Shown: one piece after another, positions 1 through 64,000 of the stretch | Layout of the letters: each line of letters begins with the position of its first letter | Numbering within the stretch: position 1 is the first letter of the stretch | IMG/VR virus record: IMGVR_UViG_3300028171_000090 | Span: 32,001 to 96,000 of that record | Strand: one strand, 5' to 3' | Length of the DNA stretch: 64,000 nt | Source of the DNA: a virus | Lineage: Duplodnaviria > Caudoviricetes | Position numbers and translations under genes: made by a program | The notes under the pieces: generated by a model | Told to the model about the DNA's origin: nothing | The model's database searches: none | What the model saw: only the letters and a program-made list of their open reading frames with translations

Positions 1-400
1 TTACTTGTAACTTATTCTCATTTGTTATACTGTACTGTAATCGTCCCAAGATTCCATCTTGAACGTTACGGTTAAATAGTTTACCATCAGCCTGAGGTTC
101 AGTCTGTAATTGATGTACATATCGACGAATATCCTCTAATGTTCGTTTATCCTGTGCACTCATAAAACCTGCTTCCGATTCGGTAGCTGGTGTATGCTGG
201 TCAGGGGATAACAGATGGTCATTGGTAAGGAATTGTGCTAAGTTTTCTAAAATAACTTTTGTCTGACTGACTACTTCAGTTTCAGAGATAGCTGTATAAA
301 AATGTCCTTTCCCATCTCGAAGTATCTCACCAGGTTGATATCTATCAACTTGGTCTACATGCTTTAGTATCAGGTGAATGTCTAACTGTTCTTCAGCCAT
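1..400 (-). CDS. Tail/fiber-associated structural protein, N-terminal part (runs off window edge)
   Basis: Not in ORF track; hand-translated open frame from ATG 400 (MAEEQLDIHLILKHVDQVDRYQPGEILRDGKGHFYTAISE...) with GGAGG RBS; contains ATESEAGFMSAQDKRTLE, resembling the AT..GxMSAxDK motif of tail-fiber proteins; AACA-N6-TA at 427-438. Confidence 0.75.
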   Translation of the reverse strand, partial: MAEEQLDIHLILKHVDQVDRYQPGEILRDGKGHFYTAISETEVVSQTKVILENLAQFLTNDHLLSPDQHTPATESEAGFMSAQDKRTLEDIRRYVHQLQTEPQADGKLFNRNVQDGILGRLQYSITNENKLQV

Positions 401-426
401 TATAAGTCCCTCCTTTAGGGTATAGT

Positions 427-438
427 TAATTACCTGTT
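427..438 (-). promoter_or_regulatory. Putative late promoter AACA-N6-TA
   Basis: Minus strand AACAGGTAATTA upstream of ATG 400. Confidence 0.55.
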
Positions 439-446
439 GAGAACGG

Positions 447-482
447 CGAAAAAGACAGAGATAGAGAACTAGTCTCTATCTC
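447..482 (-). terminator. Intrinsic terminator
   Basis: 10-bp stem GAGATAGAGA/TCTCTATCTC with T-tract on minus strand, overlapping the stop of 469..894. Confidence 0.75.
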
Positions 483-894
483 CATTACTTTTATTACTAT
501 CTTCCCTATCTTGACGTTTCTTAGGCTTATTCTCATTCTCTTCATCGTATTGCTTCTTTTCTTGTTTTAATTCTTCTTCATCCAGTGGAATGCTAAAGTT
601 CTTGAGATTGAATAATAGTAGCTTTGCGACGACGTTTAACGTATATCTACCAAAATATGCGCCCAATCCAGTGGCAACAATGCATGTTTTGATGTCGTCT
701 ATCAAAGTGGTAAGCATTATACCTAAGAAAACTCCGATAAGTGTAGATATAAGCGCTTCCGAGATATAGTACACGGTGACCTTTGGGTCTTCAGACTCTA
801 AGTCAGTGGCGTACCGATTTAAGCTTACTATGGATGATGTTAACAAGCTTACTGAAATCATCAGAAGGATATCTATTGTGAATAGTTTTTCCAC
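469..894 (-). CDS. Membrane protein, holin-like (2-3 TM segments, charged C-tail)
   Basis: Hydrophobic segments then EEELKQEKKQYDEENENKPKKRQDRE tail; GGAGGTGA RBS before GTG. Confidence 0.6.
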   Translation of the reverse strand: MEKLFTIDILLMISVSLLTSSIVSLNRYATDLESEDPKVTVYYISEALISTLIGVFLGIMLTTLIDDIKTCIVATGLGAYFGRYTLNVVAKLLLFNLKNFSIPLDEEELKQEKKQYDEENENKPKKRQDREDSNKSNGDRD

Positions 895-1351
895 TCACAT
901 CACCTCCCCTTTTAGCGAAGCGATTCTTACGTCTGTTGTTTAACAAGATTAAGCAAGAACAAATCAGAAGGAAAGATAATAATAATATGAACGACAGCAT
1001 AAGTAATACCATCGATTCTAACTTGTGAGTGGTTTCCTGGATATTATCTACGTATCCAAGTATCGCAAATTCGACTTCATTCGCCGACATGAGATCATAA
1101 TCGGTTGTTTCCGCATGTGCAACTAGAACTCCAGACTTAACAGGGACTGGTACACGATATGTGTCATACATCTCGCTGCGCGCTTGGAAATCGATCTCTT
1201 CAAATGAAGTTTGTAAATTCTCAGTTCTATCTTTTAGTTCACTGAAATATACGGAACTTCCAATCCCGAGTAACAGTGCACTACCAAACAAAATAAAACT
1301 AAGAATGACCACAGCTTTGCTCTTGAAGAACTTGTTACTTTTACGAATCAT
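803..1351 (-). CDS. Two-TM membrane protein with central soluble loop (possible antiholin/holin partner)
   Basis: TM segments VVILSFILFGSALLLGIG and VLLMLSFILLLSFLLICSCLILL; GAGGAGG RBS; overlaps next gene by 92 nt. Confidence 0.6.
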   Translation of the reverse strand: MIRKSNKFFKSKAVVILSFILFGSALLLGIGSSVYFSELKDRTENLQTSFEEIDFQARSEMYDTYRVPVPVKSGVLVAHAETTDYDLMSANEVEFAILGYVDNIQETTHKLESMVLLMLSFILLLSFLLICSCLILLNNRRKNRFAKRGGDVSGKTIHNRYPSDDFSKLVNIIHSKLKSVRH

Positions 1352-1388
1352 CCTTAATCACCTCCTCATGTTGTAAAAATGGTATTGC

Positions 1389-1400
1389 TAATAAAATGTT
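1389..1400 (-). promoter_or_regulatory. Putative late promoter AACA-N6-TA
   Basis: AACATTTTATTA upstream of 1351. Confidence 0.55.
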
Positions 1401-1435
1401 GAAATAAAACGAGTGTAGGCTCTATGCCTACACTC
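1401..1435 (-). terminator. Intrinsic terminator ending the rSAM accessory unit
   Basis: GAGTGTAGGC-N5-GCCTACACTC stem then GTTTTATTTC. Confidence 0.75.
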
Positions 1436-1443
1436 ATTATGTG

Positions 1444-1731
1444 TTATTTCTTTTTCTTCTTGTTCCATGTAAGATGGATTTTCTTTTCATTGAAATCCAT
1501 GTTCCAATCTGGAGCATCAAGAACGATATCAATTTCAGGAGCTACTTTATTAATAATAGCTTCACTTGTTTCTGTAAATTTGTTATGCGCAGCATAATAG
1601 CGAGCCATAACTTCGTCATGCATTACCTTGTTATTGATAAGCTCCATAAGAGCCGATTTTTCGTTGAATGCATCCTGTAATGCTTTTACATCTTTTGGGT
1701 CTACTTCAAAAATTTTAGTTTGAATTGCCAT
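1444..1731 (-). CDS. CXXX-repeat peptide modification system accessory protein (TIGR04116-like), copy 2
   Basis: 95 aa; V.P.D...LQ..F.E...L.EL at N-end and W.MDF....I.L at C-end match my recollection of the family; adjacent to rSAM. Confidence 0.6.
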   Translation of the reverse strand: MAIQTKIFEVDPKDVKALQDAFNEKSALMELINNKVMHDEVMARYYAAHNKFTETSEAIINKVAPEIDIVLDAPDWNMDFNEKKIHLTWNKKKKK

Positions 1732-1755
1732 TGTAATTCCTCCTCTATATGGTTA

Positions 1756-1767
1756 TAATAAATTGTT
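1756..1767 (-). promoter_or_regulatory. Putative late promoter AACA-N6-TA
   Basis: AACAATTTATTA upstream of 1731. Confidence 0.55.
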
Positions 1768-1770
1768 TCC

Positions 1771-2142
1771 CTATTGATATTCTACAATAAGAGAATTAGT
1801 TAGGAAATCTACTTTAATTTCATACGTTGTACCAGAAATAAGCTCTGCGTCTTCTTTCGGCATATATTTTTCCATCAATACTTGGAATACAAGATTATAT
1901 TCTGCGAAAGATTTAATATATTGATCGAGAATCTGGTTATAGCGTTCTTCGTCAGGTTTAAATGGTGATGTACTTGTAAACTGTGTACATAACGCTAGTA
2001 AACCATCCTTTTCATAAAGAACCCTTTGCACTACTGATGAATCCTCATACTCTAATGGGTAGGTAATTTTCTTCTTCCCATCTTCACAACATTCGTGTTT
2101 TTCTGTATCGTCATCATAACGAACTCTACATCCACATGCCAT
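1771..2142 (-). CDS. CXXX-repeat system accessory protein (TIGR04116-like), copy 1, with extra Cys-containing N-terminus
   Basis: Paralog of 1444..1731 (helical hairpin, C-terminal IKVDF...LIV); N-terminal CGC...ECC. Confidence 0.55.
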   Translation of the reverse strand: MACGCRVRYDDDTEKHECCEDGKKKITYPLEYEDSSVVQRVLYEKDGLLALCTQFTSTSPFKPDEERYNQILDQYIKSFAEYNLVFQVLMEKYMPKEDAELISGTTYEIKVDFLTNSLIVEYQ

Positions 2143-2164
2143 GATAATTCCTCCTCATTGTATA

Positions 2165-3502
2165 TTAGTCGATAGTTGGAATACCTTTACCTTGTGTGAT
2201 GAATTCGATTTCATCCGCAGTTAGGTTACATTCGAAGAAGTCGTCTTTACCTAACTTCTTGTAAAGTTTATTCCAGTAGTAATAGTTCGCAAGAACACGA
2301 ACTTTGTGCATCATACAAGTAAATGTTGCACGAATATTAGAAGAACCAAATACATCGTAGTTATGAGCTGTACACCAGCCACAGCCACTTGTTACTTGGC
2401 AGTTAAAGCACTTGTCAGTTGATTGAGAACGACGAGTGATACCGAATAGTTCTTCTACTAATGGATCGTCTTTAATGTCAATCATACCGTCATCAACGTT
2501 ACCGATAATGATTTCACGACGTTCCTTGTTTTCCATTGAATAGCTCATGAAGCGTAGGCAAGGATATAGTTTACCATCACAACCGATAGTTAACATCTTA
2601 CCATCTCCACCACACCAGTTATCATTTTCTTCTTCTTTCATCGGTTTCCCAATAGATTCTTCAAAGATACTGATAACGGCTGATTTGTAGTATCCACTTT
2701 CTAGATACCAGTCAGCTAGTTTAATTAACTGATCATAGAATACGAAAGCATCTTTTGGCTTCCATACGTTTTCAAATACTGCATTGGCATTGATTTCACG
2801 TAATCCCATTTCGAATAAATGTGGAATTGCTGTTGTGATTTTATCAATGTTTTCTGGAGCAAAGGTAACTTTAGTAGAAGATAGACCGTGTTCTGCAATT
2901 GCATTCTTCACGTTACGTTCTACGATATCATAACTACCTTTACCATTAGCGAATACACGACAAGAGTCATGTAAATCTTTGTTTCCATCAATTGTGATAG
3001 ATACAGAGATACGACCTTGGTTCTTTTCAATGAAACGTTTTACACGTTTTGTATGGTTTAGTGTACCGTTAGTTGATACACTGATCATATAGTTTAATGC
3101 CCAAGGTGAGTTTTCCATTGTAGCTTTAAAGCGGAAGTAATCCACGATAAAGTCCATTACGTCAACGTTCATGAATGGTTCTCCACCGATGAAGTCTAAG
3201 ATTACAGCTTTGTGAATCTTATCGTTAACGAAGTTTTTATTACGTTCTGTGTCAAATAATAAGTCTACTGCTTTACGAGCAACTTCTTTTGACATGAACT
3301 TTCTATTTTTACCTACTTGGTAACAGTATGTGCAACGTAAGTTACACTCTTCCGTCATAACGAAAGTAAGGTTCTTTGTAGCTAAATCTTTTTCCGAATA
3401 CTTTTCCAAGTTTTCAGGTGTATCTACATCATACATCGTTCCAAACGTATCTTGGAATTCAGATGTGGTTTTAACGTATGTCTGTTCTACAGAGCATCCC
3501 AT
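2165..3502 (-). CDS. Radical SAM/SPASM peptide maturase, CXXX-repeat target type (TIGR04115-like)
   Basis: CNLRCTYC (CxxxCxxC), DFIGGEPF, SVSTNGT, SPASM cysteines WCGG..YPC..CFNCQVTSGCGWC..TC. Confidence 0.93.
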   Translation of the reverse strand: MGCSVEQTYVKTTSEFQDTFGTMYDVDTPENLEKYSEKDLATKNLTFVMTEECNLRCTYCYQVGKNRKFMSKEVARKAVDLLFDTERNKNFVNDKIHKAVILDFIGGEPFMNVDVMDFIVDYFRFKATMENSPWALNYMISVSTNGTLNHTKRVKRFIEKNQGRISVSITIDGNKDLHDSCRVFANGKGSYDIVERNVKNAIAEHGLSSTKVTFAPENIDKITTAIPHLFEMGLREINANAVFENVWKPKDAFVFYDQLIKLADWYLESGYYKSAVISIFEESIGKPMKEEENDNWCGGDGKMLTIGCDGKLYPCLRFMSYSMENKERREIIIGNVDDGMIDIKDDPLVEELFGITRRSQSTDKCFNCQVTSGCGWCTAHNYDVFGSSNIRATFTCMMHKVRVLANYYYWNKLYKKLGKDDFFECNLTADEIEFITQGKGIPTID

Positions 3503-3527
3503 TAATTATTCCCCCTTTTGACTGTAA

Positions 3528-3539
3528 TATTAGTATGTT
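3528..3539 (-). promoter_or_regulatory. Putative late promoter AACA-N6-TA for the rSAM gene
   Basis: AACATACTAATA between upstream terminator and rSAM RBS. Confidence 0.6.
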
Positions 3540-3544
3540 GCACA

Positions 3545-3583
3545 TAATAAGAAATGACAGGATAAGCCGAAGCTTATCCCATC
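3545..3583 (-). terminator. Intrinsic terminator (UUCG loop)
   Basis: Minus strand GATGGGATAAGC-TTCG-GCTTATCCTGTC then ATTTCTTATT. Confidence 0.75.
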
Positions 3584-3588
3584 TTGTT

Positions 3589-4131
3589 TTAGAATACTAA
3601 ATATTCCTCTTCAGGCACTTCACCTTCAAAGGCATTTCCATTTTCTCTATCAATCATAGATTCCGTCACATTGTGACGTTCAAAGAAGTCAGCACACTCT
3701 ACAACAGTTTCCATGTCGTTTTGAGGCTGAGCCAGCATTAATAGAGTGTGGTAGAAGATACCCATATATTCTGGTTTAATACCTTTATCCTTCGATTCAT
3801 TAATCATACGTTTTGTATTCTCAATGTCACTCTTACGGAAGTAGTATTTAATTTGGAAATGAGTTACCCCAAATGCTGCAACGTCAGGTGTATCTGCAAA
3901 CCATTTATTGATGTTAGATGTTACGATACGGAAGATATCAGCGATATTATTCTCATACTGGAATACACCCCCATCTAACATTAATCGTAAGCTATCATTT
4001 ACAAGAGGGAAGTCCTCCAATGTTTTCTCTAACATTTCTAAGTTCTTTTCTTGTAAATACTTTGTAATTAATGCATTCTTAATTAATTTTTTTGTCGCAT
4101 TAATTTCATAAGGTTTTTTGTTTTCTTCCAT
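3589..4131 (-). CDS. Hypothetical all-helical protein downstream of the Cys-rich protein
   Basis: 180 aa ORF with RBS, co-oriented in operon. Confidence 0.7.
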   Translation of the reverse strand: MEENKKPYEINATKKLIKNALITKYLQEKNLEMLEKTLEDFPLVNDSLRLMLDGGVFQYENNIADIFRIVTSNINKWFADTPDVAAFGVTHFQIKYYFRKSDIENTKRMINESKDKGIKPEYMGIFYHTLLMLAQPQNDMETVVECADFFERHNVTESMIDRENGNAFEGEVPEEEYLVF

Positions 4132-4148
4132 GGAATATCATTCCTTTC

Positions 4149-5591
4149 TTAGAATTTAGCGATTCCGCTACTTCCTACATTGTATACTGGTCTAGAGTAG
4201 TTAACGCTCATTGCTGTACCTGAGCAAGAACCTGTACAACTTGTACATCCTGAAGAACATGCTCCAGAACATCCACCTGTACATCCGCCAGAACAAGAGC
4301 TACCACAACCACCAGAACAATCACTACCACAAGTTGAAGAACAAGACGTGCTACAGCCTGTACTACATGTACCCACACAACCACCAGTACATGAGCTTAC
4401 GCAGCTACCTGTACATGATGATGTACATCCTGTACTACATCCGCCAGTACATCCACTGTTACATGCTGTTGAACAACCTGAAGCACAGTTACCGGCACAC
4501 CCTGTAGAACATGTGCTTGCACAGTTACCTGTACATGAACCAGTACATCCGCCAGTACAGTTTGTCGCACAACCTCCAGAGCACGTTCCTGTACATCCAC
4601 CAGAACAAGATGATCCACATCCGCCTGTACATGTACTACCACAAGAACTTGTACAATAAGCGGAACATCCTCCAGAACAAGAACCTCCACAGCCACCTGT
4701 ACAAGCTGAGTGACATGCTCCAGTACATACGCCAGAACCACAAGCAGAACCACAGTTACCGTGACATGTTCCACCACAGTCACCTTGACATGTGTTATTA
4801 CATGAAGAACCACAACCAGTACATCCACCGGAACAACCTGAGGAACAAGAACCACCGCAACCACCGATACAGCTTGTTGAACATCCCGCAGAACATCCAC
4901 TTACGCAACCTGTTGCACATCCTCCGCCACATGTACCTGAGCATGTTCCTGAACATCCACCTGTACATGTTGATTGACATCCACCAGCACAGCCAGTTGA
5001 ACATCCACCTGAGCACGTTCCAGAACATGAAGAACATCCACTAGAACAGTTACCAGAACATCCAGAAGAACAGTCAGCCGCACAGTTTGCAGAACAGCTA
5101 CCAGAACATCCGCCTGAACATCCACCAGAACAGTTACCTGTACAAGATGAGCTACAGCTAGTAGAACACCCACCAGAACAACTTCCTGAACATCCACCAG
5201 TACATGAGCTTGTACAACCAGTAGCACAGCCACCGCCACATGTACCTGAACAAGAACCTACGCACCCACCAACGCATGATGTACTACATAAACCAGTACA
5301 TGCACCGTTACATGAGTTACCGCCGTCTTGCTTCGAGTTTTTCAATTTATACGTAGTCGCTGCCATTTCATCCACTTCAACCATTTCTGCTTGATCTTTT
5401 GCTAATGGTTTATCGAAGTGTTTGACTTGGTCAATCGCGTCCGCCATTTCATCATAATGAACATCTTCTACAAGTTCACTTGATGTAGCTTCAGGTTTAT
5501 AGTTAGGGACTGTATTTGTTCTACTACGTCTTCCTAACTCCTGCATGACGCTCAATTTCAGTTCTCTGAAATCCTCATCAGAAATAAACAT
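4149..5591 (-). CDS. Giant Cys-rich CXXX-repeat protein (likely rSAM substrate): 93-aa leader + 92 Cys units + 21-aa tail
   Basis: Counted 92 cysteines from residue 94 to 459, nearly all CXXX with G/S/T/A fillers; starts CNGACTGLCSTSC; GAGGAGGG RBS. Confidence 0.9.
   Translation of the reverse strand: MFISDEDFRELKLSVMQELGRRSRTNTVPNYKPEATSSELVEDVHYDEMADAIDQVKHFDKPLAKDQAEMVEVDEMAATTYKLKNSKQDGGNSCNGACTGLCSTSCVGGCVGSCSGTCGGGCATGCTSSCTGGCSGSCSGGCSTSCSSSCTGNCSGGCSGGCSGSCSANCAADCSSGCSGNCSSGCSSCSGTCSGGCSTGCAGGCQSTCTGGCSGTCSGTCGGGCATGCVSGCSAGCSTSCIGGCGGSCSSGCSGGCTGCGSSCNNTCQGDCGGTCHGNCGSACGSGVCTGACHSACTGGCGGSCSGGCSAYCTSSCGSTCTGGCGSSCSGGCTGTCSGGCATNCTGGCTGSCTGNCASTCSTGCAGNCASGCSTACNSGCTGGCSTGCTSSCTGSCVSSCTGGCVGTCSTGCSTSCSSTCGSDCSGGCGSSCSGGCTGGCSGACSSGCTSCTGSCSGTAMSVNYSRPVYNVGSSGIAKF
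4215..5312 (-). repeat. Degenerate 12-nt coding tandem repeat (CXXX x92)
   Basis: Recurring ACA/GCA every 12 nt on plus strand; register breaks at 3 CXX units and 1 CXXXX unit. Confidence 0.9.
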
Positions 5592-5621
5592 GTAATTCCC
5601 TCCTCTTCGTATATGCTAAGT

Positions 5622-6848
5622 CTATTTTTGTCGTCTATGGTATACACCAATGCCGACAGGTGTTACTTGTATATAGTCAACGGATAATTTGTAAGCAGGC
5701 GATGTATTAACAGTGTTAACTTCAATACGAAGCACGTCATTATAAGAACGTTCCCCTGTATATTCACACCCTACAAATATCGTTGTATATAGGTCTTTTG
5801 TATTTAACTCTTTTGGAGCAAATGCTACTCGACCAATTTCTTCTACCGTGATATTCGTTCCCATGGTAGTATTAATATATTGCTGAGGCATCTTCAGTTT
5901 CTTTATGGATATGTATATATCCTGAGTCGTTACAGCAATATCAGAAACTTTTAAACGTACGCCAATAGAATATACCCCAAACTTCATTGGCTTTGTATAA
6001 CATACAGCATAGTTTGTAATTGCTTTACCGTTTGTTGCAAGAGGGTCATCAACAATATGTTTCCCGTTGTAATAGTCATCACCTGGGAAGTATTCTGATA
6101 CACCTCTGTACACTGGACGATAATCCTCTACTAAGTAATCTGGAACTTGATAAATTTGAACTTCCGTAATGATATACTTAGCCGCAGTTTTACGCCCTTG
6201 ACCTAATTGTAATATAGGTCGAATAAAATTAGTTTTAGCCCATTCTTTTAATGTATTCGTAGTGTAGTTATTCTCATAAGCAAAGTTATCTTTGTCATTA
6301 TATACACCAGAGATTTCGAATGGTTGATTTGGTTTTACAAGTGTTGTACCTAACACTTGCGAAGTCTTTCCGTTAAAGTCTTGTGCTGATTGTGTCATTG
6401 CTTGATCTTTAAAGAAATCAACACGTAGACCGCAAGTACCTTCACCTTCTAAACAGAAGCCTTTGACTTTAAAATAGTATTCCGTTGTCCGTGATACAGA
6501 CAGCGGTATGTTTAGTGGTACTGACATAGCTGAAGTTCCAGCCATATCGATTTGTGTACCTTTCCCTTTTTCTAATGCGTCAACCCATTTGGTTGTCACA
6601 TCTGTAGGAGTTGATACATAACGTACCCAATCACCATGACCCAAAAGTAAATGCGGGTTTTGGAATGGGTATCGGCTAATCATTTCATTAATACGGTTTT
6701 CATTTTCTACTGTTTTTGATAAGTTCTTATTATTTGATCTTACGTAGAAATGACCAGTGTTACGGTCAACCATGAATTCGCCATTCTTTGCATTTGCATT
6801 CATAGAAATTGGCATAGGTATAAATCCAAACCGTGGTTCATTAGCCAT
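5622..6848 (-). CDS. Putative tail/baseplate-associated protein with beta-rich, carbohydrate-binding-like domains
   Basis: 408 aa, beta/aromatic-rich; N-terminus GEFMVDRNTGHFYV resembles GEILRDGKGHFYT of 1..400; function inferred from context. Confidence 0.55.
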   Translation of the reverse strand: MANEPRFGFIPMPISMNANAKNGEFMVDRNTGHFYVRSNNKNLSKTVENENRINEMISRYPFQNPHLLLGHGDWVRYVSTPTDVTTKWVDALEKGKGTQIDMAGTSAMSVPLNIPLSVSRTTEYYFKVKGFCLEGEGTCGLRVDFFKDQAMTQSAQDFNGKTSQVLGTTLVKPNQPFEISGVYNDKDNFAYENNYTTNTLKEWAKTNFIRPILQLGQGRKTAAKYIITEVQIYQVPDYLVEDYRPVYRGVSEYFPGDDYYNGKHIVDDPLATNGKAITNYAVCYTKPMKFGVYSIGVRLKVSDIAVTTQDIYISIKKLKMPQQYINTTMGTNITVEEIGRVAFAPKELNTKDLYTTIFVGCEYTGERSYNDVLRIEVNTVNTSPAYKLSVDYIQVTPVGIGVYHRRQK

Positions 6849-6874
6849 AGAGCTTCACCTCCATAATTTAATCT

Positions 6875-6886
6875 TAATTAGTTGTT
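6875..6886 (-). promoter_or_regulatory. Putative late promoter AACA-N6-TA (408-aa gene, Cys-rich gene, 180-aa gene)
   Basis: AACAACTAATTA upstream of 6848. Confidence 0.6.
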
Positions 6887-6910
6887 TGTTATATGAATCG
6901 GGAGTGGCGG

Positions 6911-6938
6911 TAAAAAGAGAGAGGGATATCCCTCTCTC
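6911..6938 (-). terminator. Terminator formed by a perfect 22-bp palindrome
   Basis: GAGAGAGGGATATCCCTCTCTC then T5 on minus strand. Confidence 0.7.
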
Positions 6939-6941
6939 CTA

Positions 6942-9620
6942 TTAACGTTGTTTCATTGCTTCCGCCATTACAGATAAGTCTAATACAATAACGTTGTTAT
7001 TAAAGACATCTTTATACTTTTCATATAAATCTGGCGGAATGTTTGCTAAGTCAAATGATGGTAATGTTTCGAAATCTGTTAGGATTTGATAGTATTCATC
7101 ACCGACTGTAAGGAATTCCTCACCATCATGTTTCATTTCAGCATCTAATGGCATGTAACGAGTTTGTGACTGTTCCATATCCACGTAGATAATATTTTCA
7201 GGTTTAGTAAGTAATCCACTATACTTGAATGATACATATTTCGGCATTTCTTGAGAACTATCTACGACGTTATGCTTCAGATACTCACGATATAAGTCAT
7301 AGTACATATCAATCATACCAACCATTTCTGGTCCTGTAACATCAGGCTCATCATCTTTAATCTTCTCACCAATCATGAGAGATTTTAGATACACATCGTA
7401 TAAGTCTGGTCCTACATTATAGTTAGGAGAAAACTCCGATACTAATGCAAAACTAGAACGATTTAGATACGTATTAAAATGCTTACGTGAATTTACACTC
7501 CATAACTGTAATCCGTTATTGGTAGGAATCTCATGATAACGGTGAGAGATTCTTCTACCATTTAGATAAAATGTCATAATATTATCATTGAATGGAGCTT
7601 CTATTGTGCCTTTATTTGGTCGTACACGCCCATACTCTTCTACTAATTTCTCGTCATAAATAGCTTTCTGGCAAAATGGTAAAAATTCTATATAAATAAC
7701 TTCACCAATTGTAAAAGCTGCATCAATAGTAAATTTAGGTGTAGTTAAATCATTCATTAAGGTTGGGAATTCAACCGACCAACTATAGTGAGGTAACGTG
7801 CGACCATTTTTATAAATGCGATAATTTTCTTTATCATGTGTAAGATATGCCATCTCAAGTGTCCCATCCACTACTGCACGAGTAGTTTTACCTGGTACAA
7901 CGTATCGAGTAAAGACATTACAGAATGTGTTTACACATTTAAGAATAATCTTATCTGGAAATGTTTGAATTAACATACCATCTGTGCGTTCAGGATATGC
8001 GTAAATCGAATATCCTGAAAACGGATAATATCTTTTCTTAGTTGCATTATACATAAATAATTTAATATAATCCGTATCAAGAAAATCTTTATCCCCTATT
8101 ACGAATGCTTTGACATTAGCAGGGACAGTAACATCTCGTACTGCTACTGTACTATTCATACGCATCATTTCGAATTCGATAATAGATTTTACATTCACTC
8201 TTGATGAACGAATGTATACTAAAGTTTCATCATTCTGATGATAAATCAATGGCTCATCATCACGAATACCATCCACAAATACATTGAATCCAAAGCTTTC
8301 TGGATTTGGGATATTGATAAGAAAATACTGTTGGTCAAAATCTTTGAGCATTGCTGTATCCCATACATCAGAACGGTTATTCATTCGAAGTGCTTTATTG
8401 TAGTCCATTTTAGAAACATCTGCGAACTTGGACTCTGTAATTCTTGTTTTATCTTGTACCGTATCAATGTATTTATTATAGAATTCATAATCATAATTTG
8501 TTATTTCTTTTAGTTTCTTTGCTCGCCACTCAGTGTCATTTAGTTTTGAATCTACTAAATTTTGAGCACTAGTATCGACATTAGATAGAGAAAATTTCGT
8601 GATATATTCTGGAACTTTGTTTCCATCTAAGTCTGCAACGAGGTCTTTTCCATGGTCGGTATCGTACCATAAAACATGGTCCCGATAATCATGGACGTCA
8701 CCAGGCTGTTCCTCGTAGAATATCATAGCAAAGGCTTTGTCTACAGGAAGCGGGTCAATACGAAATACATCAGACGTAATCGCTGTTACACCTAAGTCCG
8801 TATATAAACCATTTGCGAATATCATAACGTTCTCAATATGTACTGGGAACTTATATTCACGTTTACCTTTCACCTTCCGTTGTAAACGGAAATGTTTCGT
8901 ACCTTTTGTTAAAGTTTGAGTCTGTTTCAATGTCGGCATACAGGTTATTTCTATAAGTTTACCAATAGCCGCATTGACGGTAATAACAAACTCATTGCCT
9001 ACTTTGCGGGCGGTAAAATCTGTTGTAAATAAACCATCCACATAACAGAACCAACCAAAGTTTTCAGCATAAGGATGATCCACCATGCTCAGTTTAAATA
9101 CGTTAGTAGTCTTAGACTGTAAGTCTAAGTAATAGTTTCGACGAATAATATGCATCGTTGTAAATACTTCGTATTTATACGGAACACATAAAATTGTGTG
9201 GAAATCTGTAAATACAATTTGGATATCACTAACTGGTATCTTTTTACCATTATGATACATATCAAATGTATACTCGTAGTATTTATTAAATTCACTCAAT
9301 GGAATCAATTGATACTTATCGAATTTGTGTAATAATACATCTTCTTGCGTCTGTTTACGTTCAAACTCTTCTACAAGCTCTAAACCTTGGCAGACAATAA
9401 AGAAGTGGGTAAATGGTTTCCAGTAATAATGTTCTTTATGTTTCACTTGCTCTTTAATCTGGAATCCGTTTTTCTTTACTTCATAGACATCCATACCAAC
9501 ACGTGCATCCTGCACGGTTGATAGGAGACTATAACTGTAATTCATAATAAACTCTTTAACTGTTTCATCTAAAGCTTCTTTACGAATTTGAGCTTTTCGT
9601 TCTCGGGTTAAAAGTTCCAT
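6942..9620 (-). CDS. Large putative virion structural (baseplate-region) protein
   Basis: 892 aa, beta/aromatic-rich, in leftward late module; no catalytic motif seen. Confidence 0.65.
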   Translation of the reverse strand: MELLTRERKAQIRKEALDETVKEFIMNYSYSLLSTVQDARVGMDVYEVKKNGFQIKEQVKHKEHYYWKPFTHFFIVCQGLELVEEFERKQTQEDVLLHKFDKYQLIPLSEFNKYYEYTFDMYHNGKKIPVSDIQIVFTDFHTILCVPYKYEVFTTMHIIRRNYYLDLQSKTTNVFKLSMVDHPYAENFGWFCYVDGLFTTDFTARKVGNEFVITVNAAIGKLIEITCMPTLKQTQTLTKGTKHFRLQRKVKGKREYKFPVHIENVMIFANGLYTDLGVTAITSDVFRIDPLPVDKAFAMIFYEEQPGDVHDYRDHVLWYDTDHGKDLVADLDGNKVPEYITKFSLSNVDTSAQNLVDSKLNDTEWRAKKLKEITNYDYEFYNKYIDTVQDKTRITESKFADVSKMDYNKALRMNNRSDVWDTAMLKDFDQQYFLINIPNPESFGFNVFVDGIRDDEPLIYHQNDETLVYIRSSRVNVKSIIEFEMMRMNSTVAVRDVTVPANVKAFVIGDKDFLDTDYIKLFMYNATKKRYYPFSGYSIYAYPERTDGMLIQTFPDKIILKCVNTFCNVFTRYVVPGKTTRAVVDGTLEMAYLTHDKENYRIYKNGRTLPHYSWSVEFPTLMNDLTTPKFTIDAAFTIGEVIYIEFLPFCQKAIYDEKLVEEYGRVRPNKGTIEAPFNDNIMTFYLNGRRISHRYHEIPTNNGLQLWSVNSRKHFNTYLNRSSFALVSEFSPNYNVGPDLYDVYLKSLMIGEKIKDDEPDVTGPEMVGMIDMYYDLYREYLKHNVVDSSQEMPKYVSFKYSGLLTKPENIIYVDMEQSQTRYMPLDAEMKHDGEEFLTVGDEYYQILTDFETLPSFDLANIPPDLYEKYKDVFNNNVIVLDLSVMAEAMKQR

Positions 9621-9630
9621 ACTAAACCTC

Positions 9631-10596
9631 CTATTGGCTAATAGAGCTAAAGAACGTTCTATACAGTTTATCGATGTCAGCGTCTAACGTATTTTCGATT
9701 ACGTTCTGAACGTTTGTGTATGATCCGATAACAACTGCAAATAAGTTATGGTAGAATGTCGGTAAAAATTCTAGGCTTAGCATCATTGCGGCACCGTAAG
9801 AATTCACGTAGTTATCGACAAATTGTCGAGTTGTTAACTCTCCCATTCCACCTACATTCTCAGCTACAAATTTAATGAATGCATCTAAGTCTTTAAAATG
9901 TTCCTCTGGTTTAATATTACGGTCAATATCATTTACTAGTAATACACCAGATGATTTACAGTTACCGATTGCAAACTTCTTATTCATTTCTTGCATACTT
10001 GGAGAACGGCGTCCCATTACATTATATAAGAAGTAGTACGAAGTCAGATACATTACGATATCTTGACGTTCACGGTTAATACTGATAGAGAACATGCGGT
10101 TGAAAATCTTCAAGCATAGCTTACTAAACATAGATGAAGATAATTGTTGCACTTCAGCTCTCATTGAGATAGCACGATAGTTCTCGTAGCAGCTAATTAA
10201 AGTAGCTCCACATTGTAATAGATAGAATAAATTCTTCGTATCCATTTTAATTTCATTTTCTTTTCCATATGTAGCATGGTTTGAAATGTTTACTACACAT
10301 ACGATTGCTTTACCTGTATTAGCAAGGTAGCAAGGGATAGTCGTTGGAAGGCGATATTGTTTCGCATTCATAACTAACTTAATCTTTCCTTTACGTAAGC
10401 AATCTAATACGAAGTTTTTAGAAGAGTAGTGATAACGACGGTCTATTTCACCGATCATATCTTTGATTTCTGGACGGGCATCCGTAATCAATTCACCTTC
10501 TGTCAGAATACGCATCATCGTTTTTTGTAATTCGATTTGTTTGTCGTATAACTTGAATATATACGTATCAGATATACTTTTTAGCTTGTCAGACAT
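9631..10596 (-). CDS. Hypothetical late protein
   Basis: 321 aa, RBS, late motif at 10623-10634. Confidence 0.7.
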   Translation of the reverse strand: MSDKLKSISDTYIFKLYDKQIELQKTMMRILTEGELITDARPEIKDMIGEIDRRYHYSSKNFVLDCLRKGKIKLVMNAKQYRLPTTIPCYLANTGKAIVCVVNISNHATYGKENEIKMDTKNLFYLLQCGATLISCYENYRAISMRAEVQQLSSSMFSKLCLKIFNRMFSISINRERQDIVMYLTSYYFLYNVMGRRSPSMQEMNKKFAIGNCKSSGVLLVNDIDRNIKPEEHFKDLDAFIKFVAENVGGMGELTTRQFVDNYVNSYGAAMMLSLEFLPTFYHNLFAVVIGSYTNVQNVIENTLDADIDKLYRTFFSSISQ

Positions 10597-10622
10597 AGTA
10601 GCCCCTTCTTTCTATAATAATT

Positions 10623-10634
10623 TAATAAGTTGTT
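10623..10634 (-). promoter_or_regulatory. Putative late promoter AACA-N6-TA
   Basis: AACAACTTATTA. Confidence 0.6.
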
Positions 10635-10638
10635 AAAA

Positions 10639-10657
10639 TATATATTATTTTAATGGA
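10639..10657 (+). promoter_or_regulatory. Putative early promoter (variant)
   Basis: TATATATTATTTTAATGGA; core of the recurrent TATAYATTAT motif. Confidence 0.45.
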
Positions 10658-10703
10658 TGAATAAGTCTTGAACGATATAATATGCAATAAAGGAGGAGAA
10701 ACC

Positions 10704-11414
10704 ATGGCGAAGAAAGAAAATGAGCACACGAAATACTATAATACAAAGAGCCAACAGGTTCCAAGTGTGACGACTATAATTAAAATGCTCAACAAGCCAG
10801 AGCTTGTAAATTGGGCGAATTGGATGGGATTTAAAAAGACTAAAGTTGATGACATATTAGACTTCAGTTCCGAGATTGGAACGATGGCTCACGACTTTAT
10901 AGAACGATTCATAACCAAGGGGAAAGTGAATCTAAATAAAATAAAAACGCCTTATGAGTATAGAGATACTCCTGAGATAGCTATCCATTGTTTTGATTTA
11001 TTCCTACAGTGGTTAGATGATATGAAACCGCGAGTAGGTAAGTTTACGGGGAAAAGAACTGGTGGAGAAATCAAGTTCTTATATTCAGAATTACAGCTAA
11101 GCTGTGATACGTATGGAGGTACAATAGATTGTATCTGTACGATTGATGGTGTATTATACATTATTGACTTTAAGACAAGTTCAAGCATTTATCCAACAAT
11201 GTTTTTACAGTTATCAGCATATGTGCAATTATTTATGCACAACTATCCACAGTATGAGATAGAGAAAGTAGCCATTCTTCGATTAGATAAAAAGAAAAAG
11301 AAATATGAATTCGAAGAAATGGATTACACTGATACACTTATTTATTATGAAGCGTTCCAGAGTTTACTAGCAGTATTCCGAACGTGGTACTTATTAGGTC
11401 ATGTGAAATATTAG
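10704..11414 (+). CDS. PD-(D/E)xK exonuclease (RecB-family/lambda-exo-like)
   Basis: PSVTTII, GTMAHDFIE, GGTIDC..IIDFKTS, QLSAY; start moved to ATG 10704 after AAAGGAGG. Confidence 0.85.
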   Translation: MAKKENEHTKYYNTKSQQVPSVTTIIKMLNKPELVNWANWMGFKKTKVDDILDFSSEIGTMAHDFIERFITKGKVNLNKIKTPYEYRDTPEIAIHCFDLFLQWLDDMKPRVGKFTGKRTGGEIKFLYSELQLSCDTYGGTIDCICTIDGVLYIIDFKTSSSIYPTMFLQLSAYVQLFMHNYPQYEIEKVAILRLDKKKKKYEFEEMDYTDTLIYYEAFQSLLAVFRTWYLLGHVKY

Positions 11415-11427
11415 GGAGGTGAGAAGC

Positions 11428-12591
11428 ATGACAACAAAAGTTATTCCAGTATTTGCAGATACACACTGGGGAGTAATGGATTCAGAAAGAATGTACCATG
11501 AGTACAAAGAGACAATATTGAAGCCATTATCGAAACTACCAAAAATAGACTGTATTGTGATTGCAGGTGATTATTATGATAGTAAATTGGGTCTTGATAG
11601 TTCTGCTTCTAAGCGCGCTTTACAATTCATGGGAGAATTGATTAAGATAGCTCGTAAGAAGAAAGCCAAGATTCGAATCATTGAAGGAACGGATTCACAT
11701 GATGCTTCTCAGATAGAGAACTTCAAGTTCTTAGAGTACGATGATACAATCGACTTTAAAGTAATCCGTGAAGTACAAGAAGAAGAATTATTTGAAGACT
11801 ATTGGGTATTATATATTCCTGAAGAATATATGCAGGATAAAGATGCATTCTATTATCCATACTTTAGTCAAGAAGATCGATATAAACATATCTTTGGTCA
11901 TGGGATGTTGGACTTTGCCGCTTATACCGAGCATGTTACACATAGACCAGGAGCACCAACTTTTAATGTAAATGAATTAAACTATTGTAGCGTAGGTCCA
12001 AACTTCTTTGGTCATGTACATACAATGCAAGATTACAAACATAACTATTATTGCAGTTCTCCAACACGCTGGTGTCAAGGAGAGGAAATACCGAAAGGGT
12101 ATTATATCTGCTTAATGGATGAAGACACAGATAAGTTCGTTGTGTTGAAGATGTTTAATCATCTCGCTCGGATTTATCAAACCGTTCATATTGACAGGCA
12201 TGTCGAAGAGATGGATGTAGAAGATATTGTAAGATGGGTGGATGAGTATCGAATCGCGAACGATATTTACAAACTCAGACTACAAACGGTATACTTACCA
12301 AATAACTTGAATAGTGCTAAGTTAGCAGTATTGAAGAAACATTATCAAGGTGATAAACATATTACTTTAGATTTAAAGACGGACATCGTTCCGATTGAGA
12401 AACAAGAAGAAGAAGTTGTCGCACAGAAAGAATATCTATTTGATAAGAATTTGTCTGTAGAAGAGAAAATTCAAATTTATATTCAAAAAGAGTTAGATTA
12501 CGACATGCCTCTGGAGAGAATCAAAGAATTGCTCACAGGAGACAATAATATCGAATCCTTACTCAATAGTTTGATAGATGAAGACGACTAA
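11428..12591 (+). CDS. sbcD: SbcD/Mre11-like metallophosphoesterase nuclease
   Basis: ADTHWG, AGDYYD, EGTDSHD, GHVH; start moved to ATG 11428 after GGGAGGTGA. Confidence 0.88.
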   Translation: MTTKVIPVFADTHWGVMDSERMYHEYKETILKPLSKLPKIDCIVIAGDYYDSKLGLDSSASKRALQFMGELIKIARKKKAKIRIIEGTDSHDASQIENFKFLEYDDTIDFKVIREVQEEELFEDYWVLYIPEEYMQDKDAFYYPYFSQEDRYKHIFGHGMLDFAAYTEHVTHRPGAPTFNVNELNYCSVGPNFFGHVHTMQDYKHNYYCSSPTRWCQGEEIPKGYYICLMDEDTDKFVVLKMFNHLARIYQTVHIDRHVEEMDVEDIVRWVDEYRIANDIYKLRLQTVYLPNNLNSAKLAVLKKHYQGDKHITLDLKTDIVPIEKQEEEVVAQKEYLFDKNLSVEEKIQIYIQKELDYDMPLERIKELLTGDNNIESLLNSLIDEDD

Positions 12592-12626
12592 GAAGATGGG
12601 TGACTCCATCTTCTTAATTTAATTTT
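12591..12626 (+). terminator. Intrinsic terminator
   Basis: AGAAGATGG-N6-CCATCTTCT plus T-rich tail. Confidence 0.6.
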
Positions 12627-12637
12627 ATGATAGCTAA

Positions 12638-12649
12638 AACAAAAGAATA
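12638..12649 (+). promoter_or_regulatory. Putative AACA-N6-TA promoter for dnaB
   Basis: AACAAAAGAATA. Confidence 0.45.
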
Positions 12650-12703
12650 TATGAGAGGAATCGAAAAATGAAATAAATATATAGTAGGGGGTCCATTATC
12701 ATA

Positions 12704-14353
12704 ATGAGAAAAGCGAGAGTAAAGCGAACCGGAAATCGAGTTCCAATAAAGTTCCCATTATATACGCTAAATATGCTGATAGCATATACGATTAGTCAAA
12801 ATGAGAAAATTACCCGCAGCGGATTGATGAATATAAAGAAAGTTGTTGGTATGATTGACCAGCAACCATACGATCAAGACTTTGCTTTGAAAGCACGTCT
12901 TAGATTCTTAGAGATGGCGTTAGATGCCAGATTAGACAGTGGAATTGAAAATCCATTAGTCTTAGTAGACTACTGCCGTGTACAACGATATGAAGATGTA
13001 TACGAAGATATTGTCGATGATATTAAACATATCGTCTTATCAAAGAAAGAGATTAAATATGTTAATGACATGATCAGTGACAAACTAGCTCACTGTTACA
13101 TGTATCTTCATAAAGATGAAATCATGGAGACTCTAGGTAAACTAGATACAGGTGATTTCGAAGACTTAGCTTCTGTTAAGAAGAAGTTAAAGAAGTCCAT
13201 TATTCATTTAATGACAGACATGAGAAAGTCTGAAGCAAATAATGATATGGAAGGTGTATTCTCATTACGAGAAGGTACATTTGAACGCGTTGTTAAATCA
13301 ACGGTAGAGAAACTACAAAACCCTGGTAATATCTTAAAGACCGGAATCCAAGACCTGAATGAAATATTAGCAGGAGGATTCCAAGCACAACGTTTCTATA
13401 TGTTTGCAGGTCTATCAGGTGGTTTCAAATCAGGTCTATTATTAAACCTGATGTATCAAATTCGACTGTTTAATAAAAACTATGTAACCAAAGACCCAGA
13501 CCGTACGCCGGCTATCTTATTGGTTACACAAGAAAACAGTGTGGAAGAAACAATTGAACGTTTATACAGCTTAGCTGTAGCAGATACAAATGATGATGAG
13601 TTGAAATTCAACTCACCTGAAGAAGCGATTCAACTTCTACGTAAGAAAGGTCGCTTAACGTTAACAGATGAAAATAATATCGATATTCTTGTAGAATATC
13701 GAGCAGGTCAAACAATTGATACAACTGACCTGTATAGTATCATTGAAGGTTATGAAGATTTAGGATATGAAGTAATCTGCCTATTTCATGACTATATTAA
13801 ACGTATTCGTTCCGCAACAAGAGACGGGCAAGAAGAACGTTTAAAATTAGGGGCGATTGTCGATGAGTTAAAAGCATTAGCTATCGATAAAGATATCCCA
13901 GTTATATCAGCGAACCAGCTGAACCGTGATGGTGCGAAGACAATTGACTCCGCTATGGAGTTCAATCAGAATGACTTAGCGAAATTACTAGGACGCTCTA
14001 ACGTGGGTGAATCTTGGAATACGATTGAGAATAGTGACTTTGCATGTATCATCAACCGAGAGTTGAAACAGTCAACTCAAAGAATGTATCTAACATTCAA
14101 ACGTATTAAGTTACGTGGAAAACCGTTATCAGAATTAACATACTTTAACCAACCGTTTGCAGAAACAAATACAATGCGTATTGAAACTGATTTAGGTGGT
14201 CAGAAGTTATCTGAAGAAACATTAGCAACAGACTTAGCCGAAGTAATCCCAATTAACACAGGTAAGATGGGACGAATGACGGCAAAAGAGCGCGAGCCTT
14301 TAACATTCACACGTACACCAAGTCGTGAGGAAAGGCTTGCAGATATTATATAA
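12704..14353 (+). CDS. dnaB: Replicative DNA helicase, DnaB family
   Basis: KTGIQDLNEILAGG, Walker A AGLSGGFKS, LLVTQENS, FHDYI, DIPVISANQLNR. Confidence 0.92.
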   Translation: MRKARVKRTGNRVPIKFPLYTLNMLIAYTISQNEKITRSGLMNIKKVVGMIDQQPYDQDFALKARLRFLEMALDARLDSGIENPLVLVDYCRVQRYEDVYEDIVDDIKHIVLSKKEIKYVNDMISDKLAHCYMYLHKDEIMETLGKLDTGDFEDLASVKKKLKKSIIHLMTDMRKSEANNDMEGVFSLREGTFERVVKSTVEKLQNPGNILKTGIQDLNEILAGGFQAQRFYMFAGLSGGFKSGLLLNLMYQIRLFNKNYVTKDPDRTPAILLVTQENSVEETIERLYSLAVADTNDDELKFNSPEEAIQLLRKKGRLTLTDENNIDILVEYRAGQTIDTTDLYSIIEGYEDLGYEVICLFHDYIKRIRSATRDGQEERLKLGAIVDELKALAIDKDIPVISANQLNRDGAKTIDSAMEFNQNDLAKLLGRSNVGESWNTIENSDFACIINRELKQSTQRMYLTFKRIKLRGKPLSELTYFNQPFAETNTMRIETDLGGQKLSEETLATDLAEVIPINTGKMGRMTAKEREPLTFTRTPSREERLADII

Positions 14354-14388
14354 AAAAGGGTAGGTAGAGATTCTCTACCTACACCCTT
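14352..14388. terminator. Terminator between converging genes
   Basis: GTAGGTAGAGA-T-TCTCTACCTAC with A6 on the left. Confidence 0.7.
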
Positions 14389-14819
14389 GGTATGTCTTCT
14401 AGGAACGCATAGTTCTTCGTTCTAGATAGACGTTCTTCACATAGGTTAAGTATCTTATTGATGACTTCAAGTCTATCAGGATGCATAACCTTTAATGTTT
14501 TGTATTTAAAGTTAAATGGGCTAGAGCATCTATTCACTCGTAATAGAATATACCATAAGTCCATTGTACCGTATAAGTCACGACTTAATATTTTAGGATT
14601 CTGATAATACTTATCGAATTCTTTGTCGTCTAACTTAACGTCGATACAAATATCAATTAAGAAATCCATATAGCTATCAATTGCATTGGATATCGGAAAG
14701 ATGTTCTCTCCGATACGTAATAGATAGTGAGTCGTAGACAATTGGATTTCACTCGTTGACCCTTCTGTTATTAATTCAGACAGGGTTGTTGTAGATTCTG
14801 GATTCGATGTTACAATCAT
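14379..14819 (-). CDS. Baseplate wedge-like protein (T4 gp53/LysM-like motif)
   Basis: YYQNPKILSRDLYGTMDLWYILLRVN resembles the RPD..S..LYG...LWW.I signature. Confidence 0.65.
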   Translation of the reverse strand: MIVTSNPESTTTLSELITEGSTSEIQLSTTHYLLRIGENIFPISNAIDSYMDFLIDICIDVKLDDKEFDKYYQNPKILSRDLYGTMDLWYILLRVNRCSSPFNFKYKTLKVMHPDRLEVINKILNLCEERLSRTKNYAFLEDIPRV

Positions 14820-14830
14820 GGGATAACCTC

Positions 14831-15184
14831 CTATACAGTTGTAAATTCAATTCGTTTCGGATTTCTATTTGCTATAAAGCAATTTAAACGAGTACCCAGC
14901 CAAACTTCACCGTTATAGGATTGAGACCCACTTCTAGGTGAAATGATATAGTTACAAGTGACGATACTTCCTTTGACTCGAGGTCTACAGGATACGTCAT
15001 TTTGTATCATGGCAGTATTGATCTGTCTTACTGTATCTTTGGATGGGGCTATTGGAATGAATGGCATAAGTTTTGGGATATTAATATGGATAGGGGAAGC
15101 ATCACGAACGTATTTGTGATAGTCCAAGTTAAATCCATTTTCCCAAATCTCTAACTCAATATCCGTCGGGTTTTCGAAGTTCAT
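14831..15184 (-). CDS. Small putative virion protein
   Basis: Start moved to ATG 15184 (AGAAAGGA RBS; near-match AACT-N6-TA at 15208-15219); IHINIPKLMPFI. Confidence 0.55.
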   Translation of the reverse strand: MNFENPTDIELEIWENGFNLDYHKYVRDASPIHINIPKLMPFIPIAPSKDTVRQINTAMIQNDVSCRPRVKGSIVTCNYIISPRSGSQSYNGEVWLGTRLNCFIANRNPKRIEFTTV

Positions 15185-15258
15185 TCGAATCATCCTTTCT
15201 ATCATATTAATAGATAGTTGAACTCGTCGGACGCAATCAAAAGGAAGGAAGTATCTAT

Positions 15259-16512
15259 ATGGCAATGATTACATTAAATCAAGGACAATCTGACGCACGA
15301 GCCAAACTTGTACTCTGGTGGAAAACGAAATTCAAACAGACATTCAAGTTACAAGGACCGGCAGGTACAGGTAAGACAACTTGTATCTATAGTATGATGG
15401 CTGAGGTTGGTCTAGATGTGCGAACGGAAGTATTATTCGCAACCTATGTAGGTAAAGCAACAATACCTTTACGTATGAATGGATTACAAGGAAAAACAAT
15501 TCATTCTACCATTTATGACTTCGGAGTAGAACGAGTAATGGATGATAAAGGTAACTTTAAGATTGGACGAGATGACCGTTATGTTACAAAACCAACATTC
15601 CGTAGACGTGGAAGTTTGGGACCAAAGATTAAGCTTATCGTAGTCGATGAAGCTGGTATGGTTCCAGATGATATGAAACGTGACTTGGAATCATTTGGTG
15701 TTCCTATTATTGCAATCGGAGACGAAGACCAATTACCACCAGTATTCGGTAAGTCTTCTTTCATTAAGAATCCTGATGCAGTACTATGGGAAATTGTACG
15801 ACAAAAAGAAGGAGACCCTATCATTACATTATCTGATATGGCTCGTAAAGGTGTTGATATCCCAGTAGGTGTCTATGGTCCACGCTGTATTGTGGTTGAT
15901 GAAGACGCTATGAAACATAACTGGATATTTAACAAATCTAACATCGTTATCTGTGGGAAGAATAAAACCCGTGAGCAGATTAACGATAGAGTGCGATATG
16001 ATATCAAAGGATATCGTTCACACTTCCCAATGGTGGGAGAAACAATGGTATGTCGTAAGAATAACTGGAAAGAGACTGTCGATGATATTCCATTAATCAA
16101 TGGTCTATTTGGTACAGTGGAATATGTCTATCGTGAAACATTTAATGGTAGCAAAGTGCATATCGACTTCCAGCCAGACTTTATGGAAGATGATTATTTT
16201 GCACATATTCCAATGGATTACAATTACCTAACATTACCAATGAAAGATAAGGCAACGTATAGATATGGAGATGGTAACCGTTTTGAATATGGTTATGCTT
16301 CCACATGTCACCTTGTACAAGGTAGTCAGTATGGTTCCGTTATGGTATTAGAAGAGAAAATCGGGGATGAATTATTCCACCGTAAGTGGTTATACACAGC
16401 TATTACCAGAGCGCAACATACGTTAATCATTGTGAAGCGAAAAGAAAAAGCCAAAACATATAATGGTTATACATCATCTAAGTGGTACGATAATATAGCA
16501 GCTAAAAGCTGA
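15259..16512 (+). CDS. dda: SF1B Dda/RecD-like DNA helicase
   Basis: GPAGTGKTT, IVVDEAGMV, IGDEDQLPPV, GYASTCHLVQGSQY, LYTAITRA. Confidence 0.9.
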   Translation: MAMITLNQGQSDARAKLVLWWKTKFKQTFKLQGPAGTGKTTCIYSMMAEVGLDVRTEVLFATYVGKATIPLRMNGLQGKTIHSTIYDFGVERVMDDKGNFKIGRDDRYVTKPTFRRRGSLGPKIKLIVVDEAGMVPDDMKRDLESFGVPIIAIGDEDQLPPVFGKSSFIKNPDAVLWEIVRQKEGDPIITLSDMARKGVDIPVGVYGPRCIVVDEDAMKHNWIFNKSNIVICGKNKTREQINDRVRYDIKGYRSHFPMVGETMVCRKNNWKETVDDIPLINGLFGTVEYVYRETFNGSKVHIDFQPDFMEDDYFAHIPMDYNYLTLPMKDKATYRYGDGNRFEYGYASTCHLVQGSQYGSVMVLEEKIGDELFHRKWLYTAITRAQHTLIIVKRKEKAKTYNGYTSSKWYDNIAAKS

Positions 16513-16529
16513 AGGGAGAATGAAAAATA

Positions 16530-17495
16530 ATGACAAACGAAATTAAGGTAGTAGCACACACAGACACTAGACAGGTAAATGTACGTAAAGTAAAAGCAGT
16601 ACGATTAGAAGAAAAGAAGCCATCAATCATTATTGATGCAGAAACTTCTAAACCTGTAGATGATATTCGTACAGCACGAGTATCACGTGTACCAGCTATG
16701 ACAGATAGCTTATTTAATATCTTAAATGGATTAACTCATTTAAAGCAGTTAATTAATGATAATGAAAAGATTGATATTGAAGATGTATTAAATGTAGTAT
16801 CCGAAGGTACGTTAAATACCTTCGTTACATATTTTATGGATACTCGTATTGATAGATTAAAACGTAGCGGTACATATGATATCGTAAACTTAATTGCATC
16901 GACATTACTATTTGTACATGATTACCTATACACATTAAAAGGTAAATCAATTGTCGATCCAAATGAAATCGATGTAGTGAGAGAACTCTTAACAATGCGT
17001 ACAGCTGATGTAGAGAAGTTCTATAGAGACGATTTCAACTTTGTAATGAAAGACTTTGCTGTTATGAATATGGGTGAGCACATTCCAAGTAAGAAGAAAC
17101 GCTATAAAGGTTCCCAAGTATTTATTAACTTAGGAAACGGAATGTTTAAAGCAATCCCTTATAAATATTATAAGAAGTTAGATAACATGTCTCATGTAGT
17201 GATGAATTACGTAATCCGTGAATATGACCAAAGTCATTCAGAAGGAGAACCTGATTACATCGTTCACTATGAGAAAGAAGTTATCGCTACAAGTGTAACA
17301 GATATCTTTAGAGAAATCTTTGAGTATTGTAGTAAGTTTAACTTCGTTAACATGGAATTAATACATACTGGTGCGGCACTAGAAGTAGAACTAGATGACG
17401 TATTAGTAAAATTCAAGAATGGGAAAAACTCAGAGTCCTTTAGCTCTATCTATGAGTTCCTATTTAAGTATGTTCCGGGAGGTTTCTACATATGA
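16530..17495 (+). CDS. Hypothetical protein carrying an IRTARVSR motif
   Basis: 321 aa ORF with RBS. Confidence 0.75.
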   Translation: MTNEIKVVAHTDTRQVNVRKVKAVRLEEKKPSIIIDAETSKPVDDIRTARVSRVPAMTDSLFNILNGLTHLKQLINDNEKIDIEDVLNVVSEGTLNTFVTYFMDTRIDRLKRSGTYDIVNLIASTLLFVHDYLYTLKGKSIVDPNEIDVVRELLTMRTADVEKFYRDDFNFVMKDFAVMNMGEHIPSKKKRYKGSQVFINLGNGMFKAIPYKYYKKLDNMSHVVMNYVIREYDQSHSEGEPDYIVHYEKEVIATSVTDIFREIFEYCSKFNFVNMELIHTGAALEVELDDVLVKFKNGKNSESFSSIYEFLFKYVPGGFYI

Positions 17496-17677
17496 GAGTC
17501 ACTAAAGATACAACGATGAATGACCTCTTTGGAAATGACAGGCTTACAGATAGTAAGCCTGTATTCATCTCTAAGAAAGAGCGAACACAACAATTGATAC
17601 AGAGTAAAGAATTCAAAGATGCTTTTAACCTGTATCATGGTAAAGGTAAACGAAAGAAAAAGAAGAAACGAAAGTGA
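17492..17677 (+). CDS. Small basic protein
   Basis: 61 aa, GGAGG RBS, ATGA overlap, GKGKRKKKKKRK tail. Confidence 0.6.
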   Translation: MRVTKDTTMNDLFGNDRLTDSKPVFISKKERTQQLIQSKEFKDAFNLYHGKGKRKKKKKRK

Positions 17678-17687
17678 GGAGAAACAA

Positions 17688-18008
17688 ATGAGTCCAGAAC
17701 AAATCGAATACGCATTCGAGAAATTCGGTGGTCCTATTAACATTGACCGATTACATTTAAACAATGGTCGTATGTGGACGCATCGTAAAGGTAACAGATT
17801 AAAAGAATGGAACCATAAATTATCCTTATTAATCTTTGAGGAATTTAAACCAGGTTCAGGAGATGTTATTGATCATGCAATCACGTATGATGCAATTGAT
17901 AGTATCTCATTTGAAACAAAAAGAAAGTATGACCCTGATACAGATCACCGTGATCCGATTGAGAAACATGAAGATCGGGAACCAGGTGTTATCATTCCTG
18001 CGGAATAA
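17688..18008 (+). CDS. Hypothetical protein
   Basis: Start moved to ATG 17688 after GAGGAG. Confidence 0.65.
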   Translation: MSPEQIEYAFEKFGGPINIDRLHLNNGRMWTHRKGNRLKEWNHKLSLLIFEEFKPGSGDVIDHAITYDAIDSISFETKRKYDPDTDHRDPIEKHEDREPGVIIPAE

Positions 18009-18025
18009 ACTTTTATACTGAGTAC

Positions 18026-18037
18026 AACAGTATTATA
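18026..18037 (+). promoter_or_regulatory. Putative AACA-N6-TA promoter
   Basis: AACAGTATTATA in intergenic gap. Confidence 0.4.
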
Positions 18038-18091
18038 GAGGACGTATACTCACCCGAATAGATAGTTGTAAAATTTAACTTAAAATATAAC

Positions 18092-18110
18092 TATACATTA
18101 TAAAGGTGAG
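18092..18110 (+). promoter_or_regulatory. Putative early promoter
   Basis: TATACATTATAAAGGTGAG. Confidence 0.7.
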
Positions 18111-18151
18111 CAACAATAAAATTATATAAGAAACCTTAGGAGGAATTTATT

Positions 18152-18742
18152 ATGAAAAAGAAACACATCGAAATGATCAAAGCTTACGGACGTATGGAGA
18201 GCCAACGTTTATTACAACTGGAAGAAATGAAAGCTACTTGTGACCACCGTGTGGAAAAGAATAACAATCGTACAGCTTCAGCTCTTAAACCAGTTGGTGA
18301 AACTGGCACTATGTTCAAGTGCACAATCTGCCATGAGAAAATTGATCTATCAGAAATCGATGCTAATGAATTAAAAGCAGCAGCACGTTTAATTAAGAAT
18401 GCTATTAATGCAATTAAAGTAACTGAAGAAGATATGCCTTTCGAGCTATTACAACAGTTCGGTGCTGCACAAGTATTATTACAAAAACTTCCAGAGTCTT
18501 ATAACAGCCTGGTTGTAGAACGTCTACATGATGATCCATACCAAAACCAATACAACGCTGGTCAATTCAACCACAATGGTATTGCAAACATGGGTTACAT
18601 GGACCCACGCCTAGGAGCAGCAGTTAGCAATCCATTAATCGCAATGGGTTATGAGCACCAAGGTAAGAAGAATAAAAACAAAGGTAAAGGTAAGAACAAA
18701 AATAAAAACCGTGGTGGTCGTGGATACTACCCACAATACTAA
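18152..18742 (+). CDS. Putative Zn-binding protein with low-complexity N/G/K/Y-rich RGG tail
   Basis: CDH...CTIC; C-terminal GKKNKNKGKGKNKNKNRGGRGYYPQY. Confidence 0.7.
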   Translation: MKKKHIEMIKAYGRMESQRLLQLEEMKATCDHRVEKNNNRTASALKPVGETGTMFKCTICHEKIDLSEIDANELKAAARLIKNAINAIKVTEEDMPFELLQQFGAAQVLLQKLPESYNSLVVERLHDDPYQNQYNAGQFNHNGIANMGYMDPRLGAAVSNPLIAMGYEHQGKKNKNKGKGKNKNKNRGGRGYYPQY

Positions 18743-18759
18743 GAACTCTTAGTATACAT

Positions 18760-18796
18760 AAGAGTATAAGCATTTGCTTATACTCTTTTATTTTTT
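18760..18796 (+). terminator. Intrinsic terminator
   Basis: AAGAGTATAAGC/GCTTATACTCTT plus T-tract. Confidence 0.8.
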
Positions 18797-18826
18797 GTAA
18801 GAATTATTCAAGGAGGAACATAGCAA

Positions 18827-21163
18827 ATGGCTAAAGCATACAATGAAGATTCCATCGAAGTCATAGAGGTCGATGTCGAGCGGATTAAAGAACGCCTTAA
18901 TATGTACATCGGCTATACCAACGCCAAAGCAGTCATCCATTTGATTAAAGAAATTATTCAAAATAGTTTGGATGAAAGTATGGTCGAGGATTCGACTTGT
19001 GATGAGATTACTGTACTATACGATGAAACAACTAAGATCGCTTCTATCATAGATAATGGTCGAGGCATTCCTCATGGAAGTATAGTAAAAGCATTTACAT
19101 ATATTCAATCAAGTGGTAAGTTCAAGAAAGGTAAAGATAGTTCATATAAGTACGCGGCAGGTGAGAACGGTGTCGGTGGTACAGCAACGAACGCTTTATC
19201 AAACTTTATGGAAGTAACTTCATTCCGTAATGGGAAATCATTCAAAGTACGATTCGAGAATGGTTATCCTGTATCAGAAGAATGGGGTAAATGTCCGAAG
19301 AGTAAAACAGGTACAATTGTTACGTTCCAATGTAACGAAGATATCATTGGTAAATACGATGGAGCAATTGGTGGACCTGTAACGGATTTATGTGAGATTC
19401 TAGCTTATCTTGTACGTGGTGTAAAAATCGTATCAGAGATTACACCAAAGAAAGGTAAGAAAGTTATTCGTCATGAATTTAAACCGAAGAATGGTATCGT
19501 TGATTTATTAGCAAAAGCAGCTGGTAAAGATATGATTATGGAACCAGTCTACTTCTATGTGGAAGATGAAGATAAAACTGTTGAGGTTGCATTAACATAC
19601 TCTCCACATGTAGAAGAAAATATTATTAGTTTCGCCAACTACTGTACGACAGTTGACCATGGTACACATGTACAAGGATTCAAGACTGGTCTATCAAACG
19701 TTGTCGGTAAGTTTGTACGCGAAGAAGTATTAAGTAAAACAGAGAAAGACAAATTAAATATCTCTACGGATGATGTGAAGATGGGTCTTGTAGCAATCGT
19801 CAATGCACGACATGTCGAAGCTCATTTCATTGGACAGGTTAAAGAGAAGATTGATAACGAAGACCTGAACCCGTTCGTGAGAAAAGCAACAACAGCAGCT
19901 TTACAGAAATGGTTGAAAGATAAACCAAATGATGCAAAGCGCTTAGGTAAGTACATTAAAGATATTGCAAAGGCACGTTTAGAAACTCAGAAGTTACGTA
20001 AGTCTATTGTTAAGACTGAAATGAATATCTTCAATAGCGAGTTTCCTAAGAACTATAAACCTGCTAAGTTAGATAAAGCAAAAGGTGTTGACTTAGAATT
20101 AATCATCATTGAAGGGGAATCGGCTGGTGGTAGTGCACGTGAAGGTCGTGACGATAACCAAGCATTATTCTACCTGAAAGGTGTATTACCAAATACATAT
20201 GATGCTAAGATTGCAGCAGCACTACAGAATGATGAGATACGCGGTCTAGTCAATGTATTAGGCTGTGGTATCGGTAAGAACTTCGATATTAAGAAATGTA
20301 AGTTCAAACGCATCATAATTATGACAGATGCCGACATCGATGGATACTTCATCACAAGTCTAGCGTCTACATTCTTTACAGTTCATATGCCAGAACTTGT
20401 TATCAATGGTATGGTCTATAAAGTGGTTCCACCACTGTATAAGATTAAAGAACGTAAAGGTGATTTATATCTGAAAGATAATCGTGAGTATTACAATTAT
20501 GTGGATGGTCTTATTGGGAATCAATTAGAGATTGCTGACTTAAAAGGCAAGAAGCTTCCACATGATAAAGTAGCTGAGTTATTATATAATAACCGTCAGT
20601 ACTTACGTACTCTAACAAAACTAGGTAATCGTTTTGCAGTAAATCCTACGTTATTAGAAAACATGGTTTACTACTACGATAAGCCAAGAGAGTTAACGAA
20701 ATATATGAAGACTCTTCCATACTTAAAGTCTGAGAAATTTAAAGATGGAAGTCTTATTATCACAGGTGTATATGATCGTGAGTTCCAGTACTTAAAGCTT
20801 CATGATAAACTGATGAAAAAAGTAGACTCATTATTACATTACATCTATAAAGTAAATGATGGAATGGTTCACTTCAAAGTGAATGGCGAACTAATGACAT
20901 TAGGTCAATTAATGGCTATCGTTAAGAAGTTTGAACCAGAGAATAAGGAACGTTATAAAGGTTTAGGACAGATGTCTCCAGACCAACTATGGGAAACAAC
21001 ATTAGACCCTGAAGAACGTAACTTGATTCAATTGGTATCGGAAGATATCGAGCATGATACAAAACGTTTCGCTGTCTTACATTCGGGTAAGAAAGCAGCA
21101 GCGGAAGAACGTAAGAAATTAATGGCTGCCTTCAAGATTAGTTTCGAGGATATTGATACTTAA
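18827..21163 (+). CDS. gyrB: Type IIA topoisomerase subunit B (GyrB/ParE-like)
   Basis: EIIQNSLDE, DNGRGIP, TOPRIM IIEGESAGGSA, MTDADIDG, RYKGLGQM. Confidence 0.93.
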   Translation: MAKAYNEDSIEVIEVDVERIKERLNMYIGYTNAKAVIHLIKEIIQNSLDESMVEDSTCDEITVLYDETTKIASIIDNGRGIPHGSIVKAFTYIQSSGKFKKGKDSSYKYAAGENGVGGTATNALSNFMEVTSFRNGKSFKVRFENGYPVSEEWGKCPKSKTGTIVTFQCNEDIIGKYDGAIGGPVTDLCEILAYLVRGVKIVSEITPKKGKKVIRHEFKPKNGIVDLLAKAAGKDMIMEPVYFYVEDEDKTVEVALTYSPHVEENIISFANYCTTVDHGTHVQGFKTGLSNVVGKFVREEVLSKTEKDKLNISTDDVKMGLVAIVNARHVEAHFIGQVKEKIDNEDLNPFVRKATTAALQKWLKDKPNDAKRLGKYIKDIAKARLETQKLRKSIVKTEMNIFNSEFPKNYKPAKLDKAKGVDLELIIIEGESAGGSAREGRDDNQALFYLKGVLPNTYDAKIAAALQNDEIRGLVNVLGCGIGKNFDIKKCKFKRIIIMTDADIDGYFITSLASTFFTVHMPELVINGMVYKVVPPLYKIKERKGDLYLKDNREYYNYVDGLIGNQLEIADLKGKKLPHDKVAELLYNNRQYLRTLTKLGNRFAVNPTLLENMVYYYDKPRELTKYMKTLPYLKSEKFKDGSLIITGVYDREFQYLKLHDKLMKKVDSLLHYIYKVNDGMVHFKVNGELMTLGQLMAIVKKFEPENKERYKGLGQMSPDQLWETTLDPEERNLIQLVSEDIEHDTKRFAVLHSGKKAAAEERKKLMAAFKISFEDIDT

Positions 21164-21211
21164 TAGAAGAAGGACAATATAATAAGATACTTGACAGGAG
21201 GAGCCAATAGA

Positions 21212-23656
21212 ATGGTTACAAAAAAGAAAACAAAGAAAACCGATGAAATAAGAGTAGCAAGAGTAAAACGTGTCGAAGAATTTAATATCTTTGATTACAA
21301 TAAAGCTCTGATGATGATATTTAATAAGAACGTCAACTTAGCACGTTCCGTACCCCATGTATTTGATGGGTTAAAAGTAGTAGAACGTCGTGTACTATAC
21401 GCGATGTTCTTTGACCATAAAGGTAAAAAGAAAAAGGTTGCTGAGATTATTGGTACCGTTATTGGTAAGTATCACCCTCATGGTGATTCTTCACCATATG
21501 GTACATTAGTAGGACTAGGGCAACATTGGAACATCTTCCCGCTTATGATTAAACCAGATGGAAACTATGGTTCTCAATATGGTGACACAGCAGCGGCTAT
21601 GCGTTACATTGGAGCACAAATGACAGAGTTTACAGTAGATGCTTACTTCTCTGAATGGAGTAAGACTGTAACAGACTTCAATGAATCCTATACAGGGGAA
21701 TACATTGAACCAGAATATCTACCATCAAAATACCCAATGTTATTCATTAAGAGTATCTTCGGTATTGGTAAAGGTTTAATGACAGGTATTCCACCGTATA
21801 ACTTAATTGAACTATTTGACTTAACAATCAAACTGATTGATAACCCAGATTTAAAGAAAGTATGGTTAGTACCTGATATGCCAAACCGTTGTCTAATTGT
21901 CGATACAGACTTTAAGACAATGTGTGAAACAGGAGAAGGTAAGTTCCGTACTCGTGGTGAACTGATTGTAGAAGATGGGGATTTAATCATTACATCATTA
22001 CCATACGGAGTTTCAATGGACCCATTAGTTGCAAAGATTGTAGAACTTGTTAATGATAAGAAGTTCGAAGGTATTGCAGATATTTATGATGAGTCTCCAA
22101 GAAAAGAGAGAAAGAAAAAAGGGAAAGGTGTAGCTTCAACAGAGCCTGCCAAATTCCGTACTCGTATTAAACTCAAGAAAGGATTCAATCCTGAGAAAGT
22201 GAAAGAAGCGTTGTATCGTTCCACTCCGTTGGAGTCTACACATGTGGTACGATTAGAAGCAACATTCGACTATCAGAACTATCGTTATAGTTTAAAATCA
22301 GGATTGTTAGATTGGATTGAGTTACGTCGTGAAACAAAACGTCGTATCTATGCAAACCAATACTCTACAATTAGTAGACGTATTCATATTCTTGAAACAT
22401 TAATCTCTATCTTATCTAGTAAGGGCGGAGATGCAAAGTTATCCAAACTTGCAAAAGCTTCTCGTAACCGTGGTCAAATGGTTGAGAAGTTAATCAAGGA
22501 CTTTAAGCTTACTGATATCCAAGCAGAAGCAATCGCTGATATGAAAATGTACCAGTTATCAATAGATAACATGGAGTCATTTAAAACAGAGAAGAAAGAC
22601 CTTGAAGCAAAATTAAAAGAAGTTTATGATAAGATGTCAGATGACTCTATCGTAGATGAAGAAATCAAAGCAGAGTTACGTGAAGGGAAAAAGAAATATG
22701 GACGCAAACGTTTATGTGATGTAGTGTCTATTTCTAGTGAACCTCACGTACCAGATACAAACCATACTATCGTTATCACAAAGAAAGGGCTTATTAAGAA
22801 GCTTCCTAACAATGTAGACGGGGTAGGGTTCATCGAACCTAAAGATAAAGCAACTCAGATTATGAAATTGAATAATAAAGAGTCTTTATTGGTATTTGAT
22901 GAAACAGGAAAAGTATATTCAATCGCAGTCAATGATATACCTGAATCAGCATTAGATGAAGCAGGGGTATTATTAAATAGATTAATCGGTATCGGTTCTC
23001 ACCGTATCGTATCTATTCTAAAGAAATATGATGACTGTGATAAGAAAGATGATAAAGGTCCATTCTATGTATTTGCTACAGCAAACGGAATGATTAAACG
23101 TTCTCATTGTGGTAACTACAGTAAAGTAACAAAAGGTGGACTTGTCGGTATTGTATTAAAGAGTACCGATAGACTGGTATCTGTTATTGAGGTGAAAGGT
23201 AATAAAGACATTGTCTTATATACTCGCTCAGGACACGGTATCAGATACAATACAAAAGAAATTCCAGCTACGTTACGTATGAGTTCTGGTGTAATCGGCT
23301 CACGATTAACAGAAGAACAAATGCATGTAACGGGTGGTGTAAAAGGTATGACTCAAATCATGCGAGGAGATAAGTACCTATTCATGTTAACAAACAAAGG
23401 TAATGGTAAGAAATCACCACTGGTTAACTTCACTGATATGAAACGTGGAGATGAGAACGTTCAGTTGTCAGACTTACGTGAAGATGAAATAATCGTGGGA
23501 ATCAAACCTGTCAAAGAAGATGCAATTATTGATGTATTTACTTCTGAGAAGACAGTAGAGATTAACATTACTGATGTACCTGAACTAACTCGTAGAGCGA
23601 AAATGAAAAAGCTTATGGGAGTTCGTAAAGGAGAAAACATTATTGATATAAACTAA
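21212..23656 (+). CDS. gyrA: Type IIA topoisomerase subunit A (GyrA/ParC-like) with C-terminal pinwheel repeats
   Basis: DGLKVVERRVL, YHPHGDSS, AAMRY catalytic Tyr; start moved to ATG 21212 after AGGAGG. Confidence 0.93.
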   Translation: MVTKKKTKKTDEIRVARVKRVEEFNIFDYNKALMMIFNKNVNLARSVPHVFDGLKVVERRVLYAMFFDHKGKKKKVAEIIGTVIGKYHPHGDSSPYGTLVGLGQHWNIFPLMIKPDGNYGSQYGDTAAAMRYIGAQMTEFTVDAYFSEWSKTVTDFNESYTGEYIEPEYLPSKYPMLFIKSIFGIGKGLMTGIPPYNLIELFDLTIKLIDNPDLKKVWLVPDMPNRCLIVDTDFKTMCETGEGKFRTRGELIVEDGDLIITSLPYGVSMDPLVAKIVELVNDKKFEGIADIYDESPRKERKKKGKGVASTEPAKFRTRIKLKKGFNPEKVKEALYRSTPLESTHVVRLEATFDYQNYRYSLKSGLLDWIELRRETKRRIYANQYSTISRRIHILETLISILSSKGGDAKLSKLAKASRNRGQMVEKLIKDFKLTDIQAEAIADMKMYQLSIDNMESFKTEKKDLEAKLKEVYDKMSDDSIVDEEIKAELREGKKKYGRKRLCDVVSISSEPHVPDTNHTIVITKKGLIKKLPNNVDGVGFIEPKDKATQIMKLNNKESLLVFDETGKVYSIAVNDIPESALDEAGVLLNRLIGIGSHRIVSILKKYDDCDKKDDKGPFYVFATANGMIKRSHCGNYSKVTKGGLVGIVLKSTDRLVSVIEVKGNKDIVLYTRSGHGIRYNTKEIPATLRMSSGVIGSRLTEEQMHVTGGVKGMTQIMRGDKYLFMLTNKGNGKKSPLVNFTDMKRGDENVQLSDLREDEIIVGIKPVKEDAIIDVFTSEKTVEINITDVPELTRRAKMKKLMGVRKGENIIDIN

Positions 23657-23694
23657 GAGATGAGGATATCCTCATCTCTTTCTTTTATTTTTTT
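23655..23694 (+). terminator. Terminator formed by a perfect 26-bp palindrome
   Basis: AAGAGATGAGGATATCCTCATCTCTT plus T-tract. Confidence 0.75.
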
Positions 23695-23710
23695 ATAAGG
23701 AGAGGATAGT

Positions 23711-23977
23711 ATGCACATTTATAAGATTACAAATGGTAATGTATGGGATGGAGGATGGGACTATACCTATATATTACATCCTAACGAATTCAGTGAGCAA
23801 GATTTTAAACTTATTTTAGCAAGTGTAATACAGTTTGCTAAGTTAGAAGATAGAACGATAGATGTAAATGAGATTGAGAAGATTTTATGTGAAGACCACG
23901 GATTTATATCATTAGAACGTGGTGTAACACTTAGTCAATCTATCGATAAACGAAAGTGGAATAATGATGAAGAATAA
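23711..23977 (+). CDS. Hypothetical protein (paralog of 25143..25454)
   Basis: ILHPNEFSEQDFK ... LCEDHGF. Confidence 0.65.
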   Translation: MHIYKITNGNVWDGGWDYTYILHPNEFSEQDFKLILASVIQFAKLEDRTIDVNEIEKILCEDHGFISLERGVTLSQSIDKRKWNNDEE

Positions 23978-24000
23978 ATAGTAATAACCATACCCTGAGC

Positions 24001-24019
24001 TATACATTATCTTAGTGGT
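24001..24019 (+). promoter_or_regulatory. Putative early promoter
   Basis: TATACATTATCTTAGTGGT. Confidence 0.6.
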
Positions 24020-24078
24020 ATGATAAAAGAATACCAATAAATTATATAGTATGTAAAACATACTGAGGAGGAACTAGC

Positions 24079-24660
24079 ATGAAAAACTTAGAACAAATTG
24101 TACGAACAATCGCAAGAAACCAGAAAGCATTAATGGGTAAAGATATCGTTTGGGATATCAAAACCTATGATGATATTGAAGGCACTATCTTAGAAGAGAT
24201 GGATAATAATCAAGGGATGGTAGAAATGGAACCTACTGACGGGCAGTTTAACGTTACATTCCATATGCTTACGAATTGCTACCATCACTGTAAAGAAACG
24301 AATAGATTAGAATCATTTGAAAATAGATTTAAAGATTACATAGAAGGACTAGGACTTCAATTAAATGAAGAAGTGTTTACGGTACTTCTATTCCTACATG
24401 AAGTAGGTCATGTACAGTTTGAAAAGACTGTACAAGAGTTTGATATATTACGCGAAGCATTCATGATTAATCAGATTCAAGTACATTCATTATCATTAGG
24501 ATTTGAAGAAAAAGATATGAATGATCTACGTTCCGAAGGGTTAAATGTACCTACATTCTTTAATTCCATTGAATGTCATTGTGATATATATGCAATAAGT
24601 CATTTCCTACCAACTTGGAATTTATTAAAGAATGCTGAACTGGTAGGAGGTAATCAATAA
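24079..24660 (+). CDS. Putative zinc metallopeptidase (HExxH)
   Basis: FLHEVGH and downstream ECHCDIYA. Confidence 0.6.
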   Translation: MKNLEQIVRTIARNQKALMGKDIVWDIKTYDDIEGTILEEMDNNQGMVEMEPTDGQFNVTFHMLTNCYHHCKETNRLESFENRFKDYIEGLGLQLNEEVFTVLLFLHEVGHVQFEKTVQEFDILREAFMINQIQVHSLSLGFEEKDMNDLRSEGLNVPTFFNSIECHCDIYAISHFLPTWNLLKNAELVGGNQ

Positions 24661-25085
24661 TGACTGAATTCTATCAGCAACATCAAGGTCAAACATTGCA
24701 TATACAATATACTACTATAGAGTTAGGATATTCTAATATTGGTCTTATTGTAATATATATTAAAGATAGTCAAGATAAAGTTATATCTAAATCTGTAAAG
24801 ACTTTACATATAGAATTCGTTCCTACAGGTCTTGCTGATAAAAAAGATGTGAAAAAGATTATGCTACATATGGCATCTAAAGGTAATGAGTTCTATGACC
24901 ATCTACAGGCTTGGTTCCTTACAAAAGGTGAGGTTCATGTTATAGATAGACTGGTGCATATTGATAGACGAGTAATGTTACCTAAAATGAGAAAGAAAGC
25001 AAAGAAAGGTATGGGAGGGTGGTCTAAGAGTCACATTGACCATCTACAAATGATGTTAGCTCAGAATGATGAGAACGGTATTTAG
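24660..25085 (+). CDS. Hypothetical protein
   Basis: 141 aa, RBS, TAATG coupling. Confidence 0.7.
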   Translation: MTEFYQQHQGQTLHIQYTTIELGYSNIGLIVIYIKDSQDKVISKSVKTLHIEFVPTGLADKKDVKKIMLHMASKGNEFYDHLQAWFLTKGEVHVIDRLVHIDRRVMLPKMRKKAKKGMGGWSKSHIDHLQMMLAQNDENGI

Positions 25086-25105
25086 TCAACTTCTATAGAT
25101 GATGA

Positions 25106-25117
25106 AACAATTTAATA
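25106..25117 (+). promoter_or_regulatory. Putative AACA-N6-TA promoter
   Basis: AACAATTTAATA. Confidence 0.45.
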
Positions 25118-25142
25118 GACCATATTATAGGAGGAAACTAAA

Positions 25143-25454
25143 ATGAAAAATAATTTACACGCTTACTATATCCATGAAGGATTATCACGTGAGGATGAAC
25201 CTGTAATCTTATTACATGAAGAAAAGTTTACAGAGGAAGAATTTAAAAAGAAATATGATAATCTTCTAGAAGTTAAGAAGATGACTGAAAGTATTACTGG
25301 TGATAAAGTTGAAATGTTGGACTTCATTACAACTACTCTATGTTCCGAGTACGGATTCGTGAACGCTAATGAGAATATTTGTATCACAGTAAATTTAAAT
25401 AAAAATCTGATTGAGAAAAGTCCAAGAGACTCCAAGGAGGAAACAGCAGAATGA
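25143..25454 (+). CDS. Hypothetical protein (paralog of 23711..23977)
   Basis: LLHEEKFTEEEFK ... LCSEYGF. Confidence 0.7.
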   Translation: MKNNLHAYYIHEGLSREDEPVILLHEEKFTEEEFKKKYDNLLEVKKMTESITGDKVEMLDFITTTLCSEYGFVNANENICITVNLNKNLIEKSPRDSKEETAE

Positions 25455-26302
25455 AAAACCTTTTAGAAGTCTCAATAATACAAACAAAAACAGTTAACAA
25501 ATCAACGAAACCTCAAAAAAGAGGTTTCGTTCTTTTAATAGAATCTTTACATGAAGGTAATACTTTCATTAAATATGATTCATTAGATCAGCTTAAATAT
25601 GAGTTATATCATGATGGAATACAGAAGATATTAGCTGATCATAAGCTACATCAATTCTTAGCATTACTGAATGACAATATGGGTCAATACGTGTTGAACG
25701 GAATCGAAACATGTGTTAGAACGGAGATTGTTGATGACCCCGATTTTAATTTTGCAATAAATCTTATAGCTAAACATATTCGTCGAAAGTATCATTTTAA
25801 TATGAATATTGATATAATGGGCGTTGTGATAGCTAATAATATAAGCGATGTATTTATACAGTGCTTAAAAGAAGAACGAATTTTAAGCAAAGATGAAATG
25901 AATAATTTAGTTGACGAATTATATACAAAATACTTTACGAAAGAGGCTAGAAAAATGTTTACTAATAAAAAGACTTATGCAAATGAAATCTTAATTACAG
26001 AAGGAAAAGGGGATATTGACATGACAAACTTGCCATTACAAGGAAAACTAGTAACAGAAATTCCAGGAACTATTCGTTCAGAACGTAATGGTAAGGTATT
26101 CGTGCATAAAGAAACTGATCCAAACGGAATACCGCTTGCAGTAGAATATCCTAACGGACAGGTGTTCATGCCAAATCCAATGCATTATTCAGGAGGAAGA
26201 CAAACACCACCTCCAGTACAATTAACTTCAGATGAAATAGATTTAATGGATGTATCTAATATGTATCCAACTCAAATTAAAGATATTCTTAAAAATAAAT
26301 AA
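25451..26302 (+). CDS. Hypothetical protein
   Basis: 283 aa, RBS. Confidence 0.7.
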   Translation: MKNLLEVSIIQTKTVNKSTKPQKRGFVLLIESLHEGNTFIKYDSLDQLKYELYHDGIQKILADHKLHQFLALLNDNMGQYVLNGIETCVRTEIVDDPDFNFAINLIAKHIRRKYHFNMNIDIMGVVIANNISDVFIQCLKEERILSKDEMNNLVDELYTKYFTKEARKMFTNKKTYANEILITEGKGDIDMTNLPLQGKLVTEIPGTIRSERNGKVFVHKETDPNGIPLAVEYPNGQVFMPNPMHYSGGRQTPPPVQLTSDEIDLMDVSNMYPTQIKDILKNK

Positions 26303-26344
26303 GTATTAAACAAAACCTACTACTATAAAAAGGGAGTAATTAAA

Positions 26345-27283
26345 ATGGCAAAACATGAGACAAATACTAAAAATATGTTAAAAGCATTAAGAGATGTTAG
26401 TGAAAGAAATAATAAGTTATATGGATTAGGTGCAGGTGAGAAACGTTATGTAAAACAGGATATCGGAAATATGGAAGACGTGCATCGAGAGTTTAAGAAA
26501 CCTGAAGAACTTGAAAATGGTACGGGGTATAAAGATGGAGAAGTAATTGATCTTCAAAGAAACGCTTTATTTGATTTAATTGATGGGTTGTGTGATGTAA
26601 TTAAAGACCATGGAGTCCATGATGACTTCGAAGTACCAAGAGGTATCGGTAAAGTTCCATTCATAGATGATATGGAATTTACAGGATTTAACCCTGGTGA
26701 AATAGCATATATTGAACCATTGCACGCGAGCCATTACACTGGAATGAAAACATCACACTTCTATGATATCTATGGGAAAGCTGGTAATTATTCTACGCCT
26801 AGATATGCGCCACGTACAATGTCAGCATACACTATGATGCACCATATTATACATGGTACTGATATGCTTAACTATGATATGGAGATGGACCTTAGAGGTA
26901 GATACCGTCGTATTATAGGGTATGACTTTAACGAAAGTGCTGACTGGAGTTACGAAGCAATTACATTAACAAAGATTCCATTACACTACGTTGCAACATA
27001 TCGTAACTCTCGTATGCTATTCTTATTAACATTAGGCTTTACTACAGCTCTAGCTGACCCAATGTTAAAACGAGTATTCTGGTACAGTATCGAGCATAAT
27101 AGTATCATACCGAAAACGAAATCTGAAGTAGAAAAAGATATGGATAACGTTCGTAATGCATTAAAGCCTAATAAGGTGGTTCCTCAATTAGTTATATGGG
27201 ATTCTATTAGTGCGTATCAGCAACCTAGACCTTTAAGAGGATATTCACATCCTAAGACTAATAAGAAATGGGGAGTTCAATAA
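26345..27283 (+). CDS. Hypothetical protein
   Basis: 312 aa, RBS. Confidence 0.7.
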   Translation: MAKHETNTKNMLKALRDVSERNNKLYGLGAGEKRYVKQDIGNMEDVHREFKKPEELENGTGYKDGEVIDLQRNALFDLIDGLCDVIKDHGVHDDFEVPRGIGKVPFIDDMEFTGFNPGEIAYIEPLHASHYTGMKTSHFYDIYGKAGNYSTPRYAPRTMSAYTMMHHIIHGTDMLNYDMEMDLRGRYRRIIGYDFNESADWSYEAITLTKIPLHYVATYRNSRMLFLLTLGFTTALADPMLKRVFWYSIEHNSIIPKTKSEVEKDMDNVRNALKPNKVVPQLVIWDSISAYQQPRPLRGYSHPKTNKKWGVQ

Positions 27284-27795
27284 TGAGTAATGGATTCAGA
27301 GTAACAGGACCAAATGGGGTAAAATTTGATATACTTAAAGGAAGAAAGAATTTTAATGAAAGAACTGTAACAGTACCGCCCGAATTATTAGGGAAGGTTG
27401 ATCTTTCAATACCTGCTAGTGAGGATGTAGAAAAGTATATGAAGATAACTGTTGACGGAGACCCATTAGCGAGTGCACCGCTAAAGCCTCGTGATCAAGG
27501 TGAGATTCTGCCACCGCGTCAACGTGCATTAAGTGAGGATAATATCGGAACTTCTGATAGAATCGTTTATCCTAGTATTTACGATGTAATTTATAAGAAT
27601 GATCCGAATGTATCTGGATTCACTTATGAGCTTGAACAGCAGGAAGAAATTGATAATGCTAGAGAATTCTTCGATAAAAAATGGAGAGAAGCAAAAGCTA
27701 ATGGGAATGAAATAATGGCTATGATGTACCGTCAAGGTCGTGATTCTTCTTATGGTAAAATGGACACTAAGATCATAAGACGAAGTGTGAGATAA
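27283..27795 (+). CDS. Hypothetical protein
   Basis: Start moved to ATG 27283 (GGGAG RBS, TAATG coupling). Confidence 0.65.
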   Translation: MSNGFRVTGPNGVKFDILKGRKNFNERTVTVPPELLGKVDLSIPASEDVEKYMKITVDGDPLASAPLKPRDQGEILPPRQRALSEDNIGTSDRIVYPSIYDVIYKNDPNVSGFTYELEQQEEIDNAREFFDKKWREAKANGNEIMAMMYRQGRDSSYGKMDTKIIRRSVR

Positions 27796-27834
27796 AAAGA
27801 GAGATACCCAAAAAGGGTATCTCTTATTTTTTTT
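27793..27834. terminator. Bidirectional terminator
   Basis: GAGATACCC-A5-GGGTATCTC with A-tract left and T-tract right. Confidence 0.8.
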
Positions 27835-29206
27835 GTAAAGATTTCGATGTTTCCATCTGACGGTAATTATGATTGTCTCTCGTCATATGAGTTGGTAGAT
27901 ATTCTTTAAAGTCTCCACCTATTATAGATGATACTTGATAGTACATAGCAGATGCATATCTACGTTTATTTTGTTGAGTTTTAATATATAACTCATCTAG
28001 ACCTTTTAACTCTTTTTCACATTGCTTAATATCTTCTAATAATAGCTTTTTCATACGAGGGTCTTTAATGGACTTCTCATGAGCTTTCAAGTATTTTAAT
28101 TGGTCTTTACAACGTGTGATTGAGTTAGGATGTACATATCCTAAGAACCCTACAATCTTAGACGTTGTATTAATAATATCAGTAGGTAGTGTTAATAACT
28201 GGAATGCGGCTGTCGAACCCTTTGTCGGGTACTTCATGTCGCTTCCAGCCGTTGTTCTACCAATGTCAAATTTTTTTTGTCCTGATATTATATCTTGACC
28301 ATATCCGAAGGACGTTGCAAAGTTATCAGCAAACTTCTCATTCTGGTATCCATCACCATTCGTAAACATTGCTAACGCAAACATCGGTAATGATGCAAAT
28401 GACATAGCAGCTTTTGTCACAATACCCGCCATATATTTAGAGAAGTATCTGATATGTTCATAGATATAGAAGAATGGAGCAAAGATACTTACCATTGCAA
28501 TACCAGCACCTTTTAGGTTATTAAGAGCTAAATCTAATTCAGCTAAAGATTTATTCTCACGGATAAAATTAGCCGCCGCAATACGTAATTTATCTCCACC
28601 TGGAATATAACTTGTTAGTGCCTGTGCTGTTAGGAGTTTATCTTTCAGCTTACCTTTATCGTTCATCAATTCTAATAGGATACTTTTCATAATAAAAATA
28701 CCTGATGTTAAACGATATGCTACAGATAACTCTCTATCATCGTAGTAGAAGTTATGACCGATTTCATGTAAGATGACGGCTAGATATTCACCTGCTGTTA
28801 ATCCGGCTAATGTAAACATTTCTAATCCACATACACAGTATAGTGTTTTATTAGAATCAGCGGTAAACTTGATAGTCTTTCCATCATTGATTCTTTTATT
28901 CTTTTTTGTTAAATCTTTTACAATATCATCGATATTGAATCGAGTGAGGATAGTATAAGCATTGGCATAACCCATAGCTCTCAGCTCAAGGATAGCTTCT
29001 TTAAAGCCAAATAGCTTACCTAAAATCTTCTCTACTTCTCTTATTTCCTTTATCATAGAGTTCGTAACGTTAGCGTGTGTACCATTAAATCCAGCTAACG
29101 CTTCTAATCGAATCTTCTCTAAATGCTCCTCACATTTTAATAAATCAGGATGTTTACCGAAATACGCTTCCGATAAAACTTGCTCTTGGACGGAACTATG
29201 TATCAT
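27824..29206 (-). CDS. Putative late/virion zinc metallopeptidase (HExxH)
   Basis: ILHEIGHNF, NEKFADNFATSFGYG; start moved to ATG 29206 after AAGGAGG; late motif upstream. Confidence 0.7.
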   Translation of the reverse strand: MIHSSVQEQVLSEAYFGKHPDLLKCEEHLEKIRLEALAGFNGTHANVTNSMIKEIREVEKILGKLFGFKEAILELRAMGYANAYTILTRFNIDDIVKDLTKKNKRINDGKTIKFTADSNKTLYCVCGLEMFTLAGLTAGEYLAVILHEIGHNFYYDDRELSVAYRLTSGIFIMKSILLELMNDKGKLKDKLLTAQALTSYIPGGDKLRIAAANFIRENKSLAELDLALNNLKGAGIAMVSIFAPFFYIYEHIRYFSKYMAGIVTKAAMSFASLPMFALAMFTNGDGYQNEKFADNFATSFGYGQDIISGQKKFDIGRTTAGSDMKYPTKGSTAAFQLLTLPTDIINTTSKIVGFLGYVHPNSITRCKDQLKYLKAHEKSIKDPRMKKLLLEDIKQCEKELKGLDELYIKTQQNKRRYASAMYYQVSSIIGGDFKEYLPTHMTRDNHNYRQMETSKSLQKK

Positions 29207-29239
29207 TTTAAATCCTCCTTTTGTTTTATTCAACCATGT

Positions 29240-29264
29240 TATCTAATTGTTTAACATCTAAATA
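29240..29264. promoter_or_regulatory. Back-to-back divergent AACA-N6-TA promoters
   Basis: TATCTAATTGTT-T-AACATCTAAATA. Confidence 0.65.
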
Positions 29265-29298
29265 AGCTTAGTATATAAAGAAAAGGGGGTAGTACTAC

Positions 29299-30468
29299 AT
29301 GGCGAAATCCACAAGTAGTAAGCTACTGGTAGAGACTCTCTATCCGACCGTTGACAAACATCTAAAGAACAAGGCTCATGTAAACGAGCTAGTAAAAGGT
29401 GCTAGACATTATCTTGATCGAAACTCGGATAAGATTTTCGACTCAGGACTAACGTATAAAGTTACATTCCTAAATCAGGATAAAGAAGTGATTATGAAGG
29501 GTGCAAACTTAACTGCCCTTGAAGTAAAGTCTACAATCCGTCAATCAGCCTACATTAAAGATAACTGGCGTATTATGACGGAACCGATTAACGTAACAAC
29601 AGCATTGATTGCTCGTTACTTTACATTGAATAAAATGGATGATGAATTACGTTTATTCTTAATCTTCTATTCATTCTACTTCTACTCATCTCTACATAAT
29701 AAATACTTTAAGTATGGGGTAGTGGAAAACGTTATGGGATATACGGTTAATAACTTATCGAATAAGTACCTATTAAAACGATACGGTTCTCTGTTTAAAT
29801 CCATTGAGCATATCGTTATGAAATCCCATGAAACATACAAAGACAGACTAATCAATGGAGAAGATGGTGACTTAGCCACTTATATCCAATCTATTAAAGT
29901 ACGTTTAAATGATATGGTGAAACATATCTCAAATGCGTATTATGATGACCATAGAGCAAAACAGTATCTAAACTTCGATAGTGATAACTACGATGAAGAT
30001 AACTTCCATTTAGCTGATAATAGCTCCTATGCAATACAGCGTATTGCCGATGGATGTGTTATCCGATTAAATACCTATGGTCCTGACATGAACTTTGCTA
30101 AACTTGCAGCTCGTATTAATAAAGTGAGTATTAGTGAGATTCGAAACGTTATTACGCATTTAGGTAATAACGAAACAGATGAGATTAAACGTATGTGCGA
30201 ATTAATCTTACAGTTATTCTTATTTGACAATGCAAATAAGGTAGAAGATGTTCGTTCTGACCGATTCTTCATGGAGTGTACAGAGCTGTACAAGAAGAGT
30301 AATACGAACGATAAAGTCGTATTAGAAATTAAAGCAATCCTAGACAGATGGCTGAAGAAGTATAGTGTCAAATATACGAAGTCAAATCGTGAAGCAACAC
30401 TATCGGACTTCCGTCGTGCAATCTTTATGTACTTTGTTATTCATATCCAGCAAAGTGCATCTTACTAG
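29299..30468 (+). CDS. Helical hypothetical protein
   Basis: 389 aa, RBS, late motif; no catalytic motif recognised. Confidence 0.75.
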   Translation: MAKSTSSKLLVETLYPTVDKHLKNKAHVNELVKGARHYLDRNSDKIFDSGLTYKVTFLNQDKEVIMKGANLTALEVKSTIRQSAYIKDNWRIMTEPINVTTALIARYFTLNKMDDELRLFLIFYSFYFYSSLHNKYFKYGVVENVMGYTVNNLSNKYLLKRYGSLFKSIEHIVMKSHETYKDRLINGEDGDLATYIQSIKVRLNDMVKHISNAYYDDHRAKQYLNFDSDNYDEDNFHLADNSSYAIQRIADGCVIRLNTYGPDMNFAKLAARINKVSISEIRNVITHLGNNETDEIKRMCELILQLFLFDNANKVEDVRSDRFFMECTELYKKSNTNDKVVLEIKAILDRWLKKYSVKYTKSNREATLSDFRRAIFMYFVIHIQQSASY

Positions 30469-30479
30469 GAGGTTAGATT

Positions 30480-31151
30480 ATGGAGATTAACAGTAACGAT
30501 AGATTTACTATGACACCTCAGGTGCCAAATTTATTAAATGATATGCAAGGGTTTACTATAACTGACAATGGACATTATGAGAATTATGTTGCAGCAAATA
30601 TGTTTAAAAATGATTCTAGTTCATATTTCCATCATATAACTTCAACCTCTGCAACAGTTGAAGTACGGGCACCATTTAAGATGAAATTCGATCACATTAT
30701 GATAGAACCTGCTACAAGCGAATATCATGCGCCGAATTTCACATTAACAAATGGGTTTACATCATATGGGACATGGTCACATAGTGCAGTAGCAAATGAA
30801 TCTCCAAGATTATATGATTTAGGACAAATAATAGAAACAAATTATTTATTCATGAATCTAAAGTCTGCAAAAGGTGATTCATATGTATTCCTACGGAATA
30901 TGCAATTTTATTTAAGTATAAACGAGTATCAGTTACTTGGTATGGATGGTAAATTATATGCGGTAACTGATAGTGGATTAGAAATGGTTTCACAAGATGT
31001 TGATAACACTTCAATAGAGACATTCAAATCAAAAGGTAAGCCTGTAAAACATCTTAATGGTAATGTGACCGTAAATGGTCAAACGATAAAAACCTTAGAT
31101 ATGATTAAGAATCAAACTGATAAATTTTCTATACACATGGTTAAGAAATAG
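30480..31151 (+). CDS. Putative galactose-binding/discoidin-like beta-sandwich protein
   Basis: N/T/S-rich beta pattern ending LRNMQFY; fold is a weak impression. Confidence 0.45.
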   Translation: MEINSNDRFTMTPQVPNLLNDMQGFTITDNGHYENYVAANMFKNDSSSYFHHITSTSATVEVRAPFKMKFDHIMIEPATSEYHAPNFTLTNGFTSYGTWSHSAVANESPRLYDLGQIIETNYLFMNLKSAKGDSYVFLRNMQFYLSINEYQLLGMDGKLYAVTDSGLEMVSQDVDNTSIETFKSKGKPVKHLNGNVTVNGQTIKTLDMIKNQTDKFSIHMVKK

Positions 31152-31191
31152 AATTCCGACATTACTATAATAGACTAAAGGAGGAATATTT

Positions 31192-31953
31192 ATGGCAATG
31201 ACGCCAGCAAAACGTAAGAAAATGGAAGACTTGATTTACGGGACTTTTAATATATTAGACAAGACAGGAAAGAATACGCAGAAGTATAAAGAACGTTATT
31301 CTAAAATGTCTAATGAGCAATTTGATAAAGAGATGAAGAAGTTCTTAAATAATCCAGATGCTTACTTCTATCTGGAGATTGAACCATACGCTGTAGAGGT
31401 ATCGATGAAGGAAGCGCAGAAAGCGGCAGACTTCTTAAAAGTGCCTTTATTCGAACATGTTATCATGCCATTTGCTAATCCCGAAGGTGACCCAGTTGTT
31501 ACACAGCAACCGGTACTAACAGGATACATTCATATTAAACGTGTACAGCAAATGGTATCGAAAAAGAATAGTATGTCTATTCATATTGGTCAACGTAATC
31601 CGAAGACTGGTATGGTTAGTGGTGACGATAAGAATGCTCGTGCATCTGACGTTGAGAATATCGCTCTTATTGCGGTAGGGGCAAAAGATTCTATGAAGGA
31701 ATTAATCGGAGCACGTTCCGACGACCTTCGTGCAAAAACAGAAATGTTGAAACGTATTAAAGATGACGGGTATGTGAGTCTTGAGGATATCCCTTCTAAT
31801 AAAACGGATAAGGTAGCATTAAATACTTTAGATGTATTCTTTACATGTGCAGGATTAAAAACAAACCTTGTTACAGATGGTTTAGCATTACCTCGCACAT
31901 TGAATAATCTAAATAAAGATGTAAGTTCTATATCTGCGAAGTACAATAAATAA
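31192..31953 (+). CDS. rpoB: Multisubunit RNA polymerase beta subunit, stand-alone extreme C-terminal fragment (probably virion RNAP)
   Basis: VLTGYIHIKRVQQMVSKKNSM...ARASDVENIALIAVGA aligns with RpoB VGYMYMLKLxH...QRxGEMEVWALEAYGA. Confidence 0.75.
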   Translation: MAMTPAKRKKMEDLIYGTFNILDKTGKNTQKYKERYSKMSNEQFDKEMKKFLNNPDAYFYLEIEPYAVEVSMKEAQKAADFLKVPLFEHVIMPFANPEGDPVVTQQPVLTGYIHIKRVQQMVSKKNSMSIHIGQRNPKTGMVSGDDKNARASDVENIALIAVGAKDSMKELIGARSDDLRAKTEMLKRIKDDGYVSLEDIPSNKTDKVALNTLDVFFTCAGLKTNLVTDGLALPRTLNNLNKDVSSISAKYNK

Positions 31954-31966
31954 ATACTATTGCAGT

Positions 31967-31978
31967 AACATCTTAATA
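31967..31978 (+). promoter_or_regulatory. Putative late promoter AACA-N6-TA
   Basis: AACATCTTAATA. Confidence 0.55.
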
Positions 31979-32009
31979 GCTAACCATAAAGAGAAAGGAG
32001 GAGAAACAC

Positions 32010-32150
32010 ATGCCTGAACAAGGAGAATGGCAAATGCTAACTGAAGTAGCATGGGGTGAGGTCGGTATCGACCCAAACAAAGTAGCAGAACTTACTGATG
32101 AAGAAAAAGAAAAGCTACGTAAACAAGGATTACTGAAAGATAAAGAGTAG
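32010..32150 (+). CDS. 46-aa small protein (below ORF-track cutoff)
   Basis: MPEQGEWQMLTEVAWGEVGIDPNKVAELTDEEKEKLRKQGLLKDKE; own promoter motif, AAAGGAGG RBS and terminator. Confidence 0.75.
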   Translation: MPEQGEWQMLTEVAWGEVGIDPNKVAELTDEEKEKLRKQGLLKDKE

Positions 32151-32178
32151 GGCTTATGCCTTACTCTTTATTTTTTTA
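32141..32178 (+). terminator. Intrinsic terminator
   Basis: TAAAGAGTAGGGC-TTAT-GCCTTACTCTTTA plus T-tract. Confidence 0.8.
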
Positions 32179-32196
32179 TCATGAGGAGGAGAAACG

Positions 32197-33309
32197 ATGT
32201 ATTACGATTATGAAACTTCAAATAAATCATTTACAGATTTAGTAGAGAAAATGAAGAAACGAGGACATAATGTAGAATTTATTCTACAATTAAATGACAA
32301 GGATTTAGTCCATGTGGACCCATTTAATCCAACCCTCGATGAAGTTATGCAGAATAAAATTATAAATGAAGTGGAACGAAACTTCTGGTACTTTGCACGT
32401 GAAGTTGCACGTATTCCTACATTTGAAAAAGGTGTTACTCGACCGGTAACAGCTCATAGAGGAAATATTGCGTTATGGTCGATTATGCAACATGGATTTA
32501 ATGTATATAGTGAATTGCCTAGACAATTAGGAAATACAATGAATACCGCAGTATTTGTAACATGGAAAAATATTTGTGAAACTAAGTTTATAACTAGTTG
32601 TGTATCGGATAGCCCTAATAATGCTATGCATAATATTAATCGTATGCAAAAATTATATAATATTCTTCCTAACTATTTTATTGATATAGCAGGCTATATG
32701 ACTTCACATAATCCAACACAAGCTACACTTGTAGAAAAAGGGAATACAGTATATGTTGATTATTTGGATAGTGAGCATGTATCACCTGGTGCAATCCGAG
32801 TAGAAGCTGAGAGAAATGAAAGTAACATCAAATGGATTGATCACTTTACATACTTAGCTTACAATGATCTTATTCTTGATATATATTTAACAGATTGTCA
32901 TCATAAGAGTACTCGTCAAGTTGTATTAACATCCTCTATCGGCTTTGATAATGATAGACGTGATGTAGCAGCTCAAAGACTGATTATGGGTTCATTGAAA
33001 TTCGATGAGTCGATGTACGATATGACAATCCATCAGTTACAGAAAGAGTTAGAAAAATATCCAAGTCAAATGATTTACATTACATTTAACCCATTGGAAA
33101 TGGACATGGATGAGAAATATATTTTAGAACAAATTCCAGCTATGTGTGGAGATTTATATTCTATTATGAAAGAAATCTTTATGCAACGTCCAAGTCATAG
33201 CTTAATTAATTCTGTAAAACATATGAAAGAAAAAGGTGTCCCAGACCATGTAATTGAGAAAGTAATTGCACGATATGTCGAAGATATGACGGTGAAGTAC
33301 GATGATTAG
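32197..33309 (+). CDS. Degenerate paralog of the phiKZ-type large terminase ATPase domain
   Basis: YYDYETSNKSF, VDPFNP, NFWYFAREVARIP, HRGNIALW match the phiKZ-like TerL N-terminus as I recall it; Walker A PRQLGNT (no Lys), Walker B WIDH; no nuclease domain. Confidence 0.7.
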   Translation: MYYDYETSNKSFTDLVEKMKKRGHNVEFILQLNDKDLVHVDPFNPTLDEVMQNKIINEVERNFWYFAREVARIPTFEKGVTRPVTAHRGNIALWSIMQHGFNVYSELPRQLGNTMNTAVFVTWKNICETKFITSCVSDSPNNAMHNINRMQKLYNILPNYFIDIAGYMTSHNPTQATLVEKGNTVYVDYLDSEHVSPGAIRVEAERNESNIKWIDHFTYLAYNDLILDIYLTDCHHKSTRQVVLTSSIGFDNDRRDVAAQRLIMGSLKFDESMYDMTIHQLQKELEKYPSQMIYITFNPLEMDMDEKYILEQIPAMCGDLYSIMKEIFMQRPSHSLINSVKHMKEKGVPDHVIEKVIARYVEDMTVKYDD

Positions 33310-33724
33310 TCATGTAGTATTTTGCACATTGTTTATTACTCAATTCGTGGGACATCGGATAGGTGACTATCTATTACAAACAAATACGCAAGCATTAAAG
33401 AAAACAACAGATGAGGACGCGCTAATTCGTCATTGTCTAGTATACTCAATAACTATTGCGTTACTAGTTCTAGCAATGTTTAACTGGAAATATGCCTTAG
33501 TCGTATTATTCCTAACATTAGCTGAGCATCTATTTATTGATACACGTAAACCAGTTATCTGGTGGAAGATGTTAATCGAGAAACATATAGCTAGAAATAA
33601 AAACTTCAAAATCGAAGATTTACCATTCTTCGTAATGATTGAAGTAGACCAGTCTATACATCTCGTTAGAATCTTCTTAATCTCATTAATATTAGCCCAC
33701 CCAATCGCATGGTTGACGCTATAA
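33302..33724 (+). CDS. DUF3307-like membrane protein
   Basis: HRIGDYLLQT, H..VY, EHLFID, DQSIH. Confidence 0.75.
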   Translation: MISHVVFCTLFITQFVGHRIGDYLLQTNTQALKKTTDEDALIRHCLVYSITIALLVLAMFNWKYALVVLFLTLAEHLFIDTRKPVIWWKMLIEKHIARNKNFKIEDLPFFVMIEVDQSIHLVRIFLISLILAHPIAWLTL

Positions 33725-33894
33725 TTTCATGTATCGTATTCCATATATGTGGAGTCGGTACAGCAGCGGGAATCTATTGGATCGGCAAACTGAATAAGTT
33801 TGAACGAGCTGGGAAATGGGTATCAATTACATATCTTGTATTATTAGTGATGCAAGATATTGTGCATATTGTATTATGGGGGCTTAATATATAA
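33709..33894 (+). CDS. Small two-TM protein
   Basis: 61 aa, two hydrophobic segments. Confidence 0.55.
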   Translation: MVDAIISCIVFHICGVGTAAGIYWIGKLNKFERAGKWVSITYLVLLVMQDIVHIVLWGLNI

Positions 33895-34073
33895 TGACAC
33901 TCAAAGGATTTCTATTGCTATTATTATTTATAGCATTCTTATTTGAAGTATGGATAATTAAAATTATGCACGATATAGGTATGGGTGGATTTAAGGTAGC
34001 ATTTGCTATAATAGCGTTAGCTACACTATTCTTACTACTTTGTGGCTTATTCGTTGCAGTATTTATGATGTAG
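33894..34073 (+). CDS. Small two-TM protein (59 aa, not in ORF track)
   Basis: MTLKGFLLLLLFIAFLFEVWIIKIMHDIGMGGFKVAFAIIALATLFLLLCGLFVAVFMM; TAATG coupling. Confidence 0.65.
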   Translation: MTLKGFLLLLLFIAFLFEVWIIKIMHDIGMGGFKVAFAIIALATLFLLLCGLFVAVFMM

Positions 34074-34101
34074 AGCTTATTGCTCTACATCTTTTTATTT
34101 T
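34067..34101 (+). terminator. Intrinsic terminator
   Basis: GATGTAGAGC-N5-GCTCTACATC plus T-tract. Confidence 0.75.
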
Positions 34102-34115
34102 GAGGAGGAATTCAC

Positions 34116-34304
34116 ATGGCAAAAGATTTATTTATTGCAGCTATAATATTAATGGTTTGTACACTGTACGCGCTTTATCTTGAAGTGACAGGTAAGCATG
34201 TCTTTAATCGATTTATATTACCTATATTATTAATTGTCTTTCCTGTCCTTAGTTTAATCTTTCTTCAAGTATCATGGATGATACTTATAAGAGGAGGTAA
34301 TTAA
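34116..34304 (+). CDS. Small two-TM protein
   Basis: 62 aa, GAGGAGG RBS. Confidence 0.7.
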   Translation: MAKDLFIAAIILMVCTLYALYLEVTGKHVFNRFILPILLIVFPVLSLIFLQVSWMILIRGGN

Positions 34305-34305
34305 A

Positions 34306-34485
34306 ATGAAAATAATTGTGTACATTATATTGGAAATACTATCCATATTTGCATTCGGGCTGAATTGTTATTTTATATGGACAGTACGGAATAAAAATAA
34401 ATTAGAATTAGCGTCACTAATCGTTACGCTACTATTAACGATCTTATTTATAAAAGGGATTACTTCGTTAATAGTAAATTACTAG
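34306..34485 (+). CDS. Small two-TM protein (59 aa, not in ORF track)
   Basis: MKIIVYIILEILSIFAFGLNCYFIWTVRNKNKLELASLIVTLLLTILFIKGITSLIVNY; GAGGAGGT RBS. Confidence 0.7.
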   Translation: MKIIVYIILEILSIFAFGLNCYFIWTVRNKNKLELASLIVTLLLTILFIKGITSLIVNY

Positions 34486-34497
34486 GAGGATAATAAA

Positions 34498-34728
34498 ATG
34501 ACAAAAACAGGAAAAGACTTATTAGCACATGTGGTAACTATAACAGAAGGAGAGTATGAAGGTGCTGGAGGTTATATCTCTAAATATGTACCGAAGAAGA
34601 AATCCGAAACAGGAGAAGCTTATTATGAAGCTTGGGTTACCCATAAAGGACAGCTTGCACATGTTGCAGTATATCCTAACGAATTTGAAGTTCGAAGCAG
34701 TAGCCCACTACCATGGGTGTCTCGATAA
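34498..34728 (+). CDS. Small beta-barrel (SH3/KOW-like) protein
   Basis: VVTITEGEYEGAGGYI pattern; RBS. Confidence 0.55.
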   Translation: MTKTGKDLLAHVVTITEGEYEGAGGYISKYVPKKKSETGEAYYEAWVTHKGQLAHVAVYPNEFEVRSSSPLPWVSR

Positions 34729-34748
34729 TAATTGAAAAAGTATACGAC

Positions 34749-34767
34749 TATATATTATATAGGTGAG
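34749..34767 (+). promoter_or_regulatory. Putative early promoter
   Basis: TATATATTATATAGGTGAG. Confidence 0.75.
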
Positions 34768-34799
34768 AAACCAATACATTATATAAGGGAGAGTTTTGA

Positions 34800-35489
34800 A
34801 TGAGAAACTTAGCAGATACTTTAAAAATTAGTGAACCAGGAGTTCACGTAATAGCAGGAGCAGTAGGTGACAGATTAACAACGTCTGCCCTACACCTTGC
34901 ATTGGAAATGGCATCTAAATTAGAGCATAAAGAAGGACAGAAACGTCCAGCAATTATCCTATTTACAAGAGACTTAGGAGCACACGACTTCATGAAGTAT
35001 GTATCAGACGAAGGTCAATACCCTAATGTATTGAACCGTATACATGAAAAGAATGTCGATATGTTATTCTTTAATACATATGATAGAGTATTAAAAGATT
35101 TAGAGTATGAAATCTTAAACGCGGCAAATACGTATGATATTAAAGCAATCATAACAGATGCGATTGTTTCCCTACGAGGAGAAGAAGAATCACGAGCATT
35201 GTTAGATACAATTGTATTTGCACATTCAATGAGAAAGCAATTTGATATACCTGTTACGATAGGTGTACGTATTAACTTAGCACAAGCTAAAACATTGATT
35301 CATGTACATGATGAGATTCGTAGTATTGGTAAGATACCTCATAACTACGATGTAGATACAGCTCTACGATTCATGTCTCATCATGAGTTACTAGATATTC
35401 ATTTTAGTAAATCGAATGAATTAGGTGGACAGCCACCATTAACAATCAATACAAATAAAGAATTCACATTTACAGCGGAGGAGTTTTAA
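34800..35489 (+). CDS. Degenerate DnaB/RecA-fold protein 1 (no Walker A Lys)
   Basis: PGVHVIAGAVGDRLTT, RPAIILFT, IKAIITD, DIPVTIG align to DnaB at 12704. Confidence 0.7.
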   Translation: MRNLADTLKISEPGVHVIAGAVGDRLTTSALHLALEMASKLEHKEGQKRPAIILFTRDLGAHDFMKYVSDEGQYPNVLNRIHEKNVDMLFFNTYDRVLKDLEYEILNAANTYDIKAIITDAIVSLRGEEESRALLDTIVFAHSMRKQFDIPVTIGVRINLAQAKTLIHVHDEIRSIGKIPHNYDVDTALRFMSHHELLDIHFSKSNELGGQPPLTINTNKEFTFTAEEF

Positions 35490-35490
35490 T

Positions 35491-36120
35491 ATGCAAATCA
35501 CATTAACGAACTATCCAAAAATATTCTTTGATACACCTGGGTTACATGTAATAGTGGCTCATACTACAAACAAAGAAAATGTAGAAAAATTTATGATAAA
35601 TGTGGCAGCACAATTCCTAAACATGCATGTTACACCTGACGATAAACCGTTTACTGTAGTAGGTCCTATGTACCATAATTGGGAAGATCGTTTAAATAAA
35701 TTAGGACAAGAGAATCGATTCATGTATGATCGTTTTATGGAATCCTACAATCCATTCGCTTCAGTTAAGTCTGATTTTATCAGTCAGTCTGAAGAACCTG
35801 GTGTAACAAATTATCGTGCAGGAGTAGCAAATGCTTTTATGAGTTTGACACACGGTAACAACTGGGGTATGCAAACAAGTGAGGATGCTCTTGACCGTCT
35901 GCATGAGATGGCAATGAAGCATAATATCCCACTTGTACTACCAGCGCTTATTGATCCAACAGTATTGGATATTACGAGTAAATCATTCTTAAAGAAATAT
36001 GAGAGTGTATTATTAATGCCAAGACCCAAAGATAATTTCCATCCAATCATGCCGTTCTACCATAAGACATTGACCGAAGGTGAAATGTTATATATTAATA
36101 CGGCTGAATACTTATTTTAA
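35491..36120 (+). CDS. Degenerate DnaB/RecA-fold protein 2
   Basis: PGLHVIVAH, LHEMAMKHNIPLVL. Confidence 0.6.
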   Translation: MQITLTNYPKIFFDTPGLHVIVAHTTNKENVEKFMINVAAQFLNMHVTPDDKPFTVVGPMYHNWEDRLNKLGQENRFMYDRFMESYNPFASVKSDFISQSEEPGVTNYRAGVANAFMSLTHGNNWGMQTSEDALDRLHEMAMKHNIPLVLPALIDPTVLDITSKSFLKKYESVLLMPRPKDNFHPIMPFYHKTLTEGEMLYINTAEYLF

Positions 36121-36126
36121 TTACTA

Positions 36127-36161
36127 TAACCCTAGCAGATAGCTAGGGTTACTTTTATTTG
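36127..36161 (+). terminator. Intrinsic terminator
   Basis: TAACCCTAGC-N5-GCTAGGGTTA plus T-tract. Confidence 0.8.
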
Positions 36162-36174
36162 AGGGGGATTTATT

Positions 36175-36648
36175 ATGTTAAAAGTTTCAAGATTTCATAA
36201 TACAAATTGTGTTATCGGTGGTGATAAGATTGAAGGTCTTATGGCAATAAAAAGCGACATCGGCATGTTTGATACGTACGCTGCTTTATTGCGAGATATT
36301 TTAGAATCGAATCCTGATGTTAAAGCAGACGAGGGTAAAATACCTCTGATACTAATTGTAACAGATGGTGAATTTACTAGATTATATGAAACTAGAACTC
36401 ATATTCATATTAAGACAATCATTGCAGACTTCTCAGCAGATATTAAATATATCGACTATATCAACGAAGTATTAACGACTGTGGAAGAGTATAAGAATTA
36501 CCAATTGATTAGCGTATTTATGGATGCACAGATGGCTGATATCGATGACTGTTTAGATATTCGACAAGAATATCCAGACATTCCAATCCTAGTAACAAAT
36601 TCAAGATATATAACAGAGGAGGATATAAAGAATGCTCAAAATAAATAA
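36175..36648 (+). CDS. Degenerate, shortened DnaB-fold protein 3
   Basis: EGKIPLILIVT, YQLISVFMD, DIPILVTN. Confidence 0.6.
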   Translation: MLKVSRFHNTNCVIGGDKIEGLMAIKSDIGMFDTYAALLRDILESNPDVKADEGKIPLILIVTDGEFTRLYETRTHIHIKTIIADFSADIKYIDYINEVLTTVEEYKNYQLISVFMDAQMADIDDCLDIRQEYPDIPILVTNSRYITEEDIKNAQNK

Positions 36649-37084
36649 TGTTTATTTACAAGAAACTTTCTTTAAAGGTGAAAAAGAAGTGGATGGATTA
36701 TTCCTAATGGAGCAATTCTTATTCCATGAAGATATATTATCTATTGCTGATGACATCATCAAGTCGAATAGAGAAGTGAAAGTAGATGAGGGTAAAATAC
36801 CTTTACTATTAGTTATCGTACAAGATGACGAAGATGAAATATTAGAAATGATTCACGAGGATGAACCTATTCATGTGAAGACTATTCGTTCAAAGGTAAC
36901 CCCTCTTGATGTAGATAAATACAGTGAGCAAATCACAGAAGCAATGCAAAAAGATGAATTTAAATTATATCAATTAATCGGTATCCTTATCGACGATATG
37001 ATGATTGACTTCGAAGATTGTGTTGATATATCTAGTGTATTTGAATATCTGCCAATCATGGTTGCAGATTCAGCATTACTATAA
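36632..37084 (+). CDS. Degenerate, shortened DnaB-fold protein 4 (close paralog of 3)
   Basis: EGKIPLLLVIV, YQLIGILID, LPIMVA. Confidence 0.6.
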   Translation: MLKINNVYLQETFFKGEKEVDGLFLMEQFLFHEDILSIADDIIKSNREVKVDEGKIPLLLVIVQDDEDEILEMIHEDEPIHVKTIRSKVTPLDVDKYSEQITEAMQKDEFKLYQLIGILIDDMMIDFEDCVDISSVFEYLPIMVADSALL

Positions 37085-37114
37085 AACTAAATTATATTAA
37101 GGGAGAGAATAATA

Positions 37115-37780
37115 ATGAAAACAATGATAAAAGCATATAACGTACCAGGAGCACATTTAGTAGTTACGACAGGTGACTATTTGGCATTACATTCATATCT
37201 TACAAATATTGCAATGGGATTTATGACCGTAGCAAATAGAGAACATAATGTCGATGAAACTGTTATTTATTTTAATTCTAACAGAACGTGGGATCAGATA
37301 TTAGTATCTGCTGCCATGCATGACTTATCGAATGCTAGTCACTTTGCAAATAGAATAAAAGGTAAGAAAGATGTATTTGCTACAAGTGACCTATTCGTAC
37401 ACGATGACCCGATTAATATTATTTCAGGTAAATACCCTGGAGAGAAGAAACAGCATATCCGAGCTATCATTATCGACTTAAAAGTAATTGACGCTGCATG
37501 TATATCGACTACAAAAATTAAACGTCTTGTTGATTATGCATGGCAATTACAGGTTCCTGTAATTATCGGTATGGATTGTATAGACTATCCTTTAACTCCA
37601 TATGATATTAAGAATGATAAATGGGATAGTTCTCTTAAATCAGAGTTCTTATCTATTCTTGAAGATGTACAGTCACTTCATCATGTATTACATAATATGG
37701 ATACCCATGATGTTCATGTATATAAGAACCGAGCATTTAATTTAGATATCCACCATTTAGAAGATGCACTATACGTTTAA
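37115..37780 (+). CDS. Degenerate DnaB/RecA-fold protein 5
   Basis: PGAHLVVTT, VIYFNS, IRAIIID, AWQLQVPVIIG. Confidence 0.6.
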   Translation: MKTMIKAYNVPGAHLVVTTGDYLALHSYLTNIAMGFMTVANREHNVDETVIYFNSNRTWDQILVSAAMHDLSNASHFANRIKGKKDVFATSDLFVHDDPINIISGKYPGEKKQHIRAIIIDLKVIDAACISTTKIKRLVDYAWQLQVPVIIGMDCIDYPLTPYDIKNDKWDSSLKSEFLSILEDVQSLHHVLHNMDTHDVHVYKNRAFNLDIHHLEDALYV

Positions 37781-37800
37781 AATTTAACCTATAATTTAAC

Positions 37801-37819
37801 TATACATTATATAGGTGAG
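37801..37819 (+). promoter_or_regulatory. Putative early promoter for tubulin gene
   Basis: TATACATTATATAGGTGAG. Confidence 0.75.
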
Positions 37820-37940
37820 TCAATATAAAAAATATATTTAAGGAGTTGATTTTCTATGTAATTCTACATTACATGAAACAAAGTATTGTGGGAAAAACCT
37901 ACATATAAAAATATAATTAGACTGAGGAGAGAGAAATATT

Positions 37941-39056
37941 ATGACACTTAAAATTGGAGTAATCGGTATTGGATCAGCAGGGAATCAGTTAGCAAACTTA
38001 GCATCAGAAGCAGGCTTCGATGTAATTGCAATTAATAGTACTGAGGCTGACTTAATGACAATGAACGAATCAGTTGAAAAGATGCTTATTGGGGAAGACG
38101 GATGTGGGAAAGACCGCAATCGTGCCAAAGCATTTGTGAAACAAAAATATAAACCAATCATTGGTGATATACAAACACTTCTAGGCGAGTGCAACGTAAT
38201 CGTTGTAGCGGGTTCTACAGGTGGAGGTACAGGCTCAGGGATGATTCCGATTATGACGGATTTACTACGTTCCCTTGTAAAAGGTCCTGTATACTTAAAC
38301 GCATTAATCATTCCAAGTGTAAAAGAATCTCCAGTAGCTCAAAAGAATACAATTGAGTGTATGGCTGAGATTAAGAACTTGGACTTAGGTTATCTAATGT
38401 ATGATAACGAAACAGTGAAAGGTCCAATTACAGAAGTATTCAAAACAATCAACAATGCTTTTGTAAATGATCTGAAAGTATTCAGAGGTGACTTATGTGA
38501 AACAACTGCTTACGGTGTAATGGATGACCGTGACAGATTGAAATTAATTGGTTCGAAAGGACTTATCACAGTAAGTAAAGTCTCTGGTATTAAAGAGAAC
38601 TATTTAAATGATAGAGATGTAAACGAATTAATGATTACATCAATCAAAGGAAGTAACAATGTGGATATCGAACGTGATCGTGCAATCAAACGTGTCGGTG
38701 TAATCCATACATTGCCTGAATCATTATTAAAGACAATTGATAGCTATTACACGAAGATGAAAGAAGTATATGGTGAGCCATATGAAATCTTCGAACATAT
38801 CAATTGCATTGGAGAATCTGAAGCAGGTTCTATCGTAACAATTATGGCTGGAATGTCTTACCCTGCAACACGCATAGAGGACATAGCAGAGAAGTTAAAC
38901 AGCATGAAAGAAAACTTAACTCGTAGCCGCAAGGATAACCTGGGTGAAATCGCAGGTTCTTTAGACTGGTTAAATAGCGAGGAAGATGATACAACAATCA
39001 AAGATTTAAATGAAGAACCTGAGACAGATGCAGATTCTATCTTAGGAAATTATTAA
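37941..39056 (+). CDS. Phage tubulin/FtsZ-family GTPase (PhuZ/TubZ-like)
   Basis: GIGSAGNQ, AINST, GCGKD, GGGTGSG signature, acidic C-tail. Confidence 0.92.
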   Translation: MTLKIGVIGIGSAGNQLANLASEAGFDVIAINSTEADLMTMNESVEKMLIGEDGCGKDRNRAKAFVKQKYKPIIGDIQTLLGECNVIVVAGSTGGGTGSGMIPIMTDLLRSLVKGPVYLNALIIPSVKESPVAQKNTIECMAEIKNLDLGYLMYDNETVKGPITEVFKTINNAFVNDLKVFRGDLCETTAYGVMDDRDRLKLIGSKGLITVSKVSGIKENYLNDRDVNELMITSIKGSNNVDIERDRAIKRVGVIHTLPESLLKTIDSYYTKMKEVYGEPYEIFEHINCIGESEAGSIVTIMAGMSYPATRIEDIAEKLNSMKENLTRSRKDNLGEIAGSLDWLNSEEDDTTIKDLNEEPETDADSILGNY

Positions 39057-39141
39057 TTAGCTATTAATGTATAAGCACAGTGTAAGGGGAAGTGGACATC
39101 CATCCATTCCCCTTATAGGTGTATATAATTAATGAATATAT

Positions 39142-39153
39142 AACATATTACTA
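39142..39153 (+). promoter_or_regulatory. Putative AACA-N6-TA promoter
   Basis: AACATATTACTA. Confidence 0.5.
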
Positions 39154-39196
39154 ATGAAAACCAAATTAAAGGTATATAACCGAGGAGGAAATAAAA

Positions 39197-40162
39197 ATGT
39201 CAAACGCAATCAAAGCAATCTACAAATTGGATCAATTAGCTCAAAGAAAGGCTCCTAAGCACAAACGTAACCGCCGTGGTAATGGAAACGGATACGGTCA
39301 TGGTAGCCATAGCAGCATTCCTTTAAAGACTCTATTGAAAACAAAGACTTTAAAGAAAATCGATCGCGATGAATTAGTAGATGAGTTAGACGGTAACATG
39401 AAAGAGTTTAAATCAAACTTATTCAAATACTTCCAACAAGGATACTCTAAACTGTTTGAAGATATCGATGATATCGCAGATGTATTCTTAAACAACAAGT
39501 TCGCAAGAGCTTTAACTGACATCTGTAAAGATGAAGGTGACATTGATCCACTATTAGTATTCACTATCAGTGAATTACATTTAAAGAAAGTCTTCCAAGA
39601 TGATGAGAAAGTATTAAAACGTTACTTACAAGTAATCGCTGACTCAGAGGAAGATCGTATTAAGAAATTACGTAAAGTATTAAAAGTATCAAACTTAGAT
39701 GCTTTACTTATCATTCTATTAGCACAATCTTACAAAGGTTGCCCACGCCGATTCATGCGTGACCGCACTTACCAGTTCCTAAACGTTCTATACGAAGCAG
39801 TAGCTTCTGAAGAATTAGGATACAAAGATGTAGAGAAAGCAATCAAGATTGTGCATGGTCGTAACATGGAAGAATTCATGTTAACCGTATTATTAGAGAA
39901 AGCTCAAAACCGTAACAACTTAGATGACCTTGAAAAAGAAGGATTCGACTTAGTTACTGAGTGGGCTTTAAAAACAATGAATAAAATGGACAACGATGAG
40001 CGTCGTTCTATCTTGAAAGAGTACACAAAAGCTCGTAGACAGAACGCTCATGTGAAACGTCGTATTAACTTCATGCAATTAGATGGTGAAGAATACCGTC
40101 GTATCAAGTTAACAGTTGACCGTTTAGTACGTAACAACATTAGCAAAGATTTATTAAGCTAA
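39197..40162 (+). CDS. Helical-repeat hypothetical protein with basic N-terminal patch
   Basis: 321 aa, own promoter motif and terminator. Confidence 0.8.
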   Translation: MSNAIKAIYKLDQLAQRKAPKHKRNRRGNGNGYGHGSHSSIPLKTLLKTKTLKKIDRDELVDELDGNMKEFKSNLFKYFQQGYSKLFEDIDDIADVFLNNKFARALTDICKDEGDIDPLLVFTISELHLKKVFQDDEKVLKRYLQVIADSEEDRIKKLRKVLKVSNLDALLIILLAQSYKGCPRRFMRDRTYQFLNVLYEAVASEELGYKDVEKAIKIVHGRNMEEFMLTVLLEKAQNRNNLDDLEKEGFDLVTEWALKTMNKMDNDERRSILKEYTKARRQNAHVKRRINFMQLDGEEYRRIKLTVDRLVRNNISKDLLS

Positions 40163-40168
40163 TGAATT

Positions 40169-40209
40169 GATAGATATACCTTCGGGTATATCTATCTTTT
40201 ATTTTATTT
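40169..40209 (+). terminator. Intrinsic terminator (UUCG loop)
   Basis: GATAGATATACC-TTCG-GGTATATCTATC plus T-tract. Confidence 0.85.
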
Positions 40210-40244
40210 ATAACCCAAATTTTTTTGGAGAGGAGACTTATAAA

Positions 40245-40853
40245 ATGAAAGAATCAAAGCTAATCGATTACTCGATTAAGATAACAAACTATGCTGAGGA
40301 GGATATGATTGGTATACGGAATGCACTAGAGGACTCACTTACAAATGATAAATTGATTGTAGGTGTACGTGAAGCTTTTGTAAATAATACCAATGGAGGA
40401 CTATCGGAAAATGATCATTTTCGTCAATTAATGTCGATTCAATTTCTAATGGACAACTATCCGATATTTAAGAATTTAGAAAGTACTGATGCATTTGAAA
40501 TTATGAAAGTGATGATTGAGGTTATGGATTATGAGAAACGTGAGATATTAAAAGCGTATACATGTCAAGATAGATTATCCATGATAAAGAAAATGGATCA
40601 TTTCATTTATAAAATCAGTGGCACGATTACTGAAACAAGTATGACTGAAGTATTTCGCGCCGAACTTACTTCAGATATAGATGTGGTAGACCGTATGAAG
40701 CAGTTATCTATGGATAAGAATGTGTATATCGATATTATGATAAAACGTGCCGATAAATCTATAGGCAATGTCACTTTTAATAACGGGGTAGTATATAAAG
40801 ACGAACCTACCACTTATCAAATTAGATATCGTGAATTAACAGAAGTTAACTAA
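40245..40853 (+). CDS. Paralog family B member 1
   Basis: Start moved to ATG 40245; QFLMDNY, DVVDRMKQLS. Confidence 0.7.
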   Translation: MKESKLIDYSIKITNYAEEDMIGIRNALEDSLTNDKLIVGVREAFVNNTNGGLSENDHFRQLMSIQFLMDNYPIFKNLESTDAFEIMKVMIEVMDYEKREILKAYTCQDRLSMIKKMDHFIYKISGTITETSMTEVFRAELTSDIDVVDRMKQLSMDKNVYIDIMIKRADKSIGNVTFNNGVVYKDEPTTYQIRYRELTEVN

Positions 40854-40871
40854 TAATAAGGGGGATATAAA

Positions 40872-41489
40872 ATGAAAACATCAAATGCAAAAAGATATCA
40901 TGTTACTGTAGAGGAGCATGAATCATACGATGATACACATATACTACGTGCGGCTCAAGATGTATTAATGGATGATAGACTAATACTAGAAATGAAGGAT
41001 AGATATATAAATACCTTACAGGATAAAGAGTCTACCAATGAACGTCAGATAGAAATAGTATGTATGCAATATCTTATGGACAATTACGTTCAATTTAAAT
41101 CTATGCCTGTAGAGGAAGCATTAACTACTATTAAGGAAGAAAAATTACCAAAACTATGGATGAGAGAATTTTTAGAATTACAAAATAAATCAATACTTAA
41201 CCAAACACCGTTTCTAGATACAATCAATGAATTTATTGATTTAATTGACGGTAAGGTTGTAAGTGATGTATTTAGATATAGAGTTGATTTATATACGGAT
41301 GCTGATGTGGTAGCTCGAATGACAGAGTTATCTAAGATTCATTATCTATATGTCATGGTTGAAACTGAGCATGAGGATGGCACAAAGACTATACTACATT
41401 ACGATAATGGCTCAATTTATAATCATGAAGTTGTACAGCATTCGGTTAGAATGAGAGATTTATTTACTATTATTAAGGGAGAGAAATAA
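40872..41489 (+). CDS. Paralog family B member 2
   Basis: QYLMDNY, DVVARMTELS. Confidence 0.75.
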   Translation: MKTSNAKRYHVTVEEHESYDDTHILRAAQDVLMDDRLILEMKDRYINTLQDKESTNERQIEIVCMQYLMDNYVQFKSMPVEEALTTIKEEKLPKLWMREFLELQNKSILNQTPFLDTINEFIDLIDGKVVSDVFRYRVDLYTDADVVARMTELSKIHYLYVMVETEHEDGTKTILHYDNGSIYNHEVVQHSVRMRDLFTIIKGEK

Positions 41490-41490
41490 A

Positions 41491-42129
41491 ATGACAAGAT
41501 TAATGATTCAAGATATTTTCGAAAGTAAGATTATTATAACAGGAGATTCAAAAGAGCAGTTACAGCAGGCTAAAGAAGAAATAGCCGGATTTGCAGGCTC
41601 ACGTGAATTGGATGAACTATTACTTACTAATTTACGTAATAGGATTGTTAGAAAGACAAATAAAGGATACCCTATTTCAGATATACGTGATCTTGCAGTT
41701 GCAACACATTATATCACATCACGTTATCGATTATTCTATGAAATAGAGAACGTTGACTTAGCTATTAAGATGGCTACCCATATGATAAATATTGCAGATG
41801 AAGAAGAGAGTATGATTCATATTGATAGAATGAGACCACGCTTTGATCCAGTACGATTTGTACATAAATTAGATACTGTACTGGAATTACTGGAAGGCAA
41901 AGTTGTCGATACTGAAGCAGGTTGTATTATTATTGATACCTATACTGCACAAGATATGTCATCTGCTGTAAAAAATATATCGGCACAATACCCTGATTTA
42001 GAATGTAAAATAAATTGGGTTGAAGGTAACATTGGTAAATTTACAAAATGGTTTAAAGGTGGAGAAGAGTTTACGCCTAAGTTGGTAAAACTTGTTCCAT
42101 CAAAAGAAAGACGTGCAAACTTTAAATAA
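41491..42129 (+). CDS. Paralog family B member 3
   Basis: LRNRIVRKTN, HYITSRY, VKNISAQYP. Confidence 0.7.
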   Translation: MTRLMIQDIFESKIIITGDSKEQLQQAKEEIAGFAGSRELDELLLTNLRNRIVRKTNKGYPISDIRDLAVATHYITSRYRLFYEIENVDLAIKMATHMINIADEEESMIHIDRMRPRFDPVRFVHKLDTVLELLEGKVVDTEAGCIIIDTYTAQDMSSAVKNISAQYPDLECKINWVEGNIGKFTKWFKGGEEFTPKLVKLVPSKERRANFK

Positions 42130-42158
42130 AAGACTAGGACTTCCTAGTCTTCTTTTTT
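42130..42158 (+). terminator. Intrinsic terminator
   Basis: AAGACTAGG-ACTT-CCTAGTCTT plus T-tract. Confidence 0.75.
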
Positions 42159-42177
42159 GACGAATTAATAATACTAA

Positions 42178-42189
42178 AACAAGTAATTA
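42178..42189 (+). promoter_or_regulatory. Putative AACA-N6-TA promoter
   Basis: AACAAGTAATTA. Confidence 0.5.
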
Positions 42190-42215
42190 TAAAAGATAAT
42201 AAGGGAGAGAGTATA

Positions 42216-42839
42216 ATGACAATCACTAACATTTACTTTGACACAGAATTTACAGGATTACATATGGGGACTACACTTATTTCAATTGGATTGATTGCTG
42301 AGAATGGCAGTCAATTCTATGCTGAATTAACTGATTATGATTATTCTCAAATTGATGAATGGTTAGAGAAGAATGTAATCCAGAACTTATTATTACAGAA
42401 CTTAAACGATGGACAAACAATCAAGAAAGCATCAGGAGTTGTAGCTAAAGGGGATAAGCTACACGTACGTAAAGAACTATGTTCCTGGTTAAGTGATATG
42501 TCTGGAGAAATCCAATTCGTATCAGATGTATCCCATTTTGATTTCGCACTATTACTAGATTTACTATCTGATAATATCTTTGATATTCCAGACCGTATTA
42601 GTAAAACATGTGTAGACTTAAATGAGATTATTGCAGAGTACATGGGGATTAGTCCGAAGGAAGCATTTGATAAATGTAGAGAGGACTTACTTACTTTTGC
42701 AATTGAAGGATTCTCAGAAGATAACAAACATAACGCTCTATATGATGCATTAGTAATCAAAGCGATTTATGAAACTCGTCCGATTACTTGTATGCGTTCT
42801 AGTGATTATGAAGCAATGCTGAAGAAGGTTGGAAAATAA
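42216..42839 (+). CDS. DEDDh 3'-5' exonuclease
   Basis: YFDTEFTG, LISIGL, SDVSHFDF, HNALYDA. Confidence 0.88.
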   Translation: MTITNIYFDTEFTGLHMGTTLISIGLIAENGSQFYAELTDYDYSQIDEWLEKNVIQNLLLQNLNDGQTIKKASGVVAKGDKLHVRKELCSWLSDMSGEIQFVSDVSHFDFALLLDLLSDNIFDIPDRISKTCVDLNEIIAEYMGISPKEAFDKCREDLLTFAIEGFSEDNKHNALYDALVIKAIYETRPITCMRSSDYEAMLKKVGK

Positions 42840-42859
42840 TAACATTTTACAATCAATCT

Positions 42860-42871
42860 AACAATTTATTG
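42860..42871 (+). promoter_or_regulatory. Putative AACA-N6-TG promoter
   Basis: AACAATTTATTG followed by a hairpin. Confidence 0.5.
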
Positions 42872-42931
42872 AGCGAAAGGATTCGCTGACTAGAAATATA
42901 AAAAATATAACTATCAAGGGAGAGATTTATT

Positions 42932-44029
42932 ATGCTACGCATTATTAACTTTGGAAAGAAAACATTCAAACAAAAAGGTTGGGACTACGATAAAAACAAT
43001 CCTAAGTTCCCAGCATTCTGGACAGCGAATCATACAATTGGGGAAGACAAAAAAGAAGTGGTTAAAAACACATTTGTCTCAGTCGGTACAGCAGCTAAGG
43101 AAGCATTTCCAAATGGAGCTTTCAATTATACTAAGCTGAAGGTTGTATTCAATAAGCAAGGACGTCCAGTTATCGGTATTAAAAAGGATAATGAAAAAGA
43201 TGACAATACATATGCGTTAATCAGTTTCTATACTGATGTAAACGAACGCATCATGGACATCCGTACGGATTCCGATATCGATGTTTATTTCTACGGTATC
43301 TTTAGTCATGATACTAAAGAAGGAAATCGCAATAATAAATATCGTAAACAATTCATTGCAATTGTAAATATGAAAACGAATCCAAATAATAAAATTGAAG
43401 TTATTACTGAAGATATGAAGAAAAAGCAGCAGTTCTCTCATGTAGTAACAGCAGGTAGTGAACCGAAGGTTACTCGTTTAAAAGAGAAACTAGAAGATAC
43501 TGCAAAAGCATTATTTACATTAACAAAAGCTGACGGTACAAAAGTAAAACCGGCATTACCAAAGCCTAAGAAAGTAAAAGCGGCTTCTAGATATGGTAAA
43601 GCTAATGGTAAACGACCAGTAGATAAGAAACCATTTGGTAAACCGGCAGCAAAACCAACACCTCGTGACGGCAAATGGCGTACAGGACAAGGTCAAGGTA
43701 AACCATTCGTTAAACGTGATGGAGCTAAATCAACTGAATCTCGCCACCCTCAAAACAAAGGTGTGCGAGTAAACAATAAACAAAAGAATCCAGGAACTGG
43801 ATTTAACATTGCAATTACAAACAAACAAAACTTTGGTAAAGTGTTAGATCACTTCAAAGGTAAAGTAACAGTTATTGCAGTAGACGCTGCGAAGAAAACA
43901 ATCAAAGGTGCACATCCAAATACAAACATCTTTATCGATGAGACTATTTCAATGGATAAGTTTCTACCTGTTCTCGAACAACTAAATAGAACAGATATGA
44001 CTAGCATCAAGATGATTAAGTTAGTATAA
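42932..44029 (+). CDS. Hypothetical protein with long K/P/G/R-rich linker
   Basis: 365 aa; KPALPKPKKVKAASRYGKANGKRPVDKKPFGKPAAK segment. Confidence 0.75.
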   Translation: MLRIINFGKKTFKQKGWDYDKNNPKFPAFWTANHTIGEDKKEVVKNTFVSVGTAAKEAFPNGAFNYTKLKVVFNKQGRPVIGIKKDNEKDDNTYALISFYTDVNERIMDIRTDSDIDVYFYGIFSHDTKEGNRNNKYRKQFIAIVNMKTNPNNKIEVITEDMKKKQQFSHVVTAGSEPKVTRLKEKLEDTAKALFTLTKADGTKVKPALPKPKKVKAASRYGKANGKRPVDKKPFGKPAAKPTPRDGKWRTGQGQGKPFVKRDGAKSTESRHPQNKGVRVNNKQKNPGTGFNIAITNKQNFGKVLDHFKGKVTVIAVDAAKKTIKGAHPNTNIFIDETISMDKFLPVLEQLNRTDMTSIKMIKLV

Positions 44030-44093
44030 TCTGTGAAGCTAGGCACTCATGTGTCTAGCTTTATATTATTTTTTCTTAGGAGGAAAAGAGGAT

Positions 44094-45380
44094 ATGCAAT
44101 TATATAACACAGCTGGTCAAAGTAAACTAGCAGACATGTTTCGAGCAGAAACTCGTAAATCAAAAGACCCTAGTATGTCATCTGAAGTAGATGTAGCTAT
44201 TGGGTATCCTACAACATTCTTACCATTAGATTTTAAGAATGGTATGTACAACACGATTGACAACATAGTAGATGGCGGTTCTTATCAGAACCAATGTTTA
44301 GGGATTGGTGACGGTACAATTGTAATGTGTATCGGTAAAGCAGGTACAGCTAAAACAACGTTCGCTGTACAAGCAGCTACTTCGATTGTAGCACCATATC
44401 CTAACTCCGTAATTATACATGAAGACTTAGAACGTGGTTCTTCTAAATCACGTATTCAGAACGTATCTGGTTGGACACCAGCTATGGTTCAGCATCGTTA
44501 CATCTTACGACAACAAGGGATTACAGCAGAGAGCTTCTATGAGCGTGTTAAAATCCACTGTAATCAGAAGATGGAAGCGGCAGCGAAAATGCCTGAAGAG
44601 TTTACATACTTTACAGGATTATTTAATTCATACGGTAAACCGATTTATAAAATTATCCCTTCAGTAATTATTTTGGATTCACTTCCATTATTAATGCCGA
44701 AGGACTTAACGGAAGAAGAGAAGTTAGCAGGACAAATGAGTACAACTTCTCAAGCAAAAACAAATGCTCGTATCTTCCGTACGATTGCGCCTGACTTAGC
44801 AAAAGCAAACGTAATCTTATTTGTGGTTAACCACATCAACCAAAACGTAAATATTTCTAATATGCCTAAAGCAGCACAAATCAACTACCTGAAACAAGAT
44901 GAAACATTACCAGGTGGTCACATGGCATTATACTTATCAAATAACATCATCAAGTTCACTACAAGCACGAAGTTAACTGATGAGAAAGAGTTCGGTATTA
45001 ACGGATTCTACAGTAAAGTACAGCTAGTTAAATCACGTACAAACCGTGCAGGTCAAGAAGTTAAGATGGTCTACAACCAAGATTATGGATTCGACCGGAT
45101 GCTTACAAACTTCGTGACTCTGAAAGAGGCGGGAGCAATACGTGGTTCTGGTTGGTATTACTTCGATGGCTTAGAACATATGAAGTTCCAACAGAAAGGC
45201 TTCCTGAAGAAGTTCTACGAAGAACCAATCATGAGAGAAGCAATGAGAGATTTAAGCTTAGAGGTATTCAATACATATATTCCGAAACATGATTTAGGTT
45301 CTTCTACAGACATGTCAGTGGATGATGTAATGGCGAATATCGTATCAGCGTACAACGATCCAAGTGAGTTCGCTGCATAA
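44094..45380 (+). CDS. recA: RecA/UvsX-like recombinase
   Basis: Walker A GKAGTAKT, EDLERG, VIILDSLP, LFVVNHI, PGG; start moved to ATG 44094. Confidence 0.88.
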   Translation: MQLYNTAGQSKLADMFRAETRKSKDPSMSSEVDVAIGYPTTFLPLDFKNGMYNTIDNIVDGGSYQNQCLGIGDGTIVMCIGKAGTAKTTFAVQAATSIVAPYPNSVIIHEDLERGSSKSRIQNVSGWTPAMVQHRYILRQQGITAESFYERVKIHCNQKMEAAAKMPEEFTYFTGLFNSYGKPIYKIIPSVIILDSLPLLMPKDLTEEEKLAGQMSTTSQAKTNARIFRTIAPDLAKANVILFVVNHINQNVNISNMPKAAQINYLKQDETLPGGHMALYLSNNIIKFTTSTKLTDEKEFGINGFYSKVQLVKSRTNRAGQEVKMVYNQDYGFDRMLTNFVTLKEAGAIRGSGWYYFDGLEHMKFQQKGFLKKFYEEPIMREAMRDLSLEVFNTYIPKHDLGSSTDMSVDDVMANIVSAYNDPSEFAA

Positions 45381-45385
45381 TACCT

Positions 45386-45420
45386 GTGGGTGACTTAATT
45401 GTCACCCGCTTTTATTTTTT
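45386..45420 (+). terminator. Intrinsic terminator
   Basis: GTGGGTGAC-N6-GTCACCCGC plus T-tract. Confidence 0.8.
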
Positions 45421-45444
45421 ACTAAAAAGAAAGAAGGTGTCTCT

Positions 45445-45750
45445 ATGTTTTATCATACAAAACTAAAGATAGCAAAATTTATATGGAAGCACAAGATGGA
45501 GCGTTCTGCGATTTCAGCTATGATAAAGTTACAGGATAAACATGGAGGTTTAATCAGACCTACAGTTTATAAGCAAGTACAAAATCAATATAGATCAATA
45601 TTTACTTTAGTACGTCATCAAATGTTGACAGATGAGATAAAGAAAATGTCTATAAATGAAATAATAAAATCATTTCCAATGCAACCAAATGATTATCATA
45701 ACTTTATTATGAGAGATTATGATAAACGCATGGAACTATTTAAGCAATAA
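45445..45750 (+). CDS. Basic hypothetical protein
   Basis: 101 aa, RBS. Confidence 0.65.
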   Translation: MFYHTKLKIAKFIWKHKMERSAISAMIKLQDKHGGLIRPTVYKQVQNQYRSIFTLVRHQMLTDEIKKMSINEIIKSFPMQPNDYHNFIMRDYDKRMELFKQ

Positions 45751-45774
45751 GGGATATTCCCTTATTGTCTTTTA
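45744..45774 (+). terminator. Hairpin/terminator
   Basis: GCAATAAGGGA-TAT-TCCCTTATTGT plus CTTTT. Confidence 0.6.
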
Positions 45775-45797
45775 TTAAGTCAAAGGGAGAGTTGGCT

Positions 45798-46424
45798 ATG
45801 AAATTAGACCCAAATACATTAAACTATTCTCAACGAGAAGCTTTTGATCAGTTATTACACCTCTGCTGGTATCACAAACCTAGCATGTTTACTACAGGTA
45901 AAACACGTGCAAGCAATGTTACTTCTTTAGCATATTATCTACATAACCATAGTAAGGGTAGACTAAGCTGGGAAGCAGCATGTGAAGTTGCAGAGGTTTG
46001 GTTTAATATACAATTAGAAATACCAATACATGATTGGGGATTTGAAATATATACTGATAATAAATATGAATTTTTAAAAGCTTGTCAACCTAGTAGTGTT
46101 ATGAATAATAGAACTGGGTTAGAAAAGAGAACTGAAAACATAGTTTTAAAAGGATTACCTACACAACACTTTTACAATTCCTCTTGTCAGGAAATGCCTG
46201 ATAAAGAGCCTAAACTAATTGTGGTATTAGAAAAAATAGAGATAAATGAATTAATATATGAGAGAGAGAAGGAGAATTATTATGTGGACAGCAGGAAAGA
46301 ATATCTTATGTATGACCATATGGCTTATCAGCCGAGACGTAACTGTCTCCGTCATGAGTACACAATACATATCTTTGAAGGATGTAGAGATAGATATGAG
46401 CTATTCCAAGGGGAAGGGATTTGA
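45798..46424 (+). CDS. Hypothetical; paralog of 46421..46963, weak member of array family A
   Basis: QREAF..LAYYLH vs QKEAF..WAYTLH; C-terminal YTIHIF; start moved to ATG 45798. Confidence 0.65.
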   Translation: MKLDPNTLNYSQREAFDQLLHLCWYHKPSMFTTGKTRASNVTSLAYYLHNHSKGRLSWEAACEVAEVWFNIQLEIPIHDWGFEIYTDNKYEFLKACQPSSVMNNRTGLEKRTENIVLKGLPTQHFYNSSCQEMPDKEPKLIVVLEKIEINELIYEREKENYYVDSRKEYLMYDHMAYQPRRNCLRHEYTIHIFEGCRDRYELFQGEGI

Positions 46425-46963
46425 GTCATATGTTCGTATACGATGATCACATTCAACAATTTAACAAATTTCAGAAAGAGGCATTCTTACCTCTAATGCA
46501 TTATCTACCAGATATAACTTCCCGTAGATCGGAACAGACCACAGCTATTATAAATCAATGGGCATATACATTACATGGAAGATGTGAAGCATTTTTACCA
46601 ATGTATGACGCGCACTATATTGCTGAGCGTTTATATCCATTGACAATTAGTAATAGTATTAATATTGTACCGATATTAATGGATAGAAAGTTCATGTTAG
46701 AATCGGGTATTCCAGGTCCACGTTCAACAAATTTATCGGATAGAGTGGATACTTGGTGTATTTATGGTGGTAGTGTAGATTGTTTCTATAATGGGAATAT
46801 TCCAGAGAATGATAGAGGTCCTATTGCATTTATTACACGAGCATTTTCAAATGTTAATACAATAGAGTTTAGTCTTCCATATCCTGTCGGAAAATTGAAA
46901 CCGGTTGAGCATCGACGTCCGATGTATTTCTTATACATATACGTACCACCTAAAATGAAGTGA
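46421..46963 (+). CDS. Array family A member
   Basis: TWCIYGG ... FLYIYVP. Confidence 0.7.
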   Translation: MSHMFVYDDHIQQFNKFQKEAFLPLMHYLPDITSRRSEQTTAIINQWAYTLHGRCEAFLPMYDAHYIAERLYPLTISNSINIVPILMDRKFMLESGIPGPRSTNLSDRVDTWCIYGGSVDCFYNGNIPENDRGPIAFITRAFSNVNTIEFSLPYPVGKLKPVEHRRPMYFLYIYVPPKMK

Positions 46964-46979
46964 AAGGGAGAGTTTTATT

Positions 46980-47456
46980 ATGCGAGTAAGTCAGTTTATA
47001 CCATACGAAGTGTTCGATACCCCAGCGGGTATCGAGCCATTATATCATTATTTAGAATTAGGTAATCTAGGATTGTCTAAAAAGAAGATTAATAAGATTA
47101 TCAATGCTTTAGATGACAACTGGACAAAATGTGTTCATGTTGGTATACATATTGGAAAGCATGGTATTCCTACATTCGAAGAGATGTCAGGGTATGCTTA
47201 CAAAGAAGTTGTAAAGCATGACAACGAGTATATATGCGACATGAAGCGCATTCATGTTCTTCTAGGAACGTTTGGTATTGGTATCCGTGCATGTAGTCGA
47301 GATGAGATGGAGGAAATATGTTACGGAGATTATAGTAAGCCAATCGTTACAAAGTCTACCTTTACAGAGATACGTAAGAGTGGAAAGCGTAATATACCAA
47401 AGGTTATGACAAGTATAGCTTTCCATATTTATATCCCTGGACCAGAAACGGAATAA
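46980..47456 (+). CDS. Array family A member
   Basis: VGIHIG ... FHIYIP. Confidence 0.75.
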   Translation: MRVSQFIPYEVFDTPAGIEPLYHYLELGNLGLSKKKINKIINALDDNWTKCVHVGIHIGKHGIPTFEEMSGYAYKEVVKHDNEYICDMKRIHVLLGTFGIGIRACSRDEMEEICYGDYSKPIVTKSTFTEIRKSGKRNIPKVMTSIAFHIYIPGPETE

Positions 47457-47469
47457 CGGTATTCTAAAA

Positions 47470-47488
47470 CATACATTATTTATATGAA
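47470..47488 (+). promoter_or_regulatory. Putative early promoter (variant)
   Basis: CATACATTATTTATATGAA. Confidence 0.5.
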
Positions 47489-47540
47489 TACAAGATAAAG
47501 TAAAAAGCTTTATCAATAATTTACTTGGAGGAATTATAAA

Positions 47541-48185
47541 ATGACAAGTTTAGACACAATCTTCAAACCGTATCGAAAGTGTGAAAGAATGAACAAACCG
47601 AAGCGTACTGACCTAACGGTCTTTACGATTAAAAACGCATTGCTTCAAGTATTACCGCGTAAACGCACATACTTCTTTGAAGGAAAGTATGATATGTTGG
47701 CGGGTAAAATTCATGCTCAAATCCAATCATTAGGAAAAACCATTGATGGATTCTACCTATATTATGGTACAGATGAGCATAATGATTTTGAGACTTATGG
47801 TATGGATGATATTCACCTATCTAGTAGAAGACCTGGGATGGATATCGCTGACACTGATTATGAAATGTTAAAAACAGTTATTATAGATGATGGTGATGTG
47901 CCTAGCCATCTACCTAAGCCGAAACTAGGTATGATGATGGCAGTAAATGTTGAGGAGCATTTTGCAAATGGACCGACTCGTAATCTTATCCCAGATTCAT
48001 TCCATTATGTATCACCAGTATGGGATAATACATTCTTTATGGTAACATTGTCTCACTATCGTCATTCTTCTTCTATCATGGAGCCTGATGGTGTGAAGGA
48101 TAAAGAATTTACTGCAAACTTTGTTCACATCTATGTTCCGAACGTGATGGCATCAGAATTAACACTGGATGGTGAATGGGAATGA
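47541..48185 (+). CDS. Array family A member
   Basis: IDGFYLYYG ... VHIYVP. Confidence 0.75.
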   Translation: MTSLDTIFKPYRKCERMNKPKRTDLTVFTIKNALLQVLPRKRTYFFEGKYDMLAGKIHAQIQSLGKTIDGFYLYYGTDEHNDFETYGMDDIHLSSRRPGMDIADTDYEMLKTVIIDDGDVPSHLPKPKLGMMMAVNVEEHFANGPTRNLIPDSFHYVSPVWDNTFFMVTLSHYRHSSSIMEPDGVKDKEFTANFVHIYVPNVMASELTLDGEWE

Positions 48186-48823
48186 AGAAGATAGTTGAAC
48201 TTAGAATATTAATAGAAGGCATCGTAGAAGAAGATAAAGGATTGAGAGCGGATATACATTCGCTCTCTTTAGATAATACATTATTGGTTCAATTCCATAA
48301 TAGAATTGTGGATAGTATTAACTCTAAATACATTTGGGATAAACTATCAATCATGGCACAGTATGTAATGGACCATTATGAACAGTTTGAATCATATGAT
48401 ATCGATATGGTCATGGCGAGAGCTGATGATATCATAGAAGCATTGAAAAAGGAAGACTCTAAACAATATGACAAATATAATAAATTTGACCCAATATTGA
48501 TAGCAGGTCAATTGCGAGCTGGCATACGAGTATTGGAAGGTGAGCGTATTATCTTTAATGATAACATGCATCAATATAGTATTTATATTGATAAAGATTA
48601 TGATAAATTAGAAAGTACAAGAAAGAAGCTAGAAGAGATTTCTAAATCATATCCGTATTGTACATTCTCTTTACAGACTCTTACGAATGATGGCATGGAT
48701 GTAATGGAAATCCAAGACGGGGAAACTAGATTCGGTAACGTTGATCATAATGTATTTAAAGGCGATTATAAACTAACAGATATAAATGTAAAAAAATTAA
48801 CGGAAGAGGGATGGCTAAGATGA
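48176..48823 (+). CDS. Paralog family B member 4
   Basis: FHNRIVDSIN, QYVMDHY, LEEISKSYP. Confidence 0.7.
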   Translation: MGMKKIVELRILIEGIVEEDKGLRADIHSLSLDNTLLVQFHNRIVDSINSKYIWDKLSIMAQYVMDHYEQFESYDIDMVMARADDIIEALKKEDSKQYDKYNKFDPILIAGQLRAGIRVLEGERIIFNDNMHQYSIYIDKDYDKLESTRKKLEEISKSYPYCTFSLQTLTNDGMDVMEIQDGETRFGNVDHNVFKGDYKLTDINVKKLTEEGWLR

Positions 48824-49335
48824 AAGGATTCTTTGTAACGGAGAAAATGAAGGAATTGTTCTTTGGAGGAATGCAGGAGTTGGTTGAGCCTACAGCTTTA
48901 GCAACAATTGATTCAGTAGCAACGCAAGAGTTAGAGAAAGATAAAACGATTAAAGAAATTACATTTTACTTTGGAGAAAAGGATTTAGATGATTTTAAGA
49001 ATACAGCTTGCTATACAAAAACAATGATGTCTACTATTCATGAAGGTGAGAATATCAAAATAGCAACACATAGCACAACTTGTAATGTATTGATCGGTCT
49101 TATTACAACAGGGGTACACCGAGAAACATCTACGATTATTAAGAAGCTATCAGGTGGCATCGATACAGAGAACTATCATAAATATGTATCATGTGAAATG
49201 GCTGACCAATTGGTTACAGTTATTAAGAATAATAAAGTAAATAAAACGGAAGATGGAGATAGAACACATACGGATGACCTAGGTACTGTACTAAGTATCT
49301 ATGTTCCTCAAGCGTATGTGATTGGAGAAGAATAG
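48820..49335 (+). CDS. Array family A member
   Basis: IKEITFYFG ... LSIYVP; start moved to ATG 48820. Confidence 0.75.
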   Translation: MKGFFVTEKMKELFFGGMQELVEPTALATIDSVATQELEKDKTIKEITFYFGEKDLDDFKNTACYTKTMMSTIHEGENIKIATHSTTCNVLIGLITTGVHRETSTIIKKLSGGIDTENYHKYVSCEMADQLVTVIKNNKVNKTEDGDRTHTDDLGTVLSIYVPQAYVIGEE

Positions 49336-49355
49336 GGAATCCCTATTCTTTTTTT
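49328..49355 (+). terminator. Intrinsic terminator
   Basis: AAGAATAGGG-AAT-CCCTATTCTT plus T-tract. Confidence 0.75.
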
Positions 49356-49417
49356 GTAATCATTTATGAATATCTGTACATCCATATAATAGAGAGAAAC
49401 CGGAGAGGGAGATATTC

Positions 49418-49957
49418 ATGACTGAAACAATAGAGATGAAACGATATGTACTACAACGCATCTTAACAAATAATATAAAAGAAATTAAGAAGGCGTTACA
49501 TAATCCAAAATTAGAAATACTAACATCAGAAGAATTATCTACCATCGTTAACGGTGCTTCATGTGAAGAATTAAATGAAGCGACTGTTATTTTTTATATT
49601 GGAAACGCTGATATTTATCGTTTCGAACATAGTGCTACATATAATGAAAATCAATTCGTATATAAGGACGTACCTGAAGTGAAAAAAACGGTAACGTCTG
49701 CAAAAGTAGTACGACCAGTACTGACCGACATGTCAGTTGGTTTTAAACGAAAACAAACAACTCATCGTACTCAGACTGGACAAATGCGTGACACGTCCAC
49801 TTCAGATAATTGCAAATCTGTATTCGATGTAAACAAGTTACATGTAATAGAAACATATGAAATGGATAAGACAGTCAAAGAACATCCGTCTTATCACTAT
49901 AAAGAAGATAGTAAAGTGTATCTTCATATTTACATTCCAGAGAGTAGAATCCGTTAA
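49418..49957 (+). CDS. Array family A member
   Basis: VIFYIG ... LHIYIP. Confidence 0.75.
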   Translation: MTETIEMKRYVLQRILTNNIKEIKKALHNPKLEILTSEELSTIVNGASCEELNEATVIFYIGNADIYRFEHSATYNENQFVYKDVPEVKKTVTSAKVVRPVLTDMSVGFKRKQTTHRTQTGQMRDTSTSDNCKSVFDVNKLHVIETYEMDKTVKEHPSYHYKEDSKVYLHIYIPESRIR

Positions 49958-49979
49958 GGATTCTACTTTTCTTTTTTTT
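49941..49979 (+). terminator. Intrinsic terminator
   Basis: AGTAGAATCC-N5-GGATTCTACT plus T-tract. Confidence 0.8.
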
Positions 49980-50000
49980 CGTAATAAAGATATAATTGAC

Positions 50001-50019
50001 TATATATTATAATAGTGAG
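50001..50019 (+). promoter_or_regulatory. Putative early promoter
   Basis: TATATATTATAATAGTGAG. Confidence 0.75.
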
Positions 50020-50030
50020 CACCATAAAAA

Positions 50031-50092
50031 AAGGTTGAATGTTATCCATGAAACATTACCTACTCAATTAAAACTTGAGTAAGAAAAGGGGA
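50031..50092 (+). promoter_or_regulatory. Double-hairpin 5' leader (diverged copy)
   Basis: AGGT..AATGTT-ATCCATGA-AACATT-ACCT, then ACTCAA-N7-TTGAGT, then RBS. Confidence 0.5.
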
Positions 50093-50095
50093 ACT

Positions 50096-50560
50096 ATGAA
50101 ATCGATTAAAGTATCACCTTCTCAAAACAAGCCATCGGAAGAACTCACTTCTGAAATGATGGTATTGTTAAAAGAACACATTTCCGCAGGAAAGCTTTCT
50201 AAAAAGAACTTTGAAGTTCTTAAAGTCGAGTTAGCGAAAGGTGACATTTCAGAATTACATGTATACGATAAATATATTGACGATTACAACCGTTTCTGTG
50301 GCGGTGCATGTACGACAGTTTATCGTCAAGATATGGGATATGTATGGATTCAACGAGTAAAAGTATTGACATCGGATATTATTATCGGTGCAAATGATGA
50401 CTACGATGATCCTTTTAGTGTAGGATTATTATCCCAGGTATCAGGTCGTTGCAAACAAAATCAATTTGCAGCAACTGTAACATACAACCATAAGATTCGA
50501 AAGGATCAGAGAGTTACAAAAATTGTTGTTATTAAATCACTTCATGTGTATTTAGGTTAG
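50096..50560 (+). CDS. Array family A member
   Basis: ISELHVYD ... LHVYLG; start moved to ATG 50096. Confidence 0.75.
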   Translation: MKSIKVSPSQNKPSEELTSEMMVLLKEHISAGKLSKKNFEVLKVELAKGDISELHVYDKYIDDYNRFCGGACTTVYRQDMGYVWIQRVKVLTSDIIIGANDDYDDPFSVGLLSQVSGRCKQNQFAATVTYNHKIRKDQRVTKIVVIKSLHVYLG

Positions 50561-50566
50561 TAACAC

Positions 50567-50599
50567 CTAGGAGAAGGGTCCCCATACCCTCCCTCCTAG
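50567..50599 (+). promoter_or_regulatory. Hairpin with CCAT-containing loop (diverged copy)
   Basis: CTAGGAG-A-AGGGT-CCCCAT-ACCCT-CC-CTCCTAG, no T-tract. Confidence 0.5.
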
Positions 50600-50686
50600 C
50601 TTACAATATAGATATAAAAACTATGGTCCGATATACCAGACAAATATCATTCATACAATTAAAGATTGTATGAGGAGGAGAAACTT

Positions 50687-51196
50687 ATGTTAAAAATCGA
50701 TACGAATTCAATTTTAAGAGTAACCGATGAAGTGGTACAAACTTCAGGGGAAGAGTATAAACAAGCATTTTTAAATCAAGGATTATTAAATAAAACTGAA
50801 GCAAATATGCTACATGGTATTTACACTAATCCACAAAATAAATTTACACATGTACGAGTGTACTTTGGAACAGTGCAAGGTGAGTTCTTTGCTTATGATG
50901 CATGCACAGCTAAATTCCATACTACACATCAAACATTTGCAAAACGAAATAAAACAGTTGAAGTAACTGTTCAATTTGGTACTGTGACTAAAGGGACTGA
51001 ATCTATTGACCGTACTGGCGCTAACTTAGAGAATTCCAATATGGTTCAAGCTGGATTCAAAGCTACAGATGTAACAGCAACAATTACTATCGAACGATTA
51101 CATGAAACGTTTGGACAGCAACGTGCTGCAATTGCATTACCTGTAACAACATTAAATATCTATATTCCGCAAGAACGTTTACAAGAAAATAAATAA
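50687..51196 (+). CDS. Array family A member
   Basis: HVRVYFG ... LNIYIPQER; start moved to ATG 50687. Confidence 0.8.
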   Translation: MLKIDTNSILRVTDEVVQTSGEEYKQAFLNQGLLNKTEANMLHGIYTNPQNKFTHVRVYFGTVQGEFFAYDACTAKFHTTHQTFAKRNKTVEVTVQFGTVTKGTESIDRTGANLENSNMVQAGFKATDVTATITIERLHETFGQQRAAIALPVTTLNIYIPQERLQENK

Positions 51197-51208
51197 TAAA
51201 AACATATA

Positions 51209-51273
51209 AAGGTTTGAGGGTTGTCCATAACAACCCTTACTATCTAATGAAAAATTAGATAGCTAAGAGGAGA
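51209..51273 (+). repeat. Conserved double-hairpin leader, copy 1
   Basis: AAGGTT..AGGGTTGT-CCATA-ACAACCCT..CTATCTAAT-GAAAA-ATTAGATAG-CTAAGAGGAGA. Confidence 0.85.
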
Positions 51274-51278
51274 AAACA

Positions 51279-51800
51279 ATGATCGAAATGACTACAGCAG
51301 ACGTATTAGAAGTAACAGAAAAAGAGATTTTAGAAAAAGGTAATGAGTGGGTAAATCACTTCTTTACTTTAGATTACGTTACATCTAATGAATTAGAAGC
51401 TTTAATGAATGTATATCGTGCACATACTATTAACAAAGTTGAAGTATACTTTGGTGCACGACATGTTGAAGAGTTCCTATTTAACGGTTGCACACAAAAA
51501 GAAATTCGCATGAAGAAACCTGGTGAAGAAGAATCTCGTGTAGTGAATATCTTCCCAGTTGCAGAATTTGGTGCAGTTAGTTTAGGAAACTATGTTGAAG
51601 TAAATCGTAACACTGTTGTGCATTCACGACCAATGATTAACTTTGACAATATCAATGCTACAGTTTGTCATCATACAAGTCGTAAAACAGTTCGTCGATT
51701 TGAAGTTGGACCTCGTAATAGAGCTTCACATTCACATGAAATTGTATTGCGTGTATACATTCCACAAGAACGTGTACGTCCAGGTCATGAAGTAAAGTAA
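51279..51800 (+). CDS. Array family A member (close paralog of 51882)
   Basis: VNHFFTL.Y.TSNE, VEVYFG, LRVYIPQ. Confidence 0.85.
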   Translation: MIEMTTADVLEVTEKEILEKGNEWVNHFFTLDYVTSNELEALMNVYRAHTINKVEVYFGARHVEEFLFNGCTQKEIRMKKPGEEESRVVNIFPVAEFGAVSLGNYVEVNRNTVVHSRPMINFDNINATVCHHTSRKTVRRFEVGPRNRASHSHEIVLRVYIPQERVRPGHEVK

Positions 51801-51811
51801 TATTATATAAT

Positions 51812-51876
51812 AAGGTTCGAGGGCTGTCCATAACAGCCCTCACTATCTAATGAAAAATTGGATAGCTAAGAGGAGA
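51812..51876 (+). repeat. Conserved double-hairpin leader, copy 2 (compensatory change)
   Basis: AGGGCTGT-CCATA-ACAGCCCT..CTATCTAAT-GAAAA-ATTGGATAG-CTAAGAGGAGA. Confidence 0.85.
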
Positions 51877-51881
51877 CGGCA

Positions 51882-52382
51882 ATGATTAAATTAACTACAG
51901 AAAAAGTACTAACAGTACAACCTATCGATATTCAAGAAATGGGTGAAGAGTATGTGAATCACTTCTTTACCTTAGGCTATATCACTTCTAACGAGTTTGA
52001 TGTTTTATTAGATGTATTTAAAGACAAAGAAATCGATATTGTTGAAGTGTATTTCGGAGGACGTCATAACGAAGCATTCCGTTTACAAGGATGTACTGAG
52101 AAAGAAATTGTTCGAGAACATAAGACTACAAGTCGAACTGATACAGTTAAAATTGAACCTGTATTAAACGATGTGGAAGTTGGAAGATATGTCGAATACA
52201 ATCGTAAACCATTATCGACCAATCAATTACCAGCATTTAATGCAGATCATCTTACTGCTACGGTATGCTCCCATGTCGGTCGTGGAGCGACACGTGGTTT
52301 TGGAGGCATTGTCACTCCTCATTCTATCCCGAGTTTCAGAGCATTGCGAGTATATATTCCTCAGAGTCGTTTATCTGAGTAA
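51882..52382 (+). CDS. Array family A member
   Basis: VEVYFG ... LRVYIPQ. Confidence 0.85.
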   Translation: MIKLTTEKVLTVQPIDIQEMGEEYVNHFFTLGYITSNEFDVLLDVFKDKEIDIVEVYFGGRHNEAFRLQGCTEKEIVREHKTTSRTDTVKIEPVLNDVEVGRYVEYNRKPLSTNQLPAFNADHLTATVCSHVGRGATRGFGGIVTPHSIPSFRALRVYIPQSRLSE

Positions 52383-52389
52383 TATAATG

Positions 52390-52422
52390 AAAGGTAGGTT
52401 CATTCCTACCTTTTATTTTTTT
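52390..52422 (+). terminator. Intrinsic terminator
   Basis: AAGGTAGG-N6-CCTACCTT plus T-tract. Confidence 0.75.
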
Positions 52423-52481
52423 GTCTGTTTTACTATGCTCCTGACCGTAAATCTATGTTCCGTAATAACCCCCTTTTCAGT

Positions 52482-52500
52482 TACATATTATATTAGTGAA
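52482..52500 (+). promoter_or_regulatory. Putative early promoter
   Basis: TACATATTATATTAGTGAA. Confidence 0.6.
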
Positions 52501-52540
52501 TACATCAAAACTATACTAATTATAAAGGGGATTTATTATT

Positions 52541-52852
52541 ATGAAAAAATTTACTGACTCAGAATTTTCAAGATTTATGCAGGAGAACGAAGCTTATGTT
52601 AACGGTACAATCATTAGAACTGGTATCTTAACTAAATTTGAAGTAGAAGAATTATTTGACGAAGTTACTTTAACTGACGATGTTGAGAACGTTATCTTCT
52701 ATACTGGTTTCAAAGATGGTGCAGCCTTTAAAGCCGCCGTTGAAGTACATGTCGTCCATCCATTAGATATCACCAAAGTATTTAAAGATAGGACAATCCA
52801 CATATTCATACCGCAGATGCGTATCATGAAGAGTGGATTAGGAGTAGCCTAA
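52541..52852 (+). CDS. Array family A, minimal member (103 aa)
   Basis: VIFYTG ... IHIFIPQ with very short middle. Confidence 0.75.
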   Translation: MKKFTDSEFSRFMQENEAYVNGTIIRTGILTKFEVEELFDEVTLTDDVENVIFYTGFKDGAAFKAAVEVHVVHPLDITKVFKDRTIHIFIPQMRIMKSGLGVA

Positions 52853-52874
52853 TTCTAGGTTATTCCTTTTTTTT
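52840..52874 (+). terminator. Intrinsic terminator
   Basis: GGAGTAGCCT/AGGTTATTCC (GU pairs) plus T8. Confidence 0.65.
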
Positions 52875-52910
52875 GTCTCCATTATGAACTCCCCACCCAT
52901 CTTCACTCTT

Positions 52911-52922
52911 AACAATATATTG
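52911..52922 (+). promoter_or_regulatory. Putative late promoter AACA-N6-TG for endolysin
   Basis: AACAATATATTG immediately followed by hairpin TGAGACAA-CAAAC-TTGTCTCA. Confidence 0.6.
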
Positions 52923-52968
52923 AGACAACAAACTTGTCTCATATCTTACTTAAAAGGAGTGGATATAT

Positions 52969-54015
52969 ATGGGTTTCATCGTTGATATTTCCCATCATAA
53001 TACTGTAGATTGGTCTTTAGCTAGTAAATACTTAGACTTAGCAATCATTCGTGTCCAATACGGTTCTAACACGGTTGATAGAAAGTATAAGTCTTTCGTT
53101 GAAGGCTGTAAACAATACGGTATTCCTTTCGGTCACTATGCATATGCTTTATTCGTAAGCGTCGAAGATGCTCGTGTGGAAGCACGTGACTTCATGAAAC
53201 GTGCGGATAAAGATGCGAAGTTCTTAGTTGTCGATGTAGAAGAATTGACAATCAAAGGACGCCCTGATTTAATGCTTCCTGCTACACAAGCTTACGTTGA
53301 TGAGTTACGTAAAGCAGGATGGAAAGTTGGCTTATACACTGGTCATCACGTATGGGATGAATTCCGTATGGATAAAGTGGATGCTGACTTCGTTTGGGTA
53401 CCACGTTACGGAGCTAACAAATCTCCTAACCCAGATGGTCCTAAACCAAAAATGCGTGTAGATATTTGGCAATATACTGAGTACGGTAACATTCCAGGTA
53501 TCCAAACACGTTCTGATGTAAATATGCTATTAGGTGATAAAACACTTGAATGGTATACTGGAGCGAGTGTTCCAACACCACCTCCAAGCATTGCACCTGA
53601 CAGTGGTAGTCTTGTTGATAAAAACGCAGGTCTTCCAATTGGTCGTGTAAAAGTAACTGGCACTGGTGTACGTTTACGTGAACAGCCATCTACAAATTCA
53701 AGAATCGTTAAAACACTTGATAAACTTGAGTATTTATACTACGGTTATGTCAAAGGTGAAGACGGTTACATTTGGTGGAACTTAGGTTCTGGATGGGTTC
53801 GTTCTGACGTAGGTGGAGACTTTATTTCTGGTGGAGCTGTAGTAACAGCATCTGTATTAAATGTACGTACAGGTCCAGGAACAAACTTCTCTATTAAGAA
53901 ACAACTTACAAGCGGTGCACAAGTACGCGTTTGGACACGTCAAGGTGATTGGTACTGCATCAATGATGACGAATGGGTTCATGGTGCATATATCACAGTT
54001 CGTGATAAATACTAA
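52969..54015 (+). CDS. Endolysin: GH25 muramidase (PlyB-like) + Pro-rich linker + two SH3b domains
   Basis: VDISHH, LVVDVEE, WQYT, DVN; VRLREQPST and LNVRTGPGT SH3b starts. Confidence 0.93.
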   Translation: MGFIVDISHHNTVDWSLASKYLDLAIIRVQYGSNTVDRKYKSFVEGCKQYGIPFGHYAYALFVSVEDARVEARDFMKRADKDAKFLVVDVEELTIKGRPDLMLPATQAYVDELRKAGWKVGLYTGHHVWDEFRMDKVDADFVWVPRYGANKSPNPDGPKPKMRVDIWQYTEYGNIPGIQTRSDVNMLLGDKTLEWYTGASVPTPPPSIAPDSGSLVDKNAGLPIGRVKVTGTGVRLREQPSTNSRIVKTLDKLEYLYYGYVKGEDGYIWWNLGSGWVRSDVGGDFISGGAVVTASVLNVRTGPGTNFSIKKQLTSGAQVRVWTRQGDWYCINDDEWVHGAYITVRDKY

Positions 54016-54017
54016 GA

Positions 54018-54050
54018 AAGAGAGTAGACTTCGGTCTACTCTTCTTTTTT
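54018..54050 (+). terminator. Intrinsic terminator (UUCG loop)
   Basis: GAGTAGAC-TTCG-GTCTACTC plus T-tract. Confidence 0.85.
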
Positions 54051-54108
54051 GTCATTTTTTAGAAATCATCCTACATTATATTGAGAAACCTTAGAGGAGG
54101 AAATAGAA

Positions 54109-54684
54109 ATGACGACAGACTTACATAAGGCTGAGAAAGTATATGAAAATATTCGCTTAGAGAATATAGATAAAGGACTTAATAAAATTACAAAATTATG
54201 TAGAGATGGCTCATTACTACATGAGCATCATGATATTATCTTAGATAGACTCGCACAAGGTGAAAAGGTTATCGATAGTATTGCAATCTTCGAAGGTCAG
54301 AATGATATGTTTACATTTATCGATGAGGCTACAAACAAGCACATATCTCGAATTGGTGTAAAACCATTCGATTCATTTGATACTCATAAAGTTACAGTAT
54401 TATTTGGAACTTATCAACCTAAAACAAGAAAAATTAAAAACTTTGCATATATGAATCGTAATGGTGTTATGCAAACTGAAATTATGGAATCATGTACCGC
54501 TTGTGATGAAGATGGTGTAGCAATTCCAATGTTTATAAATAATGTTATTATATGCGAAGTAGAAGTAGAAATAGCTACACGCCCAAATAATGAAATGCAA
54601 TGGTATAAACCTGCTGACGTTATGGGTGTTTACCGACATATTATGGTATATGTACCAACTACAGAAAAGGGAGAGAATAAATAA
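54109..54684 (+). CDS. Array family A member
   Basis: IDSIAIFEG ... IMVYVP. Confidence 0.75.
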   Translation: MTTDLHKAEKVYENIRLENIDKGLNKITKLCRDGSLLHEHHDIILDRLAQGEKVIDSIAIFEGQNDMFTFIDEATNKHISRIGVKPFDSFDTHKVTVLFGTYQPKTRKIKNFAYMNRNGVMQTEIMESCTACDEDGVAIPMFINNVIICEVEVEIATRPNNEMQWYKPADVMGVYRHIMVYVPTTEKGENK

Positions 54685-55289
54685 TGATTACACTATCAAA
54701 AGAACTTACATTACAACATATCGAGAAGGACGGGCTGGATAAATTCCTTCCTAAGAATTCATCATTACACTTCTCACAAGATCATACAGATGCAATTAAA
54801 ACATTACTACAAGATGATACATATGGACTTAAATTAGTACACTTATACGATGGTGGGGATTGCTCATTATTCTCGAAGGACTTCTTAGACTTCGCATTTA
54901 AGTGTATTGATATGGATGAAACAGTTCCTACGAATATGCAATACCCTGTGGGAGAAGTTCCAAATATCTCTGAAATTATTGGTAATAAAACTACCACTCG
55001 ACGAGTGGATATCGTTAAGGGTGCTGACGCTATTCTTAAAGGTAATAAATGTATCCATACGTCACAGAAAATGACACATACTGGACAATTGGAAATCATG
55101 ACAACTACATCCGAAAAACTTACTAAGTTCCCGGGTAAAAAAGAGATTATTATTGCACTAGTAAAAGATTATGAATCTCATCGTATATTTGCAGAACGCT
55201 CTGCTACAAGTACGAAACCTGAATACTCATTACATATTCTAATGCCAGGTACCTTATTTGAAGAATTTACAGAAAGTGAGGAGAACTAG
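54684..55289 (+). CDS. Array family A member
   Basis: LVHLYDG ... LHILMP. Confidence 0.75.
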   Translation: MITLSKELTLQHIEKDGLDKFLPKNSSLHFSQDHTDAIKTLLQDDTYGLKLVHLYDGGDCSLFSKDFLDFAFKCIDMDETVPTNMQYPVGEVPNISEIIGNKTTTRRVDIVKGADAILKGNKCIHTSQKMTHTGQLEIMTTTSEKLTKFPGKKEIIIALVKDYESHRIFAERSATSTKPEYSLHILMPGTLFEEFTESEEN

Positions 55290-55290
55290 T

Positions 55291-55830
55291 ATGCATATAT
55301 TTGGAGACGGACTAGAACATATTGGTCAATTAATAAAAACAATGCAAGCACGATATGATCACATGGTAGAGAATAATATCATATCGGAAATGGATAGAAA
55401 TATTACAGCTACATTACTGAAGAACTTATCATCTGATAAGTTTCTTCGTTTTGTATATCATCATAAAGATGATATTAACTCTCAAGAAATGTCTATCACT
55501 GACGTATTATATAATGAAAAGTATTACGGTAAAAATGATGAGTGTATGGAGATGTCAAGTATCTTTGTAAAGGCTATTGATAGTGATATTGAATTTGGTG
55601 ATAAGCATATTCGCCAGACAGTAGAGACTATTTTTGGTAAAACACGTCAGACTCTCATTGCTGATACAGATAAAGAATTTGAGAACTTTGATATTGAGAA
55701 GCCTCATATCTTTATTAGAACAATTACTCGTTGCGTAAAAGAGTTAACTACAGGAAAAGAGCATGATGAAGTGTATAATGAACTACATGTATATCAGCCT
55801 AATATTAACCCTACAATTCCAGTAGAATAA
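55291..55830 (+). CDS. Array family A member
   Basis: LRFVYH ... LHVYQP; start moved to ATG 55291. Confidence 0.7.
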   Translation: MHIFGDGLEHIGQLIKTMQARYDHMVENNIISEMDRNITATLLKNLSSDKFLRFVYHHKDDINSQEMSITDVLYNEKYYGKNDECMEMSSIFVKAIDSDIEFGDKHIRQTVETIFGKTRQTLIADTDKEFENFDIEKPHIFIRTITRCVKELTTGKEHDEVYNELHVYQPNINPTIPVE

Positions 55831-55855
55831 AAAACGTAACAAATGTGTATTCAGT

Positions 55856-55874
55856 CATACATTATATTAGTGAG
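55856..55874 (+). promoter_or_regulatory. Putative early promoter
   Basis: CATACATTATATTAGTGAG. Confidence 0.75.
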
Positions 55875-55887
55875 TAAGCCATTAATA

Positions 55888-55948
55888 AAGGTTTTAGGGT
55901 TGTCCATAACAACCCTCCCCCATACTTATAAGGTATGGAGATAAGGAG
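55888..55948 (+). repeat. Conserved double-hairpin leader, copy 3
   Basis: AAGGTT..AGGGTTGT-CCATA-ACAACCCT, then a different second stem CCATAC-N7-GTATGG, then AAGGAG. Confidence 0.8.
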
Positions 55949-55955
55949 CTAAGAA

Positions 55956-56426
55956 ATGGAATTATACGTAAGAGAAGAACTTATGAAGTACAATGAATCT
56001 ATGATCCCGCATGGCGGATTAATGAAAGATTCAGAAAAGAAAGTATTAGTTTCACACTTAAAGAAGAATGATGATATCACAGGAGTTCGCTTCTTCTTTG
56101 GGAATGGAGAGTTATCGCCATTCAAGAAACTAGCGTGCTATGACAGTAACTTTAAACAAACGTCTGACCGAATGGAAATGCGTCGTATTAAAGTCTTATC
56201 AGGTAACGTGTCAGTAGGAAAAGTGGAAGACTCAGTCTATCCAAAGTATCAACCCAATAGTGAAAAACGAAGCGAATGCTTCGTTGATTCTAATCAGTTT
56301 ACTATGACCCTAGCAGAAGATTTAGTTGGAGTTATACATGCTGACAAAATGAAATATAGAGGCGATGGAAGTATTATGTATATACACATTCCAGAGAATC
56401 GCATTCTGCAAGCAGAACAGGGATAA
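55956..56426 (+). CDS. Array family A member
   Basis: ITGVRFFFG ... MYIHIPENR. Confidence 0.75.
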   Translation: MELYVREELMKYNESMIPHGGLMKDSEKKVLVSHLKKNDDITGVRFFFGNGELSPFKKLACYDSNFKQTSDRMEMRRIKVLSGNVSVGKVEDSVYPKYQPNSEKRSECFVDSNQFTMTLAEDLVGVIHADKMKYRGDGSIMYIHIPENRILQAEQG

Positions 56427-56472
56427 AGCTAAAAGCTTTATCCTACTAATTTATTTGAGGAGAGATATTACA

Positions 56473-56973
56473 ATGAAAACACTATCACATGATGAAACAT
56501 TACACTCACTATTCTCACCGAACGTATTAGGTTTAAAAGACTTTATGTTAATGCATAATGAATTACACGTTCTACTCGCAACATTACACAAAGAAAAATT
56601 TGACTTAGTTCATATATACTCGGATCGAAATGAAGCGTATTCTAAAACACAAAAGTTTATAGATAATGCTTTAACTCGTATGTTAGTAAAATATGTATCA
56701 GTGACTGAACCAGATACTAAAATTACGTATGCTACAGCAAATTATGTATTATACGGAGAAGCTACATGCGGTTCATTAGAGTTTGCGGATGTAGCCTATG
56801 ATTGTCTTATGGAGCATCCACGTATAGGAGAAGTCGAACGACCTCATGTACAAGGAACTTTAAATGAAAGCAAGTTACAAATTGTTCAGGTAAATCGTTA
56901 TGGAACGAATGACGATGGGCAAGAACATGACCTCAAAGAATTACACATTTATATTCCTAATAATCGTATATAG
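56473..56973 (+). CDS. Array family A member
   Basis: LVHIYSD ... LHIYIPNNR; start moved to ATG 56473. Confidence 0.75.
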   Translation: MKTLSHDETLHSLFSPNVLGLKDFMLMHNELHVLLATLHKEKFDLVHIYSDRNEAYSKTQKFIDNALTRMLVKYVSVTEPDTKITYATANYVLYGEATCGSLEFADVAYDCLMEHPRIGEVERPHVQGTLNESKLQIVQVNRYGTNDDGQEHDLKELHIYIPNNRI

Positions 56974-57043
56974 GTTTATCAATGGTAACACCGGATGGAG
57001 ATAAAACTCCATCCGATAATATAATAGAAAGAGGTTATTAAAA

Positions 57044-57598
57044 ATGACTATTCTAACTAAAGAGGTGGCTTTACAATCATTAGACAGTAATGTGATTTTG
57101 GGAATTAGAGGATTTCAACCAGCTGAGAATGTAATTGCAGTTCTACGGCATCAATTGCAGTTCAGTAATATTATAGATGATGTAGCGGTATACATGGGAT
57201 ACAAGGAGTATCCTGTATTCACTATGCACGCTACCACAAAAAGAGATGGCATATACAAGCTTGATGGTGGGACATTAGAAATAAAGCAAAAGGTAACACC
57301 GGAATGGTTACTCATTCCAAAAGACATCAAGATTCCAGACACACATGTAAATGCGGCGGTTATATTCGATCCATTCAATAGTGGTCGATGTGTGGATGTT
57401 GATATCGATGTCAGAGGTGAGTCAAAAGACTATGACCCTAAAAATCTCCATGAGAATATTTTAATCATTCGAGTCACACATTCCTATCAGACTCTGGAAA
57501 ATGAAGAAGTAACTGATTCGGATATTAAGTCCAGGTTACATGTCTATATACCAGATACCGTTATGGAATTGTGTTACAACTACAGAGGGATAAAATAA
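57044..57598 (+). CDS. Array family A member
   Basis: IDDVAVYMG ... LHVYIP. Confidence 0.75.
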   Translation: MTILTKEVALQSLDSNVILGIRGFQPAENVIAVLRHQLQFSNIIDDVAVYMGYKEYPVFTMHATTKRDGIYKLDGGTLEIKQKVTPEWLLIPKDIKIPDTHVNAAVIFDPFNSGRCVDVDIDVRGESKDYDPKNLHENILIIRVTHSYQTLENEEVTDSDIKSRLHVYIPDTVMELCYNYRGIK

Positions 57599-57611
57599 GG
57601 GGGAAATAATA

Positions 57612-58136
57612 ATGACTACATTAAAACATGAAGAAGCATTCTTATCAATATTTGGACCAAGACCTTTTGGGATTAGTAGATTAGAATTAGGAGACGGAGA
57701 TAGATCAGCATTCATAGGTGTTTTCACAACACATCATATTGATGCAGTACACATTTATGCTGATGCCGCAGAAAGAGGTCCTGCATATCGCAAGTTCCTA
57801 TCAAATGCATGTACAGGAAGAGACTTCACATATACAATGATGGAGGATGGAAAAGAAGTAACAATCCGTCATGTGGCTATGCCTGTAGTGATAATCGGAG
57901 ATATTAAAATAACAAAAGCAAAAGCAAAAGCATCATTCCAAGCATATGGATATGGTTATAATTATGATACAGAAATCATCGAAGGTGTAAATATCGTCGA
58001 GGGTAAAACATTTGAAATTGGAAACATAGAAGATTTTGGTACACGTAACTTATTTGCAACTATGATCGTTAGGGAAGTAACGAGAGAAGAACAACCAATA
58101 AGTTTACATTATGAATTACACGTTTGTTTAACATAA
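57612..58136 (+). CDS. Array family A member
   Basis: IDAVHIYAD ... ELHVCL. Confidence 0.7.
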   Translation: MTTLKHEEAFLSIFGPRPFGISRLELGDGDRSAFIGVFTTHHIDAVHIYADAAERGPAYRKFLSNACTGRDFTYTMMEDGKEVTIRHVAMPVVIIGDIKITKAKAKASFQAYGYGYNYDTEIIEGVNIVEGKTFEIGNIEDFGTRNLFATMIVREVTREEQPISLHYELHVCLT

Positions 58137-58158
58137 CTAATTAGGAGGAATTTTAACA

Positions 58159-58665
58159 ATGTCGGAATTAAAAAATTATAAAACACTTAATATGGCGGAA
58201 CGAAAGGCGATTTTAATCGGAACGATTATCAAGCGTACGCGAGGTGCATTAACTAAATCTCAGATTGAAGCTGTAGTGAGTAATATGGATGTGATGGAAC
58301 AATACAGAATTAACGTATATGAAACTTCAAAGAAATTTGCTGAAAAATGTTTTGATAAAGATATTACTAAATCTAAAGCAGGTAACACAGTACCAACTTA
58401 CGTAAAACAATATTGCCGTGTAATCGTAGGTAATGTAGAAGTAGGTAAGAAGATTGAGAAGGAAGCTACTTTCTATAGTCAAGCTGAAAGTAAATTACAA
58501 TTACCAAACTTCTCAGTTGATGAAGTAGCAGTAATTGAGATTACAAGTAAAGACCCTAACTTTGATAAGATGCATAAAGAAGTTGCAATCTACTTACCAG
58601 AGGGTCAACCATATAAAATGGATAAAGAGATAGAAATCATTACGAAGTTATTTGACATCGTTTAA
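58159..58665 (+). CDS. Array family A member
   Basis: RINVYE ... VAIYLP. Confidence 0.75.
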   Translation: MSELKNYKTLNMAERKAILIGTIIKRTRGALTKSQIEAVVSNMDVMEQYRINVYETSKKFAEKCFDKDITKSKAGNTVPTYVKQYCRVIVGNVEVGKKIEKEATFYSQAESKLQLPNFSVDEVAVIEITSKDPNFDKMHKEVAIYLPEGQPYKMDKEIEIITKLFDIV

Positions 58666-58676
58666 TGATTAGGGGG

Positions 58677-58709
58677 AGGGTAAGCAAAAGCTTACCCTTA
58701 TTTTTTTTT
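58677..58709 (+). terminator. Intrinsic terminator
   Basis: AGGGTAAGC-AAAA-GCTTACCCT plus T-tract. Confidence 0.85.
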
Positions 58710-58742
58710 GGGTTCATAGTAAATATTCACTCCTTCTATAAA

Positions 58743-58761
58743 TATACATTATAGTAGCGAA
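58743..58761 (+). promoter_or_regulatory. Putative early promoter for RNAP beta gene
   Basis: TATACATTATAGTAGCGAA. Confidence 0.65.
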
Positions 58762-58806
58762 TGATGTAAACTATAACATCATAACTATAGGGAGTGTGAT
58801 TTTAAA

Positions 58807-60867
58807 ATGTCAATTAAAAACATTAAAGAGCAGATGCTAGAGTTAGATCGAAAGTATGAAGGAAAAGATGACATTCTAGGAAAGAATGTATTGACGATGG
58901 CGAATCGTACAAACTCATCTCGTGCAATCATGGTAAGTAGTCAGTTAGATCAGAACGTAGTTCTACTGAATCCAGAGATTCCGAAGATGTATACCAACTA
59001 TGAGAATATAGTTGGAGAATTTAGTTCTGCTTATTATCGAGCGGAAGCACAATTAGTCGTGGTAGGAAAAATTCAGAAGTTTGAAGATAATCCTGACCAC
59101 TTATATACATTACTCGTATTCAATACAGAAACACAAAAGTTCGATGTTATTGAAAAGAGAAGTAATGAACGCTTAACAGAGTCTTACGGGTATAAATATA
59201 ATACTCAGAAATTAGACTCAAAGGAAATAGATGATACAATTGAAGCAGGTGAAGTATTATTTAGCAGTACTTCATTTGATGAAAATATGAACTATCGTTA
59301 TGGTATCAATGTAAACTGTATGTATGGTATTGATAACCGAACGATAGAGGATGCGATTGTTATATCAGAATCTCTTCGAGATGGATTAAAGTCTATCGAA
59401 GTAGAGAACGTTCGCATCTCACTAAATGATAATGACCTTCTCATCAATATGTATGGAGGGGAAGATGGATATCGAGCATTCCCTGATATTGGAGAGATGA
59501 TTAATAAAGATACAATCTTGGCTTGTAAGCGTCGAATTACATACTCTCAATCTCTATATGATTTAAAGTATGAAAATATGCAGAAGCCTAACTTTAGAAA
59601 TGATACAACGTTCTATGCACAAGGAAAAGTAGTTGATATTAATATCTATTGTAATAAACCATATGACGAAATTCCAAAAGCAAAGTACAATAAACAAATT
59701 ATGAAATACTACGATAATGAATTACGTTATCATAGAGAAGTCGTACAAACGCTTGGAGAGATTATGAAGACTGGTCAATATACAGAAGACCTAGACTTTA
59801 TGTACAAGCGTTCGAAAGATATCTTAGACCCAACTTGTAGTTGGAAAGATAGCAATAACTCAACATTCAGTAACATGGTTATTGAGTTCGTTGTTGAGAA
59901 AGAATCTGGTGTTACAATCGGACAAAAACTTACAGGACGCTTCGGTGACAAAGGGGTTATCAGTCAGATTGTTCCTGATGATGAAATGCCTTTCACAGAA
60001 ACAGGTCTTCGTGTAGATGCCATATTCAACGTTCTAGGTGTTGTTAACCGTTTAAATCCAGGTCAGTTATATGAAGTGGAGTTAAATTTTATTGGACACC
60101 GAGTAAGAGAACGATTAGCAGAAATGGCATCATTAACTGATAAAGAAAACTTCTTATTCGATATCATTAATGATATTAATACAACTCAGGCTAATGCATT
60201 AATTAACTATTATTCACCATTAGCTGAGGATGAGAAGCTTGCCTTCTTTGAAGATATTGATAAGAATGGTATCATGATACATCAACCACCGATGTATGAT
60301 AATATGACACTTGATAAGTTTGAGTTTATTTATGACAAGTATGGATTCGAACCATATACTTGCTATGTAAACAAATTTGGTCGCAAGATCAAAATGCTAA
60401 ACAAAGTTGTTGTAGGAAGCAAATATATTCTGAAGTTGAAACATACACCGAAAGGTAAGTTCTCAACTCGTAGTACCGGATACTCAAACAGTAAAGACCT
60501 ACCATCTAAGTCTATTGCAAATAAACATCATCGTTCTATTTATCAAAAGACACCAGTACGTGTAGGGGAAATGGAGTATTCTAACTTACTGATGACACAA
60601 CGACCAGACCTATTAGCGTATATGTCTATGCTATATAGTACGTCTGTAATCGGTCGTCGTGATACAGGTCAGTTATATGAAAACAATGTATTAGATTTAG
60701 AGAATATTGAAATGTCAGATAATGCAAAGAACCGTGCAGCAGAGATTGCAACAGTGTACTTAAAGTCTATTGGTATCGGATTAGAATTCGAGATTGAAGA
60801 CGGGGAAGAAGTAGCTGATGAAACTCAATTAAACGGGGTTGTATTTGAAGATGAAGATGAGGAGTAG
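58807..60867 (+). CDS. rpoB: Multisubunit RNA polymerase beta subunit, C-terminal half (probably non-virion RNAP)
   Basis: SSRAIM, EDAIVISE, GQKLTGRFGDKGVISQIVPDDEMP, NRLNPGQLYE, GSKYILKLKH, RVGEME. Confidence 0.93.
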   Translation: MSIKNIKEQMLELDRKYEGKDDILGKNVLTMANRTNSSRAIMVSSQLDQNVVLLNPEIPKMYTNYENIVGEFSSAYYRAEAQLVVVGKIQKFEDNPDHLYTLLVFNTETQKFDVIEKRSNERLTESYGYKYNTQKLDSKEIDDTIEAGEVLFSSTSFDENMNYRYGINVNCMYGIDNRTIEDAIVISESLRDGLKSIEVENVRISLNDNDLLINMYGGEDGYRAFPDIGEMINKDTILACKRRITYSQSLYDLKYENMQKPNFRNDTTFYAQGKVVDINIYCNKPYDEIPKAKYNKQIMKYYDNELRYHREVVQTLGEIMKTGQYTEDLDFMYKRSKDILDPTCSWKDSNNSTFSNMVIEFVVEKESGVTIGQKLTGRFGDKGVISQIVPDDEMPFTETGLRVDAIFNVLGVVNRLNPGQLYEVELNFIGHRVRERLAEMASLTDKENFLFDIINDINTTQANALINYYSPLAEDEKLAFFEDIDKNGIMIHQPPMYDNMTLDKFEFIYDKYGFEPYTCYVNKFGRKIKMLNKVVVGSKYILKLKHTPKGKFSTRSTGYSNSKDLPSKSIANKHHRSIYQKTPVRVGEMEYSNLLMTQRPDLLAYMSMLYSTSVIGRRDTGQLYENNVLDLENIEMSDNAKNRAAEIATVYLKSIGIGLEFEIEDGEEVADETQLNGVVFEDEDEE

Positions 60868-60890
60868 ACCATTGGTCTACTCTTCTTTTT
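60859..60890 (+). terminator. Intrinsic terminator
   Basis: GAGGAGTAGACC-ATT-GGTCTACTCTTC plus T-tract. Confidence 0.8.
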
Positions 60891-60970
60891 TACATATATT
60901 TGGTAATAAATAAAAATAATGACAACTAATTATTATAGAAAGAAAATACATTTCCTGAGGAGGAACTATA

Positions 60971-62014
60971 ATGGTTAGAAAGAATGTATCTGTAAAGCAT
61001 ATTAGACCACATCTACTACAGGTAGATGATATGGCATTAAAATTTACAGAATATGATTTACCTGTAAAGGCTACAAGTGGATCATTTAAAAAAGGATTAT
61101 CATTGCCTGCGGCATCTTATCGTACAATGGGTGTAACAGATGAGCAATGTAAAGAAGTACAGGATACATATAAGATTCCTGAAGACATTCATGTAAGTGC
61201 AGTTGTCCGAGGTGAATATAACGTTCGACGTAATAATGATACTAAAGATGGCATATACCGTGAATTTGTTGAAGATAAAAACGGTAAAGATATATTACTA
61301 CATGCAATGCATCCAACACTTATGACGTTTAGTGAATTCGATAAACTGAATGATAAGCATTTAATCGAACTATTCAGTCAAGATGAATTTGCAGCGGTAG
61401 GTGTTGTCTCTTGGTATGAATTTGGTTTGGTTCCAGTTAACGGAATGCCGGATCATGCAGGAGTACTTAATGCAAAATTAGTATTACGCAATGCATTAAA
61501 ACGTGTAGAAGTAGAAAAAGAAGAAGCTCTAATGAGAGCCAATAAAGTAACAAAATTAAAAGGTTTCCATGATTTTGAAATATGGGTACAGTCTGATAGC
61601 CCAGCTGCGGTTTTACCTGATGCTCGTATGCTATGGACACCATTGTCCGCAGACTTTGCATCTCAGGTTAAAGTGTCAGATAAAGTTATAACAAAAGCTG
61701 TCGTACAAGGAGCGCTTATATCAAAAATTAAACCTGGTGATGGGGGCGTGTACAAATATCTTGAAACGAGAAGTCATATTGCAGAGCCGACTAGCTATTT
61801 CCTTAAATTAACATTAGCAGCTCCGGCGACATACTCTCGTGAAACATTTGAGATTATGCGTACAAACTTAGAAGAAACAGCAAAACAATTTATCCGAGTT
61901 AATAGTCTTGTGATACCACATTTACTTGATTTTGATATGGACTCTATGACTATTAATGATGGTTATGTTGCAGGGTATCCTACATTATATGTAGTAGTAC
62001 CAAATGTTATTTAA
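60971..62014 (+). CDS. Hypothetical protein; C-terminal LYVVVP resembles family A
   Basis: 347 aa, RBS. Confidence 0.75.
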   Translation: MVRKNVSVKHIRPHLLQVDDMALKFTEYDLPVKATSGSFKKGLSLPAASYRTMGVTDEQCKEVQDTYKIPEDIHVSAVVRGEYNVRRNNDTKDGIYREFVEDKNGKDILLHAMHPTLMTFSEFDKLNDKHLIELFSQDEFAAVGVVSWYEFGLVPVNGMPDHAGVLNAKLVLRNALKRVEVEKEEALMRANKVTKLKGFHDFEIWVQSDSPAAVLPDARMLWTPLSADFASQVKVSDKVITKAVVQGALISKIKPGDGGVYKYLETRSHIAEPTSYFLKLTLAAPATYSRETFEIMRTNLEETAKQFIRVNSLVIPHLLDFDMDSMTINDGYVAGYPTLYVVVPNVI

Positions 62015-62101
62015 TATAAAGAAGTAACACTTTTCTCTTAAAAAATTAGAACTTATAATTAATATACTCAGATATAAAAAGTGGAGAGGGGACCATTAAC
62101 A

Positions 62102-62578
62102 ATGGCTACTAAAACAAATAAAGAGGCTAAAGCAACAACTAGAAAGACTACAAAGAAAGTTTCCGTACAAAAAGTAGATGCTATCAAAACAGTATCAGTA
62201 CGTAAACGTAAAGCAGGTTTATTAATTAAAGGTGGGTTAACGAGTAAGATAAACTTAGTTCGTTTAACTCGTAATGAAAACTATCTACCAAATAATTATA
62301 AAACAGTATTAGATATGGTACGTAAAGGGTATGCTACTTCTCGCGAACTAGCTGATGTGAATCCATTAAAACGTGCAAAAGCATCATCTGATACAACTAG
62401 AAATTACTATTATAGAATATTGAATGTGATGGCGGATATCGGGTTACTTAATAAAGAACGTCATTCATATCATAATGGAGTAACTTGTATTGTAGAAAAC
62501 AAGTATACTGCAATCGAATTGGAACCTATTAAAATGGGACCAGGGCAATACTTAGACGTAAACATCCGTCTACAATAG
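62102..62578 (+). CDS. Basic putative winged-helix DNA-binding protein
   Basis: K/T-rich N-tail, ATSRELAD..ILNVMADIGLL pattern; start moved to ATG 62102. Confidence 0.55.
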   Translation: MATKTNKEAKATTRKTTKKVSVQKVDAIKTVSVRKRKAGLLIKGGLTSKINLVRLTRNENYLPNNYKTVLDMVRKGYATSRELADVNPLKRAKASSDTTRNYYYRILNVMADIGLLNKERHSYHNGVTCIVENKYTAIELEPIKMGPGQYLDVNIRLQ

Positions 62579-62582
62579 TACG

Positions 62583-62613
62583 AGATAGGGAGAAATCCCT
62601 ATCTTTATTTTTT
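62583..62613 (+). terminator. Intrinsic terminator (GAAA loop)
   Basis: AGATAGGGA-GAAA-TCCCTATCT plus T-tract. Confidence 0.85.
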
Positions 62614-62656
62614 GTCATTTTTATACAATAACAATAAATTCAACATTTAATTTGAT

Positions 62657-62675
62657 TATACATTATATAGGTGAG
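62657..62675 (+). promoter_or_regulatory. Putative early promoter for ligase
   Basis: TATACATTATATAGGTGAG, identical to 37801. Confidence 0.75.
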
Positions 62676-62733
62676 ATTGGATAATGAATCCAAAAGCTAC
62701 TAATGTATAAAGCTACATAGAGGAGGAATAACA

Positions 62734-64000
62734 ATGACTGAAATTAGAGTAGCGAGAGTCAAACGAATTAAGCCAGATGAACTAACAGTAGCTCCTGAAG
62801 AATTATTTGCAAAAGCATTGAAGCTTGCAAAGAAAGGAAAGCTACGTCAAGCGAAGAATACGCTGAAGAAAGCGGGCGTTGAATTATATATGGAACGCTT
62901 CGTTAAAGAAGGTAAAGAAAAGAAAATAGATGAAATGCTTGATAGTGTTGAAGACATTATCAAGGCATTAAAAATCATATACGAAAATGGAAAGGAGTTT
63001 GTAAGCGATAAGATATATGACATAACATTAGATAAATTTAAGTCTTATCGCGCTGAGCCAATTGAGGCTACATTATTTGTTGGTAGACGTACGAAAGATA
63101 CGACACATGAGTTTCCACTATTACGTGGTACATTAGACAAGGCTCATTTTATCTATACAGCAGATAACACACAAAGGAAAGAAGGTACGAAAGATGTTGA
63201 ATCCTTCATTAGAAGTTGGATGGCTAGAAGCCGTGGACCTCTTCGTATCAGATTATCATTAAAGTATGATGGCGTATCTGTCATCTTAGAAATAGATAGT
63301 GTAACAGGTAAAGTTGTATCAGCAATCACTCGTGGTGATGATGGTAATGGAACAGACCTAACACACTTATTTACAAATGTAAGATATCCGAATGCCTTAA
63401 ATGAAATGGGGTTAAACTTCGGATTGAAGACAGAGTTAATTGTAACAAAAGCAAACCGTGATTTATACATGGAAGAACGAGGAAAGAGTTATGCAAACTG
63501 TCGAAGCGCGGCAGTTAGTATTGTATCAGCTAGTAATGGAGCCAAGTATGCAAAGTACTTAACACCAGTTCCATTGTATGCCGTAACAGATACCGATGAG
63601 GAAGTATCCTATGCGGTAATAAACAAAATGTTTGCACAGAACTTAGCACTATCATTTATTGAGTTAGAAGTAACATCGGTAAAAGAAGCGATGGCTAAGA
63701 TTCATGACTTCATAGCAGACATTCGAGTAAAGCGTCCAGACTTAGGATTCGCAATTGATGGTATCGTTATCGATGTAATCAATGATGAGATTCGTGATGA
63801 GTTTGGAAGAAAGAATGCAATTAATAAATATCAGGTAGCTTACAAGTATCCACCCGATGAAGTGCAGACGACTGTTAAAGGATTCGAAGTAACCGTAGGT
63901 CGTACAGGATTATTAACACCGATCCTTTTCTATGATCCGATTGAACTAAATGGTACAATCCACAATCATAGTACACTATCATCTTATGAGAGATTTAGTA
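62734..64000 (+). CDS. ligA: NAD-dependent DNA ligase, partial (runs off window)
   Basis: Not in ORF track; hand translation gives SDKIYD, LSLKYDGVS (KxDG), ITRGDDGNG, IDGIV, VAYKYP, VGRTGLLTP; GAGGAGG RBS. Confidence 0.92.
   Translation, partial: MTEIRVARVKRIKPDELTVAPEELFAKALKLAKKGKLRQAKNTLKKAGVELYMERFVKEGKEKKIDEMLDSVEDIIKALKIIYENGKEFVSDKIYDITLDKFKSYRAEPIEATLFVGRRTKDTTHEFPLLRGTLDKAHFIYTADNTQRKEGTKDVESFIRSWMARSRGPLRIRLSLKYDGVSVILEIDSVTGKVVSAITRGDDGNGTDLTHLFTNVRYPNALNEMGLNFGLKTELIVTKANRDLYMEERGKSYANCRSAAVSIVSASNGAKYAKYLTPVPLYAVTDTDEEVSYAVINKMFAQNLALSFIELEVTSVKEAMAKIHDFIADIRVKRPDLGFAIDGIVIDVINDEIRDEFGRKNAINKYQVAYKYPPDEVQTTVKGFEVTVGRTGLLTPILFYDPIELNGTIHNHSTLSSYERFS

What the first reader, a model, noticed from the sequence alone, without database searches (positions are those of the whole stretch)
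45798..58665. Array of about 18-20 highly diverged paralogs with conserved ends and a hypervariable core
Nearly every gene from 46.4 to 58.7 kb shows an N-terminal helix, then a strand hxhYxG, then a variable beta-rich middle, then a terminal strand L(H/R)(I/V)Y(I/V)P. Examples: FHIYIP, VHIYVP, LSIYVP, LNIYIP, LRVYIP twice, IHIFIP, IMVYVP, LHILMP, LHVYQP, MYIHIP, LHVYIP, VAIYLP. 52541 is a 103-aa minimal scaffold, and 51279/51882 look like a recent duplication. Early-type promoter motifs punctuate the array. A fixed scaffold with variable inserts resembles a binder repertoire, for example an anti-defence or host-takeover library under diversifying selection. I do not recognise the family.
Basis: partly seen in the sequence, partly recalled or inferred. 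Interest (0 to 1): 0.8.

Follow-up and report, generated by a model that had tools for sequence, protein, structure and literature searches.

The report
Early paralog array, unknown fold, jumbo phage
An uncultured soil jumbo phage related to Bacillus phage AR9 gives about 12 kb, between its recombinase and RNA polymerase genes, to 16-18 old, diverged copies of one small protein with no recognisable fold, probably made at the start of infection; what the copies bind is unknown.

Summary
A strict C-terminal motif [LIVMF]x[IV][YF][IVLM]P sits at the tail of 13 array ORFs and in no other ORF of 90 aa or more in the window (0.024 expected by shuffling).

Leave-one-out HMMs and profile-profile tests give 16 firm members. 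55258 is probable and 46421 is doubtful. 45765, 48176 and the GH25 lysin are not members.

The family is absent from Pfam, PHROGs, NCBIfam, PADLOC and PDB sequences. It has 42 hits among 1.84 billion representatives: this phage's own proteins, its sister phages, one false positive (an F5/8-type-C repeat protein), and rare 2-3-repeat proteins of endospore-forming Clostridia.

AlphaFold gives a very confident model (pLDDT 95.7). It is a beta-alpha-alpha-beta-alpha core closed by the LxIYIP strand, with a variable beta-meander inserted. No known fold matches it (best Z 3.9). A homodimer is predicted (0.72 against 0.00 for controls).

AR9-type early promoters and terminators divide the array into about 5-6 units.

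The paralogs are ancient. Each keeps positional orthologues in four related phages. dN/dS is 0.08-0.45 and is about 0.25 in core and meander alike, so ongoing diversifying selection is not shown. The array proteins still diverge far faster than the neighbouring core genes.

Best reading: a lineage-specific set of early, cytoplasmic, dimeric binding proteins used for host takeover or counter-defence. Function is untested.

The scan had noted this family before, on this same stretch.

The parts
46980..47456 (+). family member (158 aa, tail FHIYIP)
   Evidence: hhalign of its orthologue group against the rest of the family: 94% probability, E 9e-8 over 127 columns. Orthologues in L005, L007, L008 and L020.
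47541..48185 (+). family member (214 aa, VHIYVP)
   Evidence: Leave-one-out E 0.004. hhalign 90.5%.
48811..49335 (+). family member (about 171 aa from ATG 48820, LSIYVP)
   Evidence: Leave-one-out E 6e-10.
49418..49957 (+). family member (179 aa, LHIYIP)
   Evidence: Leave-one-out E 2e-9.
50075..50560 (+). family member (about 154 aa from ATG 50096, tail LHVYLG without the Pro); absent from sister L005
   Evidence: Leave-one-out E 3e-7. No L005 hit.
50687..51196 (+). family member (169 aa, LNIYIP); this is the protein that was modelled
   Evidence: Leave-one-out E 4e-13. AF2 pLDDT 95.7, pTM 0.89. Homodimer score 0.72 against control 0.00.
51279..51800 (+). family member (173 aa, LRVYIP)
   Evidence: Leave-one-out E 1e-16. 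44% identical to 51882.
51882..52382 (+). family member (166 aa, LRVYIP); old duplicate of 51279, absent from L005
52541..52852 (+). minimal member (103 aa, IHIFIP): alpha/beta core without the beta-meander; the most conserved copy (96% identity to L005, dN/dS 0.08)
   Evidence: hhalign 96%. AF2 pLDDT 84. dN/dS.
54109..54684 (+). family member (191 aa, IMVYVP)
   Evidence: Leave-one-out E 1e-6.
54684..55289 (+). family member (201 aa, LHILMP)
   Evidence: hhalign 92.7%.
55258..55830 (+). probable divergent member (about 179 aa from ATG 55291, LHVYQP)
   Evidence: Leave-one-out E 2.2. hhalign only 20%, E 0.001 over 147 columns. In the tree it groups with the dispersed copy at -13027.
55956..56426 (+). 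family member (156 aa, MYIHIP)
   Evidence: Leave-one-out E 2e-8.
56473..56973 (+). family member (166 aa, LHIYIP); absent from sister L007
   Evidence: Leave-one-out E 1e-8. Gene lists.
57044..57598 (+). family member (184 aa, LHVYIP)
   Evidence: Leave-one-out E 7e-8.
57612..58136 (+). family member (174 aa, tail LHVCLT)
   Evidence: Leave-one-out E 3e-7.
58159..58665 (+). family member (168 aa, VAIYLP, with an extra C-terminal helix)
   Evidence: hhalign 91%.
46421..46963 (+). doubtful member (180 aa, LYIYVP tail only)
   Evidence: Leave-one-out E 1.4. hhalign 5.7%, covering only 19 tail columns.
45765..46424 (+). not a member (219 aa); a different small family, with two paralogs in L020
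   Evidence: hhalign 0.7%. L020 matches.
48176..48823 (+). not a member (215 aa, acidic)
   Evidence: hhalign 0.2%.
52969..54015 (+). GH25 + SH3_3 lysin embedded in the array, with its own terminator and an AR9-late-type AACA-N6-TG at 52911
   Evidence: Pfam hits on the orthologues. Motif, terminator. The short late motif is also expected by chance.
47470..47486 (+). early-type promoter motif
   Evidence: consensus from PMC5312081.
50001..50017 (+). early-type promoter motif
52482..52498 (+). early-type promoter motif
55856..55872 (+). early-type promoter motif
58743..58759 (+). early-type promoter motif before the nvRNAP beta gene (marks the end of the array)
49940..49970 (+). intrinsic terminator
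   Evidence: 24 terminator-like sites found against 4.9 in shuffles.
52386..52417 (+). intrinsic terminator
52840..52867 (+). intrinsic terminator
54020..54043 (+). intrinsic terminator after the lysin
58676..58699 (+). intrinsic terminator closing the array
51206..51278 (+). double-hairpin leader with invariant TTGTCCATAACAA before 51279
   Evidence: the outer stem covaries across phages.
51809..51881 (+). same leader before 51882
55885..55955 (+). same first hairpin before 55956

Best explanation
The array is a lineage-specific multigene family. It has 16-18 tandem copies, plus 2-3 dispersed ones, of a single small cytoplasmic domain. The domain is an alpha/beta core (beta1-alpha1-alpha2-beta2[hxhYxG]-alpha3 ... 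last strand [LxIYIP]-short helix). A beta-meander of very variable length and sequence is inserted between alpha3 and the last strand.

Inferred from promoter motifs: the genes are transcribed at the start of infection by the injected virion RNA polymerase, in about 5-6 promoter-to-terminator units.

Inferred from the model only: the proteins form symmetric homodimers.

Inferred from several lines: each paralog uses its own meander surface to bind a different host or phage macromolecule, and the set serves host takeover or counter-defence. The lines are that only structural residues are conserved, that each paralog is kept as its own orthologous lineage under purifying selection, and that the copies nevertheless evolve several times faster than core genes.

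Shown here: homology, predicted fold, order, conservation pattern and distribution. Not shown: expression timing, dimerisation, any target.
For: Motif statistics.

Homology: leave-one-out HMM and hhalign.

Predicted structure: confident AF2 models of a full member and of the minimal member, sharing the same core order.

Conserved residues: no conserved polar or catalytic set; nearly invariant residues are F and P only.

Localisation: no TM segment or signal-like hydrophobic stretch; pI mostly 5-7.

Transcription units: five exact AR9-architecture early promoter motifs, all intergenic on the + strand (PMC5312081 read), and strong terminators between the units.

Homodimer model: score 0.72, best of 3 controls 0.00. 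The mark was reached by 20 of 30 proteins solved as pairs of one chain and by 1 of 23 solved as single chains. The runs agree in at least 87% of contacts and the partner pLDDT is at least 89. My own alignment was used, so the calibration counts hold only roughly.

Cellular homologues are 2-3 tandem fusions of the same domain, which fits self-association.

Each paralog has positional orthologues with about 100/99 support on long stems, and 17 collinear members are present in the divergent phage L020.

dN/dS is 0.08-0.45.

Array proteins are 25-59% identical where RNAP beta and the lysin are 77-86%.

Presence or absence of 3-4 members differs among sister phages.
Against: No functional evidence of any kind, and no target is known.

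The early class is inferred from a motif resembling AR9's. It was not measured for this phage.

The predicted dimer interface is not better conserved among orthologues than the rest of the protein (0.56 against 0.60, permutation p 0.76).

dN/dS is equal in core and meander (about 0.25). The classic arms-race signature on the variable surface is therefore absent, although pairwise region averages cannot exclude site-specific selection.

Half of the members are as conserved as core genes (dN/dS 0.08-0.17), which fits housekeeping roles as well as it fits counter-defence.

Both AF2 models used family alignments, so they are not independent proofs that all members share the fold.
Confidence: 0.5

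Rival explanations
1. The proteins are self-assembling structural or scaffold proteins. The domain is a building block that homo- or hetero-oligomerises into a larger intracellular assembly during infection. The cellular tandem-repeat homologues would play a similar role in spore-coat or mother-cell structures.
For: Predicted symmetric homodimer. Cellular homologues fuse 2-3 domains in one chain with acidic tails. P0045 lies between spoIIID and yabG-veg-sipL, which are coat-morphogenesis genes. P0044 lies near spoVT.
Against: Seventeen distinct, individually conserved paralogs are hard to explain as one building block. Early-type rather than late-type promoters. The family is absent from AR9 and other relatives that build similar particles. 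A third bacterial locus has a housekeeping context. Sporulation genes are numerous in spore-formers, so the neighbourhood may be chance.
Confidence: 0.15
2. The proteins modulate sporulation. The domain was taken from (or given to) endospore-forming Bacillota, and the phage copies mimic or titrate a host sporulation component, steering spore formation or phage entrapment in spores.
For: The only non-phage homologues are in Clostridia (an uncultured Eubacteriales MAG). Two of the three loci with context sit beside sporulation genes. Phage and bacterial domain profiles match at 95.8% probability, E 8e-9.
Against: The context evidence is weak and comes from another class than Bacilli. The bacterial proteins are themselves uncharacterised. 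The upstream region of P0045 shows no evident sporulation-sigma-type promoter by eye. Nothing links the phage copies to sporulation directly.
Confidence: 0.1
3. The proteins are regulators of the phage's own transcription or DNA transactions, for example specificity factors for the two phage RNA polymerases. Their position immediately upstream of the nvRNAP beta gene would fit this.
For: The array sits between the UvsX-like recombinase and nvRNAP beta. Large phages do expand putative transcription-factor families, for example about 35 Zn-ribbon copies in Bacillus phage G (PMC7824862).
Against: No DNA-binding domain is detected. Most members are acidic or neutral. AR9, with the same polymerases, lacks the family.
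Confidence: 0.08
4. The array is a hypervariable, actively diversifying library (accordion or mutagenic type), in which copies turn over quickly.
For: Variable middle region. Presence or absence of a few copies among sisters. A co-occurring strain in one run diverges at gene or terminator boundaries at 50558 and 54042, suggesting gene-wise recombination.
Against: Long stems between the paralog groups, and positional orthology across four phages. dN/dS below 1 everywhere and equal in core and meander. Some copies are 95-96% identical between sisters.
Confidence: 0.05
5. The shared ends are a compositional coincidence, or the ORFs are not genes.
For: None beyond the low pairwise identity (mean about 18%).
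Against: motif statistics; profiles; purifying selection; orthologues.
Confidence: 0.01

Closest known systems
Uncharacterised 2-3-repeat proteins of endospore-forming Clostridia (P0032, P0041, P0044, P0045, P0025, P0031; no Pfam family, no name)
   Same: True homologues of the domain: phage-only profile against bacterial-repeat profile gives 95.8% probability, E 8e-9 over 136 columns. They share the helix LT..E, the F, the V-L-x-G-x-x-x-x-G hairpin, and the repeat-closing strand h-h-I-Y-[IL]-P.
   Different: They are tandem fusions in one chain with acidic tails, and chromosomal. They have extra invariant residues (R, GD, DF, Q) that the phage copies lack. They are rare: 8 proteins in 5.8 billion clusters.
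Host-takeover module of Bacillus phage SPO1 (about 24 small early genes with many early promoters and terminators; recalled from the literature on SPO1, not read here)
   Same: A compact block of about 20 small genes in a large Bacillus-type phage, cut into several early promoter-terminator units. Works like: early host-directed proteins.
   Different: The SPO1 genes are not paralogs of one fold and use host sigma-A promoters. Here there is one fold in many copies, with virion-RNAP-type promoters. No sequence relation was found.
Lineage-specific multigene families of large viruses (about 35 Zn-ribbon copies in Bacillus phage G, PMC7824862; accordion-type families of poxviruses and giant viruses, PMC13359090)
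   Same: One domain expanded to tens of copies in one viral lineage, with copy-number differences between close relatives.
   Different: A different and undescribed fold. The copies here are ancient and positionally fixed, not recently amplified.
RsfS / iojap ribosome-silencing factors (small alpha/beta proteins)
   Same: This is the only recurring theme among the weak structural matches. Eight of the 40 rows for the minimal-core model are RsfS, iojap or MALSU1-type chains, and 3ups also appears for the full model.
   Different: Z is only 2.0-3.1 with rmsd above 4 A, far below what the tool regards as meaningful. There is no sequence signal. It is a lead only.

Membership tests
The LxIYIP family defined here (no accession) | Significant profile match when the tested protein and its orthologues are left out of the model | tested here: met
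   11 members by leave-one-out HMM (E below 1e-5) and 5 more by hhalign (90-96%). 55258 is weak (20%), 46421 is not met (5.7%), and 45765 and 48176 are not met (below 1%).
The LxIYIP family defined here (no accession) | C-terminal strand h-x-[IV]-[YF]-h-P closing the core sheet, and an internal strand h-x-h-[YF]-x-G | tested here: met
   13 strict and 18 loose tails. The strand is modelled at residues 153-160 in the block with mean pLDDT 98.
The LxIYIP family defined here (no accession) | Shared three-dimensional fold in all members | tested here: inconclusive
   Two members were modelled with the same core order, but both used family alignments.
Any Pfam, PHROGs, NCBIfam or PADLOC family, or a PDB sequence | Score above the family threshold | tested here: not met
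   No hit near any threshold.
Any solved or predicted fold (PDB, BFVD, ESM Atlas) | Structural match covering the domain | tested here: inconclusive
   Foldseek found none at E of 0.001 or below. VIA-align best Z is 3.9 for the full model and 2.9 for the core. Atlas TM by query is at most 0.45. A missing match does not prove the fold is new.
RsfS/iojap (PF02410) | Sequence model match and binding to ribosomal protein uL14 | tested here: inconclusive
   No Pfam hit. Fold Z is 2.0-3.1 only. Binding was not tested.
AR9-type early (virion-RNAP) transcription class | Promoter consensus A/T-rich element ...ATATTAT followed by N6 and a G start (PMC5312081) | tested here: met
   Five exact matches to [TC]A[TC]A[TC]ATTAT-N6-[GA] in intergenic gaps on the + strand. 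The contig-wide consensus is TATACATTATATAGGTGAG.
AR9-type early (virion-RNAP) transcription class | Transcripts present within minutes of infection and independent of protein synthesis | not testable with these tools
   The phage is uncultured. The RNA-labelled runs hold the whole phage as contigs of more than 100 kb, so they cannot show transcription.
Anti-defence or host-takeover proteins | Demonstrated inhibition of a host system, or growth arrest on expression | not testable with these tools
   No assay and no anti-defence library was at hand.

The most novel reading that the evidence does not exclude
A protein fold not yet seen in solved structures is shared between rare tandem-repeat proteins of endospore-forming Clostridia (two of three loci sit beside sporulation genes) and one clade of AR9-like jumbo phages. 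In the phages it has been multiplied into about 20 individually conserved early genes. These would form a set of dimeric, surface-variable binders, each disabling a different host process (defence, sporulation, translation), making it a phage counterpart of the multigene immune-evasion families of large eukaryotic viruses.
Probability: 0.25. Interest if true: 0.8.

Novelty: new variant of a known kind. Interest (0 to 1): 0.55.

Why it matters
Jumbo phages carry hundreds of genes of unknown function, and it is unclear what most of that extra DNA is for. Here about 12 kb of a jumbo phage relative of the 230-250-kb AR9 type is spent on one undescribed domain kept in about 17 distinct, old, individually conserved versions, probably expressed first in infection.

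If these are target-specific binders, the array is a ready-made panel of natural probes for host processes in Bacillota. It would also be a clean case for studying how a viral multigene family is built and maintained.

The confident model without any structural match suggests a new fold worth solving. The homology to Clostridial repeat proteins in sporulation neighbourhoods gives an unexpected cellular entry point to its function.

Tried and rejected
- Megablast of the array and tblastn of member 51882 against 50,697 phage records found nothing.
- AR9 gp086 and gp087, the only genes in the syntenic gap of AR9, show no motif.
- A profile search of the complete AR9 genome and of a complete 254-kb IMG/VR relative found no match.
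- A local HMM search of the syntenic loci L001, L003, L004, L015 and L016 gave a best E of about 1.
- ESM Atlas feature search returned only low-score PDC/Cache-like leads, which I did not pursue. For P0045 it returned nothing usable.
- P0034, a hit of the big profile search, is an F5/8-type-C repeat protein and a false positive.
- The search for related loci with alignments failed for lack of a conserved stretch.
- Expression: 21 soil 'metatranscriptome' runs hold the array, but they assemble the phage as contigs of more than 100 kb at flat depth. DNA is probably present in them, so nothing about transcription, ends or levels can be said. Contig breaks in run X5 did not follow the predicted units.
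- Interface-conservation test of the dimer model: no enrichment.
- The C-terminal motif as a floppy docking tag or degron, like the peptide tags noted elsewhere in this genome: rejected, because the motif is a buried core strand modelled at high confidence.
- A second broad profile search added no new lineage.

Full report
WHAT THE WINDOW IS

The window lies on a 125-kb virus contig. The ORF at 58807-60867 is the C-terminal half of a multisubunit RNA polymerase beta subunit. It is 39-40% identical to the non-virion RNAP subunit of Bacillus phages AR9 and PBS1. The ORF at 44049-45380 is the UvsX-like recombinase.

In AR9 these two genes are separated only by an early promoter and two small genes, gp086 and gp087. 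Neither of those shows the motifs discussed here. In this phage the same gap holds about 13 kb. Public runs that hold the sequence are soil metagenomes.

THE OBSERVATION

All genes from 45.4 to 58.7 kb are on the + strand. The strict tail motif [LIVMF]x[IV][YF][IVLM]P occurs in 13 of them, always in the last 35 residues, and in none of the other 75 ORFs of 90 aa or more in the window. Shuffling the residues of the array proteins gives 0.024 such tails on average. A looser motif gives 18 observed against 0.70 expected. So the pattern is real and far beyond chance.

WHICH GENES BELONG

Pairwise BLAST links only a few members, so I used profiles.

- In a leave-one-out test, eleven proteins are found at E below 1e-5 by a model built without them.
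- Five more (46980, 47541, 52541, 54684, 58159) are confirmed at 90-96% probability. Here the small alignment of a protein with its orthologues is compared with the rest of the family.
- 55258 is weak (20%).
- 46421 matches only at the tail (5.7%).
- 45765, 48176 and a negative control score below 1%.
- The lysin at 52969-54015 carries GH25 and SH3_3 domains in its orthologues.

The array therefore has 16 firm members, one probable and one doubtful. Two to three further copies lie elsewhere on the contig.

WHAT THE PROTEIN LOOKS LIKE

A 46-row alignment gave an AlphaFold model of 50687-51196 with mean pLDDT 95.7 and pTM 0.89. The order of elements is:

- strand 10-13;
- helices 14-30 and 36-47;
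- strand 55-60, which carries hxhYxG;
- helix 65-72;
- a run of long beta hairpins from 74 to 149;
- the closing strand 153-160, which carries LxIYIP;
- a short helix with the conserved Arg.

The 103-aa member 52541 models as the same core without the hairpin run (pLDDT 84).

Conservation is concentrated in the core elements and in one hairpin (V-L-x-G-x-x-x-x-G). Nearly invariant residues are one Phe and the Pro, and there is no conserved polar set. There is no hydrophobic segment typical of membrane or secreted proteins, and most members are mildly acidic.

IS THE FOLD KNOWN?

- Pfam, PHROGs, NCBIfam, PADLOC and a profile search of all PDB sequences gave nothing.
- Foldseek against the PDB and BFVD gave no match at E of 0.001 or below.
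- The Foldseek-independent aligner gave a best Z of 3.9 for the full model and 2.9 for the core. The tool states that unmatched models typically still reach 7-8.
- The ESM Atlas gave TM by query of at most 0.45.
- The only recurring theme among the weak rows is the RsfS/iojap type of small alpha/beta protein. I record it as a lead, not a finding.

DISTRIBUTION

A profile search of 1.84 billion representatives found 42 proteins. They are the window's own proteins, orthologues from sister phages, a few more divergent phage members, one false positive, and five longer proteins. The longer ones are 2-3 tandem repeats of the same domain, each repeat ending in h-h-I-Y-[IL]-P. A phage-only profile matches the repeat profile at 95.8% probability, E 8e-9.

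These repeat proteins are chromosomal:

- one is in an uncultured Eubacteriales MAG, next to cmk, rpsA and bipA;
- one lies between spoIIID and yabG-veg-sipL;
- one lies near spoVT and AbrB-like genes.

They too are rare and unnamed. AR9, a complete 254-kb IMG/VR relative, and the syntenic loci of other relatives lack the family.

EVOLUTION

Four related phages carry the syntenic block UvsX - small genes - lysin - small genes - RNAP beta:

- L007, a 234-kb contig;
- L005, 101 kb;
- L020, a more divergent 230-kb contig;
- the fragments L006, L008 and L009, which belong to the L020 lineage.

In a maximum-likelihood tree, each window paralog groups with its positional orthologues at about 100/99 support. 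The stems between paralog groups are 1-2.4 substitutions per site. The duplications are therefore old and each copy has been retained.

Copy content still varies:

- 50075 and 51882 are missing in L005;
- 56473 is missing in L007;
- L005 has an extra copy after the lysin.

Between the window and L005, flanking genes have dN/dS of 0.03-0.13. Array members range from 0.08 to 0.45, with amino-acid identity from 47 to 96%. Pooled over 14 pairs, dN/dS is about 0.25 in the N-terminal core, the meander and the tail alike.

Against L020, RNAP beta is 77% identical and the lysin 86%, while the 17 collinear members are only 25-59% identical. The family thus evolves fast but under purifying selection. 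I see no signature of selection focused on the variable region.

Very uneven dS among members (0.2 to 2.5) suggests gene-wise recombination between lineages. So do strain contigs that diverge at gene or terminator boundaries at 50558 and 54042. This was not tested further.

EXPRESSION SIGNALS

The contig has a strong consensus, TATACATTATATAGGTGAG. It has the same layout as the experimentally mapped AR9 early promoter AAATATATATTAT-N6-G, which is read by the injected virion polymerase (PMC5312081). Five exact matches lie in intergenic gaps of the array on the + strand. Strong terminators (24 found, 4.9 expected) close the units.

The embedded lysin has its own terminator and an AR9-late-type AACA-N6-TG. 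That short motif is also expected by chance.

A double-hairpin leader with an invariant TTGTCCATAACAA and a covarying outer stem precedes three members here and the corresponding genes in all relatives. It occurs nowhere else on the contig.

SELF-ASSOCIATION

Two copies of 50687-51196 gave a symmetric interface score of 0.72. The best of 3 controls was 0.00. The mark was reached by 20 of 30 proteins solved as pairs of one chain and by 1 of 23 solved as single chains. The runs agree in at least 87% of contacts and the partner pLDDT is at least 89. My own alignment was used, so the calibration holds only roughly.

The interface uses helix 3 and meander strands. It is not better conserved among orthologues than the rest of the protein, so support is from the model only. 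The tandem-fused cellular forms fit self-association.

INTERPRETATION

Shown here:
- a real, old, lineage-restricted family of a predicted new fold;
- a fixed core and a variable insert;
- a fixed gene order;
- placement under early-type promoters.

Inferred: early cytoplasmic dimeric binders with paralog-specific targets, used for host takeover or counter-defence (confidence 0.5).

The rivals, none of which is excluded, are a self-assembling scaffold, sporulation modulation, and regulators of phage transcription. An actively diversifying library and a chance pattern are rejected.

COMPARISON WITH THE KNOWN

The array works like the SPO1 host-takeover block in layout, and like viral multigene families in evolution. 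It is a member of no described family. Its only homologues are uncharacterised Clostridial repeat proteins.

The scan had already noted this family on this same stretch (note e1-5408052) and the leader RNA (note e1-5408045). I tested both points independently.

Noticed in passing
window 51206-51278, 51809-51881, 55885-55955; L005 10534 and 15282; L007 9338, 9941 and 14018; L006 2262 and 3628; L008 3732 and 4364; L009 2000: A leader RNA sits before a subset of array genes. It consists of AAGGTTT, a 6-7-bp stem, the invariant TTGTCCATAACAA, the closing stem, a second hairpin, and then the RBS. The outer stem covaries between phages (GAGGGT/ACCCTT, GTATAT/ATATAT, ACTAT/ATAGT). There are only three copies on the 125-kb contig, all in the array. 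It is far better conserved than the coding sequences it precedes.
   Followed up: partly
window 52969-54015 with 52911-52922: A GH25 + SH3_3 lysin sits in the middle of the early array in all relatives. It is 86-91% identical while its neighbours are 25-67%. It has its own terminator and an AR9-late-type AACA-N6-TG motif, so it appears to be a late gene nested between early units.
   Followed up: partly
window 45765-46424 and 48176-48823; L020 1567-2163 and 2156-2776; L005 726-1370: Two other small gene families share the block. 45765 has two paralogs in L020 and a conserved FQGEGI end, and shows the highest dN/dS in the region (0.68). 48176 has a 29%-identical paralog upstream of UvsX in L005.
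   Followed up: no
L011 9009-15172; L018 10001-17151: The Clostridial tandem-repeat homologues lie beside spoIIID, yabG, veg and sipL in one genome, and near spoVT and three AbrB/MazE-like genes in another. They may be undescribed sporulation-associated proteins.
   Followed up: partly
window 50558, 54042, 55472 (run X5): Contigs of a co-occurring strain match the window up to these points and then diverge. The points are the end of gene 50075, the lysin terminator, and a site inside 55258. This suggests mosaic exchange of single array genes between strains in one soil sample.
   Followed up: no
runs X2, X3, X5 (labelled metatranscriptomic): Libraries recorded as RNA assemble this phage into contigs of 116-243 kb at flat depth. 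They therefore probably contain phage DNA and should not be read as evidence of expression.
   Followed up: partly
contig positions -13605..-12500 and 76187..76696 (window-relative): Dispersed family copies lie outside the array. -13027 has 82% hhalign probability, with a possible adjacent copy at -13605. 76187 has 69%, and an early-type promoter motif lies at 76004.
   Followed up: partly

Follow-up and report, generated by a model that had tools for sequence, protein, structure and literature searches.

Hairpins in the leaders of phage mRNAs are familiar as RNA operators, among them the MS2/R17 and PP7 coat-protein operators, the T4 gp43 operator and the lambda/P22 boxB hairpin bound by N. 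Hairpins that proteins recognise, such as the MS2/PP7 operators and lambda boxB, are characterised by a fixed loop and fixed closing pairs above a lower stem that need only pair, and in the boxA-boxB arrangement a short conserved single-stranded box lies just upstream of the hairpin. The element described here shares these features and the position in the mRNA leader, but its loop and stem sequences are unrelated to those of the known operators. It also differs in its many occurrences per genome, each of them before a member of one paralog family, in the distance of 38–51 nt from hairpin 1 to the start codon, which leaves the ribosome-binding site uncovered, and in belonging to a phage that transcribes with its own multisubunit polymerases, the cognate protein here being only hypothetical.

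The operon maturation sites of Bacillus subtilis at cggR-gapA and glnRA, where RNase Y and then RNase J1 act and a downstream hairpin stabilises the cleaved product (PMC11780869), have in common with the element a post-stop intercistronic position, an AU-rich stretch and a strong hairpin. These host sites have only a weak motif and no conserved loop, whereas the tip and GGUU box of the element are invariant and its cleavage is hypothetical. The PeSLs of T4-type phages, early promoter plus stem-loop motifs that flank ORFans and recombine (PMC2839356), likewise form repeated promoter-plus-hairpin cassettes before small orphan genes in a variable region, with cassette gain, loss and replacement and breakpoints in the repeat (PMC2839356, PMC4122927). 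Their hairpins are G/C-rich terminators at or before sigma-70 promoters and have been discussed as DNA homology patches, whereas the hairpin here lies inside the leader, has no U-tract and covaries as an RNA does, G·U pairs included. The put RNA of HK022 also has two adjacent stem-loops in the nascent transcript downstream of early promoters. It works on host RNA polymerase for terminator read-through, once per early operon; the element has no terminators to suppress, a different polymerase, intercistronic copies and no similarity in sequence or size.

The source of the DNA is an uncultured soil giant phage, a relative of Bacillus phage AR9. The window is the whole stretch of 64,000 nucleotides analysed, part of the 125-kb record examined, and it was compared with six sister contigs that are close to it and one sister phage that is more distant (L105, MTEU01002083.1). 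The motif has no match in Rfam, and a comparison of Rfam with the window gave no family at the gathering score and only chance-level rows up to an E value of 5. It was not found in AR9, BpSp or LPJP1, nor among 185,000 host genomes. The element is an RNA motif that is new in itself and of a known kind.

Anatomy of the element and its copies

The element, a structured RNA specific to this lineage, occupies the 5' leaders and intercistronic spacers of one early-gene family. From 5' to 3' it consists of an A-rich single strand, a GGUU(U) box, a spacer of 2–3 nt, hairpin 1 and, directly after it, hairpin 2. Hairpin 1 is a helix of 8–10 bp in which the lower half can have any sequence and the top three pairs (U-A, G-C and U-A) are fixed below the pentaloop CCAUA. 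Hairpin 2 is free in sequence, usually has an A-rich loop and ends 3–15 nt before the Shine-Dalgarno (SD) sequence. The parts fixed across versions are the tip, UGU-CCAUA-ACA, and the GGUU(U) box 2–3 nt upstream. Every copy lies on the coding strand, preceded by a stop codon or promoter and followed by the SD. The strong copies and the genes of the array are as follows.

50096–50560, 50687–51196, 51279–51800 and 51882–52382, + strand: four tandem 'YIP-tail' genes, each preceded by a module
51209–51239, + strand: module copy 1, with AAGGUU; hairpin 1 core at 51217–51237, 10 bp if extended; loop CCAUA at 51225–51229
51240–51262, + strand: hairpin 2 of copy 1, CUAUCUAAU / GAAAA / AUUAGAUAG
51812–51841, + strand: module copy 2, with AAGGUU; hairpin 1 core at 51820–51840, with a C-G swap
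51843–51865, + strand: hairpin 2 of copy 2, with U·G at 51848/51860; AUG at 51882
55888–55916, + strand: module copy 3, with AAGGUU; hairpin 1 core at 55896–55916, identical to copy 1
55920–55938, + strand: hairpin 2 of copy 3, CCAUACUU / AUA / AGGUAUGG; AUG at 55956
55956–56426, + strand: 'YIP-tail' paralog served by copy 3

The three copies that the first-pass annotation had placed at 51209, 51812 and 55888 are real. The sequence AGGGYTGTCCATAACARCCCT has exactly three matches, all on the + strand (51217–51237, 51820–51840 and 55896–55916), with none expected by chance (100 shuffles) and no further match elsewhere in the 125-kb record. In RNAfold the double hairpin is both the minimum free energy and the centroid structure of copies 1 (z = -4.7) and 2 (z = -4.5). 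Copy 1 scores 52.5 bits with the covariance model and is followed by an SD at 51266–51272 and an AUG at 51279, and the module of copy 3 is 100% conserved in L078, L079, L081, L082, L083 and L104. The box AAGGTT is found at all three positions (51209, 51812 and 55888) but is not a fixed sequence, as it also appears as ACGGTT, ATGGTT and TTGGTT and is better described as GGUU(U). Similarly, the CCAUA loop, previously called invariant, is kept in the strong copies of all genomes examined, but is relaxed to CCAUG, CCAAU or CCA in promoter-proximal versions and is replaced by ACAAA in one L105 copy.

Most copies lie 14–27 nt downstream of a predicted AR9-type early promoter; copies 1 and 2 lie between cistrons and have no recognisable promoter. 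The remaining features of the locus are listed here.

50004–50017, + strand: predicted early-type promoter of the four-gene operon 50096–52382, ATATTAT-N6-G, predicted +1 at 50017
50031–50057, + strand: promoter-proximal module, AAGGUU followed by the hairpin AAUGUU / AUCCAUGA / AACAUU
50061–50081, + strand: hairpin 2 of the 50031 leader, loop UUAAAAC, ending 8 nt before the SD
50567–50599, + strand: composite hairpin, outer CUAGGAG/CUCCUAG, inner AGGGU/ACCCU, loop CCCCAU
50625–50648, + strand: degenerate module before gene 50687, GGUC-C, then GAUAU / ACCAGACAA / AUAUC
50650–50674, + strand: hairpin 2 of the 50625 leader, 11 bp, loop AAA, overlapping the SD
52386–52417, + strand: intrinsic terminator at the end of the operon, which also forms the right-hand boundary of a cassette swap
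55859–55872, + strand: predicted promoter before copy 3, ACATTAT-N6-G, +1 at about 55872

The promoter at 50004–50017 fits the genome's own early consensus, ACTAT-ACATTAT-ATAGGT-G, and matches the AR9 early consensus AAATATATATTAT-N6-G, and the promoter before copy 3 also fits the AR9 late form ACA-N6-TA, with +1 at 55869 (PMC5312081). Diverged versions of the module had been proposed at 50031 and 50567. The covariance model, applied over relatives as the annotation had suggested, recovered the 50031 copy as a true member (43.3 bits, E about 3e-6); at the orthologous positions of L081, L082 and L078 the stems are different, with the GGUU and the CCA(U) loop kept. The structure at 50567–50599, in contrast, is a separate composite hairpin that receives no score from the model. 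It lies directly 3' of the stop codon of 50096–50560, folds as predicted and is conserved in L081 and L082, and its relationship to the module is uncertain. The degenerate module at 50625–50648, which had been overlooked, has its homologue in the L078 leader of the orthologous gene (AUGGUUA GAUAU..CCAAU..AUAUC; 39 bits).

No T-run follows any of the three exact copies, whereas real terminators nearby (49940, 52386, 52840 and 54020) have one, which bears out the earlier statement that the hairpins are not terminators. The accompanying analogy to put RNA found no support. A nut- or put-like action on the phage RNA polymerase (antitermination, pausing or processivity) would suit the two adjacent hairpins that closely follow promoters in copy 3, in most L105 copies and in the one at 50031, as well as the U-GAAAA-A pentaloop in hairpin 2 of copies 1 and 2, which resembles the loop of lambda nutL boxB. 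However, copy 3 and the promoter-proximal versions lack the GAAAA loop, copies 1 and 2 have no recognisable promoter, and there are no terminators between the served genes, the true ones at 52386, 52840 and 54020 ending units normally. The phage has its own RNA polymerases, the window gave no match to an Rfam family, and the element goes with a gene family rather than with operon starts, making such a transcriptional role very unlikely.

Covariation and strand of selection

Aligning 19 distinct versions found in the window and in sister phages gives 94.6% paired cells, although all genomes compared belong to one narrow lineage and many of the counted cells are non-independent events. Both sides have changed in five of the eight pairs of hairpin 1 (29 cells), and the outer 4–5 base pairs vary freely yet stay complementary. 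The covariation score is 0.576, compared with 0.21 for shuffles (0 of 500 reach the observed value) and at most 0.22 for slid registers. L105 alone has the outer stems AGGG/CCCU, AACU/AGUU, UAUA/UAUA, ACUA/UAGU and AUAG/CUAU, all surrounding an unchanged UUGU-CCAUA-ACAA. The compensatory swap from U-A to C-G reported for copy 2 is genuine (51824/51836). Its U·G intermediate is present in L078, L082 has a G·U pair there, and G·U pairs are also present in L105 and L188. In hairpin 2, the A-to-G change noted in copy 2 (51860) indeed retains a U·G pair, as does an A-to-G change in L082 and L104 in copy 3, and copy 1 differs from its L105 ortholog by three compensatory double changes and several G·U steps. 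The second stem of copy 3 is, as first described, unrelated in sequence to those of copies 1 and 2. As these pairs would read as C·A mismatches on the opposite strand, selection acts on the sense-strand RNA. The aligned sequences clearly show an RNA structure under selection on the sense strand, and the same comparison shows sequence constraint on the tip and the GGUU box. The leaders compared are far more alike than the genes they precede: protein identity is 43% between the genes of copies 1 and 2 and about 16% between those of copies 1 and 3, and hairpin 1 before these diverged genes is identical or differs in one pair. The initial proposal of a cis-regulatory RNA with a recognised loop is strongly supported by the covariation, the G·U intermediates, the strand bias and the position before the ribosome-binding site.

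A signal at the DNA level is highly improbable, whether as a palindromic operator TTGT-N5-ACAA for a dimeric protein or as an extruded single-stranded hairpin like the N4-type promoter previously considered. The invariant core is a perfect 4+5+4 inverted repeat, and in AR9-type late promoters an AACA element is read on the template strand (PMC5312081). However, a duplex operator has no need of outer arms that are complementary despite their free sequence, several copies contain G·T positions, the asymmetric spacer CCATA never changes its orientation with respect to the gene, and the spacing does not fit the late form AACA-N6-T-A/G, with -1/+1 reading, for example, AC, CC or GT. In N4 the promoter hairpins carry 3-nt loops and precede the start site; the hairpins here have 5-nt loops, tolerate G·U pairs and lie downstream of recognisable early promoters. 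A short leader peptide, with AAAGG as SD and the frame UUG UCC AUA ACA... giving M-S-I-T-..., is scarcely credible. AAAGG is positioned 8 nt before UUG in copies 1 and 3, the 50031 copy has AUG, and CC-AU is in one frame, but the putative start codon is changed to CUG in copy 2 and compensated in the stem. The frame lengths differ widely, and beyond S-I-T the residues vary freely from copy to copy (T-L, K-F, I-Y, I-V and T-I), since the changes are base-pair compensatory and not synonymous.

The gene family served and exchange of cassettes

The genes served are orphan paralogs with a '...YIPxxR' tail, and those at 50096–52382 have no Pfam or PHROG match. Every member recovered by the model (window, L078–L083, L104, L105 and L188) precedes a 'YIP-tail' gene, including the one at a remote locus in a 230-kb sister genome, and no module is present at the roughly ten other early-promoter units of the 125-kb record. 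The element travels with the 'YIP-tail' family only. Gene 52541 has no module in the window, whereas its L105 ortholog has one, indicating that the module is dispensable for at least one family member.

Comparison of the window with the L080/L079 strain shows 100% identity over 50000–51250 and 52400–56200 and a replaced cassette between them, with the left breakpoint inside module 1, between the GGUU box and the hairpin 2 loop, and the right breakpoint at the terminator. Leader 2 and gene 51882 are present or missing as one block, and array gene content varies among sisters. This exchange is what would be expected if promoter and hairpin were kept, like a PeSL, as a homology patch for cassette swap, duplication or deletion, with the RNA fold secondary. 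We consider such a linker quite unlikely: homology exchange needs no complementary arms, G·U covariation, fixed strand or position before the SD, and PeSL stem-loops are terminators at or upstream of the promoter, whereas the hairpins here lie in the leader without U-tracts. Crossovers are expected at any conserved patch, and the breakpoint may result from conservation rather than cause it. Identity of the tip among paralogous leaders could be aided by recombination or gene conversion, demonstrated between cassettes here.

A candidate docking site

The module could act as a passive processing or 5'-stabiliser module with no dedicated factor. An RNase Y-type cut in the A-rich strand, or a start just upstream, would place hairpin 1 at the 5' end, where it would block RNase J1 and uncouple the stabilities of the cistrons. 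The layout fits the B. subtilis maturation sites, with an AU-rich unstructured stretch containing G, a strong hairpin and a post-stop position (PMC11780869). In addition, other transcripts of this phage have a hairpin at their very beginning, about +2 relative to the predicted start (the endolysin, 52921–52941, and the unit at 78447), the array has other intercistronic hairpins without U-tracts (47494, 56420 and 56992), and AR9 5' ends respond poorly to TEX (PMC5312081). However, a passive stabiliser needs a stable helix only, which accounts neither for the invariant loop, three closing pairs and GGUU box nor for the limitation to a single gene family, and about 15–27 nt of single strand would precede the hairpin in the primary transcripts of copy 3 and most L105 copies. 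We consider a purely passive role rather doubtful.

We favor, with confidence that is about evenly balanced, a sequence-specific operator hairpin for a candidate trans-acting factor that controls early-mRNA stability or translation. The fixed tip and GGUU box would form the putative docking site for one such factor, which may be a phage or host RNA-binding protein, or a nuclease. Hairpin 1 overlaps neither the SD nor the AUG, and simple blocking of these sites by a bound protein is therefore not an obvious mechanism. Hairpin 2 would most likely be a generic insulator or 5' stabiliser beside the ribosome-binding site. The L105 copy lacking the CCAUA loop and the degenerate promoter-proximal versions speak against the operator reading. 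For the phage, the signal is probably a docking site for a factor controlling the 'YIP-tail' messages, which would coordinately set the stability and/or translation of these early mRNAs, for example by shutting them off later in infection, or by a cut in the A-rich stretch after which the hairpin would cap and protect the downstream message.

The hairpin module and the genes it precedes

A 125-kb IMG/VR virus record, rated as about half complete, is the source of the window, which reads its minus strand and encodes a split RNA-polymerase beta subunit (58807-60867) with ~40% identity to that of Bacillus phages AR9 and PBS1. A DNA search of INPHARED returned no close relatives among the deposited phages and distant matches from the endolysin only, and together these results identify the source, by sequence, as an uncultured jumbo phage and a distant relative of the AR9 group. 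Sequencing runs containing it carry the label soil metagenome. AR9/PBS1-like jumbo phages use two RNA polymerases of their own, and to our knowledge post-transcriptional control in these phages is essentially unexplored. The modules described here sit in an array of ~18 small, strongly diverged paralogs that have in common the motif VYFG..F..AC at the N terminus and the tail '..hYIPxxR' at the C terminus (the 'YIP-tail' family). Pfam and PHROG hold no family for these paralogs, and single-protein searches of IMG/VR and INPHARED with the downstream genes gave no relatives. A profile of the paralogs run against a 5.8-billion-protein collection retrieved a handful of proteins, whose contigs are the syntenic sisters L078-L083 and L104 (80-97% DNA identity). 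A more distant sister, L105, was added by a search with the polymerase subunit (78% RNAP identity) and has the same array-endolysin-array layout as the window; a metagenome pattern scan recovered the matching 230-kb genome MTEU01002083.1 (L145, L188). The 'YIP-tail' protein encoded at 51279-51800 gave a confident structure model (pLDDT 91.4) with an N-terminal strand, helices on either side of a short strand, and a long six-strand antiparallel sheet. No informative structural neighbor was found for the model (Foldseek best E-value 0.02; VIA-align Z <=4.1 against the PDB; TM <=0.40 against the ESM Atlas). Several ssRNA-phage coat proteins aligned over the beta-sheet at Z 3.0-3.5, far below a meaningful level, and were rejected as fold matches. 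As modeled, the fold gives no indication of what the module regulates.

Each module comprises a GGUU(U) box, hairpin 1 with the tip UGU-CCAUA-ACA, and hairpin 2, ahead of the Shine-Dalgarno sequence. The modules in the window and the predicted promoters belonging to them are as follows:

50004-50017, plus strand, predicted early promoter at the start of the operon 50096-52382
50031, plus strand, diverged module ahead of gene 50096-50560
50625, plus strand, degenerate module ahead of gene 50687-51196
51209, plus strand, strong module (copy 1) ahead of gene 51279-51800
51812, plus strand, strong module (copy 2) ahead of gene 51882-52382
55859-55872, plus strand, predicted promoter of copy 3
55888, plus strand, module (copy 3) ahead of gene 55956-56426

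The 21-mer AGGGYTGTCCATAACARCCCT occurs in three copies, all on the plus strand (51217, 51820, and 55896), where 0 are expected by chance, and the 125-kb record holds no further copies. AAGGTT stands ahead of all three, and a second hairpin follows after 0-3 nt, then the Shine-Dalgarno sequence, with the start codon 38-51 nt beyond hairpin 1. For copies 1 and 2 RNAfold gave the double hairpin as both the MFE and the centroid structure (z = -4.7 and -4.5), and it returned both hairpins for copy 3 too. Hairpin 1 has the pentaloop CCAUA on a stem of 8-10 bp; the loop of hairpin 2 is GAAAA in copies 1 and 2 only, with AUA or UUAAAAC in its place in other copies. The first-pass annotation had described a double hairpin in three copies, an observation that is confirmed and strengthened by the chance expectation, the fold z-scores, and the covariation presented below. 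Its list of leaders served holds for 50031, 51209, 51812, and 55888, and it had missed the degenerate module at 50625. A pseudoknot between the GG of the box and the CC of the loop is sterically conceivable but would span only 2-3 bp and, both partners being invariant, can show no covariation. A tRNA-like reading of GGTTCGA was rejected, as ARAGORN returned nothing and other copies carry GGUUUG or GGUUUU at this position. A leader peptide was likewise rejected: the change in its start codon is compensated within the stem, and the residues after it are not conserved. An intrinsic terminator is a G+C-rich hairpin with a U-tract directly after it. A T-run is absent after every module hairpin and present at the four real terminators (49940, 52386, 52840, and 54020), in agreement with the earlier view that the modules are not terminators.

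Covariation of the stems and constancy of the tip

Across 19 distinct sequences aligned to the covariance model, an alignment that is fitted to the model and drawn from genomes of one lineage, so that cells are not independent events, 94.6% of the cells are paired and 5/8 pairs show changes on both sides (29 cells). The set scores 0.576 for covariation, compared with 0.21 ± 0.03 in shuffles (0/500 reaching it) and <=0.22 when the registers are slid. Covariation is seen in the five outer pairs. The three loop-proximal pairs (U-A, G-C, and U-A) are never replaced by another pair type; of the 19 rows 4, 4, and 0 lack the pair (with 3 gaps), all of them degenerate versions at the promoter-proximal position. 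Among the main-type copies, those that are not promoter-proximal, CCAUA is retained in all except one, L105 3909 (ACAAA). L105 carries six to seven modules, for which UUGU-CCAUA-ACAA is recorded as unchanged throughout, and its outer four pairs read AGGG/CCCU, AACU/AGUU, UAUA/UAUA, ACUA/UAGU, AUAG/CUAU, or AAUG/UAUU. The promoter-proximal position of the operon is occupied by three unrelated stems depending on the strain (AAUGUU, GACAU, and GAUAU), all of which follow GGUU and enclose a CCA(U) loop. The compensatory U-A to C-G swap noted earlier in copy 2 is supported by a U·G intermediate in L078, and the neighboring pair is G·U in L082. Hairpin 2 passes from A-U to G·U to G-C across the sister series and differs by three double changes between copy 1 and its L105 ortholog. 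Despite the model-fitted alignment and the single lineage, the covariation pattern is unambiguous, and the selected object is the sense-strand RNA, because a G·U pair is a C·A mismatch on the opposite strand and all copies are oriented like the genes. The analysis shows an RNA fold under selection, with the sequence of the tip and of GGUU constrained and a link to one early gene family. The general reading as a cis-acting RNA, proposed in the first-pass annotation, is thus supported by covariation, G·U pairs, and uniform strand.

Among DNA-level readings a duplex operator was rejected. N4-type ssDNA hairpin promoters, which had been offered as an alternative, lie upstream of the start site, where the template strand forms a 5-7 bp stem with a 3-nt loop. 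In contrast, the module has a 5-nt loop and a stem of 8-10 bp, tolerates G·T, and lies downstream of recognizable early promoters, and this reading is not upheld. The suggested likeness to the antitermination RNA put of HK022 fares no better. A lambdoid nut site contains boxB, a 5-bp stem with a GNRA-like pentaloop, GAAAA or GAAGA, and works with an N-type arginine-rich antiterminator and downstream terminators, whereas the loop of hairpin 1 is CCAUA and GAAAA is confined to hairpin 2 of copies 1 and 2. There are no terminators between the genes served, and so none to overcome, and the element is tied to a gene family, not to an operon; put/nut-type antitermination was set aside as very unlikely on the last two grounds.

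Promoter context, distribution, and exchange between strains

Early promoters of AR9 have the form AAATATATATTAT-N6-G(+1) and late promoters the form AACA-N6-T-A/G(+1) (PMC5312081). A homologue of the early form, ACTAT-ACATTAT-ATAGGT-G(+1)A, is found at a dozen sites in the whole 125-kb record (G000, window-frame -30623 to 83590), and late-type AACA-N6-TG sites are also present, for example upstream of the endolysin. Promoters within the array carry a TAGTG variant of this early consensus. The four-gene operon begins at its predicted early promoter, has one module ahead of each gene, and ends at the terminator at 52386. Predicted early-type promoters lie 14-27 nt upstream of the 50031 copy, copy 3 (~20 nt), four L105 copies, and L188; most L105 and L188 modules are 14-17 nt downstream of such a promoter, counted from predicted starts. 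Copies 1 and 2 are without a clear promoter. The AAAGGU-U box of the module resembles the ATAGGT-G tail of the early promoter, so that a promoter plus 5'-terminal hairpin may be the ancestor of the module. Over the 125-kb record covariance model R2 found only the four known copies, with the module absent from the other early units. All members found in any genome precede a 'YIP-tail' gene; in the sister genome one of these genes stands alone at a remote locus, next to a DNA-polymerase-like gene.

Beyond the sister phages no member was recognized. With covariance model R1 there was no credible member in AR9, BpSp, Listeria phage LPJP1, or two IMG/VR relatives with 36% RNAP identity, the top score (28.7 bits) falling within the AR9 portal gene, and there was none in the relative L106 (56% RNAP identity). 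Rfam 15 gave no matches over the whole window at gathering thresholds, and for 49950-52450 with E up to 5 only chance-level rows (e.g. freshwater-2, 22.8 bits against a threshold of 49.9). Pattern scans of IMG/VR were discarded: a loose 15-base pattern gave 71 matches, all by chance and none in a GGTT context; a 19-base pattern gave a single chance match in a G+C-rich coding region; and the core pattern GGTTT-N4-6-TTGTCCATAACAA gave two unrelated coding-sequence families with non-complementary flanks. In JGI/ENA metagenomes the core pattern returned the sister phages and a handful of unrelated hairpins, about as many as chance predicts, two of them ordinary terminators. In 185,579 prokaryote genomes it gave 62 scattered matches, none a host mimic or in a regulatory context. 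The motif, like the gene family, thus appears confined so far to this uncultured soil phage lineage. Pairing of the module with the small-RNA arrays of the phage, whose box is AGACTATGC, was rejected (mean duplex energy -13.1 versus -13.9 kcal/mol for random genome windows). The stretch is present in 20 soil RNA runs as assembled contigs only, and the four examined show flat depth with no ends and no joints. In all four of these assemblies contigs end at 55423-55520 and new ones begin at 55509-55570, within gene 55291-55830 and beside a terminator-like hairpin with a T-run (55422-55443); this break may be an internal terminator, a low-coverage spot, or an assembly effect.

Compared with the L080/L079 strain the window is 100% identical over 50000-51250 and 52400-56200. 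Between these flanks (51250-52400) the window carries two genes, 51279 and 51882, with leader 2 between them, whereas the other strain has a single gene, whose product shares 72% identity with that of gene 51279. Identity to L080 is 100% up to module 1, then 72-88%, and returns at the terminator, placing the left breakpoint within module 1, between the GGUU box and the hairpin 2 loop, and the right breakpoint at the terminator. The GGUU box differs in L079, not in L080. Leader 2 and its gene are present or absent as one unit. The leader of a 103-aa family gene (52487-52540) lacks the module in the window lineage and has it in full in L105 (4509-4594, ACUAUUGU-CCAUA-ACAAUAGU), which shows that individual leaders gain or lose modules. 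In the JGI contig L080, at 540-800, the promoter and terminator region is present as an inverted copy and the alternative first gene (L081 type) lies on the opposite strand; two strains were probably joined there into a chimeric assembly. The strain-to-strain swap has a parallel in the PeSL cassettes of T4-type phages (PMC2839356). [quoted passage not shown] Unlike PeSL, the stem-loop does not look like a terminator or attenuator, having no U-tract and forming part of the leader of the downstream gene. The breakpoint in the module is taken to result from conservation and to reflect a possible second role, not the primary function, because recombination leaves the RNA-type covariation unexplained.

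A candidate docking site and its significance

Hairpins recognized by proteins typically have a fixed loop and fixed closing pairs over a free lower stem. Hairpin 1 has this form, its loop and closing pairs being fixed in sequence and its lower stem free but paired. By analogy, we give about an even chance to the module being a docking site for one trans-acting factor governing stability or translation of early mRNAs; the fixed tip would be read by this single factor, which would set the stability or translation of the 'YIP-tail' mRNAs. The main rival is passive. In Bacillus operon maturation, RNase Y cleaves within an AU-rich stretch, and the product is shielded from RNase J1 by a hairpin downstream of the cut (PMC11780869). 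This would be the nearest physiological model, with the module hairpin acting as a stabilizer after an RNase Y cut, and it gains from other transcripts of the phage that start with a hairpin at +2 (52921; 78447). A docking site is nevertheless favored, because a mere mRNA-stabilizing helix needs no fixed loop and closing pairs; the passive version is rather unlikely, though it may well be part of the truth.

The two hairpins at ~+2 of predicted starts belong to the endolysin unit (52921-52941), downstream of AACA-N6-TG, and to the unit at 78447 (G000 window-frame 78459-78480), after ACATTAT-N6-G, and they point to 5'-terminal hairpins as a general feature of mRNAs of this phage. The array also contains intercistronic hairpins without a U-tract and with A-rich loops, at 47494-47514, 56420-56444, and 56992-57015 (loops AAAAA, AAA, and AUAAAA). 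AAAA(G) is found in the loop of most module second hairpins as well, and several A-loop hairpins lie in the leader of another family gene (window-frame 76000-76186).

A further version, which we consider improbable, is that the 'YIP-tail' proteins themselves bind the UGU-CCAUA-ACA tip through their conserved N- and C-terminal ends, giving family-wide feedback, with the module doubling as a crossover point. The proteins would then bind their own leaders and those of their paralogs. If so, a self-contained gene-cassette system would use the hairpin as an address tag shared by the family, and the hairpin would combine, in a jumbo phage of the Gram-positive world, the roles of RNA operator and PeSL-like shuffling linker.

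As an RNA motif the module is new, of a familiar kind, and narrow in distribution. It offers a clean, compact, covariation-backed handle, a free helix capped by a 13-nt invariant tip, which marks a single large orphan family of early genes, and the hairpin could be used as a pull-down bait and a portable tag. If a factor reads the motif, that factor would regulate the early phase, in which the host is taken over. An RNA-level constraint and a cassette-swap breakpoint coincide here, which provides a concrete case of regulatory repeats shaping hyperplastic regions outside the T4 group.
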